A stretch of DNA of 62,855 bases, counting the filler, from Hausera hauseri (taxonomy: Eukaryota), in NCBI GenBank assembly GCA_046269625.1. It is 11 parts of 11 records of this genome, joined end to end, with 100 filler letters (N's around TTAATTAATTAA, not from the genome) between each part and the next. Parts side by side here need not be neighbours in the genome. Positions count along the whole stretch, not along the records: positions 14,147 to 19,458 come from JBJURY010282617.1; 10 more parts are not named here. One strand, written 5' to 3'. Below are positions 1-62,855 of the stretch, in pieces. The notes beneath the pieces were generated by a model. It did no database searches and was not told the DNA's origin. It was given only the letters and a program-made list of their open reading frames with translations. How positions within the stretch are numbered: position 1 is the first letter of the stretch; every line of letters starts with the position of its first letter. A program made the position numbers and the translations under genes.

Positions 1-242
1 CAATTCTGAGTACAACCCACGGATTACCGAAAGATTTTTATGTTTACAGAACTAAGTCGTAGTTAAGCCTGATTCACCACCATCACCCTGATGCCAATAG
101 ATGTGTTGAAAATGCGGGGTTTTGAAAAATGATTGTTTTGAACTAATTTGCACATAGAATGCGTTTCCCGACTACCGAGCGGTCCAACAATCTGGAATAT
201 GGCGCCGTTATGTAATATAGTACTGTTGTGTGTTTCAAACAT
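1..242 (-). pseudogene. Polinton A32/FtsK-like packaging ATPase, N-terminal fragment
   Basis: Manual translation from ATG at 242: MFETHNSTILHNGAIFQIVGPLGSRETHSMCKLV, a degenerate Walker A (GPxGSGKT) after a hydrophobic strand. Confidence 0.6.
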
Positions 243-859
243 TTCTAATTTGTTTATATTACATAATTTTTCATTATGTAAGCCAATGTATATGAAATTA
301 CTGCGCCCAACGTAATTATTCCTTTACCTTTGCGAAATTTTTTTTCATTTTCGTAAGAATACCGATCTCAAAATAACTCCATATATTCTTCTCTACACAT
401 CTCTCCACGATGATCCATCAGATCACTAAAATAATGAACATTGTCTATCTGGCCAGGCATAAGTTCCCTAGTTATTTTCTTTATATTACCATCAAAATAT
501 GTTTCCATTTCCTTTTTCTCTTCAAAAATTAATATTTGTTTATATATTTAATCATTATCATTATTAGCAATAAATTAATAAAACATTCATTTAAAACTTA
601 ACATAAACATAGAAATCTCATGGATATTTATTTATTGATTTTACATAACAGTATTCCGACAATAAGCGAGTTAAAACCGATATATTCAATTCGAATAAAA
701 TCACTGTATAGTAACAAAAAGTGATAAAGAAGAGTAATAGGTAAAGATATAAACAAAAATTGGTAATTTGTTATAAAAAGAAAACTGCATTTTTAAAGGT
801 TTCTTATGAATACACACAGTGGAAATGGTGGTACGAATAAAAAGAGTATAGTTACATTG

Positions 860-1342
860 AGAAGATTTTCTCGGAGTATACCATATTTTAAGTCTCTTCT
901 AAGAACTCCGGCAAATTACCGATGGTACACTGTACATTCAATGCCACCGTCTGTTCTTAATGATTTTATGAAGTATTAGGAACGGATTGCTTTGGATCGT
1001 GTTGATATTGTAAAGCAGAAAAGTCTATTGGCCAAGTACCGAGATGCTCTCTTTGAAACAGCAAAATCAGTAAATTTAGACTCTAAGAGATGAATACTCG
1101 AAAAGCATTTTCCCTTAGAATCATACATAAAGCGAACTAAAAAGAAAAATGTTGATGTGTTCTATGGATCCAATAAAGTAAAACAAGACGGAGCTGCGCT
1201 GTCAATTTTGGCCGCAATAAAAGCAGCTGCTATACCAGCAACTATCGTTGCAGAAAAAGCTGCAGCTATTGGAGCAGCTACAACTGCTGGACAATACGCA
1301 GTACAGAAAGCAATCGAAGCCGGAAGAGGGGGAGGAGAATAA
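860..1342 (+). pseudogene. Polinton small structural/core-like protein (protease-processed, Ala/Gly-rich amphipathic C-terminus)
   Basis: ...LLAKYRDALFETAKSVNLDSKR*ILEK...KQDGAALSILAAIKAAAIPA...; resembles the small QxGG-cleaved Polinton ORFs and lies just upstream of the integrase. Confidence 0.45.
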
Positions 1343-1589
1343 TCAAAATAACGTGCATAAACAAACAGGTATTATTTCATTTAAATTTCATTTAATGAAT
1401 CCTGCACAATCATCTTTGCCAAATATAACTATACATAATCGTTCAACTTGTTGCATTGTGGATGACGATGACAACGACAAAATCGATGGAAAAGCTGTAA
1501 TTCAATCCAAATAAACCAATTGGTTACAATGGAGTTTAAAGACTCGCAAAGACCACAAAATGAAGAAAGACACAGGCAGCACAGTGTTG

Positions 1590-2420
1590 GGAAAACCACT
1601 GGCATACAACCTGTGCAAGCCGATGAGAAAACGGTTTTCGACACGAAAATGCCAAGTAGTGAGCGTCAATGCACTCTAGCTAATGGATTTGATGGAGATG
1701 ATTCCATATTCACAAATTAATAGCGGGTATAGGTATATTCTAACATGTTTTGATGTACTTAGTTGGTATGCGCAAGTTATTCCGGTAAAGAACAAATCAT
1801 CAAAAGACGTGACTTAGGCTATAGAAAGCATGCTTGAAAATACACAATCAAAATCATTGCAAATGGATTTAGATAAAGAATTGTATAACAGTTCTGTGAA
1901 AAAATTATTAAATACTTATGAAATTAATCATTATTCGGTATTTTCACGGTACAAAGCAGCACTTGTCGAATTATTTAATAGTACATTAAGAGGTCGACTG
2001 AGTAAATACTTTATAAAAAGTGGTAAAGGATGTGGATAGGTATTTTACCAAAAATGATACTTGCATATAACCATTCCGAACATCGTGGACTTTATGGTAT
2101 GCTACCAATAAATGTTGTAACAAAGGATAATAATGAATTAAACATATGGATCACGCAATATGGTAAAGAAGAAAAAGAAAAATTACAGAAAGTGAAGAAA
2201 CCCAAACATAAAATGGGTGATTTTAAAAATGGGAGCTCTGAGGTATTCGAAATTTTTCAAATAAACACTAAACAAATACCAGTCATGTACTTTACACGAG
2301 ATGAAGATGGTAATGTTATTTAAAGGAAATTGTATGAAGAAGAATTACAAATACTACCGGAAAAACCTAATGTATATCATATACAATCAATACTACAAAC
2401 AAAAGGAAAAAGTAAGCATA
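1590..2420 (+). pseudogene. Polinton c-integrase (rve) with C-terminal chromodomain-like tail
   Basis: KPMRKRFSTRK..DLMEM..GYRYILTCFDVLS..LQMDLDKEL..LVELFNSTLRGRL..AYNHSEH..LYEEELQ; contains stops and frameshifts. Confidence 0.9.
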
Positions 2421-2423
2421 AAC

Positions 2424-2810
2424 TGTGGTGCCCACCTTTTGTGCGTCCCGCGGCCGGATGGCCGGGCGACATCGGGCGCCAGTCATCACTTTAATGACGT
2501 TCCATACCTCGAACTGTACCGGTCTCTTTCTCCCGGTCCTGTTGCTGCACGACGGTATGTACACTCGGCCCTTCAAAAGCCAAACATGGACCGACCAATT
2601 AAACAAAAATATCCCAACTCCAATTCGCCCAAATTCAATTATCGCCCCCTCTCCAATCAAACGCCCATCTCAATCAGCCACATCAATCACTTTCTGTCCA
2701 ACTCAATTATCCAAAATCACGGACGAATGATAATGACGTCGATTTCGATCACTCGGAATTTCCGGTCAGTCCGTTTTTGAAAAAATGTACCGATCTGACA
2801 AATAGTTACA
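2424..2810. repeat. LTR-like element (TG...CA), related to 57614-57798
   Basis: Starts TGTGGTGCCCACCTTTTGTGCGTCC and ends AATAGTTACA. The reverse complement of 57614-57798 starts TGCGGTGTCCATTTTGGCGTCC and ends AATAAGCTACA. GC-rich, interrupts the integrase, no TSD seen. Confidence 0.5.
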
Positions 2811-3604
2811 GTGCGATTTACGAAAAAGGACCACTATCAAGAAGTTAGATTTCCATCACGGATTCACCTCCACCTTCTCTTCCATCGCCTGAAGCAGATG
2901 AAAATTGTGATTCGTATTATTTGAACTGTATTTTCGTTCATCTCCTTGTGATGTAAATATGCAATTTTATTTATTTGTGATTTTTTTAGAGGTGTGCAAA
3001 AAAATAAACATGGAGTTATTGTTTAAATGCAACTGTAAATAAAAGATTTGTTGAAAAAACTCTATTTGATGGATTTTGAAATACAATTTTGATCATTTTC
3101 TTTAGCTTGGATTTATTCTTTGTGTATATTTCGTTGATAATTATGGGTTACGTTAGAAAATTCTTACACACGAAAGACGATGTTTTTGATGAAACAATTG
3201 TTTGTCCCAGAATTCAACTTTTCCTGCTGAAATAAGTAGTTTTCATTTATTCCGTGAATCGTGTCTGATGCTATGGTCTTCAGTGCAAGAGAATAGGAGG
3301 CCGACTACATATCCCTGTTATTTTCAACCGGTATCGGATGATAACAATTTAAATTGGTGTCAGACATTTAGAGTCTATAACCACATTACTGCACCGGAGT
3401 ACGCGAACTTTTCGTCATCGTTACCATCCATGGAATTTTCTTTCCCCAGGAGGAGTTTTTAATCCATTTTAATTTATGATACGAATTTTTAATTATTGCT
3501 TTGCTGATATATTTTTTTACAAATCGTTTTGTTACTCTCCGAATATGTATATGTTTGCCTGTAATCTTGTCCGTTTTCGACTAGTTTTATTTTTCGGTCG
3601 AGCT

Positions 3605-4192
3605 TTTGCTCATACATTATCGAAATTCTTAAATACATATGTACCAATAACGTTTTTACGAGACGTTACGTGCGTTATCGTCAGTCTCCGCCGTAACAAA
3701 GACCCATCTCCTAGCCCGTCAATTGTCGGCGAATTGCTACTCGTATTGCATTATCTTATACAGAGTCCAGATTCTAATATTTCGGTCGATATTGTTTTGA
3801 CATTATCTTATTTAACTGATGGAGGAAATCACCAAATACAAATGGTTATCGATGCTGATATCGTTCGGTTCTTAGTATCACTGTTGTCACATAATGACAT
3901 AAAAGTGCAAACGGCTGCATTTCGGGCAGTCGGTAATAGTGCAACGAGAACTGACGAACAAACCCAAAATGTTATTGACTATCAGTTCACACTGCTCATA
4001 CATTACCATCCTGATAAAGGTGACTTTCAAACCCAAAAGGAAGCTGCTTGGGTTATTTCAAATTTTAAAGTTAGTGCAACACCCAATCAAGTTGCATATT
4101 TCGTGCAACAAGGCGTCGTTCTGCCACCTTATAAAATGTTGTCCGTACTCGACACTCAAGTGGTCCAAGTTATTATTGACGACATCCTTAAT
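3605..4192 (+). pseudogene. Importin-alpha (alpha-3/KPNA3-4-like) ARM-repeat fragment
   Basis: [78 protein letters not shown]; no IBB domain, one ARM repeat missing, truncated. Confidence 0.9.
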
Positions 4193-4291
4193 CCCCACAA
4201 CACCTTTCACCTCAAAGACCGTCGGGCAGCTGCCGGACCTGATTACGGATGTTCGGCCGCCCAGAGATCGCCAAACCGGCGCAGTGATGTC

Positions 4292-5545
4292 ATGCGTCGG
4301 GCTGTCGCGCCGGCGCCGTCCGGACGCCCGGCGTGTTTACGTCACGCACCGCAGTGCCCATCCGTCGCCCATACCCCCTATCTTTCTCTTCATTTTTTAA
4401 TCAACAACAGAAACATATACACACACACATGGAAGGACACACTAGACGCAACACGCATCTACCACCACCTTGCCAACCTGCTAGGTTTCTCTAGTTTTTT
4501 CTTATCCTACAACGGTCTCACTATCCACAACTTCTACGATCTTCTTCACTTCAGAAAGACTTTCTTTCTTATTCATATCAACTTCAAAATCCTTGGCGGC
4601 ATGAACTCCCGATCCTCCATTGACACTACGGAAAAGCCAAAATCTATCCCGATATTACGCTGCGCCGGTACAGTAACACTCCCGGTTTCCCTTTTGGACA
4701 CCACTGTACCAAACCTGGCTTCAATTCCATCACCTCTGGTTCCAATCTGCAAACATCACCGAATCTCTCTCAAAAGCCCCTAGCCTCTTTTGCTATCTAC
4801 CAAATTCAATTAAAACTGGAATACCTAATCTTTTACAACTCTTCGAACATCCTGATCCTTACAAGGAGCTATATAATGCCGTTCTTAAGTTTAAAGAGCT
4901 TTTCTTGCATTCTATTATTCAACGTTACTTCAAGAGAACACCCTAAGCTATCAACAGCTCTCCAAATTCTTACAAATAGCCCTTAATAACTTAAAAGCAC
5001 TGGGTGTAACACGGGAACACAATGCAGATCTCCTAAGACGCTATTTTCTCCACGCTTTACCCCTACAAATTAGGAGCACGTTGACCGTGGTTGAGGAATC
5101 ATTAGATCGTAACAAACTAACCGAGTTAGCTGATAAATCATATGAATAAATGGAAAAGCACACTACCCCACTTATCTCTACCACTATCACATCAAAGGAT
5201 ACACAACAAAACGCATTACAACAACAAATAACTCAATTAAAGGCTGACAACAAGGCGCTGATAGAAACCATTAACAGTATAAAAAATAAGTTGAGCCGAC
5301 GGACCTTTTCCAGACAGAATTTTCCGGGTGCCACCCATTCCGATGGACCTCCACTGCACAACAGACGACCGCTATCGCCCGTACGATCGTCTATTTGTTA
5401 TTTTTATAACAATTTCGGAAACAATGCACATAAATGTTGCATTGGGTGCAAATTATTTACATCTAAATTTAAGTCAGGCAACAACATTTGCATCTATCAT
5501 TCTAAGGCCATAAAATGTTTACCAGGATGCAATTTCAACTCATAG
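4292..5545 (+). pseudogene. gag: Ubiquitin-like domain fused to Gag (two tandem CHCC motifs)
   Basis: 4382-4600 encodes about 73 aa ending FLSYNG...[10 protein letters not shown], with ATG at 4601. Gag motifs FWxxxYQTWL, LRRYFLHALP, LTELADK, CYFYNNFGNNAHKCCIGC. Confidence 0.8.
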
Positions 5546-5599
5546 GAGAATAAGCGACCCTAGAGTCATCGGCCACTTCTAACAAAGGTTCCACTTTAC

Positions 5600-8500
5600 A
5601 AAATTACAGCCGAAGCATAACATTTGCAGTTTTTACGTTGGAGGCAACCGTCGTTACTCCAACAAAACAAAACATTAATTTCCTCATAGACACTGGAGCA
5701 GCTGTCTCTCTGCTTCCTCCTGAACATGAGATGCATAAGAAAACAAATTTACACAAAAAATTATTCACTGCATCAGGGGCAGAACTAAACACCTTTGACA
5801 CTACCAACATCACTTTTACATTACCAGGCAGCAAAAACACATACAATTTGACATTCACAGTTGCCAATGTCCAAACACTTATGTTGGGATAAGACTTCCT
5901 ATCCCATTACCAACTACTGGTGGATTGCAGACGTTGCTGCTTGATTAACTCAAATCAATTCGAACAATCTAACTCAGTGAATATCATTTCGACGACCGAG
6001 CGGATGATCACTGACCATAAACCTGTCCTTAAAAAATCACATATTGATTTAAAGTATTAATACAATCATCCATTATTCAGAGACTACTACAATACAGTTG
6101 ACAAATATGACAATGCCAACTTTTCGGCACATTTTGCAAACAAAACCGCCCGCAACACAATTTTCAATTCCACTATATTGCACCAAATTCCACCTAGTAT
6201 TCATAGTACAACTTCTTCTCTAACTGACGCCAGGCAAATCGCAACATCATTATCACCGTCAACCACCTTATCATCACTTCCACAGGAATTGCAATCCTAT
6301 GTATTTTCTTCTTGCACTCGGATGTTGCACAAAGATAAAACTTATAAACCAGCCATGCACACTTTTCATTATATCATTACAGAACACCAAAGACCACTAC
6401 GACGAAAGGTACGACCATTATCCCCACGTAGCAGGCGGGCAGTCGAAGCCGAATTTTCAGAACTACAACGCTTAGACATTATCAGAAGATCTAAATCTCC
6501 ATGGGCATCGCCATTACATGTTGTCCCAAAAAGAACGGATCTTTTCGCCCATGCGGTGAATACAGGCAACTGAATCTAATCACAACCATGGACGCCTACC
6601 CTCTGCCTCTCATAAATGAAATCCTACATAGACTTCACGGTTCAACCATTTTCTCAAGCATCGGTCTCCATAAGGCATACCACCAAATCCCTGTAGCACC
6701 AGCAGACATTCCAAAAACGGCAATAACAACTCCTTTTGGACTTTTTGAATATCTATTCATGCCATTTGGCTTAAGCAGTGCAGCTCAAACCTTTCAGAGG
6801 CACATAGACACCGTGCTCGCAGGCTTAGACTTCGCATATCCCTACATCGACGATATTTTAATTGCCTCCTCGTCCTCTAAACAGTATACTGAGCACCTAC
6901 GCATCGTTTTCAAACGATTTCACCAAAACAATCTCCAAATAATCTTCGCAAAATGTTCATTTTTTAAACAAAACTCAATTTCGTCGGACACATTATTACT
7001 CCAACTGGACACGCTTCACAGCAAGACCGCATCACTCAACTGAAAAACATTCAATTACAACGTACTACTTCAGAAATGCGTTCCTTCCTTGGTACCTTGC
7101 ATTTTGTCCACAAATACGTGCCACATTGTTTAACCTTAACCGCTCTATTCGTTACTTTAAGTTCTGGCCAAAAGAAACAACGTATTATTTGGACGTTTAA
7201 ACTTGTTAATGCTTTTGACCACCTAAAAGCAAATCTCAAAACAGTGGAAATATTAGCCTATCCAGATTCTACATCAGAACTTTTTCTTACAACAGACGCA
7301 TCAACTATCGCAGCAGGTTCAGTACTTCACCAATTTAAAAACAATGCACATCAACATTTAGAGTTCTTCTTTAGAAAATTTACTACAAAATAACAAAAGT
7401 ACTCTACCTTCGATAGAACTTTTAGCAATGGTCCTCGCAGTCAAGCATTTTCAGCACCTATTAACAGCACGCATCTTCTGAATTCAAACGGACCATAAGC
7501 CGCTGTTGCACATCTTTACCATGAAATCTCCCTCTCTGCGTCAGGAAAGACATATATCCTATTTGTTAACTTTTAATTTTACAATAAAATATATAAATGG
7601 CATAGACAATGTAGTAGCTGATTTTTTGTCACGTTCAGTTGACTCTATAACATTTAAACCAATTCTAGATAATGAAACTCTTCGACGAAATCAACCGGAT
7701 GCTAAAACTCTCACTTCTTATAAATCTTTTAAGATCAGTGATGGCGCGGCCTTCGATACCACAGACGTTGCATGGCCTAAAATCACAATAGTTCCTACTC
7801 TCCAAAAAATAGCCTTTACAAATATTCATGCCTTACACCATCCAGGATCAAAGGCTACATGCCACCTCTTAAAACTCCAAGCTACATGGCCATCAATGAA
7901 AACAGACGTACAGACATGGGTTAAAAAGTGTACAGCATGCCAAACATTCAAAATCACTAAACAACTAAAGCCGCCACTTTATCATTTCCCTTGTGTGTCA
8001 CGCTTTGATACCATCCGTCTCAATATCGTTGGCCCTCTTCCACCAGAAAATTGTCATTAATTAATCCTTACAATGATGGACCGCGCGTCTACATGGCCAG
8101 AAGCAGTTCCACTTTGATCCACAAACACTGAATCCATAGCTGACGCCTTCATACTCATATGGCTCAGCCGATTCGGTTCACCTAAACACATTATCTCTGA
8201 TCAAGGCCCCCAATTCGAGTCGAGTCATTTTAAATCATTAGTAAATCGACTTGGCATATCTCATATCCACACAACACCCTACCACCCCCAGTCGAACGGC
8301 CTTTTAGAGCGTTTTCATTGTACAATGAAAACCTCTCTCAGAATCCTGGCTGAACAACTCGCAATGGGTAAATCTTTTACCTTTCGCTTTACTCGAATGG
8401 CGAAACACTTAATTCACATAAACTGGTTGCGCCCCGTCGGAGGCTCTATTTGGTACGCCATTACGTGCTCTTTTCGAGTTAACTGAACAAGACAACGCAC

Positions 8501-8790
8501 CCACTGACAAAACAATTCGGGCCGTCCAGAAACATTTTATTATTATCAGCAAGGACGCTTTTTTTATAATTCTACACGGCAATCAACCATACATTCCTAA
8601 CGACCTTTACACATCTAAATTTGTTTGGTTAAGAAACCAAACTCCGGTCGGCTTTCACCTACGGTACACGGGCCCCTATAAACTGTTTTTACTTCATTCA
8701 CATTACGCCATCATTGTTAAAGATAACAAAGAATAATCAGTCCATATTACTAACCTAAAACCAGCTTTATTTATTGACGATACCACATCA
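5600..8790 (+). pseudogene. pol: Pol (PR-RT-RH-IN), frameshifted
   Basis: ORF pieces 5638-5892, 6178-7043, 7076-7393 and 7506-8060, plus IN core SDQGPQFES/YHPQSNGLLERFH at about 8195-8320. Confidence 0.95.
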
Positions 8791-9070
8791 GTTGAAACAA
8801 CCTCGTTGTTGAAACCCACAAGCACCCAAACTCAATCTGACAAGCAGTCCTTACAAGCATCTTCTCAACCAGCTATTATACCTCAGCCTTCGTTGCTTCC
8901 CACTACTTCATATACCTTGTCTAACACTTCAACGACCTCACTACCTCCCATTTCAGTCAAATTCTTTACTCCACTCCATAACCAACCTTCACCAAAGTAT
9001 CAAATTTCTTTCGTCTTTTCCAACTTATCTTCTTCACTTTCTTACAATACTCCAACCTTCAATCTTCACA

Positions 9071-9170
9071 NNNNNNNNNNNNNNNNNNNNNNNNNNNNNN
9101 NNNNNNNNNNNNNNTTAATTAATTAANNNNNNNNNNNNNNNNNNNNNNNNNNNNNNNNNNNNNNNNNNNN
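9071..9170. other. Artificial contig-joining linker (N-run + TTAATTAATTAA + N-run); also at 14047-14146, 19459-19558, 23636-23735, 27705-27804, 32046-32145, 36402-36501, 42162-42261, 51322-51421, 55718-55817
   Basis: Identical 100-nt spacer with stop codons in all six frames, present 10 times. Confidence 0.97.
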
Positions 9171-10929
9171 GAATCCGTTCCTTATTTGGAGCAATTTATG
9201 ATGTTCAGATTGTCCTGCCGCAGGATCAGTTCAACAACAGAAAATATTCCGCAGTCAAAATTATCAAAATCGCAAATTTGAGAAAACAATGAGTAATCAA
9301 ATTTAACTTCTCCATCAGTCAAATGCTGCTGCTAAAACAGTTTTTCACGTGTCAACTGAAATTTGAGGTTTTCATTAAATTTTTTCTATTTCATAATCGT
9401 CAAGGTAACGAAAGAATGATCATTAACCCATCACTATAATTGAGATATCTCACACATTCACCTCTTGCTAGACAGATGTCGTCAACTCTTATGTCTACAG
9501 ATTTTTATGTTACGCGTTAATCAGCAACCTGTGTGCTTGTTTCACGAAAACAGATCAAATAAGCAGCAATCGGCGTTCATCAATTTCGCTCAATTGATCT
9601 TCTGTTGCGTTTCTTATCGAAACAATCAGATAAACCGAATTCTCTAGTGGTGAGCAAAATAGGACACTAAAATCACCCAAGCTACCAAAAAATTATTAGG
9701 TTACAAAATTTAATGGAGTCGCCTGGGACTTGACGTACAATTGACAAAGTTTCCGGCCTTTCAAATCATCAAACAAAAATATTTGTTTAAATAGACTTCA
9801 GAATCAACGCAAAAATTTAAGAAATACGACATGTTTTCTGTAATAATCGTCGTCATTTTGGGTGCATTTTTCAATAAATTATTTTATTCTCCGAATTCCT
9901 TTTATCAACTTTAGCTCAATTCGATAAGTGTCTAATGCGAATATTGTTTTATTGTTGCAACAAATCCCCCACTTTATACAGTAATGATAAATTCGGGTGT
10001 AGCAACTCCTATGTTCTAGGAGTGAGTTGCGACATCCCAAAATGTCAGGAAGTTTTGATTCATCTTCGAATTTGAAATCGTTTAAGAAAATTCATCCTGA
10101 CGTTGTGGAAATAATACTTATCATCTACTAAGAATGATATTTAGACCAAAGACCTCAAATGAGAAACACCTAACAGCCATCAATGGGACGACGAGAACAA
10201 CAGAAGAAAGACGACTGTTATTTCATCAACCAAGCAGACCTTAGTGTTGATAATCATAAAATATTAAAAATAATAAATGAACCATGTGATAGATCTATAA
10301 TTTTAAAAATACCAGAGAAAATCGAATTTCATGCAATAATTTTCGAATGTTCTTACCATAAAATGATAATCGATAAAAGAAGTCTTTACAAAAATAATAA
10401 AATGGCATCGTGTGTAGTTTTTAACGCGGATACCACTGATGATGTAACCTTAACACAATTAAATTCCGTGAATAATATTATAACCTTTCACTCCTTTCGA
10501 ATCTGCATAGCAAACCAACGGCATATAAAATTTCCAATAAGATGAACAATAAAAGAACAGACAACACAAAAGTCCGTACAAAAAAATCATCGAAAATTCC
10601 TTATCTTCATACAACCGAATGTTAATACTACTGACCAAAAGGACATGATATCCGGGTACGCCAATGAGGAGGCATCCCACCCAAACTCTTCTTACTTACG
10701 AGTGCCTATAAGAATAAAATCAATTGAGCGACCGTTATCTATATTAAGCTGCAATTCTTCTTAATGCGTTTATTTACAGTTCTCCAGTTTAGTCAAAGAC
10801 AAGAAAGTGCGAAGCAGTTCTACCAAAATGTTGACACATCTCCACTGACAAAACAGTTCGTTTTTCTCACAATACAGCGGCTAAAATTCTAACAATATTG
10901 CGGGTCATACACTAATTGAAAGGGAGATG

Positions 10930-11129
10930 GCGATAATTAATACCATCGTGGCCACTAAATTAAGGCAAATATGCATAAAATGGTCATATATTAAATCCAC
11001 GGTAATCGAATATGCAAACAGTTTTTAGTGGTAAAAAGTACAACAAAGAAATCTATGCTTACGAAGAAACAGAGAAAGATGCGTTTGAAGTTTTGTCATA
11101 AATACAAAGACTATCCAGCTCAATGGTGG
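10930..11129 (+). pseudogene. Tc1-like transposase fragment
   Basis: KKSMLTKKQRKMRLKFCHKYKDYPAQWW matches the Tc1 KKPLL..RL.FA..W linker; cut off by a TGTTAG element. Confidence 0.65.
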
Positions 11130-11400
11130 TGTTAGAGTCGATTAATAACATAACTCTCAATTCCCCTTTATTCAGGTTAATAACATAACTCTGAATTCCC
11201 CTTTATTCAACATCGGTTAACAACAACATAATTTTAATCTAAACAATAGAGAATGCCGAAGACAGTATCCCAGAAACTAAACTAAACACAATAACGCTCC
11301 GAACAATGAAATGACTTTGATGACAATAAAGTTTCCGGTAGATGATTTTGATGACAATAAAATTTCCGGTAACAACAATAACCTTTATGTGATGACAGTA
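11130..11400 (+). repeat. LTR-like start (TGTTAGAGT) with internal tandem repeats, related to 29498-29976
   Basis: TTAATAACATAACTCT(C/G)AATTCCCCTTTATTCA twice (about 11142-11209) and a 30-bp repeat at about 11311-11372; the same TGTTAGAGT start and duplicated 5' motif occur in the reverse complement at 29976. Confidence 0.45.
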
Positions 11401-12390
11401 AAAATTTTAATAACATTGCATGCCTTATGTAGTAGACCCGAATTTTCATTCTATTCTTTGAATTCTGTAAAACCCTTGATTGATGGGTTCCATTTTATTT
11501 TACTGTTCGATGTACATAATAAATTGTAACCACGACCGACTGGTGGCATGGGGTGATTGAATGAACAAACGGAAATTCAAAAATCGGATAATGTGAATTG
11601 GAAAACCATGCATTATCTAACAATAGAATTATAAAATTATGAACAGCATAAATGTAACAGGAAATTGAACTAAAAAATGAATTTTAGAAAACAGAAAACG
11701 GATTTAGAAGAACGAAATTAAAAATGGACAATCGAATCTAGTAATCTAAAAAATTACTATAAAAAGGAAAACCTAAACACAAAAAAACACCATAATATCT
11801 GAGAAAATATACCAGGAAATTATTGCAATAATTGCTTTTAAAACCTTTGGTAGGTTGTTCCTTGAATTCGAATATTAGTATCATACATTTATTTTAGAGA
11901 ATAGACTACTTGACATTGCGAAATAATTCTTATTGGAAAGGAGAAGAAAAACCACTAACAGAAATTCTGAATTCGTACCACTGATTGAAACGCTATTTAA
12001 TCCGATAGAAGATAATTGTAAAACTAAGATGGCAGAAAGATATACAGAAAACCTAACAACTACTTCGGATTCCAATGGTAATTATTTGATCACTACATGC
12101 CTTACCAGTTGGTCGATATGTAAAATATTGTAAAGTTTTGTGGTTAAAATATATTTTTATAAAAAGAAAATCATAGAAAATTGTTATGACGTGAATCATT
12201 AAAAGGAATAGAAATACCCTAATGTTTAAGATTTAGACGTAGTTGTTTTCGTCAAGGCTCTGAGAAGGTACGATGTGTCCTCCGCGACGGTTCAATGGTT
12301 CACCGGGAGGTTATAAAAAGGATTTACTGTGACATTATGGAGATGGTCCGATGGTGTTGCTATCAGTACCATGTTCTATTACATGGGAAG

Positions 12391-12609
12391 AAAGCAAAGA
12401 CGAGATCCATATGTAAATTTAACGAAACCGAAGTTATTCGTGTAATAAAGAAAAGTGATCGATGTACGGATGGAATAATTCCATTCATTCTAGGAGTACG
12501 AAAGCAAAGACGAGATCCATATGTAAATGTAACGAAACAGAAGTTATTCGTGTAACAAAGAATGGTGATCAATGCACGAATGAAATGGTTCAATCTATTC
12601 GAAGAGTAA
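12391..12609. repeat. 110-bp direct tandem duplication
   Basis: AAAGCAAAGACGAGATCCATATGTAAAT starts at both 12391 and 12501. Confidence 0.9.
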
Positions 12610-14146
12610 AATAAAATCCTCATAGATTGTTGTACGGGTTATATTGGGTAATCACATTTTTAAATAGCAATAATAAAATCTTGAGATCCTATTTAAATCT
12701 TTACCCATAATTATATGAATCAAACTTGAAGATGGACTAAGCTTCGGAGAATTCACTTGACGTTTTTAACAAAGGGAAGGGTAAATTATTTAGGATATTA
12801 TATAATAGTTATTGAATATGGTATTAGTTATTCAATTGATGTAACAGTAGAGTACTGAGTATGATGTTAAGATGAGCGAATTACCTGAAACGTTAATGCT
12901 TGATATAACCTCAGTTATGAAAGTTATTTTCTATTATTGCATAATTGACCTAAAATAGAAATGCCCTGTCAAAGTATTTATGTATGTATATAGATGTACT
13001 TAACAATTTGTATTTTATTTTATCAGATAAAAGATGGTTTTATGAAATGTTTGATGAAAGAATTAATGATTATAAACTACGAATTTGTATTCGAGGAGAG
13101 AACTATCAGGTATGTTAGCCTAAATTTGGGGTATGTCGGAAGGTGAAAACAAATTTGAAATTCCCTAGTTAATCTATTCGAGTAACGAATACTTTAAGGA
13201 TTCCGTTGATCTCAGACATCGTATATGATGAAGTACGGGAGATAACGTCAAAGTGTGGACGACAGTTATACTGAGCTTATAGTGAAGGGAATAACGAATT
13301 TAATCGAATATATTAGACTAATGAATACTTTATAGTTATACAAATGACTTTAGGATAATTTGAGTTTAATCAGACATCCGTAGAATCGCCTGTCGTACGT
13401 GAGTGTATAATGGAATCGATCGTTTCGTTGACCCTTTGACACGCCCAATTCGTATTGCACGATGTATTACTTAATTACCATTCATATAGCCAAAACATGG
13501 AACATTTGCAGTAATTCCACCCTTTATTTATTCAACACACTTAATTCATACTCTATCCACTTTTACCGTAATAATTAAATTTCCAAGTCATACCTTTTCT
13601 TTTATGCGTATATCTGATATTAAGTTTACATTATTTCCATCCATAATGGTACAAAGTATTTTATCGAAATATTAACTTTATAGTAGTTTAAACTAAATTA
13701 AATAATTAAAATATGGATATCGAAAGAATATTATTCGCAGTGTTAATGAAAGAAATAAGAATAAAAATAAGTAAAAGAAAACAGAAGCAAATCGAGAACC
13801 TAAAACTTGGTATCATTACCTTGGTGAAGAATTATTCATTGTGCATTCTTGTTGTGACATCGAATTGATAGTCTTAGGTAACACCTTATAGAACAGATTA
13901 AAGGACTCACAGAACATTCAGATACATAGGAGTAAACTGCTTAAAATAAAGGGCATAAACAGCGTGATGGAGTTTAACCCTATTAAACAAGCCAGATTTG
14001 TATCTTATTTATATGTTAGGTACTAATTAAGGTTTAAATTAACCCCNNNNNNNNNNNNNNNNNNNNNNNNNNNNNNNNNNNNNNNNNNNNTTAATTAATT
14101 AANNNNNNNNNNNNNNNNNNNNNNNNNNNNNNNNNNNNNNNNNNNN

Positions 14147-17100
14147 CTTCTAAAAATTTATCCCAGTCCTTTTGATCTTTCGCTACTACGGTCAATAAGA
14201 CCCGTAGAACTGTTGCATTCATACGTTCAACCATTCCGTTGCATTGAGGGTGATATGCGGTAGTTGTCAATCGTTCGATCTCAAAAATTTTGGTAATTTT
14301 ATCAAATAATTCGTTTGTAAAATTTCTTCCTATATCGGTTAGTATTTGATCGGGAGGTCCATATCTGCAAATAATTTTTCTCACTACCACATCTGCTAAT
14401 GTTTCCGCTTTTTGATCGATTAATGCGATCAATTCGACAAAGTGTGTTAGACGGTCTACGCATGTCAGAATATATTTGTTATTTTTGTGAGATGTAGGTA
14501 GAGGTCCTACTATATCCATAGACATGACATGCATAGGTCTATCTGGTACGTTAATCGGTTTTAATTCTGCTACATAGTTTTTCACTTTTGTTTTGTTGCA
14601 CAGACTTTGCAAGCGTCCACCCAATTCTTTTCGTCGATATAAACACTTGGCCAGTAATACTTATTTAATATCCTTTCTAACGTTTTCTTCCATGACATGT
14701 CCAGCTAAATGCGAATCATTTTCGGCCCTTAACACTTCTGTTTGTAATTCTTTTGGAATAACTACTAGTTTCCGTCCTTTTCGTTCGTAATATAAAATAT
14801 TATCTTGATTCGATGCATAATATTTATGTCCATGTCTCTGTAAGTGTTTCTTTAGCTGATGTCCTTTTGACATTTCGTCTTGCTCGGCAAATTTGACACT
14901 TGTTATATAACCTTATCTTTAGCTTGTTCTGAAGAAATTTTAATTGTTTTATTTAGTGTTAAAGCCCGTTCTCGTTTGACTAATTCCTCAAGTTGGGTCT
15001 TTTGCATGGTCGTAATTGTACTTGTTTTTGTTTTAGGTCTCGATAAAGCGTCTGCATTGATATGTTTGCTTCCGGGTTTGTACTGGAATTCAATATTGTA
15101 TCGGGAGATTTTCTCGATTCACCGATTTAGTCTACATGTCGGGTTGTTGGCCCGTCCCGTAAGCGTCGTAACAGCCTTGTGATCTGTCCGTAGACATAGA
15201 CATTAAAATGCCTTAAGGCTTCTTTTACGGCTAGTGTCTCCAGTTCAGTGACTGAATAGTTCTTCTCGGCCTTTTTAAGTGATCGTCCTCCATATGCAAT
15301 TGGATGCTCCAATTCTTTATCTTCTCGTTTCTGAGCCAATTTGTAACCATTTCCTTCTTTACTCGCGACTGTATTAATTATGAATGGTAAATTGAAATCG
15401 GGGTATCTCAATACTGGTTCAGTAGTTAGAATTTTCCTCATTTCGTCGAACGCTTTCTGTTCGACATCGGTTTATTTCCATTTTGATACCTTTTTTCAAT
15501 AGCCGATATAATGGCGCATTTATTTTCGAGTTGTCTGGTACGTAAGTGGCATAATATCCACATAAGCCTAACCAATGCCTTAATTCTTTCTGATTCTGGG
15601 GTTCCATGCAATCCGATATTTTATTTAGTAAAGATTTATCTGGTTTTGACCCTCCTTCTCCGACTATATGTCCCAGATAAGATACAGCATTTTGAGCCCA
15701 TTTACATTTCTTTGGGTTTAATTTCAATCTTGCCTGTTCCAACCGCATAAGAGTATCTTCGATGTCCTTTATGTGTTCCTCTTCTGTTCTTGATGCTATC
15801 ATTACATCGTCTAAATATGCAAACGCGCGATCGAGTCCCATTAACATTTTATTCATCATTCTGGTGAAGATAGCTGGGCCGGTTGTTATACCGAACGGCA
15901 TGACGTTAAATTCGTAGACTCCGTCGTGTGTTTTAAATGCCGTTTTATAACGGTCATCTTCTTCAATTTCTACTTGCCAATATCCCGATTGCAAATCCAA
16001 TGTGGTAAACCACTTTGCTCCTGATAGTCGGTCTAAAGCTTCTTTTACTGACGGTAGTGGAAATGAGTCTTTCATCATATGCGTGTTCAGGGCTCTGTAG
16101 TCTATACAGAATCGATGTTTTGTGGTACATTTTTTTTGACCATGAGTATTGGCGCGTACCAAGACCCGTAACTTGGTCGTATTATGTCGGCCTTTAGCAT
16201 ACGTTCTACTTCTTTGGTTATTTCAGGCCTTAACGAATGCAGTGGTGGGTACCATTTAGGCATCTTTTGCTCCTCCAAATCGATTACGTCATTAAAATCC
16301 GGTTTCTTTTTTAATGGAATGGTTAATCTTAAGGTTTCTGCTCTACCTATATCTTCCTCGTTTTTAGTGATAATCGACTTATATTTATATAATAATTCGT
16401 AAAATTGACAATATGCTTCTGATGAAAATTTTGCTTCAACGTGAGGTGGAAACTCGGCATATTTATAAGGTTTTTCTTCGATTGTTATTGCCGATACTTT
16501 GTAAGTTTACCCAATGTCGTGTTGGCATACAACTTTACGGGAGTTGGTGCATTATTAACCAATCTGACTAGTACTCTTCATGTCGTTACTCTTGTCAAAA
16601 TGTTACTGAGTATGATGCTTTGGTTAACACCTTCTTGTGGCTCAGAATATACTGGTTGGTCGTCCTCTTCTCGGATCTGGGCATAAATTAACGTTTTGGT
16701 TTTTGGTGAAATATTTTCATCGACGGGGATCCATACTTCTCCTAATTTCCTTTCTTTCATTATCTTAATCCCATTCACTGGCCCAAATTCAAGTAGTTTT
16801 CCAGTCTGTAGGTTTATTGCTACATTCGGTAATTGTTTCAGTATATCGCAACCTAGCACTACATCATCGGTTAGTTGGTCCATTACGGCGAACTTATGTC
16901 AAAGAGTTTGACTCATTAATTGAACTAAAGGATTCCATTTAAATTTTGGTTTGGATTCTTGCCCGAAGGCTCCTATGCTGCCTGGGTCTGACGACGAAGC
17001 TGAATGCAATTGTTTTCGTAGCATTGGCAGCAATGATTCCAGCTTAATAAACGATTTCTCTGATCCGGTGTCCATTAAGGCGTAGACTTCCCAATCTTCG

Positions 17101-17150
17101 ATGGTAACTTTGTGAAGAGTCTCCCTTCCGTAACCGTTCCATAACAACTT
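14147..17150 (-). pseudogene. pol: Pol: PR (ALMDTGSE), spacer, RT (RFCIDYRALN, YLDD), RNase H, IN (HDSHLAGH-type, MDIVGPLP, YHPQCNGMVER)
   Basis: ORF track pieces 16899-17147, 16578-16883, 15419-16162, 15127-15441, 14661-14873, 14091-14624. Confidence 0.95.
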
Positions 17151-17443
17151 GACACATCCTTTCGTCGTGACAAAATGATATTTTCAGTCAGATGTTTCAG
17201 TTCTTAGTTAGGGCATAAGTCATTAACTGCTATGTTATTTTTATTGCTTCTAATTAATGGTTCTTGTGCTATTGGATTTTGGGACGCCTTCATTCCTGAT
17301 GTTCCCCAGACTGTTTATCTTGATTCTATATTACGAGCTATTCTCGGCGAGTAGAGTATCCTATGGTCATCTTCCGCTCGTCGTTGACTAGCGATCTGCA
17401 TTTTCTTCAATACTCCGTATTGTTCTGTTCCTTTATAAGAGTC

Positions 17444-19458
17444 CTAATAGCAGAAGGTTTTTCGACAAAATTCCGATTTGTATGACACCATAGATGTTCT
17501 ACCATAATTTTCACATATTGGAGTTGTCGGCGGAATAATGGGCAAGGGTGCCTTAATTACTGAATACATCTTGTATCTATTTTGTCTGAGGATCGCTTCT
17601 CCTCCTTTAGGCTCACCATCATCGGATTCATCTTTTCGCGTTATTTTCTTAGTTTTCCGTTTTAGTAGAAGTGTGCGCCTTGCTCGCCGTTTATAATTAT
17701 GATAGCCGACATGTTGTTCAACGTCATTCTTCCATCGATTTTCTTCATAGGCTTTAAGCATTTTGCCCAAGGGTGTGATGATTGCGGTTAAGATTTTGAA
17801 GGAAAATTTTGTTAATGTAAATATTTCGTACCCATTTATGCTCGCTTGAATTACCGCCTTCACTAGTTGTACCAAAAAATAAATCGCTAAGAATCCCGAT
17901 GCGGCTTGTCCAAAAATTAAAAATCTTCCCATATTTTGTACAGTATTTCTGTGGTTACCCGTTGGTAATGGTTTGCACCAAGCAAGGATTCCCATTTAGC
18001 CTGGTATCGGGTATCGTCTACTACCGATACCATATCTCGCTTTAATTCGTGTGTTTGATATCGTGGTAGAGCAAGAAATTGTCGAAAAGCTTCGATTTCT
18101 TTAGGCTTGTAAATATCTTTTTGAGCTGTATCCTGAAACTTGTCATCAGTAATTCCTTTCGCTAAATTTGTTCCACTTAGTTTTTTAGGAATGATAGTGA
18201 CACCTCCATTAGGTAAGCTAACCCAATCTGTTTCGCTACGCGTAAATATTGGTTCACCCAAACTTGCTCTGCAATGCTTTAGGATTGTTGGTTGTGTTGC
18301 ATTATCTAGCAATACTCTAGTGAGGGGCACGGCTAGACGTGGGTTTTTCTGGTAGATTACGGGGAGCTCTTGTATGCATCGTTTTCCTCGACGTTGATTG
18401 GTACATCTCTTTTCTCGCATTCATATGTCAGGAGAACTTCGCCAGTAACTCGACCAAAAATTCCTTCTCTCATGGGAATAATTGGTGAGGCTAGCTCCGG
18501 GTTCCTATAAATAAGAGTTAATTTTGTCCTCATAATTTCCGTATTCAATTTGCAGTTATTAGTTATCATTTTATAATATAGCTCGGCTATCCCGACTTGT
18601 CCCTTGTAATAAAACTAATCATCTCGATTTTTCAGGTAATCTTCAATTCTAATGTCTTGCGTTTCTAAGTTATATGTTTTTGCGTTTATCTCCATTTCTG
18701 CGACGAAGAACGCTTTGTAGTTAGTGGTGAACATTACCACTTCGCAACGTGAAATCCTTTCCTTTTTATGAATTTCAATCCATGCTGATCAGACATTAAT
18801 ATCGTAGGTGTATAGTGCTCTGATACATCATCTCGTGCTCTTGAAGTGATTTCAGATTTGTCTACGTATCGTGTCCCGGTAGTTTCATTAAATTTCAATT
18901 CCCTAATTTTAATAAAATTACAGACTTTTCCGGCGAGTGGTTCCAATATGACTATGGAGTTTCTGAAGTTACAGATGCCGTCCTGTATGTGGCAATTTTG
19001 ATTCTCAGTGTATAGCTTAGTGACGCTATGGAACATCACTTTCTGTACTGGCATTTCCGATTCGTAAAAGTCAACTACTACTACATTTGCTTCTAATTCT
19101 TTCTCGGGGTCGTATTCTGCTCCACTACAGTGACCGTTATGCATATCTAACCTTCCAACTACTATCTTGTATGCTCTGATTATCTTTCCGGTTTGCATTT
19201 CTAGTTCCATAATATCCCATTTCAGTCTTCCGGTTTCTCTGGCCTGTTTGCAGTGTTGCCTTTCCGAATTCATTGGAATTGGAGGGGTCGCTGGTTTGAT
19301 TATTGAGGAATGCCCGTGCATTAGTCCACAGTGGAAAATACTACGAGATTGTCTCAGCATGCATTCCATCCCATCCAAAGATATTAACTCTTGTTGTCGG
19401 TATAGAAAATAGCTCTTCTCTTTTGTTTCCAATTTATGTGGTCTGACATCTTTACATG
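17444..19458 (-). pseudogene. env: Env-like class III fusion glycoprotein (chuvirus G / herpes gB-like) with TM and long cytoplasmic tail
   Basis: EC..SIFHCGLMHGHSSII..HCKQARETG, coiled coil ..NNCKLNTEIMRTKLTLIYRNP.., GEVLLTYEC..CIQELPV..PLTRVL..C..W, DIY, and TM FGQAASGFLAIYFLVQLVKAVI; Cys spacing fits chuvirus-type glycoproteins as recalled. Confidence 0.8.
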
Positions 19459-19558
19459 NNNNNNNNNNNNNNNNNNNNNNNNNNNNNNNNNNNNNNNNNN
19501 NNTTAATTAATTAANNNNNNNNNNNNNNNNNNNNNNNNNNNNNNNNNNNNNNNNNNNN

Positions 19559-20290
19559 TATAACATGTCAAAAGATGTGCAAGAATGGTGCAAAGTTGCC
19601 TAACTTTTGCCACAAGGAAAAATACTGAAACAAAAATCAAAGTCCCTCTCAAACCATTAGAATACCCACAGCTCCAATGGAATTTTCAACAATGGACATT
19701 CTAGGGCCATTACCTATGACAGTAAATGGAAAAAAGTGTCAGTGTTCGTCGATTTATTTTCCAGATGGCCAGTCGTGATTCCAATACCATATTTCGGATA
19801 TTACAATTGAAAACAACTCCGTATCATCCGCAAACTAATGGTTAATGAACGACAGGATGATTGGAATGAGTATATTAAGCGTTGCTTATATTCCATTAGG
19901 AATACAATACATCCTGCGACGAAAGAAACAACATTCTATTTTATGTATCTCAAAGATTCTAACAAGCCAGTCGACCTGGATTTTAAAACATCTCTCACAT
20001 TTAAAAGATATGGTGTATAAAAAGTTGTTGGAAGAAAACTGGGATACATGAGATTTGGCTGCACGGTATATAAAGATTTGCCAAAAAGAATATAAAACTC
20101 GATATGATGAAAAAGCCAAACTGCATAACTTTAAACCCTGAGATAAGATTATGCTGCACATGCCTCTGAGAAAGAGAGGAAAATCTCCAAAGTTGGACAG
20201 ACCATACAAAGGCTCCCACATGATCCAGAATGTAGACGAAACCAATACTTACCTAAAAAATATAAGGAACAAAACGGGTCTCAATTTGTC
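19559..20290 (+). pseudogene. Gypsy integrase core and C-terminus, internally deleted
   Basis: KVPLKPL, MDILGPLPMTVNGKK, TTPYHPQTNG, QDDWNEYI, SPKLDRPYKG. Confidence 0.9.
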
Positions 20291-20889
20291 AACAATAGCA
20301 CTTATAAGGATAACCTTGATAAAATGTATATCGACCAAGCCTTTAGATGTAAGATACAAATCCGTCCGAGTTGGAATATATCCCTGTATAAAATACAGGC
20401 CAATCAAAATTTAACCGTAGATGATTATGCACACATATCGAAGGTATCTACGTCACAAGCGGCCACTCCAGAATTTTGTGATCTATATGCTAACAACTCT
20501 GTTCATATCTGCTAGACTTTCGTTTGAAATATCGTATAGAATCCAATATGCGACCGGGAAAAGAACAAACGGAAAATGGTATAGATCCGCTTATTCATAT
20601 CTTCGCACAACACTATTTCAATAAACCTGATTTTCTTGTTAAATTCTACACCAGTTGTGAAAAATGGACCACGTATAACAGCGGAACCAGAATTTTCAAT
20701 TACAAAATATGGAACGATAGAGTATTGGATTGAAAACAAAACTGAGAACATAGTGTGGACCAGATTATCACAATCCTTACCTATGCTCTCATATCATTTT
20801 ACAAGGAATATACAATGTTATTGGACAGGAAAAAGACACGCGATAAATGGATACGGTAAAAAACGTCAGATGGATCAGAGGTAATAAAA

Positions 20890-21450
20890 AAGTCTCCAAG
20901 AGTGACAATGACAACTATTCCAACAAAAACGATAACTAATTCGACACCAAAAAAATAGTGACTACTCCAATAGTTGAGGTTAAGAAAGTCATTTGAGTGT
21001 TAGACATATCTGTACAGTCAACTGTACACTCTCTTATAATCACCGTAAGAGATCTGAAAATTACAAATGTAAAATTCAAATGTTTCCTTCACAACATGAT
21101 GGTAGGTGAAGGAGTATTAACACCAGAAGGGCGAACATCGGTTTGTGTCTTCTTAAAAGCAGACAGAAATCACAAAATTATAATTACAGAATTGGATGAA
21201 GATGTACGAAGTTTAGAGACCGTTAAACAGATGGAGAAGACATTATAACAAATGATTATAACAACCAAAAGTACCATTAAAAAGGTTACTTCACGGAGTC
21301 CTGAAAACATCCCGAAAGGACATCATGAAGTGATCATCACCTTAAGTGTCATTTTGTTACTAATAATTATATTGCTACCTACAGTAATTCACTGTTCAAA
21401 AATAAAACCTAGGGAAAGAAAAACTAAAATGTTACGCCAATTAAAACTGT
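20890..21450 (+). pseudogene. Type I membrane protein (Thr-rich linker, FN3-like beta domain, TM)
   Basis: TMTTIPTKTITNST..VLDISVQSTVHSLIITV..VCVFLKADRNHKIIIT..IITTKST..VIITLSVILLLIIILLPTVIHC followed by a basic tail. Confidence 0.55.
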
Positions 21451-22219
21451 TAATGGAAGATTCGCAAGACAAATCGGGTAATGACCCAAATGCGCCTCTT
21501 AGTAATAAAAAACGGCAAGCTGAAGAGCAAGCCGACCCTAAACGGGACATCCGACCGTTGACAGACATTACCCTCTCCATGTACCCAAGTACAAGACAGG
21601 GCCGTCAAACTTATTGCGATCTACGTTGAACAATCGAAATTCAAAAATATACATATTTCCAAATTACTTTAGCCGCTATTAATGTTTCTTTTGCAGTTAA
21701 AGAAGGTTCAGAAACAGTACAGCGACCGAACGGTTTCTATTACAACTCTCTTGCCAATCTGTCAGCCACAACCCATAAATATTCCGCATATTATGGTACA
21801 GCATCAATAATCCACAATAATCTAAAGGAGCATTCAGTAACCCCAAGAAGTAGTTTAATCGTGAAACTACCTAATACCTCAACAAATCTATCCGATCTCA
21901 TAGATATCGGTGAAAGCACGATTGCCGTCTACATTTCAGTGATTAAATAGAGTATCCAGATTAGAAGCAGAGCTTATACAATATTATTGACATGAGTGAA
22001 ATCGTCTCAATGACCACTGTTAGTTTGGATTCCCGATTTTATAAAAATGTCATTACCCTTCGAACCTACAATGGTCCTCTTCCAGTAATATATATGAAGG
22101 TAATGCGAAAAAATCGTATCTTGTCAAAAATACATACTCCCACAATATTCAGCGCCAGTTTCAAAGCCATTACACATACAAGAAGGAATTCTGTTCCTCA
22201 GGTCCCCGGTCACATCTAA

Positions 22220-22712
22220 AAACGATTTATTAATAATAGCTGGTAAGGCTGCCTACCTGATGACTCCAGTTAGGAAAAAGGATATGGCTCTAGCGGAAGT
22301 AACAATAATGAATTTTGATGGCAAAATCATATTTGACCAGAAAACCTGTCCTACGGACAGAATAGACAACTATAATAGTCACATAATTGGTCTAGAAGAA
22401 CCAGACCTAATAGGACAAATTGATTCCTACCCGGCAGAATGTACAATTAGAAAATACATAATTGGAAATATGGTAATTGGATTTGATCTTTATATGTTTA
22501 CCCATAGCATGCCTTGTGATTACAAAAATTTACAAGGAATGAGAGAGCTACTCTTCCATAAACTAATAAATCCAACAGGAGAAGCAACTATAAAACAAAT
22601 ACTTACCCAACACAACAATGGCAATTATCCACCAAGGACTAAAGAAAAAGCTGCCACAATTCTAAGGATCTATCAATCCATCCTGGAATACCAAAAAAGA
22701 TCGAATATCTAG
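22220..22712 (+). CDS. REXO4/ISG20-like DEDDh exonuclease-fold protein, catalytic residues apparently lost
   Basis: ALAEVTIMNFDGKIIFDQKTCPTDRIDNYNSHIIGLEEPDL aligns with the REX4-type ALARVSIVNYYG.VVYDTYVKP.EPVTDYRTAVSGIRPEHL; GNMVIGFDL resembles GRILVGHAL and EKAATILRIY resembles EDARAAMRLY. Confidence 0.75.
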
Positions 22713-23219
22713 AAACATTAACCTCAGAGGAACTTAGAAACCTAAACAAAAATACGCAAATAGGTGTGTAGGAAATTTTAAATGCTACAATGCCTATCCA
22801 GTTAGTGCCAATTCAGACGCTTCTTCAAAGTACAATCCCAACTCAGATATTTTCGTCAAGCGCAATACCAACTCAGATGCTCCCGCAGACTTCAGTTGAA
22901 AATTGTAATATTCACATAGGAATTAAAGTGTGATGACTAGATTGGTCGAATTGTAGTTTTCTATGCTCGCTTCTATCCACTCAATGCCTTTTACTACTGC
23001 TTCTAGACCTACACCACATATTAGTTTTAAAGAATAATCCATGACTGCAATCCATGAATTTCCATATTTACTGCGGCTTCCATTAACCTCAGTAAAAGCT
23101 ATATGAACGCCTCAGTTTGCAATGACCCAGACAAAGAATCGGTTGCCAATGGACCCAAGAAGTCAATTCATTGAGGCTTATGTATATATTGAACAGTGCA
23201 AGAACCCTATGGTGTAAAG

Positions 23220-23635
23220 CAGTGATTCCCAAAGTGAGAGTCACCGCCCCCTGGTGGGCGCTGCAGTGATCCAGGGGGCGGTGATGGCCACAGGTGCATT
23301 TGGGGGCGATGAATAACTTTAAGGGGGCGGTGAAAGCATAAGAGAAAGAAGAGAAGATTTAGAAAAAAAATTATATAAACTGTTTAACTCGGTGCTGGAA
23401 TTCTTGAAAGATAAAAATGATGCTTGCCGATCCAATTTAATTCAATCCAAAAGTGACATCGCTAACTTGACAGACTTGTTTCAAAAATTTCATGAAAGCA
23501 ATCTTCAGCTTCAAGGTGATGAAGTGAATTTAATAAAAACAAAATCTGTTATTTCTGCACAAAACTTCTTCTGTACAAACGAAACTTTGGACGAGGGGAA
23601 TTCAGCCAGTTCCCAAATTTATCAGGAGCAGAAAA
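23220..23635 (+). mobile_element. hAT (Buster/Charlie-type) element, left TIR plus internally deleted transposase
   Basis: TIR CAGTGATTCCCAAAGT preceded by the 8-mer GTGTAAAG (nnnTAnnn); ORF DIANLTDLFQKFHESNLQLQGDEVNLIKTKSVISA is typical of ZBED8/FAM200-like transposases. Confidence 0.85.
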
Positions 23636-23735
23636 NNNNNNNNNNNNNNNNNNNNNNNNNNNNNNNNNNNNNNNNNNNNTTAATTAATTAANNNNNNNNN
23701 NNNNNNNNNNNNNNNNNNNNNNNNNNNNNNNNNNN

Positions 23736-24350
23736 ATAAACCAACGGAAGACATTAACAACAACGACCAAAACATGTACAAACGGATTTGGTTAAAGAAT
23801 TTTACAACTCCCATGTCGCATTGGTTTTGAGGCGGTTCGGTGTAAACCACTACTCGATGTTTTTGCAATACAAGACTGAACTCTTTGAACGATTTAATCA
23901 AACCTTAGGCGGTCGACTGAACAAATTCTTTACGAACCATGGCAATAAACTCTGGATAAATGTACTACCGGATATTATCTATGCATACAATCATTCGACA
24001 CTTTGTGGCATCAATGGATTACGACCGGTTGATATAACCGATAATTTTAACATGTGGCTTTATTAAAACCAAGCAGAACGACGACGACGACCAATTAAAC
24101 GCCGTCCCAAGTATAAAATCGGTGATTATGTACGTAATTAAAAGCTGAGTACACCATTCATTAAGAATTTTAATCATAAGTGGAGCGATGATGTTTCCCG
24201 AATTTCAGCCATTAATACAAAACAAGCGCCTATTATGTACGTTTTGGAAGATGAAAATAGTGACAAAATACATGGCAAATTTTACGAACAGGAACTGCTA
24301 CCGGAAAACCTGATGTGTATCGTATTTAGGAAATTCTACCTTCACGCGGC
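23736..24350 (+). pseudogene. Polinton c-integrase C-terminal half
   Basis: KEFYNS..ERFNQTLGGRL..LWINVLPDIIYAYNHS..KYKIGDYVR..HGKFYEQELL. Confidence 0.9.
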
Positions 24351-24400
24351 AAGTGGCACGTATACAGTACACCAAGTTGGATATTTGCATAACACATTGA

Positions 24401-25436
24401 GTGATGAGCATTTATTTGGTATTTGATAATAACAGATTATCAGAACATGACAACAACAATGTCAATAAACGGTTTACCATGGTTTTTGACCAGACGTTCA
24501 ATTTACGCCACGGTGCCTGGAAAGTAGCTTTGGCGGAATCCACGTTTATATTTTCACCAATAATAATACTAATACAATCTTCTGCATCTAGTTGTTTGCA
24601 GTTAGTCAGAGACTAATGGATTTCAAGTTCGCAATTAGAAGCGACAAAATTTCACATTTTATATTTTTCATTTATACAATCGATTTGTGCTCATACACAA
24701 ACATCCTATTGAAAACAATTTAAATCACTAGTTGACGCTCAGGCATGGGGTTTTAAATCTGTCTATGTGCGCTCGAAATATCTACAGCTCGGTGGACATA
24801 ACATAATTATAGAAAAATTGAACTTTTCTGAAAAAATCTTGAATACCACAGATACTACAGTAAACTGGCAAAAGACTGAATCATTCTTTTACTCTCATAC
24901 AACAGGAAATGATTTTCTTACGGAAACGGAAACAGAATTGTATGTAACCATCAAGGCAGTAGCTAAATTGGCTCTCAAGACATTTTAATTACAATTGTTT
25001 ATTATTGTCGTTTACACTACATGATAATGTTGCACATTTGGCCCTTGATGAACTATTGGCACAGAATCTGGGTTTTGAGAAACGCGAATTCGGTCAAACT
25101 GGCGGCGGCAGTCGACCTATTGTTGCTAAATACAAACCACGACTATATGGAGAATTTTATCGAATTAATATTTTAACGGATCTAACCGAACCTGTATGTG
25201 TTGGCGTAGACTGTAAACAACTATTGGCTTCTACTGGACTGGATTCGGACACGTACAAAACATCGGGCGAAACTGCTTATGTAAATATCATCAGACCAGT
25301 GTATTTATCGTTATCGCACAATGTTGTACACATGATTTCCGTGTATGTAGTAGGCGAATTTTGGAAACCCATTAAATTTCTGTTTTCAGCCAAGACCCAT
25401 TTGATGCGACATTTTCATCGTCGTCGTCGTCGATAA
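24401..25436 (+). pseudogene. Polinton minor capsid (penton-like) paralog 1
   Basis: N-terminal FTMVFDQTFNLRHGAWKVALAE; C-terminal INILTDLTEPVCVGVDCKQLL..PVYLSL..KPIKF..HF. Confidence 0.75.
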
Positions 25437-25484
25437 TAAACAAACTGTATCATTATTATCATCATCATCATCATCATCATAATC

Positions 25485-26550
25485 ACGTGTATTTACATAG
25501 TGTTACCGAGCAATAGTTGTCCGACTACTCGTCCAAACAATTGGACCAATAAATACGTTGTGGATTGGGACAATCTGTTAGATTTATCCGTCCGATGGGA
25601 GGTTGCACTGACGGAATTTAACTTTCCCTATGCAACGGTGACATTGAAAGGTGGAGTGAAAATAACGTACAACAAGACTGTTACTGAAACGAAATCACAA
25701 TCCTGTCGTCTGACAATTAATAATAATACACTGACTGTCGGAAACCCTTCCATTTGCACGACAGATATAAATAATAATGTACAAGAAGGTATAATCTGTG
25801 TTTATATTCTACAGGAAAAAGTACAGTTTGATTTAAAAAGCGAATTTACTGAAGCTTCGAGTCTATTGAAATGGCGCAAAAATTTAGACTCAAAACTGCA
25901 GAACTCAAAGGTAAGGTTGTTTCTGGTGATTACGAAGTGCACCAAGACTCAGTCCAGTATTTTGCGACACATCGGTGAAATTTGCTCTTACTGGACAAAG
26001 GGTGTGGACATTAGATATATCAATTGGCGATAACGTCTATTGTGAATCAGTAACAGATCTCTGTCGACACTTTTCGCTTAACAGGTACAAAGATATATTG
26101 AAGGCTTTCACGTCAGATACAAATGGCTACATCGCAATCTAATTGAATAAGGATGTGATTGAAATTTCCTTGGGTAAAGTTTTGGCCATGGTATTGGAAT
26201 TTGATTAACATCGGTATGAGGCGAATACGAAGGTACATGTTGCAACATCTAAACCAAAGCTTAAAAACTCACTACGTCAGATGTACATTTACACGAACGG
26301 CACCGAACGGATTCTGGTGGGTGAGGTACGTGTGCCGCTACTCCGTTAAATTTGTCAGGAAAGTAACAGATATACTTCTGGAGATAATGTCACTGTCAAA
26401 CTTGATAATCCAATGTATTTACCTGTGGCAACTACATCTATAATCAATGTTGAAGTGAATATCAGATGTGACGCGGGCTACTTTATTGAATTTCCATACG
26501 GTACCACAACCACTCTAACTCGTCATTTCCGTCGAAACCAACATGATTGA
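25485..26550 (+). pseudogene. Polinton minor capsid (penton-like) paralog 2
   Basis: LPSNSCPTTRPNN..LDLSVRWEVALTEFNFP; C-terminal MYIYTN..LVGEVRVPLLR..NPMYLPV..IEFPYG..HFRR. Confidence 0.85.
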
Positions 26551-26942
26551 TTCTGAAATTGTTTCCATTTACAGTAAACCCCAGCAAGGTGGTGAACTGC
26601 CACATTTCGTTGGTAAACAGTTTGGCTCTGGATGGTTGCGTACATTAGCATGTTTAGCATTTCCAGCGTACTGGAGCCGTGGCAGCAAAAACAGCACAGG
26701 ACGTACTATATGAAAACAAATCTATTTTACCATCACTGAAGGAACACGCCTTGTCTGAAATAAAAAGCGCTGCACCGAGAGTCGTTGACTCGGTCAAAAA
26801 ACTATTCGCTGGCAGTGGCTTGATGATGAGAAAACAAAAACGTAGAGCATCATCGAGCTCATCAGCTATAAACAAACGTCGTCGTCGTACCATTTTCGAT
26901 GGATTGATTGACAGACAGACAAATGGCATGTGCAAAATCTGA
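26543..26942 (+). pseudogene. Polinton core-like protein with QQGG/GSG protease-type sites and Arg-rich tail
   Basis: MIDSEIVSIYSKPQQGGELPHFVGKQFGSGWLRTL..AGSG..KRRRRTIFD; one frameshift. Confidence 0.75.
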
Positions 26943-27704
26943 ATTACGTATATTTGACAAACCCGCACCACAAGTTGTTATTGAAAATACGGCATTTGAA
27001 GAAATCTACTCCGTTGATTCGGTTTCAACGGACGATAACATTAACATTCAATTAAACATTATGGCATCGTACAATGAATATCTGGATTTGAACGATATGC
27101 TACTCTATGCAAAAGTCATTGTTAAAAAGGACGCGTCAGCGGTTCTCGCTGCAACAGACACTGTTACATCGGCCAATTACTTTTTCCTTATACTGTTTCA
27201 GGAGGCTTCACTGACTCTAAACAGAGTCAAAATTGAAGAAAACACCAGTCTATACAGTATCAAAGCACTCATTGAAACGGCTCTGAATTACAGCGCAGAC
27301 ACGAAAACGACTTATTTGGCGAAAATCATCGGAACGATGCCACAGCGGCAAATTGTCAGGCATGGGTGGCAGAATCAAAACCGCTTACAATGTGTGGACT
27401 GCTGTACTTTGACTTTTTCAATCAGCGGAAATACCTAATACCCGGTGTTAAAGCTGTGATTCGGCTCAAACAAAGCGACAGTGTCTTTTGTTTGAAAACC
27501 GCCGTTGAAAATCTTAAAGCCATACTGAAAATACCGGAGGCACGATTATACCTACGTCGTGTAAAGGTAGAACCATCCGTGCTCATGGGACATCGATTGG
27601 GCTTGGAAACGCAAAATGCCTGTTACTCGATACAACGCACAGAACTCGTGTTTTACACCATACCCAAAGGTTCAACTACGTTTTACAAAGATGCACTGTT
27701 TGGC
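26923..27704 (+). pseudogene. Polinton major capsid protein (double jelly-roll, PY), N-terminal part
   Basis: MACAKSELRIFDKPAPQVVI..EYLDLNDMLLYAKV..DFFNQRKYLIPGV..IPEARLYLRRVKV; runs into a gap. Confidence 0.88.
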
Positions 27705-27804
27705 NNNNNNNNNNNNNNNNNNNNNNNNNNNNNNNNNNNNNNNNNNNNTTAATTAATTAANNNNNNNNNNNNNNNNNNNNNNNNNNNNNNNNNNNNNNNN
27801 NNNN

Positions 27805-28430
27805 TCACTATCGGCGATAGCAAAACAGGACGAAGTAACAATAAAAGATACCGTGCTAAAGACTTGGATTCTCAAATTCGGAGCACCGAAAGAGATACAC
27901 ACAAATTGCGGAAAAGCATTTGAATCTAAGGTATTTAGAGATATGACGGCGTCAATGGACATCAAAATGTGCTATTCGAGCGCGTATCATCACAACACCA
28001 TTGGCATAGTGGAAAGGCAATTCCGGACAACTAGGGAGTATATTGGTGCTACTCTCCACCATCGACTACGAACAGATTGGGAGGAGATACTACTAGAGAT
28101 AGAATTGACACTGAATGCGACAGTTCAGAAAACAACAGGGAAGCGCCCAGCAGAAATAATGTTTGGAAGAAAGATACACATGGAAAGATGGCATGGACAG
28201 GATAAACCAATGGAATCAACAAAGAGCAACGACTCAGTAAGGATACCAGTAAAAAGGGTATTCCAGGTCGGAGAAAGCGTACTAATACAGAGGGAATCAG
28301 GAGCAAAAGATAAGGCAAATATGAAGGGCAATACGAAGTCATTGAGAGAAAACATGACTGACGATATGTACTGCAACACGCGGACGTCAGAATGCTGGAA
28401 CGAAACGTGGAGAAACTGCGAAAATTCTTA
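27805..28430 (+). pseudogene. Ty3/gypsy integrase C-terminal part (TGTGAG-LTR family)
   Basis: WILKFGAPKEIHTNCGKAFES..SAYHHNTIGIVERQFRT; paralog at 54880-55717. Confidence 0.9.
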
Positions 28431-28441
28431 AAGGAAGGGGA

Positions 28442-28623
28442 TGTGAGGAGGAATTGAAACGGATATTAACGTTTAAATTTAATTGAAAGGTAATTGAGTA
28501 AACAGCCAACAGAAAGTCAAGAAATTCAAAAAAGAAGGAAAATAAGGCTCATTTCCAGAATGAAGGAGATAAATGCTATATAAACTTTTATAATAAATAT
28601 CTTATAAATAAATCAATCTTACA
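28442..28623 (+). repeat. 3' LTR (TGTGAG...CTTACA) preceded by a polypurine tract
   Basis: PPT AAAGGAAGGGGA at 28430-28441; TATATAAA and AATAAA inside. Confidence 0.8.
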
Positions 28624-29497
28624 ATCATCAAGTGATGTTGAGGTCGGGATGGTAGAGATGCGGTCTACTCACAAGGGGAAACCAGCCAATCGTGTCTAAT
28701 GACCGTCCTTATCACTTCATTGTAACAAATCCTGCTCTTTGATTATATAATCACCAAATTTTAATCCAGATGGTAACTCGCTGCATACTCGTTCCATCTC
28801 CGTTTAATTTCACGAGAGTTTACTTGTGAATTAAGAAAAGCAATTTGGAACTGATCGTATGTCGCTTTGGCGGGTCGATTAAGTTCTCACAGCTTTCGTA
28901 GAAATATTGATTAAAACAACATGATTTACAGCAATCAGCGGCCTAGAGTTTAATTTTAATAATATTCTTTCCACTTAATGTTCGTATACAATAATTTAAA
29001 ATAACAACTCAATCAATTTACCAAAACTTTCTTCCTCCTGTCGTTCGAAGTTGTTCGTACTTGGTTCAGCCAATCGTTGAAATATGTGTCAAATAAAGTC
29101 GTATAGGTTATTCTTTTAATATCTTGTTAGGACTTCTTTGAATAGTCGATGTGTTAATTTCACTGTATGTTTATGTTGGTTATTATTGTGTTGTGTTTTT
29201 GCTTGGATCCTAGTATTTATAGTATTTCTTTCTTATCTAGTCGCATTATCTAATTTCGCTGTCAATTTTCTTATTCGTTGCCCTAGGTTTTTTACTTTGC
29301 CACTCGGAATTTTTTATCGATTTTGATAAAGTTAAGTGGGTATTTTTATGTTGACTGTTGTGGGGTAACTGATTTCTAAATTTCTACTTGACAGTTCAAG
29401 ATAATTTTGTTATTCGAAGGATGATTCGGTGATGGCTTTTATGGAACGCCCTTAATAATTATAAACATTTTGGCAGTGTTGAATAAACACTGCCAAT

Positions 29498-29976
29498 TAT
29501 TAGATCTTGGACTTCTCTAAGAGGGAAAAATTTTTATTTCATTCGGCATTTGGATTAAATAAAAATATTCACAGGTTTGAGACTAAAATATGAAAGTTAT
29601 TAATGTATTAAATTTGTTCAACTCAAATGTTTGATTTTAATTAATTATTAATTATTAATTAGACTCTCTGGTTAACAATCATGTACACAAACAGGCATGG
29701 TTGAGATACTTATCAGGGGTTTAACAATAATACAAAGACAAGACAGTTGTATATATACAAGGTTTATTAATTATCGCAATAATATGCACATAGTCGTAGT
29801 CTTTTAGCATTGAATTGATCATATAATTGTATAATGTCATAGTCTTTATAGTTTATATTGGGATAACAAACTAATTTTCAATGTTCGGATCATGTATTTT
29901 GGAATTGAATTGTCTGTGGTATATGTTGGTTAACAATTGGATTAGCTAGGGTATATGTTGGTTAACAACTCTAACA
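29498..29976 (-). repeat. 5' LTR of the TGTTAG family, followed by a PBS-like TGGCAGTG
   Basis: Reverse complement starts TGTTAGAGTTGTTAACCAACATATACC (motif duplicated), ends about CTAATA, then TTGGCAGTG. Confidence 0.5.
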
Positions 29977-32045
29977 AGTATATCAAAGAGTATAGAGGGT
30001 TCAAGAAGAAGGGGTCACGGAGATATATCGATGGATAAAAGGACACAAAGTAGGGAAATTTATGAAAACGGAAAATTTCCAGGAAGTATCCTTCAACGAA
30101 ATAGAGGAAAGTGGGACCGATACGCAGATCTTCACGCTAGAAGAATTGTATGTCGAACAGAAGTTTAATGGACGACCAGGAATCAAATTAAAGATACAAG
30201 CAGATGGGAAGATTGCTTATTGAACACAGGGACCAGGGTAAACCTCATAAACCAGAAGACAGTGGATAAACTTACAAACACACACAGAGAAATCAGATAC
30301 CACACTACGATGTGCGAACAATAGCCCTCAGGTTGTCTGGGCACACTGACAACAGACGAAGAAATCAATGGTCTAAGGAGACGTGTAACATTCATGGTAA
30401 TGTCGGAATTACGCCCAGAAATAATAGGTGGTGTGGACCTGAAAAAGGCATTCGGAATAGAACTGGGGTGGAAACGCAAGGAAACGGAGATATTACAGCA
30501 AGATATATTCAGCCTGGAAGCCAAGTTCGGCTGTAAGGTGAGTAACCAAGAACGAGTCAACAGGGCGAAGGAAACTCTTCAGGTGAGTGACAACAAAGAG
30601 CTACTCAACATTATACAGAAATACCCAGAGTTATTCATGGCCGACAAGTAGGATATAGGGTGAACATCTCTCATCAAACACCGAACAGACACGACAGGAG
30701 CGCCAATTAATATGAAACCTCAAAGGCAACCAGTAAACATAGAAAAAAAGATCGACGAGACCATCAGAAACCTATGGGAAAACGAAATTATCAAGCCATG
30801 TAACTCAGCATATAATACACCAATGATATGCGTATGGAAGAAAGACAATAACGATGTCAAAATATGCCTGGATTTCAGACAGCTGAATCTTATAACGGAA
30901 CGGTAGGCTTTCCCCATGCCTAAAGTGGTAGAGATATTGGACAGATTATACGGGACCAAGTTTTTCACGTCAATCGATATATGGAATGCATACTACCAAG
31001 TAGAGTTATAGGAAGACTCCAAATTGAAGACGGCGTTTTTAACCAAATTAGGACAGTTCTGTTTCAACAGGATGTCATTCGGAATAACAACAGCTCCGGG
31101 CACCTTCCAAGAACTAATGAATAAAGTACTAGTGGCCATTGAACAAACAATGGTATACATAGATGATATACTAATCTTCTCTAAGACTGTAGAAGAGCAT
31201 TATAGGATACTAGAAAAGATATTGCAGCGGATCACCAAAGCCGGTCTCAGAATAAACCCAGGGAAATGTCACATACTCACGAAAGAAGTAAATTTTTAAG
31301 ACGCATAGTGAATGACAAGGGGATACAGACAGATCCTTCAAAACTGAAAGCAATTAAGTCCTTTGAGAAACCAAAATATGTGAAGAATTTGAGAAGCTCC
31401 TTAGGGATCTGCAACTATTACACAGGATTTATCCAAGGTTATGCAGCAAAGGACAAGACATTGGAGCAACTATGCGGATTGAATAACAAGAAACTAATCT
31501 GAACCGAGCAATGTAATGAAACTTTCGAGTCAATGAAAAGAGCCTTAGCCACACCGCCAATACTAGGTTTCTCTGACTTCAACAGAGAATTTATACTTGA
31601 TACGGACCCAAGCTTCGACACAGTTGGTGTGGTACTGTCACAGAAAGATAGCTTGGGGCGCGAGAGAGTGATTGCATACGTATCACATGCAGTGAACAAC
31701 CATGAAAAAGGTTTTTGTATAACTCGGAAGGAACAACTGGCCATGTATTATTTCTGTCAACATTTCAATAATTACCTATACGGGAAACGCTTCACATTAA
31801 GAGCGGACCACAAGGCAATAATATTCATGGTAAAGACAAAATACCTATAACCACCAAATTTCAGACGTGGATCAACTACCTATCCAGTCTAGACATCAAC
31901 TTGGAGTAGAGAAAAGGCACAGATCATTCGAACGCAGATATGCTATCTTGCACGAGATGTGAAACATGCAACCAATGTCTACAGCATGCAGAAACGCAAG
32001 ACTCGAAGGACAAAGTCGTAGAAACAGCAGAAACATACCAGTACC
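29977..32045 (+). pseudogene. pol: Ty3/gypsy gag end-PR-RT-RNase H, decayed
   Basis: CLLNTGTRVNLI, VKICLDFRQLN, FNRMSFGITTAPGTFQ, YIDD, FILDTDPSFD, RADHKAI. Confidence 0.92.
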
Positions 32046-33447
32046 NNNNNNNNNNNNNNNNNNNNNNNNNNNNNNNNNNNNNNNNNNNNTTAATTAATTA
32101 ANNNNNNNNNNNNNNNNNNNNNNNNNNNNNNNNNNNNNNNNNNNNATAAACTCTGAGCGAAAACTTAGAAATAAACTTCGCCGCCACCCAACTTCAACCG
32201 ATTATACCGGAAGTAAACACGGTAGATATATTATTTTTAGGGGATGCAGCGGTTCCCTGAATGGTTCCCTTACAAAAAGATATCTTCTGAAAATCTGTGT
32301 TTTGCAGAAAGGGAGTGTTCCTTGTGAGAATTTGTGAAAGTAAGCAAGTCAAAGTTCATGTGCCGTCATTTGCCGATTACCAACAATGGTAATCAACCTC
32401 CTTCACCATCCACAACCCCATTTAGACATTGCCGTATCCGCTGGACTGTTGCTAATGAACGAGGCCAGTTTCGTCATTTCTGACGTCAGCAAACGGAAAC
32501 GTGAGTTTGCGTACGTCACGTGTTTGTTGTTATTTGCGTATTTCAGTGTTCTCTCTCGGTGGGCTGGGGCTGTTCGTTTTGTTTTTCAGTGTGATAATTT
32601 CCATATTCCGGATCAAATATCAAGGATATCCGTACAGACTCTTGTTCTGATGGGCTCATAGTTGTGTTTTCGTAATTAAATATTCCTGTACTGTTGTACT
32701 CACTTGCGTACGTTCTCGCTCTGTCCTTCATTCGTTGTCCATCGTACCAATTTGGTAGTCTCCCTTTTCCACTTTTACTTCCTAGTCGAATAAATGTTCA
32801 AATTGCTTTGCCTGCTTTTCAAATAATCATTTGTCTTTACGATCTTTAAAATTCGTCTGTTGTTTACTTGAATATGGTTTATTATACCTGTTGTTTTCCC
32901 ACTTTCCCACTTCTATCATGGATATCGTATGTGACAAATAATTGACAGTGGAAACATGCCTGACAAAGTTTGTATTTATCTATTCACACAACCGCATCAT
33001 AAACTGTCGTATTAGAATTGCTAATTTTCACACTGTCGAAATATGTTAAACTGTGAAAAAGGATTAGCTCTAAAATTTGCTCTTCTTTTTCACAATGTAC
33101 CATATTTTGATGGGCTGAAAATTAACAAATCTAATAAGGTAGTTGTGTGAATAAATTTTGATTAAAAAAAAATCTCCATTTTTATACTACGAAATCGAAT
33201 TTCCAGTATTCATGGATTATCTTTGATAAATTTCCAAGTTTTATGCAATCCTCTTTCTTTAAATGGTATTTAAATGACTTTGCTAATTGAATTTTGAAAA
33301 TTGACCTTACAGTTATTGTACACAATTACCCCAAAACAAAACACCAATTTTTACTACAATTCATGATGTTCAAGTAACCTTATCATATTCCTTAATTTGT
33401 CCCTTTCCCCTTTGTACATAGATAATGTCATCAGGATTTCATATCTA

Positions 33448-34730
33448 CAGTCAGAAGAGGCAATAAAAATTTCACGGATTCTGTGTCTGTCAACCAATAC
33501 GTCATTCAAATTTTGCCGAATTTTTATTGCATGTAGTTAAAATATGGTATGCACACATACACGTCATTTTGGAAATGGTATCAAATCTCCATATATGTTA
33601 CACAAGATATTTACATCACTGAAATATCAACAGCACATTCAATTTGTAGAAAAAGTTATTGGTATAGAGTAAAATATTGATACACCACGACTTTGATCAG
33701 GCCTTCTGTCGCGCCATCTATTGAATGCGTAAATTCTCTTTGTTAATACACGTGGCCGTACTTCCATTGCTTTAGTCTGTAGTTTATTGTATTTTAATCG
33801 ATCTTTTGTAGTCATTCTGTGCTTTTAAATTAATTACTACTAAGATTTTCTCACTAGTGCAAGAAATGAATATGTTGAATGCTTGTTTAGTGAAAAGGGT
33901 GCTTTTTGTAAACATATGCTATTTTTTATTTGTATCGTCTAAAATCAGCCCTTTTAATACTTTGTGCCTTAAATAAATGACCTTGGAAAAAGTATATTGC
34001 ATTAGTTGTGACGAATAGTCCCTACAGAAAATTGAGTCTGTAACAACGTTGTATGTCGGTTGCCAAGGTTGAAGAAGGAAATTCGTACAGAAAAGTAGGC
34101 GAATAACTTAAAAATAACTTCAAGACTATGACAGCCATCATGGCGAAACATAGGGCCACTAATTCAGTTGCTGATCTTCCACGTCTAGCTACACCAAGGA
34201 AGACGACACCGAGACAAGGTCGGTTACTTGTTCGCATGTGTGTGCAGCCAGAAAGCCTTTGCCGACGCTTTCTCCTATGTGAGCTCGGTTGTCATTTGCT
34301 CTCTAACACAAGGAGTAGAATGCTGAACAATGGAAATCTGTCCACTTCAGTGATGAGACTTTATTTCTGGTGACCTGTGGGTTAAAAAGGGCAATAGTAA
34401 ATCGGCGGACGAGGGGGAAGTACAGACCAAATTGTATTATACCTACTGTTAAGCACGGTCGGGTTCCGTAATGGTATGGAGCTGCATGTCTTGTGCTTGG
34501 CTAAGCCAGTTGTATCATTGTACAGATACAATGAATCAACACCAGTACATTCAAGTACTTAGGAATCATACGCGTTCTGGCAGGGGGAATGAGTTTTGTT
34601 TCCAGCATGACAGTGCTCCTTGTCGTAAGGCAAGACTGATGACAGAATGCTTAGAGTACCTGGATGTTGAGACTTTGGACTGGCCTGCCCAAGTGCAAAT
34701 ATTAATCCCATAGAACATTTGTGGGAAATC
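33448..34730 (+). mobile_element. Tc1-like element, left end plus decayed transposase (about 33978-34730)
   Basis: TA+CAGTC terminus; DLPRLATPRKTT, SDET, PTVKHG, VMVWSCMS, FQHDSAPC, DWPAQ, NPIE. Confidence 0.85.
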
Positions 34731-34734
34731 ATCT

Positions 34735-35307
34735 GAGTGGAAATTTTCCGGTGAAAACAGTTCCAGAAAGATGCGATCTGGGACGTCGCACCGGTAATCG
34801 TTGATGTTCACAGTTTTCTGGGACCACAGGGTCCTCATCAATTACTCCGACTACAGCGACGTGTTGGAGACATGCAGATGCAATCGCCGAAAGATGAGAG
34901 GATGTCAACTGTGGTTGTTGCAGGATAATACACCAGTCTACAAACATGGTCAAACCATGGAAGTCATCGAAGTTTCAGCTCCTCAGTCATCCTCCCTACA
35001 GTTCTGATCTTGCGCAAACCGAATTCTACCTCTTCCGTCACCTTAAGAGGCATTTGCGAGGCGCAATCTTTGACAATCCAGATGAGCTGAGGGACAAAGT
35101 GGTCACTTTCTTTGGTGAACGGTCCAAAATTTCGTACAAGGATGCGTTTCTTGAATTAGTTGCACATTGGAAGAAGTGCATAGAGAAGAGTGGCACTTAT
35201 GTTGAAAAACAATGCGTCCATACTCTGGTTATTATTATGTTAAAATATCATGTTTGTTGTCTGTTGCTTTCTGGTCTAAACCGGGTACTTATTGAACGTA
35301 CCACGTA
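34735..35307 (+). mobile_element. Mariner (DD34D-type) transposase 3' fragment plus right TIR
   Basis: MFTVFWD, LLQDNTPVY, HPPYSSDLAQTEFYLF, WKKCIEKSGTYVEK; TIR CCGGGTACTTATTGAACGTACCACG+TA at 35281-35307. Confidence 0.88.
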
Positions 35308-35321
35308 TCATATAATTTATG

Positions 35322-36401
35322 AGTAGTGTGTAAATGGGGCGTTTCGGTCCCACCCTCAGGGTGGGGATGTGCGAATCGATTTTGTACATGTGCCAATCGA
35401 TAGTGCACATGGAGCACTATCGATCCGTAGAATGCCTAGTAACGGTACCTTTAGGCAACGTTGCTCAGGGCACCTTTGCACATTTGACAAATCGATCGCT
35501 GCACAGTGAAGTATTGATCGAATCGATCGGGACAAAGTTCCAGTCTATAGTGCACATCGAGGCGCATCGATTGGATTTTCGATATTTTTAAAATCGATCA
35601 TTAGGGTTCGGGATTAGCACTCGGCACCGGGTAAAATCGGTAGCGCACATGATGCGCTATGTGAATGTGCAGATAGAATTTAAATTGATTGATTGGTTTT
35701 CGAGTAATTGCCAAGTGGGACGAAACCGCCACAGCTTTATGCGCTATAAATTTTAAATCAATAATATCAATATGGCACATACTGGCAGGTGCAGTACTTG
35801 ATGTACTTTTGATCAGTGCAATACTCGAGTGAGGTGTGTTCTTGGATACAGTTGTCAGGACACTTTTCTACTTTGCACACTTTTGCAGTTGTGCAGCGTA
35901 GGATTGATGGAATTGATCAGGGTCAAGTGCTAATGGATAGAGCACATCGAGATTCACCTTTTATATGTGGTGTACAGTGCAGAAACATGTGTGAAAGTGC
36001 AAAAATCAATAATATCGAATTTCCGATATTTCCAATATTGCTGATTAGGACATGTGCCTGTGCATTCGAATACAAACATGGTGTAGTATATGAATGTGCA
36101 GTTAGAGTTTAAATTTATCGATTAGTTATTGATTAATATCGATCCAAAGTGAAAAATGGCCATACTTTCAATAGGTTTTTTAAGCCCTAAGGAAGCAAAA
36201 TTCGATATAACATTGAGCGGGGACAGATAGTAAATCGACTATGACGAACTAGAATCTCGAGTCTTTAATTCGAAGATTTTTGAGCTCGAATATCGAAGTT
36301 TGAACTATTCGAAAAATCTAACAGCGGTACCTTTAGGCAACGTTGCTCAGGGCACCTTTGCACATTTGACAAATCGATCGCTGCACAGTGAAGTATTGAT
36401 C
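35322..36401 (+). repeat. Probable Polinton terminal inverted repeat (AGTAG terminus)
   Basis: Begins AGTAGTGTG..CGGTCCCACCC; reverse-complement homologous to about 45400-46049, which also ends in AGTAG and lies next to pPolB. Confidence 0.65.
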
Positions 36402-36501
36402 NNNNNNNNNNNNNNNNNNNNNNNNNNNNNNNNNNNNNNNNNNNNTTAATTAATTAANNNNNNNNNNNNNNNNNNNNNNNNNNNNNNNNNNNNNNNNNNN
36501 N

Positions 36502-37145
36502 CCATCCGTCATCCTTTTCTCCATAGTTTACGGCCAATATCCGGGTATTTCGGCAATCTGGGACTAATCTGTAAGATTCCCCATTTTGCTCTATTTCGTC
36601 TTTAGATGGTTTCTGTACATATAATAATGGGGGTAGCGGCTTCATCATTTCTGTTCGCCATGTCATTTTGATCATGATTTTAGTCGGCAGGTCTGCAATC
36701 CTGAGTTCCAGAGCATAATTCATAAGCCTATAGCAACATAGCTCATAAGTGCTAAATTTCCACTGTTGTCCCTTTTGTGTGCTCCGGGATTGTCCTACAA
36801 TCCTGTACTGAATTTCTCCATAAGCGACATGTACGTACAATTGCTGATGTGTTGGCTCATATGGGATTAGATCTTTTAATAGGTATGCTCGTACATCCTT
36901 TGGACTTCGCATGGCGTATAATCGGACCAATCTATTCTCTTCCAAACCCCATTTTAGTCCGTTCGGTATTTTACTCTTTTGGTTGAATTCTAGATAATTC
37001 TGGCTTTTCAAATTTTCTCCAGTTTGTCGGTATAGGTTTTTGGATAATGGCTTGAGGACAGTAATGTACTGCTGCAAGAAATTATCCATATCGAAATTGG
37101 GACTGACTGATGAATTCTTCGCCTTCTCGGTCATACTTACTCTGC
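36502..37145 (-). CDS. Orphan accessory ORF behind a splice acceptor
   Basis: Open for more than 200 aa (MTEKAKNSS...) up to the gap; preceded by TTTTATTTTTATTTCAG. Confidence 0.5.
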
Positions 37146-37239
37146 TGAAATAAAAATAAAAATTAATCCTAAGACAGATCATCGTTTTGAAACAAAACAT
37201 TTTCTCTATCTGAAGATAGAATAACCCGATCTGTAGTTG

Positions 37240-38079
37240 TCAAATTATGCTATCATAAGGTCCGTCTCGGTGCCCATTTACCCATTTATCTCCTTTATGA
37301 TTTTTACAGCGTTTATTACATTTTTCGGGAACTAGAAAAATCATCGCTTTTATTATGACAAGAACAAAAATTGACAAACTGAATATAGTTATTATCGGTA
37401 AATTACTCGCCTCAATAGAACTTTCCGTGGTGAACACATTTTGAGTACTGATATCTTTATATGGCATTACTTCAACTTTATTGCCAAGAGTTCGTACTGT
37501 GAAAGTTTTAGGATTCTTACCCTTTGAGATAATTCTGATTATATAGTCATGTTGCGGTTGTAATGACCTACATTCAGCTTCTTGACTATTCTTTTTCAGG
37601 ATCATGACTTGGTTGGTGTGCAAAGTACGACATTCGATCTTAACGTCTTGACTAAGTGTCTATTCCGCGTAAAATACAATTTTATCGCTTTTCGCCAAAA
37701 TCTTAACTGGCATGCTTCCGGGCTTTTCGCCCGAAGTGACTATCGTAGTAAGGAGAATTATACTTGGAATTGTAAATGGTGTACTTGTAATGCTTGGAAG
37801 AGGAAGGTCCCATATTTCAATTCTCGGGCGATGTCCACACAAATAAGTGCTTGCATCTCCGGGGTACGTATTGTACAAATCGAATTGCAACTGATACTTT
37901 TGCCTTAGTTGTATTACATACCACGTAGTGCGTCGGTGTCTGGCCAGAAAACAATATTTCGGAATAGGAATGGAAGCATTCAATGGTATAAATCGGACAG
38001 AAATTTGTCTGTCTCCAGGCAGTTCTATCTTAGTTTCAATTCGCATGCATTGATTCTTCAAATCCTTGTAAATTCCCAT
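37240..38079 (-). pseudogene. Ig-like + FN3-like type I membrane protein
   Basis: Same frame with one TAG at 37660; DASTYLC (Ig DxxxYxC), Thr-rich linker, SLQPQHDYIIRI (FN3 LxPxxxY), TM LPIITIFSLSIFVLVIIKAMIFLV. Confidence 0.6.
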
Positions 38080-38090
38080 AATGTTATAAT

Positions 38091-41000
38091 CTAAAGGTTT
38101 TTTAAACGGATCAATGCTTCGGATCTCGTTATGATTGACGATGTTTTCCTTTCTTTATTAACTTTATTCGAACGCAAATTATAGCGTTTATCTGGTCGGA
38201 TTTCCATTTTAACTACTCGCTGAATTGATATAGTCTCTTCCTTTCCACTTATATTTATATAAACTGTTGTCGGTGTAACCTTAGTAATTTCATAAGGTCC
38301 CCTACCGGTTCTAGTAAGTTTAAGAGATGTGCCCTTTCTCACCACTGAATAGTGTACGTAAACACAGTTTCCGGGTTTTATATCGTGTGGTGTAGCCTTC
38401 TTATCATAGTGCTTCTTAAATTGTTCCTGGCATTCTTTAGATAATTCTTTGGCTATTTCCCAACACCTGTGCAATCATGATTGTAATACTTCGATAAAAT
38501 TCTGCTCTAAATCTTCCGTTCTATTTGTGTATGGAATCAGTCCTAAATCGGTAGGCAGGACAGCTTGTCTGCCGTACGTCATAAAAAATGGAGTGAATCC
38601 TGTCGTAGTATGTGGAGTAGTATTAATGGCGAACTGTGTGCCTTCTAAGAACTCATCCCAATCTTTCTGGTCCTTCGCGACTACTGTCGATAAGATCCGT
38701 ATAATGGTCGCATTCATTCGCTCGACCATTCCGTTGCATTGGGGATGGTAAACTGTGGTAGTTAATCGTTCGATCTCAAAAATCGTAGTAATTTTCTCGA
38801 ATAGTTCAGTCGTGAAGTTTCTTCCTCGATCTGTCAATATTTGTTCGGGTGGCCCGTATCTGCAAATGATTTTCCGGACTACTGCTTCTGCCAACGCCTC
38901 GGTCTTTTGGTCTAATAGGGCTATAAGCTCGACGAAATGAGTCAATCGATCTACACACGTCAGAATGTATTTGTTATTCTTGTGGGTCGTAGGCAAAGGT
39001 CCTACAATATACATAGACATTGCTTGCATTGGTCTATCTAGCACGTCGATAGGCTTAAGCTCGGCGACGTAATTTTTTTCTTTTCTTTGCTTGGTTGCGC
39101 ATACTTCGCAAACATTCACCCAATTTCTTACGTCGATATAGATGCTCGGCCAATAGTATTTATTTAAAATCCTTTCTAATGTCTTCTTCCATGACAGGTG
39201 TCCAGCTAAGTAGGAATCATGTTTGGCCATGAGCACTTCCGTTCGTAGTCCTTTTGGTATGACGACCAATTTCCGTCCTTTTCGTTTGTAATATAACACA
39301 TTTTCGCGGTTCAAATCTCCAGTGATGCAGTATCTGTGACCATATCGTCGTAAGTGTTTCCGTAACTGATGACCCTTGGGTGTTACGTTGGTCTCAACGA
39401 ACTCGATAATTTGTTGTATAACCCTGTCTTTTCTCTGTTCGACAGCAATTTTTAATGCCTTATCCAGTGTGCGAGTCCGTTGTCTCTACTAAGTCTTCAA
39501 GGTGAGCTTTTCTCATTACCGTAACTGCGCTTGTTTTGGTTTTAAGTCTCGATAATGCGTCAGCATCGACATGCTTACTTCCGGGCTTATATTGGAACTC
39601 GATATTATATCGCGATATCTCCTCAATCCATCTGTTGAGTCTACAAGTTGGATTATTCGCTCTACCCTTCAAGGTTGTAACTGCCTTGTGATCCGGAACG
39701 ATTATGATCTTTTGTCCGTAGACATATACATTGAAATGCCGCAGTGCTTCTTTTACTGCTAATGTTTCTAGTTCAGTAACAGAATAGTTCTTTTCTACTT
39801 TTTTAGAGAACGTCCTCCGTATGCAATCGGATGTGCTAATTCCTCGTCTTCTCATTTTTGAGACAGTTCTTATCCGATACCTTCCTTACTGGCGTCTGTT
39901 TTGATTATTAATGGTAGGTTGAAGTCGGTATATCTTAAAACAGGTTAGTTAGTTAGTTAGAATTTTCTTCATTTCGTTAAAACCCTTTTGTTCAACATCG
40001 GTCCATTTCCATTTGATTTCTTTCTTTAATAAGCGATACAAGGGTGCATTTATCTTTGCGTTTTCTGGCACGTAGGTAGCGTAATATCCACATAATCCTA
40101 GCCAATGCCTCAATTCTTTTTGATTTTTGGGCTCCATGCAATCCGATATTTTACTTAATAGTGATTTATCGGGTTTTGATCCTCCTTCTCCAACTATATG
40201 TCCAAGGTAAGATACAGCATTCTGAGCCCATTTGCATTTCTTTGGATTCAGCTTTAATCCACCTTGTTCTAATCTCATGAGTGTACCTTCAATGTCCTTT
40301 AAATGTTAGTCTTTCGTTTTCGACGCAATCATGACGTCGTCCAAATAGGCGAACGCGTGTTCTAGTCCCATTAACATTTTGTTCATCATCCGGGTGAAGA
40401 TGGCTGGTCCGGTAGTTATTCCAAATGGCATAACATTAAATTCGTATATACCGTCGTGTGTCTTAAAGGCTGTCTTGTAACGATCTTCCTCTTCTATCTC
40501 TACTTGCCAATATCCAGATTGTAGATCAAGCGTGGTAAACCATTTAGCTCCCGAAAGTCTGTCCAAAGCTTCCTTTACTAATGGTAATGAAAAAGAGTCC
40601 TTCATCATAAGTGTATTTAATGCTCGATAGTCGATACAAAACCGGTGTTTACTGGTACCTTTCTTCTTAACCATAAGTATGGGCAAGTACCAAGATCGGT
40701 AGCTTGATCTAATTAAGTCGGCCCTTAACATTCGTTTAACTTCCTTAGTTATCTCTGGCCTTAACGAGTGTGGAGGAGGATACCATTTCTGCACCTTTTG
40801 ATCCTCTAAGTCTATTTCGTCATTCGATCCAGGCTTTTTCTTAAGCGGGATCGTGAGCCTTAAAGTTGTGGCTCGGCCGATATCTTTTTCGTCTCTCGCA
40901 ATAATTGAAATATAACAATAAAGTAATTCGTAAAATCGACAATACGACTCTGGTGAAAACTTAGTTTCTACGTGGGGCGGAAATTCGGTGCCCTTATATG

Positions 41001-41330
41001 GTTTTTCTTCGACAGTGATTGATGATACTCTATACGTGTGTCCCAAAGTGGTATTGGCGTAAAGTTTTATCGGAGTTGGTACATTATTGGCTATCCGGAT
41101 TGGCACACGACCAGGTGATACTCTTGTCAAGACATTGCTGAGCACGAATTTTGGATCGAGCGAATTTTTTGGCTCAAAACATATTGGCTGATCGTCATCT
41201 TGGCGTATCTGAGCATATATTAGGATTTCTGTTCTAGGCAGTATGGTTTCATCAGTGACATTTCCGATCCTGTATCTACTAGTGCATAAACCTCCCAATC
41301 TTCCAATTGAATCTTTGCATATGGCCTGCC
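38091..41330 (-). pseudogene. pol: Pol (PR partly deleted, RT, RH, IN)
   Basis: ALVDTGSE, RFCIDYRALN, YLDD, HDSYLAGH..CEVC, TDRGRNF, RGPYEI. Confidence 0.95.
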
Positions 41331-42161
41331 TGCGATCACTGTACCGTAATATCTTGGTGCTATCTTGGGTTGTCGTATGGTAGACATTTTGTAACCGTTA
41401 ATGGTAATTTCAGTGGTCCCGACTGGCTGCTCGACTAACTGTCTTAACTCCCCAATTGGGTATAGTGCGTTATTCGTTTCATTCGCGTTTTCCACTCTCT
41501 TGTTTCTAACTGGCGGCTAAAAATCTGAGGTTCGGAGATTTCGTGTTTCATGGCTTCGAGTAAATATCGATTGCGTTTCGTTCGGCTTAGGTATTCTGGG
41601 CAAGTAAATTATACCGTGGTCGTTGACTGCTGATCTATGGTGTAGAATCGAGGTTTTCTCTGTTTCGTGGATCTTACGCAGTATCCCATAGCGTTTCGTT
41701 GCTTCGTAAGGATCCTGTAAACTAAACGGCTTCCGATAGAGGTCCGTCAGGCACGAACTCATAGATTGTTTCTCACAATCTTCATACATGGGTGTTGTTG
41801 GTGGCAATATGAATAATGGTAGTTTCATAATGGAGTAATTTTTATGTCTGTTTGGTCTGAAAAGGACCTCTCCTCCCTTAGGCTCGTCATCATCGGAATT
41901 ACTTCTTCGTGTCTTACTATTTAAGAATTTTTGCCTCTAATCAATAACCAACATGTCGTTCTACATTTGTTTCTACTTTTTCTCTTCATAAGCCTTTAAG
42001 AATTTGCCAAAGGGAGTGATAATAGCCGTTAAAATATTGCACGAAAATCCTGTTAAGGTAAATATCTCGTATTCGTTTATGATGGACTGAATTATAGCTT
42101 TTACCAGTTGAATTAAAAAATATATCGCTAGAAATCCTGACGCAGCTTGTCCGAATATTAG
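41330..42161 (-). pseudogene. env: Env TM, cytoplasmic tail and linker to protease
   Basis: Homologous to 17110-17940 of copy A (LIFGQAASGFLAIYFL..LKAYEE..SDDDEPKGGE..PPTTPM..YGTV..GR). Confidence 0.85.
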
Positions 42162-42261
42162 NNNNNNNNNNNNNNNNNNNNNNNNNNNNNNNNNNNNNNN
42201 NNNNNTTAATTAATTAANNNNNNNNNNNNNNNNNNNNNNNNNNNNNNNNNNNNNNNNNNNN

Positions 42262-43770
42262 AACCGGAAACTGTCGATGAAGCGAAGTCGGATTTTTCCA
42301 ACATGTTTGGTGAATGTGATATATTTCTCCTCACTGTTAGGGATCACATCCATATTGACATCAATGTTGCCTAATTTTCGGACTATAAAGTGTCTGTTAT
42401 AGCCGCTGAGATTATGGAATACTACAGGCACATATGTGCATGTTTTGTAGCGAAGATTGCAGTTGTTACATGCTGCGCCTCGATATACACCTGTAAAATG
42501 GTAGTGCTCCTTGACTTTCCAATTTTTCTTGGTGAAGGACTTGTCGCACAAGTAGCATAATGTTGCATTGTGCCATTCTTCTTCTTGCATCCAAGACATG
42601 CTCATGTCATCCTTATGTTGTTGCAACATTTTTTCTAGCTTATGAGCCATGTCTTCAAGTCTCTTCATGAAATATGCTGCTGTACTTGGACCCCTGAATA
42701 TATATGGTTCACTGTCCAATCGTTTGGCATACATACAATACGATGAGAGTTCGTAATATAGGTATGCCATTGTAGTGGTATATTGAGGACTGGGACTGCA
42801 TATGTGAATTGGTCTAAGAATGGCCTCAAAGTCGCAATAGACAAAAACTGGGACCTTGATCTTCTTCTCGAATTGCTTAAATTCAATATAGTCATCTTTG
42901 GGAAATTCTGGCCTTACACAATAATTGTTGTTGCAGTATATCTTGTGCTCTTTAAGCTTGTCCACGGCCTCTTCACGACTGAAATGGGACAATCATCGTT
43001 TGCATATTTCGATTCCGTGTTCATGCTTTGTTATTGGGAATCTGACTAAACGCTCAAAGTTCTTTATACAAACATAATGTTTCTTATCACTATCGAATAG
43101 TAAGAGCAGATCTCTATGATCTTCCAATTCAGCCTCACAGATTTGTAAGGGGTAGAATATGTCCTTCTCATCCAATCCAAAGATATTGATGGACATGTTG
43201 TTGATTTGGTTAAACTTCTTAATTCCATCTAAAGATGGAGGGAACTTAATACGTTGGAAGTCTTAGTTGTGCTGCACATCCGTATATAGCCAAATCCGAT
43301 CAGATGCATGCCTTTGATCCGTTATGAGTTTTGATAGAATGGCATACATGAAGCACCTGTTGTCATTATTGCGGACATTGATGCAAGCATTTTTCTGCTG
43401 AATCCATTCCGGAAGCTGCATATATGAACTGCCTCGCATGGGAGAGTATCTGCGTACATATACAAGCAGTCTCTTCATGGTTGCCAGAACCCATCCACTC
43501 TTCTTATCATGGCTTTCGTCGGCTTCACGGATCAGCTTCGTATGCTCTTAATGCAGCCAATCAGTTATATTTCTGTTTTCCAATATGGGCCTATTTTTGG
43601 TCTTAAAAACCCTATTTGATTCTTCAGCATCGACAGTGATGCATGTGGCCTCAAGTTTCATATTAACCTTAAGAGACTTGAGCTAAGTTATATTGTCCTA
43701 AAAGATCCTCTTTGTTTCTTCCTTTGCATATTCCAGGAACTCCTTAATGGTTCTTTGCCCAGCTGCATCA
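42262..43770 (-). pseudogene. Polinton protein-primed family B DNA polymerase, N-terminal/exonuclease part with endonuclease VII-like insert
   Basis: GSSYMQLPEWI..INVRNNDNRCFMYAIL, FVYCDFEAIL, CYLC..EHYHFTGVYRGAACNNCNL, VVFHNLSGY, FIDSFR. Confidence 0.92.
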
Positions 43771-43796
43771 ATGACATATTTGCGGAATTTTTTTCT

Positions 43797-44528
43797 TTAA
43801 TGCAGCAGCATCAACTGGCCGGTGTCTTTGGCTTTTTGCGGAGTCGCTACGCCTGTTAAGCCTGAGGCATCTGATGGACCTGATGGGCGTTTTAATTCTA
43901 AATCTCGATGTACTGCAGGCTGTACTGCTACAGGCTGTATCGCAGGCTGTACTGCAAGCTGTACTGCTGCAGGCTGTATTGTTGCAATGGCTGTACTGCT
44001 CACTGTGCAACTAACCTATGCTCATTAAATATGATCTTCTTGGACTTTGATGCGAAGTCAGTCAAATGATGCTTATGATCTTCATAGAACTGTATGTATT
44101 CTCCATCACATACAGTCTCACATCCAGGGAAAATATAATAGAGGATCCTATTGAATTTGTGGCCATAATAGCTCCTCATGGTATTGTGACAATTCTCAGG
44201 GTTATGTATTGTACATGTGCAATACAAATGAACCGCACCTTTGGTTTTCTTTTGGCACAAAAGACGTTATTGGCATATTGGTACTGAATATTTGTTTTTT
44301 CCACTTGGCTAAGCAAATCAAGTGCTGTTTATGGATATTGTAAAATTCCTCGTACCCTGTCCTACACACTACCTCACATGTAGGGCATATATAATATTGA
44401 ATCCTGTTGAACATATGGCCAAAGTTTTTCTTCATAATACTATGGCAATTTTCCGGCTCATGGATTGGAGCCAAGCATTTTTGTAAAGTTCGCACATCTA
44501 AAACAAAGCAATTATTTGATGAGCACAA
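43797..44528 (-). pseudogene. Tandem Cys/His-rich domain pair plus VQPA repeats upstream of pPolB
   Basis: Two about 70-aa copies of C..IH.PENCH..M...GH.FNRI.YYI.P.CE.VC...Y..FY..HK.HL; frameshifted into QPAAVQLAVQPAIQPVAVQPAV. Confidence 0.6.
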
Positions 44529-44716
44529 ATAAGAAGGAAAGTTACCATTCGCGGAAGTGAATTTCGAAAATAATGAAAAATATAGCTGTCAGCGTGCACT
44601 GTATAATTTTTGATAATTGATGCAGCAAAACAAAAACACGTACGGAAACAATTTTGATGCAGTAAAACAAAACACATGTAAGGAAATAATTTTAATGGTG
44701 GGGTAAATTGGGCACC

Positions 44717-46049
44717 TCATACTGTTGTCAATGTTGTATTATCAGCATCATGCGTTTGTTTTAATGCATCAAACGATTTAAATATCTGGCGGCGCCATAT
44801 TCGGTTTTCATATATGCGGCATCGATTAAAGCTATCAGATTCTTCGAATAATGCATTCTTGACCGAATATTCGAGTTCGAGTCGATATTTCTTCGAGTTC
44901 GAATAATGTTTTCGATGATGTAACACCAGATTCGCATTCTCCACATATGCTTTCCTATCCATGTGCGCTTAAAGATTTACCGATTTCAATGTGCTTCACC
45001 TTCAAAATCACCTCAATTACTTAATCAATATAACATACCTTGCATTTATTAAGCACTTTAGCATATTTGAAAAACCTTGTTTTTATACAATGCAATATAC
45101 TAAACCGCACTACTGTTGATTACCATATAGATTTTCGACCACGAGGATTCGAATGCCTTCATCTGATTCTTCGAATAATGCTCGCTTGAACCAGTTTTAG
45201 AGTTCAAATAGCCAAGTATTCGACTTGTAAGCTCGAATTCGAATACCTAACATCATATTCCCATTCGGCATACATGACTTCCTATCCAGCCCCGCTATTA
45301 GATTTATCGATTTCCGCTTCACTGCGCTTTAAATGCACATTTTGCTTATTTCGAAATATTGATTTTATGCCTATATAGTACATTTTCATAGAATAATTTT
45401 TATGTACAAGGAGGTTCTCATATACGAGGAATCGATTGCCGATGTTAGATTTTTCGAATAGTTCGATATTCGATATTCGAGCCAAAAAATTTTCGAATTT
45501 CGAGCCTTCGACTCGAGATTCGAGCTCGTCATAACCATTTTCATATCTGTCTCCGCTCAATGTTATATCGAATTTTGCTTCCTTAGAGACTAGAAAACAT
45601 ATTCTAATTCGCCCAATTTTGCACTTTGCATCTACGTTAATTGATAATTAATTGATAAATTTAAATTCTAACTACACATTCATATACTACACCATGTTGC
45701 CTTTCGAATGCACCCGGTCACATGTCCTTATCATCAATATTGGAAATATCGGAAATTCGATATTATTGATTTTTGCACACTTGAACATGTGCTGCACACC
45801 TGCATAGTGCACAAATCGATGCGCACTGATGTGCACTATCGATTAGCACTTTATCCAGATCGATGCGATCAACACTGCACTGTGCAGCGATCGATTTGTT
45901 AAATGTGTAAAAGTGTCATAGCAACGGTGCCTAGCGGTAACGTCGCCTAGCACTCTATGGGTCAATAGGGCACCGTGTGTTCTATCGATTGGCACGTGTG
46001 CAGTATCGATTCCTGGGGGGTGGGACCGAACCGCCATTTTCCCTCTACT
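44717..46049 (-). repeat. Polinton terminal/subterminal repeat region, terminus AGTAG at 46049
   Basis: Homologous to 35322-36310 in reverse complement; about 330-bp units (TTCTTCGAATAATGC at about 44841 and 45168). Confidence 0.65.
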
Positions 46050-46930
46050 CTTCACCTTCAATTTTACCTTTTAAGATAAGTCAATTAATTAAAACAAAAC
46101 AAACTCCTTTTAATTACATAATATTTATTACATAATTAAAACATTTTGAAAAACCTTGTATTAATCGACAATGGTGCACTGCATGGCGCTAACTTTGATT
46201 TTCTTATAGGTTTTCGCGTATGGGGAATCGAATGCCATCCTCTGATTCTTCGAATAATGCATGCTTGATCGATGTTTCGAGTTTGAATAGCTAATTAATC
46301 GATTTAGAATAATGTATTCGAATATCTAACACCAGATTCGGATTCATTATATATGCTTTTCTATTTATGTGTACTAAAAGATATATCGATTTTAGTGTGC
46401 TTCACCTTCAAATTCACCCCAATTGCTTAATCAGTATACGAATTGCTCAGCATTTATTAAGTACTTTTACCATATTGGAAAACCTTGTTTTTGTGTACTG
46501 CAATGCATTGCACCGCACTAATATTGATTGTCATATAGATTTTTGCTCATGGGGAATCGAATGGCTTCATTAGATTCCTCGAATAATGCATGTTTGACCG
46601 AATATTCGAGTTCAAATAGCTAAGTGTTCGATTTGTAAGCAAGAATTCGAATTCCGGATGCCATATTCCGATTCGGCATATATGTATATGTATATATGTA
46701 TGTTTTTGCAACTCACAGTATATATAAAGGTGCATCTGTATGTGCTCTATCTATCTGCACTTGATCCCGATCAATTCCATCAATTCTACGCTGCACAACT
46801 GCAAAAGTGCGTAAAGTGAAAAAGTGCTCCTGCACACCGATCAATAATCACACCAATCTCCATTCGTGCATTATTTGATACTACATAAAGTACTGTACAC
46901 GCCAGTATATGTGCCATATTCATATTGATT
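46050..46930 (-). repeat. Second fragment of the same Polinton terminal-repeat family
   Basis: Unit motif again at about 46248 and 46577; 46735-46930 matches the reverse complement of about 35760-35960. Confidence 0.7.
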
Positions 46931-47667
46931 TAAATTTTTTCAATGAATGTTTGGTTCTCTGGAAGTGTCCTTTGTCTTCTGTCAAATTTCGGAATTTAGG
47001 CACTAGATTAATAATCATAAATAATTCCTGTATAAAATGTCAATTATAATTACTTTTATCGAGTTTGTTTAATACACTGCACATTTGTTTAGCTATTTAG
47101 TCGACTAATGCAAAATGGCTGACCTCCATAATTATTTTCTTATTTTGAATTTTTATCAAAACTATTTTATTTTACGAAAGATATTACTTACAATCCGAAT
47201 TTTTTTTAAATCGATAGGAGAAATCGATTTCTCAACAAATTTTAGTTATAATGATAAAGGTAGGAAAACAATTGTGGAGATCAAAATGGCTATGCTAAAT
47301 GCTGAAAATCACTATTTATTTATTCACTGAATTTATTACTTACCATTTGTTATACAGGGTGTTTTTAAGACTTAATAGTAGCCAATATTTATATTTTTGC
47401 TTACGGTTGAGATTTGCGTAGCAATTAAGGCCATATTTGGGTGTATAGACAAAATGGAAATATTTTTATTGCACTATAACACACAATATATATTTATACA
47501 TTCACGAACTGTAAGCAAAAATTAAATTAATTTGAACTATGAAATCTTAAAAAACAAGCTCTATATACATATATTTACAATCACGTTGATTACATAACAT
47601 CATTAACACTGGTGACGTGACATGACCATATTTGAGCTGTTGTATGCTTCAGCTTTTCGCCTAATTA

Positions 47668-48118
47668 GATATGAAGTTGAACAAAGCGATGCTGACCCGA
47701 TATGGTACTGGTGATGTAACTACTGATGGGGCTGTAGATGTGATGCAAAAGGCTTGTTGGAATAGTATGGTCATCGATTTTTGGTGAAATTTCACAGAAA
47801 TTGAAATGCTGTGGCACATACAACAAAATGGAGTGGCTCGATTCTGTGTGGCATGCCAATCAGTTTGGTCAAATAAAAATTGAGGTTCCATCGAGTTGCT
47901 GTATCGATTCGGATTGTGAGTACAACTCAACTTCAAGAAACACGTACACCAATGGGTGTATATCACAATTAAAATCGTTCCTCAAAACATGTTTCCCCAT
48001 TGTAATCGGCATCGCATTGGGAATTGCAATATTTAATACATTGTTTCTTATCTACATTGTATGTCTCTGTTGTAATGCGTATGTCCAGCATCAGTCTGTG
48101 TACTATCATACTATATGA
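47668..48118 (+). CDS. Tetraspanin, 3' exons (EC2 loop + TM4)
   Basis: AVDVMQK / short intron ending TTCACAG at 47797 / KLKCCG..W..VPSSCC..NGCI..TM4 IVIGIALGIAIFNTLFLIYIVCLCC; 5' exons not identified, so it may be a fragment. Confidence 0.85.
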
Positions 48119-48669
48119 ACATTTAACACAATTTACTTCTATGCATGCTTTTGATGTATCTATTATTTTTACATCGATGTATTGTCATACTTTTATGTTA
48201 GAATATATGTTCTGTGTGTCTTTGCGTGCATTTCCTTGTCCATGACTCGTTTTGCCCATTTATTATCGTCCATATCCTCAGGCTTGTTCATTCAAATGCA
48301 CCCTTTCTGTTGTGTTGATATAATATTGAATATCAACTGAGGAAGTGAAGAGAAGAATAGTGGTTGGTCACTTTCAATAAACAATTGCAGAAGTTAGACA
48401 TTACACTTTTTCTCGTCAAGTGGACGACATTGACGGGTTAGGGTTAGAAATTTTATACATAAACTTTCCACCAATTTTCTTTTATTTTTACGCACACCAC
48501 GCTTACAGCAAAACATTTCGCCCATCCCTTTGTCTCTCACATCGAAAATCCCTTTTACCACTTTCCATCCAACCACAAATATCCTCGAAGCTGACTCGTT
48601 GGACGTCTTTCCCCCAAGTGGTAATCTCTTTAACATTACCACAACTGACTTTTCATACAATTCAATTCG

Positions 48670-49722
48670 CTAGGTCCATTGTATTGGTTTTTGAATCACA
48701 TTTGAGGTTTCCCCCATTTTAACTAAATCCCCTATTTCCATTGACATCATTTTTTCTAGAGAGGCCTTAAACCACTGACCACACATCACTACTATAAACA
48801 AACCATCTCCCTTTATGCTATGTCTCGACCCATTTACCATACCCGTTTCAATCATACAAATAATCCCCCCTGTAATACAACCCACAGCGAAACCAAGAAA
48901 GGAGATATAATAACGAATCATAACAATATTATTGAATTCACCTCTATCGTCAAAATTCCATTCACTGTCACGTATCCCGGACATCCGGAGCTTTACTTCT
49001 CCACAGTAAAACCAAAGCTTATAAGTAATTCGCGATCTTTCCATATCGAGGTGTCTGTGACTATTATCCATTACACCATGATTTGATTTGTATATATTTC
49101 CGTCATTCCTTGACTTTACGTCTTCCTGCATCATCGACTGTAACCTCGAGGAATTATTCCGGTGAGTTTCTTGTATATAACGAGTTTGAGTATACGATTT
49201 GGTTCCTTTGTCGTCGATTCGAAGATTATTTACGTTATTAGCCATAACACAGTGATGTGTGATGATATAATTCAAACATCCAACAAACCAAAATATTCTC
49301 TTTTCTCCGTTTTTATTTAATGAAACCATATAATTTCGTTTCTTTGTAACTTGGAACGAAACTTCAACAATCAATTCATTTATATCCCATGATGAAGAAA
49401 ATAACATGAGCTTCAATTGCACGACAGAATTTACAACGATTATCTCCGATATAACCGTTTTGACAACTGATTCCATTTCTGATTTCATTTCATTGTATTG
49501 TTTGTACAAATTCGCTACATTATCTTCATTTTTGCAGTCAATACCGAAGACTGATATATCATAACGTATTTTATCCCATTTCGACATTAATTTTACCATA
49601 TTTAATTGTCTGATCATCATTTCTGTCTTCCTTTTGAATAGATCATAAAGATATACTGTTGAAACCTGACTGATTAGTTGGGGAATCCAACCAACATCAA
49701 GAAGATTAAGTAAAGAAGTCAA
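48670..49722 (-). CDS. Orphan 350-aa ORF, possible TM near the C-terminus
   Basis: Long uninterrupted frame in AT-rich DNA; no recognisable motif. Confidence 0.3.
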   Translation of the reverse strand: MTSLLNLLDVGWIPQLISQVSTVYLYDLFKRKTEMMIRQLNMVKLMSKWDKIRYDISVFGIDCKNEDNVANLYKQYNEMKSEMESVVKTVISEIIVVNSVVQLKLMLFSSSWDINELIVEVSFQVTKKRNYMVSLNKNGEKRIFWFVGCLNYIITHHCVMANNVNNLRIDDKGTKSYTQTRYIQETHRNNSSRLQSMMQEDVKSRNDGNIYKSNHGVMDNSHRHLDMERSRITYKLWFYCGEVKLRMSGIRDSEWNFDDRGEFNNIVMIRYYISFLGFAVGCITGGIICMIETGMVNGSRHSIKGDGLFIVVMCGQWFKASLEKMMSMEIGDLVKMGETSNVIQKPIQWT

Positions 49723-50019
49723 GTGGGTTTAAAATTATATATAGTGTATATATATATATATAGGTGTGTATGAGTATGTATAAATGTATGTGTATTCATA
49801 TGTTGGTTGCATTGTGCATTATGGTTGTATTAAAAATTGGGTTGTTAAAGGTTATATCGTTGGATGAGCGTGCATGATATATAGACAGAGTGTGCAAAAT
49901 AAATGTGAGTGTGACAAGATCACTGGCAGGGTTCGGAAAACTAGAGAGCGAGAATAATCATGGTTCACCGAGAGTTGAAGGCCGTTAGACAGTCTTTACA
50001 AAACTATTGTTTTATAATC

Positions 50020-51321
50020 TTGATATATCTCCTATTGAATCCTCATGATATATTCTCTAATCCTCCATAATACTGATATATTCCCTATTGATCTCCATAT
50101 TATCTTGGTATATTCCCTCTCTGTTCCCTACTTATTCCATATAATCCCCCATATATTTCTCCATATTCCTCATATATTCCCAATAAGCCTGCTATATTCC
50201 CCATATATTTTATCCATATTACTTATTAATCACCATATCCTTCAGATATTCCCTACTTATTCCCTATAATCTTCCATGTTCATCATATCTTCCCTCTATA
50301 TTCCCAATAAGCCTCCTATATTCCCCATATATTTTATCCATATTACTTATTAATCATCATACGCCTTCCCTTCTTAGTCCATATGGTACTCATATATATT
50401 CCACATAATCCTCCTATAATCCTCATATATTCCCTATAATCCTTCTATATATTCCCTACTTATTCCATATAATCCCCATATATGCCTTCATATTCCATAT
50501 AATCCTCATATATTTCCTTCATAGTCCATATTGTACTCATATATATTCCACATAATCCTCATATATTCCATATATTCCCTTCATATTCCCTATATTTCCT
50601 CAGAATGCCTCTATTTTGTCCATATATGTCTAATATGTTCTCCAGATGCCAACCATATTTTGTCTGTATTTCACTCTTATTTCCTGTACATTTTTGTCCA
50701 TATTTCCCACATATTCCCCATGTATTCCTCATATATTCCCTATTGATCAGTTATTATACTGGTATATTTCCCAAGTAGTCCTTATTATATTAGCATATTC
50801 CTTATCTAGTCCCTATTATCTTGCTATATTCCTTCTATATATTCCCTATAATCCTCATATATTCCCTCAATATTCCATATAATCCCATGTATTCCACATA
50901 TATTACTCATATATTCCTATTGATTCCTTATCATCTTCATATAGTCCCTATAATACTTGTATATTCCCCAAGTAGTCCTCATTATCTTGGTATATTTCCT
51001 CTATATATTCCATATTATCCTCATATATTCCCTATAATCCTCATATATTCCATCCCTTTGCCTTATAATCCTGATATATTTCTGCTTATGTAACCCGTGC
51101 TTTGCTTATATTTTACATGTATTTTTACCTACAATGTCCCCATATAACTTATGTAAGCCATATATTACCTTAATATCACCCATATATCACACACACGCAC
51201 ATCACATGTATTTTGCTCACCCATATATTGTATGTGTGTTCTCAATAATTATTCACCATATCCCCAATATATTACCATATATTTCCTATATGTTCCTCAA
51301 TATTGCCTATATATTCCTCAC
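50020..51321. repeat. Degenerate G-poor minisatellite (ATATTCCCTATAATCCTCAT-like)
   Basis: Recurrent TATATTCC(C/A)TATAATCC motifs; strong strand asymmetry; runs into a gap. Confidence 0.85.
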
Positions 51322-51421
51322 NNNNNNNNNNNNNNNNNNNNNNNNNNNNNNNNNNNNNNNNNNNNTTAATTAATTAANNNNNNNNNNNNNNNNNNNNNNN
51401 NNNNNNNNNNNNNNNNNNNNN

Positions 51422-51491
51422 AATCTTAATTTAAATTTAAAATTGTATCTGATTTAAATTTAGAACTTCTGTTATCAATTATATCCTCACA
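51422..51491 (-). repeat. Start of a TGTGAG-family LTR
   Basis: Reverse complement TGTGAGGATATAAT.., same as the LTR start at 54865; truncated by a gap. Confidence 0.7.
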
Positions 51492-51838
51492 GTTGCTATT
51501 CAGAATAGCCGGAATTCTGGCACTTCCTCCCTAAGTAGTTCGCCAATAAGAAATCAGAAAATACACATGATTTTATTATGTAAACAAATGGTTATTAAGC
51601 AAATAATTTATTTGCGACCGTCCCTTCAAAATTGGTTTACTATGAATTAACGCAAAACGTCGCGAGCATTTTTAAATTTCATATTGATGAATCACTTATG
51701 CAAGAAGTACCGATATTACAAAAATTATTATCAATCATTCAGAAATTGCTGCATAAGACCAACTGTCACGAGTTTTGATTTAAGTCAATTTTGTCCCGAT
51801 TGTAGTACGTTTAATTGGATGACTAATCAAACTCATGA

Positions 51839-54700
51839 CTATTTACTGTTTGTCAGATGTACTTTGTTTTGATTGATCCAGAAAATTACCACTCTTATTT
51901 GGGATGACTTTCTCTTTGTCTTTTCTGTTGGGATTTTCCGACGTAGGCATTCTTCACATTTTCCAATGACATCTACTTCTTTTGATATACCCGGAATTAT
52001 GAAGTGATGTTGAATATATGGTTTTGTTTTCTTTGTACCTAGATGGCATAGATCCGCATGTATCATCCGGATGAAATCTTTCCGCCTAGCTTTTGAAATC
52101 ATTGGTAGTCCGTAGTTCTGTTCTTTATATAATACGAAACCGTCTGTCATATCCAATTTATCGATAATATTGAAAATTTCTTTCGAGAATTATACTTTTT
52201 CCATTGTTGAGCTATCTAACCTACATTTTGCCTGTTGTATTTCTGTATAAGTAAATCATGTGCGTTCCCCGTGACCTTGTTTCAGATCACGTGTTGTTTG
52301 GAACTGAGCACACATCCTCATAAAACCGCCAGAATCTATCTGCATTTCCATACTGTTGGCCATTCCTATATTATAATGTAAAATTAAAATATGCCATGTT
52401 TTCTAGCCACGTCTGGAAAACATGGCAGCTTAACGCGGCATGTTTAAAATGCCGCATAAACTCTTTTTCTTGTAACGCAGTAGGCTTTCTGAAAAGATGC
52501 GTGTTCTAGACGCATACGCTACTACTTTTTTGTCATTTCCTATTTTTTTGACTAAGTACTGCTCCTATTGCACCAAACGATGCGTCTGTGTCTAAAATAA
52601 AATCCTTCGTTGGATCCATGAAGGTTAATATTGGTGCTTCACATTACTTCAATTTCAATAGCTTAAAACTTTCTTCACATTCCTTTGACCAAAATAACTC
52701 TCTACACATACTATTGCAAGCCTGATGTAAGGACGCCGCAATGAGCGCGTAATTCTTGATAAACCTTCTGTAATAGCCGGCAAGACCTAAATGCTCTCAA
52801 CGACCGCGTATACTTTGAAACTGGGAAATTCTGAATCTCTTTTACTTTTAGATGATTTGTTGATATTCCCCGATTATTAATGGTATGTCCAAGAAATATC
52901 AACTCCGAAACACCAAATCTACAGTTTTTTGAGTTTCACTCTTAGATTTGCATTTCTCAATCTATTCTTTACCTCTTCTAGTAGTTTGCAGTATTCCGAA
53001 ATCGTCTTTGGGTAAATCAACACGTCATCTAAGTATATGACAATACCCGCAAACAGTATGTCTTCGAACAGTGTATTCATCAACCTCTGAAAATTTCCAG
53101 GGGCCGTGGAAAGGCCAAATTGTACTCGGTTGAAACAATATTGTTGTGATTTCGTGCAAAAGACTGTTTTTTCTTGAGAGTCTTTATCCAACGCGATTTG
53201 ATGATATGCCTTACCGAGGTCTATACTTGAAAAAAAATTGGACCGGCTAACGCTTCAAATAATATCTGACTTTCTGGCATTGGAAAAGAAATTTTCTTTG
53301 CTATTTCATTTAACTTTCTAAAATCCAAACAAATTTGGATTTCTCCATCTTTCTTTTGAGCGATCACTAAAGGCGAATTCCATTAACATTTATATTTCTG
53401 AATAATACCCGCTTTCTCCAAGTCTTTCAGAAACTCTTCAATTTTACCTTCCTGATGTACTGATTGTCTTCTAGGATTTAAAAAGATTGGTTTACCCTCC
53501 GTTTCGATTCTATGTTTTACCACATCCGTAAATCCTAAATCATAATCATGTTTATTAAACACCTCCTCGTAGCGTTTTACAACTTCCACTAATTGACCCT
53601 CCGCGATTTTCGGTTTTCCCATGTTTGTCACAGCTGCTATTTTTCTCATTCGAGGCCCACTAACGCCAGTTTTCATTAATTTCATACCAAATGCCTTTAA
53701 AATATCTATTCTCCCAATATCTTCAGGCCTGATTGTTTTACTACTATCAATTCAATCTCATGTACTTCCTTATCCCACTCCACGTTGACTTTTACCTTCC
53801 CCAAACAACCATCACTTTTAGAAAAGGCTCCAGTCAATATTAGAGCGCACTTCGTTAGCGTAGATTGTCTTCTCGGTTTCCAAATCTTTTCATTGATTAC
53901 TGACACACTGGCTCCACTATTCAACATAATTTATATTTCACACATGTTCTGCTTGGCCTTACTCCACCATCGTCCGTCTTTCCTCACTATTATTGTTGCA
54001 TGTCGGTTTTGTAGATTCTCTACGCCAACGCCACTGACGAAATGATCACAGCAAAGTTTTTGGTGTTTAAAGTTTCCTGCAAGTCGTCTTCATAGGATAC
54101 AATTTTGTCTCCATGGTCTTCATACATGTCGTAATTTGAAACAGTTTCTAAATCCATGTCCACTTTTCCACATATCAAACATAAGTTGTTTAAAAGGCAA
54201 TTTCGCCTAATGTGTCCATGTTTTCCACAGCAAAAACCATCACCTTAGATAGCACTTCCTCTTTCGGTGCTAGTACGTGTTTCACGCGGCAGTAGAGAAT
54301 ATGGCTTCATTATATGCAAAGTGAGTTGGAGCCTGTCTTCTCCTATCTGCGATCAAACTGGCATGTGGTTTCTGGTCCTGAGCAATGTCCTTGTTCATCG
54401 ACCTTGTTTCAAACCTTTCTTTGAATATTCTCTTCCATTGTTGTGTATAAACGTTCTTCTGTCATATTATTTTGGTTTTACGTATGCTGTCTTCCCAAAA
54501 TTTTGATTGGAAGACTTTACCGCATTCCGGAATGATTTCGTCACTGGTGCCACTTCTCTGAACTTTTTTACGGTGTTGGTAGGGTGCGCATCCAAGCCGT
54601 CCACGTCATCGCATAGCTTGGATAGGGTTGGAAAATACCCACCCTCTCGTATGTCTGCTGTATCAGAATTGGATCGTTTGAATTTTCACATTGAAAAGTA
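51839..54700 (-). mobile_element. Ty3/gypsy internal region (gag with CCHC knuckles, PR, RT, RH, IN zinc finger), decayed
   Basis: CGKHGHIRRNC / CLICGK, MLNSGASVS, FGLSTAPGNFQR, YLDD, LDTDASFGAIG, HADLCHLG..CEEC. Confidence 0.92.
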
Positions 54701-54709
54701 AACACCAGT

Positions 54710-54865
54710 TGTAGAAAGTTTTTATTGCAATCCAAAATACTTATTTGGAAACAAAAATTCTAAATTTAAATTATATTTTTAATATTACACTCAATTAAAA
54801 TTTTTAAAATTTAAAAATGTTTTGAATTTAAATTAAGAATTTCCCTTCTCGATTATATCCTCACA
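54710..54865 (-). repeat. LTR (TGTGAG...CTACA) with PPT before and PBS-like TGGTG after
   Basis: Reverse complement AAAAAAGGGGA|TGTGAGG...CTACA|ACTGGTGTT. Confidence 0.8.
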
Positions 54866-54879
54866 TCCCCTTTTTTAAG

Positions 54880-55717
54880 AATCTTCGTAGCTTCTCTACA
54901 TTTCTCTCTTAGGTCTGGCCATCTTAATGTCGTAGTACGCATCGCCTGCCGTAAACTTTCTCAATGATCGTGTACGGGCCTTCGTATTTGTCTTTCTCCT
55001 TTGTTCCTGATTCTTCCGCACCAGCACCTGATCCCATACTTCAAACGTCCTTTTACCGTGGGTCCTTCCAGACTCTCTGTGTTCCTCCCTTCTGTTCCTT
55101 CTTTTTGTCCGTACCATCTTTCTCTATATATCTTTCTGCCAGATATTCTGTCTGCTGGACTCTTACCTGTCGTCTTCTGGACTATTACATTCAACGTAAA
55201 TTCTATTTCTGGTAGTATGTCCTCCAAGTCCACTCTCAACTTTTCTGATATCGTGGTATTTATGTATTCTCTGATTGTTCGGAATTATCTCTCGATGATA
55301 CCGTTTGTGTTGTGGTGTTATGGGCTCGAATAGCACATTTATATATTTATTGATGACGCCATGTCTTTTATCAATTTCGACTCAAATGCTTTTTTGCAGT
55401 CTGTATGTATTTTTTTGGTGCCCCGTATTTGAGGATCCATTTCTTTTCTATCTCTGCTTTTATGGTTGCTTCACCTTGCCTCGGTATAGCAATTAGGGTT
55501 AGGTATCTACTGTACGGATTTATCACTGCTAAAATGTACATTTTTTTCTCAATGTCTCCTTCATTGGTTCACAAATATCTATGTATACTTTCTCGAATGA
55601 CTCGTTTGCTGATAGGTTCACTGTTTCTTCCTTCGTGGGTGTTGTCAAGGTTTTGCTTCGCTGACAGGCTTCGCAATGTCGAATTACTGTCTGGACTGCT
55701 TCTCGTAGGTTGTCCAT
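54880..55717 (-). pseudogene. Ty3/gypsy integrase (TGTGAG-LTR family)
   Basis: CEACQRSK..VYIDICEP..ILPEIEFTLN..QKTTGKSPA; paralog of 27805-28430. Confidence 0.9.
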
Positions 55718-56449
55718 NNNNNNNNNNNNNNNNNNNNNNNNNNNNNNNNNNNNNNNNNNNNTTAATTAATTAANNNNNNNNNNNNNNNNNNNNNNNNNNN
55801 NNNNNNNNNNNNNNNNNTATAAAACATTTATTCGTCACACGGGAAGAATCGAATCCTTCTTTGTTTTGAATCCTTATAATTGGATTTGGACTTCCGTTAC
55901 TTTGCCGGGGATTTGACAATTATTTCACAATTTTTGCCATAAAAATCTGTAATTTTGGCATTTTCATGCGAACGTAGAAATATATCTTCTTTGGTCAATT
56001 TCATTTTCGGATGCACAGAGACAAATTTAGGTTTTGGATTGAGATAAATATACATCTATGCAAAGCGATGCTAATTCCAAAAAGAAATATTTGATCAAAA
56101 TGACTAATACAATATAATGAATTTAAAAATCAATATGGTGTCAAATCAAAAATTTATTCGATTTTCAAAACATATAGTGTTTACACTAACGTATTAAAAC
56201 AAATCAATTTGTATATATACACATATGTATAGAAAGTTGTAGACAATGCAACCAATATCTCCACAATATCAGTATCCGAAAAACAAGGAAAAAGGAAAAA
56301 ACTAAGACAGACAAACACTCACACACCTAAAACGATGTACAGGGAGTAAGCAAAAAAATGAATATTTGCCATTTGAGTGGTATAAAATCTCTAACAAAAA
56401 AGTACTATGCATGCAATGTATAGTGCCAGTGATTGGATTTATTCGGCAA

Positions 56450-57380
56450 ATGCGGTAGACTTCTTTGCCAGTTACATGGACTAACAAAACTCGTTCTAGC
56501 CCTTCGGTAAGCGTTTCGACGTATTCCATGTAATTTTAGTAACTCGTTTCGTTCTTTGATTGACTGGCAAGATTGACGAGAAACAAACAAGCATTTTGAG
56601 ATTTGTCGCGGATCATTTAGTTTAATTTTACGGCATTGTGCATTCGTCTGTTGGTTCGTTAAGGTTTCATTCCCTGCAGTGCCGCGGGAGAAAATGTAAA
56701 TTCATTAATTCGTTCTGGTATTTCATCCCCGTGTGCTTTTACTGGATTTGCAAAGGTTACTGAATGCTGATTTTGCTGTGGAGTAGCATCAGGTATGAGA
56801 ATAAGTGTCTGTTCGGTAGTCGATGTTTTCATTTCATCTGATTGAGTATTTTCGGCTGGATGGGTATGCACTTTATTTTTGTCTTCTTTTGATTTGATGT
56901 TGCTGTTTGCGTAGTAATCTTCAACATCAATACTGATACTGGAAACAGGCATCAATTTTGCTTTTGCATCAGCGACAGAGTTTAACTCATCTCCTTTCGT
57001 ATGATGTTTGTCACGAATTGATTGAACTTCTCGTGTACAACCGAAATTCATGTTTTCTGAGTTTTTTCCGCATATTCATATCCATTGTCCGTTGAAAAAC
57101 AGAAGCTGAGATGTCAGCTTGATCGAATTCGACAATTTCTACATCGGCAGCAATTCGTAAATTATAGATAAACTGTTTAAATTCTTTTCTTAAATTGATA
57201 TTTATCAGTTTCACTTGCAATGACAAATATTCGTAAAGTACATTTACTCCATGCACGGACTCTAATCGACAAATGAGCAGTGAGAATTAGAAGACCACCA
57301 TCATGAACAGTACACCAGACATCTATGGTTCCGCTCATTTCGGTGATATTATTGTCAATACTTTCTTTTGACAGCATATG
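56450..57380 (-). pseudogene. SLC12 K-Cl cotransporter (KCC) C-terminal domain fragment
   Basis: GTIDVWCTVHDGGLL, WSKCTLRIF, LRIAADVEIVE..DISA, REVQSI, NYMEYVETLTEGLERVLLV..GKEV; contains stops and frameshifts. Confidence 0.9.
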
Positions 57381-57408
57381 TCTTCGTTTGCTTCGTGCTT
57401 GAAATTTA

Positions 57409-57613
57409 TCAATTTGTGTTTTTTGAAGTGAGAATGTGGAAAACTAAATTATTCAAATATAGTGCTAAATTTGATTTTGTTTCATCGCTCTTTTCCTGCA
57501 AAATATTCGATAGAGAATTAGCCGCCATGATTTTTACTGGGAATTCTGGATCGTCGGAAATCGTATGGACAGTGTTGTGAATCATATTCCGAAACAACGT
57601 CATTCATCTTTGT
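57409..57613 (-). pseudogene. Importin-7/8-like HEAT-repeat fragment
   Basis: DDPEFPVKIMAANSLSNIL resembles importin-7 DDREMPVKVEAAIALQVLI. Confidence 0.5.
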
Positions 57614-57798
57614 TGTAGCTTATTGAATCAAATTCAATTCCCGATTATGTCGACGACAAACTCGGTATTTTTTGTCTCCAGAATCGGAGATGTTTGATTT
57701 GAAGTCGGTAAGTTTCATTTGATGCCGTTTTTAGGCGGAAAATGAGGGCCGCCTATGGGACCGACGCGGCGGCGGCGGACGCCAAAATGGACACCGCA
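57614..57798 (-). repeat. LTR-like repeat at the 3' end of CsRN1-like copy 2
   Basis: TGCGGTGTCCA...GCTACA; termini resemble 2424-2810; no adjacent PPT. Confidence 0.5.
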
Positions 57799-57882
57799 AA
57801 ACGAAAAAGTGTCTGTGTTAGCCGATCTTAGTGTAGACAAGACGTTGGATGTTTTCTAGTGATTTTTCCCTGCTATACTTGC

Positions 57883-60800
57883 TTAATGTGACTCTGCATG
57901 TTTTGTTTTTTTGCGATGTGTTTGCTTGCAGAGTTTGAAGCTAGGGGAAAAAATTGTCGCATTTTGTTGTGAGTGTTGTGTCATGCAAAGATCAGTCAGA
58001 AAGAAGAGAAGATGGCGAGGAGGTACAAAGCTGGAGAGAGCGAGAAGATGGAGAAGGCGAAGGAAAGTAGTTGGAGGGTGGTATGCAAGAGGTTGGATTG
58101 ATGAACTGGGTAGATGAAGAGATTGGTAAAGTCGAAGTGGTGTTTGATGGAGGAGGTATTGTAAGAGGAGAAAGCAAGTTGTTATGAGTGGATGAAAGAG
58201 GTGTGGAAAGGCTTTAAGGTGCAAAATCGAGTAAGAAAAGGAGGCTGAATTGTGAGAAGAAATTGAAGTAGACGTTTTGGGAGAATACGTAGGGGAAAGT
58301 GGATTGAGAAATTGAGCAGAGATGGAGCGTGCATTGTTGGATTGCTGCGCGTAGTGTAAAGATGTTGGTGCAGAGGTGGTCTCGATGGGGGATGTATCGT
58401 CAATGAAGAAAGCCGGTTTAGCGTTATTGATGTGGACTGTTATTTCTTTGTCGTCTTTGAGAATGATGATGTTGTGGGAGTGTAAGCGAATTACTTTGTA
58501 AAGGCCGACATACTGAGGTTGAAAACCATACGGTGTCTGATTCTTTAGCCAAACGAACTTGGTAGTATATAAATCGTCGGGTATGTAGGGTTTATTTTCG
58601 TGCAACAATCTGCAAAATGAGTCTTTGCTGATCTCAACGAAGTGTCTCTGTGCCGCCTGTATAGTTTTATCTGTAGGAGTGTTGTCCAGCTCAGTCAGCT
58701 GGAATAATGATCTGATATAAGTGCCAAATAATGCTTCTGCAGGTGAATAGCCTGTAGAAGTAAATGGTGTGTTCCGTCAACCAAGCAGAACGTACGGAAG
58801 GAGTGTGGTCCAACTGCGATTGGACTCAGAAAGGATTTTAAGAGACGTTTTCATCGTTCGGTGAAAGCGTTCGAGAAGGCCATTCGATTGGGGATGATAT
58901 GGTGGCGTGTGAATGTAATTAATTCCCAATCGATTGATAAGAACTTTAAACAGATTGGATTCGAACTGTGGACCTTGTTCCGAAATGATGTTGCGAGGTG
59001 ATCCAAACCTGCCTATCCAAGTGCGGATGAAAACGTTTGCGATGGGTTCTGTGTTGGTGCTCCGAAGCAGAACAGCTTCTGACTATCGCGAGGAACGGTC
59101 CATTATTGTGAGAATGAACTGATGGCCGATGTCTAAAAGTAGGGGCCCTACAAGGTCAATGTGAAAAGGTTTGAAATGAGACGTGCAGGGAAAATAAAAT
59201 AGTGGCTGCTTTAGGTGCTTAGTGACTTTGTATTTTTGGCATGCCACACACTGCCTAACCCATGCCTGCACGTCAGAGCGCATCGACGGCCATACTACTT
59301 GGCGTTGTAAGAGGCGAAAAGTGGCCTTGACACCAGGATGATGCAACGAATGTACGCTGTGGAACGCTTCCTTTTGAAGCGACTCAAGAAAAATGGTTTT
59401 GGGATTATTATGTTTGGAAGTGTCAAAGGTCACACCGTCGATGGTTTTGCAAGATTTAAAAGATTTGAGGATGTCAAGAGGTGGCTGGTTTTGTTGAAGT
59501 TTGGATTGAGGAAAAATTGGTGTAAAAAGTCAGCTACTAAATTGTCGACTACGTTTAAGTGCTTAATTACAAAATTAAACGTTGACAAATACAATATCTG
59601 CCTCTCCTGACGTGGAGAAGGCGATTTTATGGCGAAAATGTGAAGCAAGGGCTTGTGGTCCGTTTGTATGGTAAAAGTTCGTGCAGTTAGGATATGTTTA
59701 AAGTGTTTACCGCAAGGACCATTGCAAGTAACTCACAGTCAAAGGTGGAATATCTTTGCTCTTGTGCTGTGAATTTTCAAGAAAAGAATTCCAATCGCTC
59801 ATGCAATCCATTTTTAACTTGATGGAGGCAGCATTTGCATCTGTTGTGGATGCGTCGGTGGTTAAGAAAAGTTCTGCATGCGAGTCTGGATAGGCCAGGA
59901 TTTACACAGTTTTTAAATTATCTTTGAGGCGATCGAAGTCATTGACTAAATTGGCGGTCCATTGAATAGGCTGTTTCTTCTTGCAAGAGCTTAGTGATGC
60001 AAATGGAGCGGTTAGAGTGGACCAGTGTGGAACGTACTTATGAACAAAGTGCAAGGTTTCAAGGAAAGAAGGCATCTCTGTTGATGTACGTGGAAGCTGA
60101 ATGTTTTTGAGCTGTGTGATGCGGTCTGGCTGCGGTGAGTGTCCGGAGGAGCTAATAACATGTCCTAGGAAGTTGACCTTATGCTGAAAAAAGAGAATTT
60201 AGAGAAATTGATTTGCAAGCTGTTTTGGTGTAAGCGCTGGAAGATTAAGCGTAAGTGTTCAGAGTGTTGTTTGGAGGACGATGATGCAATTAAGATATCA
60301 TCGATATAGGGATAGGCGAAGTCTAAGCCTGATAGGACTGTATCAATATGCCTTTGAAAGGTCTGGGACGCGCTACGGAGTACAAAAGGCATAAAGAGGT
60401 ACTCGAAAAAGCCGAAAGATATAATGACAGCTGTTTGCAAAATGTCTGCTGGGGCCACCGGAATTTGGTGGTATGCTTTGTGCAAATCAGTGCAGGAGAA
60501 GATGGTCGAACAATGGAGCTTGTGAAGGATATCGTTGTTAATTGGTAGAGGGTAGGCATCCATTGTTGTTATGGTGTTAAGTTGGCGGTAATCACCGCAT
60601 GGGCGAAAGGTCCCATCTTTTTTGGAACTACATACAGTGGTGAAGACCAAGGGAATTTGGATCTTCTGATAATTCCTGAACTTTCCAGTTCGAGAAACTC
60701 AGCCTCCACTGCCTGTCTGCGACGAGGCGATAGCGGATGGACCTTTTGCTGTATTGGTCTTTGATGTGCTGTTACTATGCGATGGAAGGTGGATTGAGGT

Positions 60801-62855
60801 GGTATGAATGATTTGTCCTTCTGTAACAGATGCGTGCAGGAAGACGAAATGTATTGTTGTAGATCAGAAGGCAACGATAAATAGTTATCCGGTGGTATCG
60901 ATGCGTCGTTACTGGATTCAATTGAATTGTGAGTTATAGACAAGTTGTTGTGACTGGGTGGTATTTGGTGCAGGATGTTTGTGTTGAAGATGGTGTTGGC
61001 AGCTGTGCTATTAGTAATAGGTGCCACGCAGTTGGTAATATCGTATTTGTTGGCGTAATAAAAATTTCTTTATAACAAATGATTATGAAAATAATTCAAA
61101 TCCGTAGCCGTTTTCTCTAGTATTGATTTACTGGACTCGACTGCCGGGGTTGTCATCGAAATGCTGCTAATTTGATTAACATTATTTCCGCTCTTTAAGG
61201 AATATTGTTTGCAGTCTACAATTAAATTGTAGTAGAACAGAAAGTCTGAACCCAATATAGGTGTGCGTACATTAGATATTGTGAATTTCCACGTGAATGT
61301 GTTTGTGAAGTGTGGGAGAGTAAATATTAATGTGGTAGCTCCAAAAATTTTAAGGGTTTACCGGACGCAGTAAATAGTTGCTTTTGTGAAGTGTAATTGT
61401 GTTGAATGTGTTGTTTTGGTGGCAGTAGAGAGATTGCTGCGCCGGTGTCTATAAGAAAGTTTATTTTTTGCTTTGTTGAAGTGATGACTGCTGCTTCCAA
61501 CATGAATACAGCAAAAGAAATGTGTCGGCTATGTTTTTGTTGGTTGTTGCCTTTGCTAAGACTTGCTGTGTGCCCTGGAGGCGAAATTAGTTTTTTGGAG
61601 CTGGTGGGTTTGGCCTACTGTTTTGTGTGAGATTATTAGTGTTAGTTTTATTGGTTGTACTGTAGGTACAGTCAGGTAGGCATTTTTGTGCTTTTGTACC
61701 AAATTTTGAGTGGTAGATGCAAACAGTGTTGCTTGTATTAACTTCAGGGGAATAAAATTTACAACCAATGCAGCATTTCTGAACATTGTTGCCAAATTTG
61801 CTATGATAATAGCAAATAAATGACCGCGCGGGAGAAGGCGACCGTCTTTGGCGTTGATTAAATATATTAGGGGAAGCAGGCCTAGAATAACCCCGTCGAG
61901 GTAGTGTTAATGCGTTTAGTTTGTCGTTAATGTTGTTAATTGTATTTTGCAATGTTTCATTTTCTATGCGTAATTGCGCAATTTGTTGCTGCAGCATTGT
62001 ATTTTGTTGTTGTTGATCTGTTACCAATGCTGCAGAGATAATTGGTGATGCATGTGAGTGCAATACGTCATATGCCTTGTCTGCCAGTTCGGCTAGTTTG
62101 ACAAGATCCGTGGAGTCTTCAACCACAGTTAGCAAAGCTCTTATTTGAAGGGGCAATGCATTTAAGAAATAGCGATGAAGAAGCTCGGAACTGTGTTCAG
62201 AGGTTACGCCAAGGGTGTTGCGGTGGGACAAGGATGTGCGTAGGAATTCAGAAGGCTTCTGAAGGCCCATGGCGTTGTCGTTAAAGAATTTTTGAATGAC
62301 TGAATCTATTAAATGCTCAATAAGCTTGAAAACGGCATTATAGAGTTGAGTATATGGGTCAGCGTGCTGAAGGATATCGATTATATTGGTGATTTTAGTT
62401 TTGATGGAAGCTGGTAAATGTAAAAAGAGGCTGTTGGCTTTGGCTAAAGAGTCGACGACGTTTTGCGATTGGAGCTAAAAGTGGTGCAGTTTTAACCAAG
62501 TTTGAGTATAGTTTTGGCTATCGAGAAAATATTCAGTGCAGGATGAATAAATGAGGAGAGTATGTTCTGTAGGGGTGTTGGAAGCGCTGTGTTTGGGTAA
62601 ATGAATGATGGAAATCAGTTGTTTAGTGAGGTTGTCCGTGGTGTCGATTGTGGGTGACGAATCCATGCCACCACGGATACGGAAATTAATATGAAGACAG
62701 ATATGGGTTGAGGAAGATTGTAGAGTTCCAACAAGGGGTACAAGAGATCCGTTATGTCCGAGGTAGAAATCGAAGGCGTGAAGTAGGGTAGAGATGAAGT
62801 TATGAATGGTTGCAGTGTGTAAATGCAATGCTATGTATGTGTGTATGTGTTTATT
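57883..62855 (-). mobile_element. Ty3/gypsy CsRN1-like copy 2 (Ubl-gag-pol), decayed
   Basis: Collinear paralog of 4292-9070: Ubl ..LHINFRIRGG|M, gag QKPSEFLR/LAELADK, two CHCC motifs, FLIDTGAAIS, YIDD, DLVGPL, Ser/Pro-rich tail. Confidence 0.95.
61587..62855 (-). pseudogene. gag: Ubiquitin-like domain-Gag fusion, copy 2
   Basis: FDFYLGHNGSLV..ICLHINFRIRGG (GG at 62667-62672) then MDS; ICYYHSKFGNNVQKCCIGC and VCIYHSKFGTKAQKCLPDC. Confidence 0.85.

Follow-up and report, generated by a model that had tools for sequence, protein, structure and literature searches.

Does a Ty3/gypsy element that carries a chuvirus-like fusion glycoprotein ahead of, and in frame with, Pol make an Env-Pol precursor without Gag? 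The question is raised by two copies of such an element, A and B, in a 62,855-nucleotide stretch of Hausera hauseri DNA (assembly GCA_046269625.1; hereafter the window), for which a sequence-only reading proposed a membrane-anchored Env-Pol precursor and an undescribed packaging strategy. We consider it most likely, with a probability of roughly 0.8, that the env-like gene, preceding protease and Pol in the same frame, formed the middle of a Gag-Env-Pro-Pol polyprotein, the gag of which lies off the contig. This explanation is preferred because the relatives have a single ORF with Gag in front, A and B have kept the frame, and the layout is published.

Organization of the two copies

Copy A (14147-19458) and copy B (36502-42161) lie on separate short contigs bounded at both ends by artificial linkers. 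All 10 gaps of the window share an identical 100-base pattern (44 N on either side of a 12-base all-frame stop) and are thus joints between unlinked contigs, such that sequence "beyond the gap" is no part of the element, which is truncated by contig ends in both copies. On the minus strand of A the order is env - TM - tail - PR - RT - RH - IN, and from the TM onward the domain order of B is the same. The features, with matches to the relatives P0126 and P0127, are as follows.

Copy A
18782..19456, minus strand: env ectodomain, N-terminal piece (PF24664 positions 52-173, E 1.3e-9; tblastn to P0126 413-644; cysteines align)
18381..18788, minus strand: env middle piece in another frame, with one stop (PF24664 269-392, E 2.5e-9; 36% to P0126 646-781)
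17920..18378, minus strand: env C-terminal ectodomain piece, third frame (tblastn, 27% to P0126 782-931)
17741..17929, minus strand: membrane-proximal region with TM helix (~17849-17905) and second helix (PF24664 541-611, E 7e-11; hydropathy)
17120..17848, minus strand: tail/linker, in frame with the TM over 243 codons that include stops at 17446, 17317 and 17206
16830..17120, minus strand: aspartic protease, DTG at ~17072, one stop (RVP E 8e-4; local A/B alignment)
15038..16830, minus strand: PR-RT spacer, reverse transcriptase (YLDD; 15662-16135) and RNase H, several frameshifts (RVT_1 E 3e-37; tblastn)
14147..14855, minus strand: integrase, truncated by the contig end (tblastn to P0126/P0127)

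Copy B
41260..42161, minus strand: env TM, linker and protease start to ALVDTGSE, one net frame
38187..41259, minus strand: spacer, RT, RNase H and integrase (RVT_1 E 3e-37, RT_RNaseH E 8e-16, Integrase_H2C2 E 1e-18, rve E 7e-12)

Joints
19459..19558, no strand: artificial contig joint truncating A within env (identical 100-base pattern, all 10 gaps)
14047-14146, 36402-36501 and 42162-42261: further joints of the same pattern

The Ty3/gypsy assignment rests on the PR-RT-RH-IN order with a gypsy-type RT; the named matches are 17.6, 297, Tf2 and ty3-gypsy, and the best PDB match of P0126 is Ty3 Gag-Pol. The domain order established by Pfam and tblastn confirms the proposed arrangement of a chuvirus-like glycoprotein upstream of a gypsy-type Pol. 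A and B are decayed (dead) copies of one kind of Ty3/gypsy element: the ectodomain of A is interrupted by three further frameshifts, with a frame change at ~17110-17100 within the first protease strand, and B has a stop at 41519 and has lost ~330 nt, most of the protease, after the DTG. The PR-RT spacer is present in both copies and gave no Pfam match at E<0.1 when a dUTPase-like domain was sought.

Three pieces of A and the piece of B pass the PF24664 (chuvirus-like) cut-off (36-41 bits against 27), so that the chuvirus/gB-type env of errantiviruses is found in four pieces of the window; the C-terminal ectodomain piece of A (17920..18378) alone had no Pfam match. In BFVD, the env of a relative has chuvirus glycoproteins as its top five matches, a result driven by sequence; the low-confidence ectodomain model (pLDDT 37.6, TM-scores 0.05-0.11) did not confirm a class III fold. 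Env had no PDB sequence match, and ESM Atlas returned no usable match for the env piece or the post-integrase domain. When the N-terminal env piece was used in a word-indexed search, 0 of 231 candidates were retained, and an insensitive comparison of the P0126 env region with proteins of 1444-4598 aa, which missed P0127, recovered only P0126 itself among 4,724 candidates. Relatives of env were present in 3 of 69 stretches in metagenome_contigs, 0 of 66 in viral_contigs and 0 of 42 in genome_contigs. The env family also occurs unfused, since four of the six matches in one env search end with a short tail and have no protease.

Selection on the env-to-protease frame

In A, one frame runs from the TM to YGTVTEGR, as previously described, with 3 stops over 208 codons, against a mean of 14.4 in shuffled sequence (P=0.0005). 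The frame of B is likewise net-conserved to ALVDTGSE: a short compensated shift at ~41982-41940 contains three more stops, and from 41936 to the catalytic DTG there is a single stop (13.6 on average after shuffling; none of 2000 shuffles is this low). Given the frame change of A, the DTG is reached in frame only by B. Synonymous sites are saturated throughout (pS 0.74-0.83), whereas pN is 0.09 in the TM, 0.29 and 0.47 in the two linker halves and 0.04 in RT, which indicates purifying selection on the env-to-protease frame in two lineages that separated long ago. Because the frame is kept in both copies despite this saturation, with the stops differently placed, env-pol was one ORF ancestrally, and the A/B comparison adds evidence for an Env-Pol fusion that selection maintained over a long period.

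The stops themselves were attributed to decay, and the data from run X1 (576 contigs aligned over 17040-17480) bear this out: at the three linker stops of A most of the depth carries a sense codon (84%, 99.5% and 97%; 11, 27 and 10 contigs), and the stop sites differ between A and B. As claimed, the FCY* of A lies opposite Q in B; the second proposed pairing, DF* of B with E of A, is absent from the alignments, which are poor in this region. At the frame change of A, a length difference is seen in only a single spanning X1 contig (depth 16.5 of 264.7), and the main evidence there comes from B.

The contigs are short and highly repetitive, and one could envisage that an env-like viral fossil came to lie next to a gypsy pol by chance or by misassembly. 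We regard this as refuted, its probability being negligible: the same layout is seen independently in two contigs that are 75% identical, codon-level selection crosses the junction, intact relatives share the order, and 14,873 X1 contigs together cover each of the 30 bins of A, with no single piece spanning the whole stretch. Run X1 may derive from the source organism itself and does not count as independent evidence.

Intact relatives place Gag ahead of Env

P0126 (HBK71150.1), P0127, L001 and L002 are intact, uncatalogued relatives of A and B. P0126, P0127 and L002 are single ORFs with the order Gag - signal - Env - TM - PR-RT-RH-IN - signal - FN3-like domains - TM. The env TM and the protease share one ORF in all five retrieved records that hold both (P0126, P0127, P0122, L001 and L002), no stop lies between env and protease in any of the five, and none lies at the gag-env border of P0126, P0127 and L002. 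All five relatives that cover the region have a signal-like segment ahead of mature Env. A Gag feature lies 5' of env in four of the four relatives with an informative 5' end, in the same ORF in three; these features comprise a Ty3_capsid match below the cut-off (E 0.011) and two CCHC in P0127, two CCHC in L002 and one CCHC in P0126. L003, the fourth relative, has one in-frame stop directly before the env signal.

The relatives have the same env family as A and B (24-37% by piece), the nearest RT and integrase, env, TM and protease in one ORF, and an FN3-like TM protein behind the integrase. They are the top 4 of 118 RT matches and the top 8 of 74 integrase matches. In trees of 73 (RT) and 37 (integrase) rows picked by blastp score, from which P0009 was dropped as a near-copy of P0127, the RT clade has an SH-aLRT of 88 (a quick tree) and the integrase tree leaves the position of A and B unresolved; A and B sit on a long branch in both (1.58 in RT, 1.7 in integrase). 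Unlike A and B, several relatives have extra protease-like domains within the linker; identity amounts to ~51% in RT and 40-44% in integrase, the linkers are unrelated past the first 50 aa, and the distance from TM to protease ranges among the relatives from 126 to 325 aa or more.

It was also proposed that the precursor lacked Gag, the lineage having lost gag or carrying it elsewhere and Pol being packaged solely through the Env tail. Neither contig contains gag, the Gag regions of P0127, P0126, L002 and L003 find no tblastn match in A or B, and the lineage is distant. This absence is uninformative: artificial joints truncate A within env and B at the TM, and gag is missing from A by virtue of the contig end, as the N-terminal env piece starts ~20 residues past the start of mature Env of P0126. 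With a Gag feature ahead of env in every relative that is informative at its 5' end, a gag-less precursor is very improbable. We infer the gag of the A/B lineage from relatives that are only ~51% identical in RT.

The tail/linker, 243-272 aa between TM and protease in A and B, could alternatively be a short Gag in an ENV-GAG-POL order, as given for two oribatid mite elements (PMC13524379). A length of ~250 aa would suit a short Gag, and the first half is conserved (50% identity between A and B). However, the linker has no CCHC, no Pfam match, capsid included, at E<0.1 and no match to the Gag of the relatives, which lies 5' of env, and it is modelled at low confidence as coil (pLDDT about 30, 38.4 overall, from only two sequences). 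A Gag between env and pol was thus not found in A or B, and we give this reading marginally less credence even than a gag-less precursor; the linker is variable and probably unstructured, a spacer and not a capsid.

A Gag-Env-Pro-Pol ORF need not yield a single protein. Splicing, read-through or early termination could set the Gag:Env:Pol ratio such that most Env is made without Pol, which would avoid the wasteful equimolar production of all three and would fit both the stop before the env signal of L003 and the splicing and internal promoters that the available descriptions report for Cer1 and Tor. Against this, the other three relatives have no stop at the gag-env border, none of the five has one between env and protease, and purifying selection acts on the tail in the frame of env as far as the protease. 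Cer1 also has no stop between gag and pol in the available description, so that a single-ORF gag-pol is workable. Regulated expression of this kind is therefore the most plausible of the alternatives, yet still unlikely, and we favour the continuous polyprotein.

Relation to published elements

The layout is already known, and A and B are a new, divergent lineage of the published GAG-ENV-POL kind that adds no new design. The earlier suggestion that the arrangement is undescribed does not hold, since env in frame upstream of pol (PMC6431247) and a GAG-ENV-POL gene order (PMC13524379) are both in print. In planarian Burro, env lies in frame between gag and pol (PMC6431247). Compared by layout only, Burro/GYPSM1 resembles A and B in having env in frame upstream of PR-RT-RH-IN within one polyprotein, an env related to mononegavirus fusion glycoproteins, a PR-RT spacer and accessory 3' ORFs (PMC6431247); in A and B, env was in frame with pol in one ORF ancestrally and both copies are now broken. 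Unlike A and B, Burro/GYPSM1 has a giant ORF1 of 4,873-5,140 aa with BIR, MATH, BCL2 and ankyrin cargo (PMC6431247), none of which was seen in the sequenced part of A and B, where the 5' part is absent. The accessible part of the Burro description does not mention a post-integrase membrane protein.

The GAG-ENV-POL order with a gB-type env has been published for nematodes, flatworms and bryozoans (PMC13524379). These errantiviruses with HSV/gB-type ENV (Chary and Hayashi, PMC13524379) share with A and B the Ty3/gypsy Pol, the env 5' of pol and a gB-type/chuvirus-like ectodomain flanked by signal or TM and TM. The available text of PMC13524379 gives the gene order, does not discuss fusion, topology or packaging, and contains no occurrence of "polyprotein", "fused" or "in-frame"; it cites nematode NERV elements as having ENV before POL. 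Tor elements, suggested earlier as a precedent, are not one, as the available description places their env 3' of pol and separate, versus 5' and in frame here. The NERV elements of Sacco et al. 2022 reportedly have one continuous gag-env-pro-pol ORF, and their extra ORFs are said to encode a small protein or a helicase, neither of which was seen in A or B.

A possible membrane-threaded polyprotein and the post-integrase protein

Two further features follow the integrase of B.

37240..38154, minus strand: post-integrase membrane protein, one stop (profile of the relatives' post-integrase domains, E 1.3e-6)
36502..37239, minus strand: further open frame of 245 codons that runs off the contig (ORF scan)

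The profile match of the post-integrase protein is the best of 840 window tiles, with weak fibronectin matches. The protein has a signal-like stretch, an FN3-like domain (~37480-37719), a Thr/Ser-rich stalk and a TM (~37330-37386; hydropathy 2.8). It overlaps the end of the integrase in another frame, in contrast to the relatives. The open frame downstream had no Pfam match at E<=10 and no counterpart among the downstream ORFs of the relatives.

The Env tail may plausibly serve as a tether for Pol, with Gag preceding Env. In such a model, Gag would be made in the cytosol, and an internal signal sequence would thread Env into the ER, where signal peptidase would cut. The Env TM would then stop transfer and leave the tail and PR-RT-RH-IN cytosolic and membrane-tethered, and clustering of Env with membrane-bound Gag would bring protease monomers together and so release Pol within the particle as it buds. 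Behind the integrase, a second signal would export the FN3-like surface protein. The model holds only if the helix that follows the TM (hydropathy 1.2-1.75; in A 1.4, less hydrophobic than the TM helix at 1.9) stays out of the membrane.

The post-integrase FN3-like protein, which occurs throughout the clade, is probably an attachment factor and a concrete candidate for the targeting of cells. A thin search of the literature found no published report of an FN3-like protein behind the integrase, and by title none of the listed papers on Burro and envelope concerns one. More tentatively, enveloped particles may be assembled in this clade out of a single membrane-threaded polyprotein of alphavirus-like topology that supplies a two-component entry machine: the gB-like fusogen would lie ahead of Pol and the FN3-like attachment protein behind the integrase. 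Pol would then be anchored at both ends and freed by its own protease. The position of the FN3-like module within the ORF varies, as it also precedes the protease in P0011 and L001.

Organization of copies A and B

The window is composed of 11 unlinked contigs of 4–9 kb each, since an identical 100-base pattern with stops in every frame occupies all 10 gaps. Two of these contigs consist of Ty3/gypsy elements that are 75% identical over the 2.6 kb they have in common:

14147-19458, minus strand: copy A, whole contig
36502-42161: copy B, whole contig

The env-before-pol order described by the sequence-only reading is present on the minus strand of copy A as env, TM, tail, protease (PR), spacer, RT, RH and IN, and the PF24664 cut-off is passed by three env pieces of copy A and the TM piece of copy B. 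The frames that it had traced were likewise recovered: a single frame, with three stops, extends from the TM of copy A to YGTVTEGR, and copy B retains its net frame to ALVDTGSE via a compensated shift and one stop. Copy A changes frame at about 17110-17100, within the first protease strand, and copy B lacks about 330 nt of protease after ALVDTGSE; both copies are dead. The env of copy A starts at residue 413 of the intact relative P0126, about 20 residues past the mature Env start (393), and thus the signal sequence and all 5' parts lie off the contig.

The linker and the ancestral env-pol frame

The linker between TM and protease did not qualify as Gag in any of the tests, a Gag capsid at this position being the outcome that the sequence-only reading had set against itself: it contains no CCHC, has no Pfam match, shows no likeness to the Gag regions of relatives and is predicted as coil, in a shallow and weak model. 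Its length differs between relatives, some of which carry extra protease-like or FN3-like modules there, and it therefore acts like a flexible slot for cargo. Between the env TM and RT, protease-like domains stand two or three in tandem at L001:3000-5600, in P0127 (residues 2000-2260) and in P0005, and a signal-FN3-like-TM module is located immediately 5' of the last protease in L001 and P0011. In the linker of copy B, and not of copy A, a short stretch (41380-41420, minus strand) resembles, by eye and in a weak predicted model, the first hairpin of a retroviral protease lacking the catalytic motif, and is perhaps a trace of a duplicated protease.

The linker frames hold 3 (copy A) and 1 (copy B) stops, against 14.4 and 13.6 expected by chance (2000 shuffles for each copy). 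Synonymous differences between the copies are saturated (pS 0.74-0.83), whereas non-synonymous differences are much lower (TM 0.09; the two halves of the linker 0.29 and 0.47; RT 0.04), indicating that two long-separated active lineages both kept the env-pol frame. In sequencing run X1, which may derive from the organism that gave the window and does not count as independent evidence, 14,873 contigs cover 30 of 30 bins of copy A, and most of the depth at its three linker stops (84%, 99.5% and 97%) carries a sense codon; a single contig differs in length across the frame change.

Relatives and known designs

A profile of the TM-linker-protease stretch of copies A and B matched six among 1.84 billion proteins. 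Four of these are ends of env that have a short tail and lack a protease; P0122 continues from its TM to a protease. The P0126 ORF, 2,627 aa long, has the plan CCHC, spacer, signal, PF24664, TM, PR-RT-RH-IN, signal, small domains and TM, and the 3,735-aa P0127 has in addition two CCHC and, at its N-terminus, a capsid-like region (E 0.011, below cut-off). The database entry of P0126 (HBK71150.1), a complete polyprotein of an animal-type retroelement, names it a hypothetical protein from a Flavobacteriaceae MAG, which it probably reached as a contaminant during binning. An env-based scan yielded three loci from 69 candidates: L002, whose 3,655-aa ORF has a P0126-like plan and precedes two further ORFs, one of them for an exonuclease; L001, with a 5'-cut ORF of 3,426 aa; and L003, with gag, one in-frame stop and env. 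This stop, a single TGA directly 5' of the env signal sequence (L003:3058-3060; one of four informative relatives), could set the Gag:Env-Pol ratio by read-through, or could simply be mutational.

In both RT and integrase sequence these records stand closest to the window, although it sits on a long branch: they are the top 4 of 118 RT matches (about 51% identity; a quick tree supports the clade at 88) and the top 8 of 74 integrase matches, and the integrase tree does not resolve the placement.

The element is a new divergent member of an already known design. For planarian Burro elements, PMC6431247 describes env lying between gag and pol and in frame with them. Nematode elements with gag, env and pol in one continuous ORF were reportedly described by Sacco in 2022. 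The accessible text of PMC13524379 gives 114 gypsy elements with a chuvirus-like glycoprotein, elements of Nematoda, Bryozoa and Platyhelminthes that are ordered GAG-ENV-POL and have a gB-type env, and ENV-GAG-POL in two mites; the layout with env before pol is already in print. The comparison with Tor that the sequence-only reading suggested does not hold, since Tor env, in the portion of PMC4402516 available, sits 3' of pol, in contrast to the window copies. Cer1 has no stop between gag and pol, according to the accessible part of PMC10309623. The feature is real and the interpretation in the sequence-only reading partly right, but an Env-Pol precursor without gag is unlikely; the 5' parts are off-contig, and CCHC or gag precedes env in P0126, P0127, L002 and L003.

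Proposed topology and the post-integrase protein

Ahead of mature Env, all five relatives having that region carry a signal-like segment whose last residues are small. Alphavirus and flavivirus polyproteins cross the ER membrane, and by analogy the simplest reading would be one polyprotein doing likewise. Gag would be cytosolic, Env luminal, and the tail and Pol cytosolic, with a second signal after integrase leading into a luminal domain that has a TM of its own; Pol would be tethered to the membrane and released by its own protease during particle assembly. This topology would work only with a second post-TM helix running along the membrane instead of through it, which its lower hydropathy (1.2-1.75 versus 1.9-2.5 for the TM) may suggest. 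A predicted env model, of poor quality and with TM-scores under 0.1 to its chuvirus matches, gave no confirmation of the class III fold; chuvirus-type glycoproteins are likened to gB in the text available from PMC13524379.

In copy B, frame 37240-38154 was the best of 840 tiles against a profile built from the post-integrase domains of relatives (E 1.3e-6), with no match in Pfam. Once this domain is included, 8 of 9 PDB matches of the profile, all weak (best E 0.011), are fibronectin. The protein is fused to integrase in relatives and overlaps the integrase end in a different frame in copy B, a separation that probably arose by decay. A limited literature search found no description of it. A bolder reading, which we offer tentatively, is that there are two surface proteins, a gB-like fusogen before Pol and the FN3-like protein after integrase.

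At the 3' end of copy B, an intact 245-codon frame (36502-37239, minus strand) without Pfam match is a possible accessory gene. The contig at 19559-23635 (plus strand) holds the 3' end of another element of the clade, namely an integrase end followed by:

about 20980-21430, plus strand: FN3-like domain with TM (E 0.03, profile of relatives' post-integrase domains)
22194-22703, plus strand: DEDD-type exonuclease, homologous to downstream ORFs of L002 and L001 (E 1e-10)

Exonuclease cargo is known in rotifer elements, from the part of PMC5408684 available.

Other elements in the window

An intron-less Armadillo-repeat (importin-alpha-like) fragment (3473-4270, plus strand), possibly a captured host mRNA, lies shortly 5' of a gypsy gag-pol (4700-8800, plus strand) to which a further copy (58400-62500, minus strand) is related. 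Decayed pieces at 23736-27704 (plus), 27805-28430 (plus) and 42262-44500 (minus), which from their motifs we take to be Polinton/Maverick-like, hold an integrase and possible capsid-like genes, together with frames resembling endonuclease VII and a protein-primed polymerase. Gypsy families other than these left decayed RT-RH fragments at 30550-31841 (plus) and 52540-53600 (minus), and a tetraspanin fragment (E 5e-12) is found among repeats at 47744-48115 (plus).

Follow-up and report, generated by a model that had tools for sequence, protein, structure and literature searches.

In Hausera hauseri, the integrase of a decayed Ty3/gypsy element is followed at once by a reading frame, ORF X, which we read as the remains of an accessory gene for an FN3-type surface glycoprotein. 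The element carries its env gene before pol, and adhesion or attachment appears to be the most likely role of the protein. We put the probability of this overall reading at roughly 0.45. An earlier note on this DNA had described, immediately behind the integrase, a frame for an Ig/FN3-like cell-surface protein in an element with a class III fusogen. A type I membrane protein of FN3-like design at this position is supported by the domain layout of the frame and the fold matches, and the fusogen by a match to the Pfam family PF24664.

Organization of the window and of the element

The window, that is, the whole stretch of DNA that was analysed (62,855 nucleotides), consists of 11 separate contigs. 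Between them stand 10 identical 100-nt spacers of the form N44-TTAATTAATTAA-N44, for example at 36402-36501, which carry stop codons in all six frames. Because the contigs are merely joined by these spacers, the "copies" B and C named in the earlier note are unlinked fragments, and adjacency across spacers is without meaning. Elsewhere in the window, Pfam matches were observed for endonuclease VII (42264-42992, minus strand), tetraspanin (47744-48115, plus strand) and Armadillo repeats (3473-4780, plus strand). The Armadillo-repeat frame reads like what we take to be an importin-alpha pseudogene. The frames at 23736-27704 (plus strand) are without a Pfam match and presumably resemble, as judged by eye, Polinton/Maverick integrase and capsid genes.

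Copy B occupies the contig at 36502-42161 on the minus strand, in the order env end, protease, RT, RNase H, integrase, ORF X and ORF Y (Table 1). The pol order of protease, RT, RNase H and integrase, as given by Pfam, is that of Ty3/gypsy elements (Metaviridae), with a weak protease motif (E 0.23). Stops fall inside the tblastn matches of the copy B pol. The first 62 codons of the contig match PF24664 (Monjiviricetes_fusion) with an E-value of 2.8e-10 (41976-42161). In copy B as well as in a sibling element, a class III fusogen gene thus stands upstream of pol, which is the arrangement of GAG-ENV-POL errantiviruses with gB-type env. The contigs of both elements begin inside env. We also observed that the env TM region, the env tail and the protease motif share one frame with stops between them (41220-42161, minus strand), a Burro-like in-frame env-pol arrangement. 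A search of the 5.66-kb copy B contig, from env to ORF Y, for an LTR pair or a long direct repeat found none, and an Rfam search of the same contig gave 0 matches.

Table 1. Features of copy B and of the fragments compared with it
Feature	Position	Strand	Basis
Decayed Ty3/gypsy pol (protease, RT, RNase H, integrase) with stops and frame changes	38091..41519	-	Pfam RVT_1, RT_RNaseH, Integrase_H2C2, rve
Class III fusion glycoprotein gene, C-terminal end (TM region and tail), upstream of pol	41520..42161	-	PF24664; frame comparison
ORF X, apparently 5'-truncated, stop-interrupted gene for a probable FN3-type single-pass membrane protein	37240..38154	-	Frame analysis; similarity to P0003 and P0004
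Distal beta-sandwich domain, second of three in P0003, holds DASTYLC	37804..38079	-	29/92 identical to P0003
Ser/Thr-rich linker	37720..37803	-	S+T 0.43 over residues 96-118; homologues 0.43 and 0.58
Membrane-proximal domain, probably FN3-like, with conserved Cys pair, L-x-P-x-x-x-Y and internal TAG	37477..37719	-	35/80 identical to P0003
Transmembrane helix	37330..37386	-	Hydropathy 2.79, residues 232-250; modelled helix, pLDDT about 80
Short basic cytoplasmic tail, 28 residues, ends in Y-x-x-I	37243..37326	-	Tyr and Ile invariant in 3/3 sequences
ORF Y, 246 stop-free codons in frame straight after the ORF X stop, runs off the contig	36502..37239	-	Frame analysis
Sibling element, env then pol, no gag between	14147..19458	-	74.8% nt identity to copy B over 2589 nt; PF24664 in three frames
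Membrane-protein remnant after the copy C integrase, with a Thr-rich stretch, a beta domain with two Cys (20997-21245), a Thr-rich stem, a TM helix (21333-21389) and a tail	20893..21629	+

The reading frame of ORF X

ORF X runs on the minus strand from an ATG at 38079 to a TGA at 37240 and comprises 279 codons (280 with the stop). A frame with a single TAG just after the integrase had been claimed before, and this TAG was recovered at 37660-37662 (codon 140). The stop-to-stop frame opens at 38154. The integrase frame stops at 38091-38093, and the two overlap by about 20 codons. The ORF X frame contains 1 stop in 304 codons. In 20,000 base shuffles the mean was 21.5 stops and the minimum 7, and none of the 20,000 had fewer. 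The frame is real and not due to chance.

The features described for this frame in the earlier note are all present: DASTYLC (37857-37837), a Ser/Thr-rich stretch, LQPQHDY (37563-37543), a TM helix and a short tail. The hydropathy scan likewise agrees that no signal peptide is visible, as copy B has no N-terminal hydrophobic leader. The distal domain of copy B contains two Cys, against four in the matching part of P0003, one of the two homologues described below. In the tail, a neighbouring frame fits P0004, the second homologue, better than the ORF X frame does (score 33 versus 13), but it does not fit the P0003 tail. The copy B tail may therefore hold a compensated frameshift pair. A frameshift within the distal domain was considered as well and found to be unsupported. 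Across the 551 codons of ORF X and ORF Y together there are just 2 stops, and no intron is visible; ORF Y has no match in Pfam, in the PDB or within the window. Copy B is dead: it is truncated and interrupted by a stop, its pol is broken too, and it cannot make a working protein.

Homologues and conserved residues

In a phmmer search with ORF X against 1,835,955,588 representative proteins, only two matched. P0003 is an unbroken protein of 479 aa (37% identity, E 7e-37), and P0004 has 189 aa (44% identity, E 5e-30). Each forms a single-member ENA cluster. Copy B, P0003 and P0004 are mutually 34-46% identical. P0003 begins like a signal peptide, continues with three beta-sandwich domains and Thr-rich linkers, and closes with one TM helix and a short tail that ends in Y-x-x-I; it carries 4 N-glycosylation sequons. 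By hydropathy only, its hydrophobic segments are 17-27 and 429-447; the former reads as a predicted signal peptide and the latter as the TM helix. Domains 1 and 2 of P0003 are repeats of each other (z 9.8, 0/1000 shuffles), whereas domains 2 and 3 align weakly (21/1000) and domains 1 and 3 not at all (623/1000).

Copy B aligns with residues 159-459 of P0003 (35% identical, E 7e-46), and the similarity starts at 38151. Because the match begins at residue 159, the leader and the first domain are missing in copy B at the integrase junction. Copy B thus looks 5'-truncated, and truncation would explain the absent leader better than splicing. The latter had been suggested as the source of a signal peptide and is disfavoured, since the similarity to P0003 crosses the AG near 38092 and P0003 has a leader of its own.

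Three elements are kept in all three sequences: the Cys pair of the proximal domain, its L-x-P-x-x-x-Y, and the terminal Y-x-x-I, which we take to be a tyrosine sorting-type motif. As these key residues persist in three diverged sequences, they point to long purifying selection. Two more specific claims did not hold. The internal TAG was thought to sit where an FN3 domain could have a Trp, and neither of the two homologues has a Trp at this column. DASTYLC was read as an Ig motif; in P0003, the sole homologue that spans it and on which its conservation was judged, the Tyr is kept and the Asp and Cys are absent.

The host paralogue that the earlier note proposed to look for was not found among the 1.84 billion representatives. 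So few relatives and no conserved host family would be as expected of fast-evolving element cargo. A word-index search for homologues confirmed none of 289 candidates with ORF X, and with the three-sequence alignment it returned only P0003 itself (1 of 4141). This search is lossy, because even P0004 was missed. Against PDB sequences, ORF X gave nothing below E 0.6, and against bacterial and archaeal genomes 62 pattern matches were obtained, of which 0 were confirmed. No receptor relative was detected by sequence among the representatives, in Pfam or in the PDB.

Fold of the encoded protein

The domains of ORF X are probably FN3-like beta-sandwiches, as judged from low-confidence models. The single-sequence model of copy B has a mean pLDDT of 48. 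It contains a seven-stranded domain at about residues 125-206, with a block pLDDT of 56-73. Among 48,161 chains searched with VIA, the best match of this proximal domain was fibronectin (6mfa, Z 8.5, rmsd 2.2, 77 aligned residues), the only structural match of copy B at Z >=8; mixed Ig-like folds come next, and Z-values of 7-8 are common in VIA for unrelated beta-sandwiches. Foldseek gave 0 matches at E<=0.001 for the copy B model, the best being a contactin FN3 domain (E 2.7e-3). The distal domain is modelled with low confidence in copy B and as beta in P0003.

The P0003 model, built from 3 sequences, has a mean pLDDT of 50. Here Foldseek returned 255 matches at E<=0.001 (best E 7e-9), with tandem FN3 fragments of fibronectin, gp130 and contactins at the top ranks. 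Whole-chain rmsd exceeds 16 A for these matches because the modelled orientation of the domains is arbitrary. In VIA, FN3 and other Ig-like domains matched it at Z 6.5-8.7, with a designed Ig protein in the top row. The Atlas look-alikes include FNDC5 (0.87) and other FN3 proteins, all below 0.9 and thus leads only. In BFVD, 147 matches were obtained at E<=0.001; they are generic FN3/Ig repeats, found in phage tails and in large DNA viruses, with no specific relative among them.

In sequence terms, no Pfam family was assigned to ORF X. None of the three proteins reaches the 25-bit cut-off of PF00041 (fn3), the best score being 13 bits (E 0.12) for P0004. As PF00041 stays below its cut-off, we use the label "FN3-like" rather than filing the protein as a member of the family. 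FN3 domains are marked by a strand-F Tyr within L-x-P-x-x-x-Y and by a strand-B Trp. The L, P and Y are invariant in 3/3 sequences, and the modelled proximal domain is a seven-stranded beta-sandwich that superposes on FN3, with low model confidence. The proximal domain of copy B or P0004 contains no Trp. An Ig V/I-set domain (D-x-x-x-Y-x-C) was rejected, since the Asp and Cys are not conserved in P0003.

Relation of ORF X to the element

We consider it probable that ORF X is part of the Ty3/gypsy element. It lies on the strand of pol, adjoins the end of the integrase frame and overlaps with it, and its A-over-T skew has the same sign as that of pol (0.12 versus 0.15-0.26). Near the end of the contig, an 11-nt purine run at 36510-36522 (minus strand) is followed by TG, 10 nt from the contig end, with ORF Y open across it. 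This run is a possible, weak candidate for a PPT with the start of the 3' LTR. A 13-nt purine run at 38156 was rejected as a PPT because no TG follows.

Presence across the copies of the family, which had been proposed as a check, was addressed by a profile search. It detected ORF X by sequence in one of the seven integrase-bearing contigs of the window. Of the other six, four represent distant families and one ends too early. The only close sibling, at 14147-19458, has a contig that ends inside the integrase and so before the position of ORF X. A search with the integrase for longer relatives listed 120 of 147 matches, the best at 43% identity. Among these 120, none belongs to the copy B family, none lies on a contig with the length of those that encode P0003 and P0004 (4939 and 16242 bases), and 0/120 pol proteins have an ORF X-like extension.

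Comparison with copy C

In copy C (contig 19559-23635), a C-terminal part of an integrase matches the integrase end of copy B (33% over 87 aa, E 5e-10). It is the only match to this end in the window besides copy B itself. A membrane-protein frame follows this integrase remnant and is broken by stops and a frame change over 20893-21389. The earlier note had called it equivalently placed to ORF X. The Thr-rich, beta-domain and TM layout after the integrase is indeed there, while the standard alignments between the two are not significant: blastn, tblastn, HMM, local alignment and hhalign were all negative. In the local alignments, the real score was reached by 1286, 1196 and 1948 of 2000 shuffles; the hhalign probability was 0.5%. 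When the proximal domains were aligned end-to-end, both Cys fell in register (z 3.8, 3/2000 shuffles; reversed control z -1.7), in a post hoc test whose boundaries and scoring were picked after the standard comparisons had failed. The Atlas search with the copy C domain remained at chance level (best 0.80). From these comparisons, the chances that the two frames are homologous seem about even, and the copy C remnant would be either a distant homologue or an analogue of ORF X.

Further frames were noticed in copy C. After the membrane-protein frame, a 202-codon frame at 22104-22709 (plus strand) matches ISG20 (1wlj, E 0.0024) and ISG20L2 (E 0.024), and is likely to be a captured exonuclease gene, judging from these matches. 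A literature search returned nothing relevant on such an ISG20-like exonuclease in elements. The frames at 20576-20866 and 21630-21950 (plus strand), which flank the membrane-protein frame, have no Pfam match above chance.

Proposed role and alternative explanations

An intact gene would encode a type I membrane glycoprotein. Behind a signal peptide, this protein would have three FN3-like domains in tandem, with Ser/Thr-rich linkers between them, and then a single TM helix that leads into a short tail. Such a gene would presumably be expressed from its own subgenomic message. The protein would enter the secretory pathway, probably with cleavage of the signal peptide, and would be displayed on the surface of element-expressing cells and probably also on budding particles. 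There it could help particles or carrier cells to make contact with the cells that they target, and the class III glycoprotein would carry out fusion. Among the functional options, adhesion or attachment is our tentative first choice, followed by a decoy or entry-blocking function. This order reflects that no catalytic or signalling domain was found in the ORF X protein, that tandem FN3-like domains stand on mucin-like stalks, and that the tail carries the tyrosine motif. G proteins of the mononega/chuvirus type are generally able to bind receptors alone, so that an attachment partner is not required. That this invertebrate Ty3/gypsy lineage has a two-component envelope appears doubtful. In that reading, a captured class III fusogen before pol would be joined by a dedicated attachment glycoprotein of FN3 repeats after pol, which different subfamilies, represented by copies B and C, would retain in highly diverged form.

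Instead of serving entry, the gene may act on the host cell, where its product could be a receptor-like decoy for a host ligand, block re-entry of related particles or route host proteins into endocytosis via the tyrosine motif. Cytokine-receptor ectodomains have this layout of tandem FN3 domains with a TM helix and a short tail; the fold matches include gp130, IFNAR and IL-receptor chains, and the Atlas look-alikes FNDC5 and IL-11 receptor alpha score 0.85-0.87, as leads only. Planarian Burro elements bear host-modulating domains (PMC6431247), and copy C has its ISG20-like exonuclease frame. The fold matches are generic, however, and no receptor family stands out among them; nor did the sequence searches reveal a receptor relative, so that we regard action on the host cell as possible but unlikely. 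It is quite improbable that ORF X is passive cargo, a host cDNA that was captured once, carried without benefit and is now decaying. The truncation, the stop, the lost cysteines and the small number of relatives would fit such cargo. The decay is element-wide, though, because the pol of copy B is broken too, and the Cys pair, L-x-P-x-x-x-Y and Y-x-x-I are kept at 34-46% identity, with no host parent among the 1.84 billion representatives.

The position of ORF X invites two further explanations. It could lie outside the element, as a fragment of a host gene or of another mobile element that abuts a truncated pol by accident. No LTR is seen on the contig, the 5' third is lost exactly at the integrase end, as might happen at a recombination or insertion junction, and the 13-nt purine run at 38156 lies close by. 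This explanation is improbable in view of the strand and composition shared with pol, the nearly stop-free and intron-free run of ORF X and ORF Y, the parallel layout in copy C and, weakly, the PPT-like run followed by TG at 36522. Alternatively, the two-domain form of copy B could be natural and obtain its leader by splicing or by a -1 frameshift from the integrase. An AG at 38092 does precede the first ATG, and two overlapping slippery-type heptamers at 38103-38106 stand before the integrase stop, with ORF X in the -1 frame. Only 8 of the 15 bases before the AG are pyrimidines, however, and the similarity to P0003 continues upstream past it to 38151, P0003 being one contiguous protein with its own signal-peptide-like segment. 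As for a frameshift, 13 such heptamers occur in the 5.66 kb, those at 38103-38106 probably arose by chance from Lys codons, a fusion to the integrase would leave the ectodomain without a signal peptide, and no extension of this kind was seen in the 120 listed pol proteins. A naturally two-domain protein is thus very improbable. An accessory surface glycoprotein gene of the element, now decayed, accommodates these observations best.

Significance and comparison with known systems

Searches of openly readable papers, without Repbase entries and bioRxiv supplements, turned up no earlier description of a membrane protein with FN3 domains in a Ty3/gypsy element. Accessory ORFs after pol as such are already known in invertebrate LTR elements (PMC5408684). 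How env-carrying retrotransposons move between cells outside Drosophila is stated to be unknown (PMC13524379), and a second surface protein is a candidate for cell targeting or host modulation. The survey in that article, as its text describes it, sought gag, pol and env only. Its table gives 8 of 9 flatworm entries without an LTR listed within the 3-kb search margin. Extra 3' ORFs could explain these missing LTRs, as could the 14-kb and 99%-identity limits of that survey. Our observations suggest that the region from pol to the 3' LTR be annotated anew. Copy B itself is a dead fragment whose value is that of a pointer to a family; its weight is reduced because the copy is dead, its family is small and its place between LTRs is only probable.

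The closest known systems are the GAG-ENV-POL errantiviruses (Ty3/gypsy, Metaviridae) with HSV/gB-type env, described from Nematoda, Bryozoa and Platyhelminthes (PMC13524379). Copy B shares with them the Ty3/gypsy order of pol and a class III fusogen gene placed before it. By eye only, the Cys of the sibling env are spaced much as in the Schmidtea C1a rows of that article, a likeness that makes a flatworm host plausible. Errantiviruses of this type have three ORFs, whereas copy B has at least two more frames after pol; the main text of PMC13524379 makes no mention of fibronectin or immunoglobulin. The Burro elements, giant gypsy-like elements of planarians, have env in frame between gag and pol, matches to mononegavirus fusion proteins, and accessory ORFs (PMC6431247). 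The shared frame of env end and protease motif in copy B is similar. The Burro cargo named in the article text comprises BIR, BCL2, ankyrin, MATH, SUMO-like and dUTPase domains and no FN3 membrane protein (PMC6431247). A Pfam search for BIR, BCL2, ankyrin and MATH domains found none in the short stretch of copy B that is present.

LTR retrotransposons of bdelloid rotifers carry an extra ORF3 that encodes TM proteins, a DEDDy exonuclease or a GDSL esterase (PMC5408684). Like the elements described here, they have accessory ORFs after pol, among them small TM proteins and exonucleases. Their TM ORF3s have other layouts and replace the canonical env, whereas the TM protein of copy B is additional to the fusogen. 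Their exonuclease is of the DEDDy type, while the copy C frame is ISG20-like, a different type. The word "fibronectin" does not occur in the text of PMC5408684. A planarian nidovirus contains fibronectin type II modules, which have a different fold (PMC6211748).

With animal FN3 type I membrane proteins such as FNDC5, cytokine receptors and contactins, the ORF X protein shares topology and a probable fold. It differs from them in that no significant sequence match exists, the Cys pairs lie inside the domains, the proximal domain of copy B or P0004 is without a Trp, and the gene is located in a retroelement. Among viruses, poxviruses use FN3-type cytokine-receptor decoys, and herpesvirus gB works with the separate attachment proteins gD and gH/gL. 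A sequence relationship of ORF X to herpesviruses or poxviruses was not found among the representatives, in the PDB or in BFVD, and both likenesses are functional analogies only: to poxviruses in the use of FN3 ectodomains, and to herpesviruses in combining a class III fusogen with a separate Ig-fold surface protein. If a two-component envelope were true of this lineage, a retrotransposon would divide attachment and fusion between two proteins much as herpesviruses do, and this would offer a handle on cell targeting.
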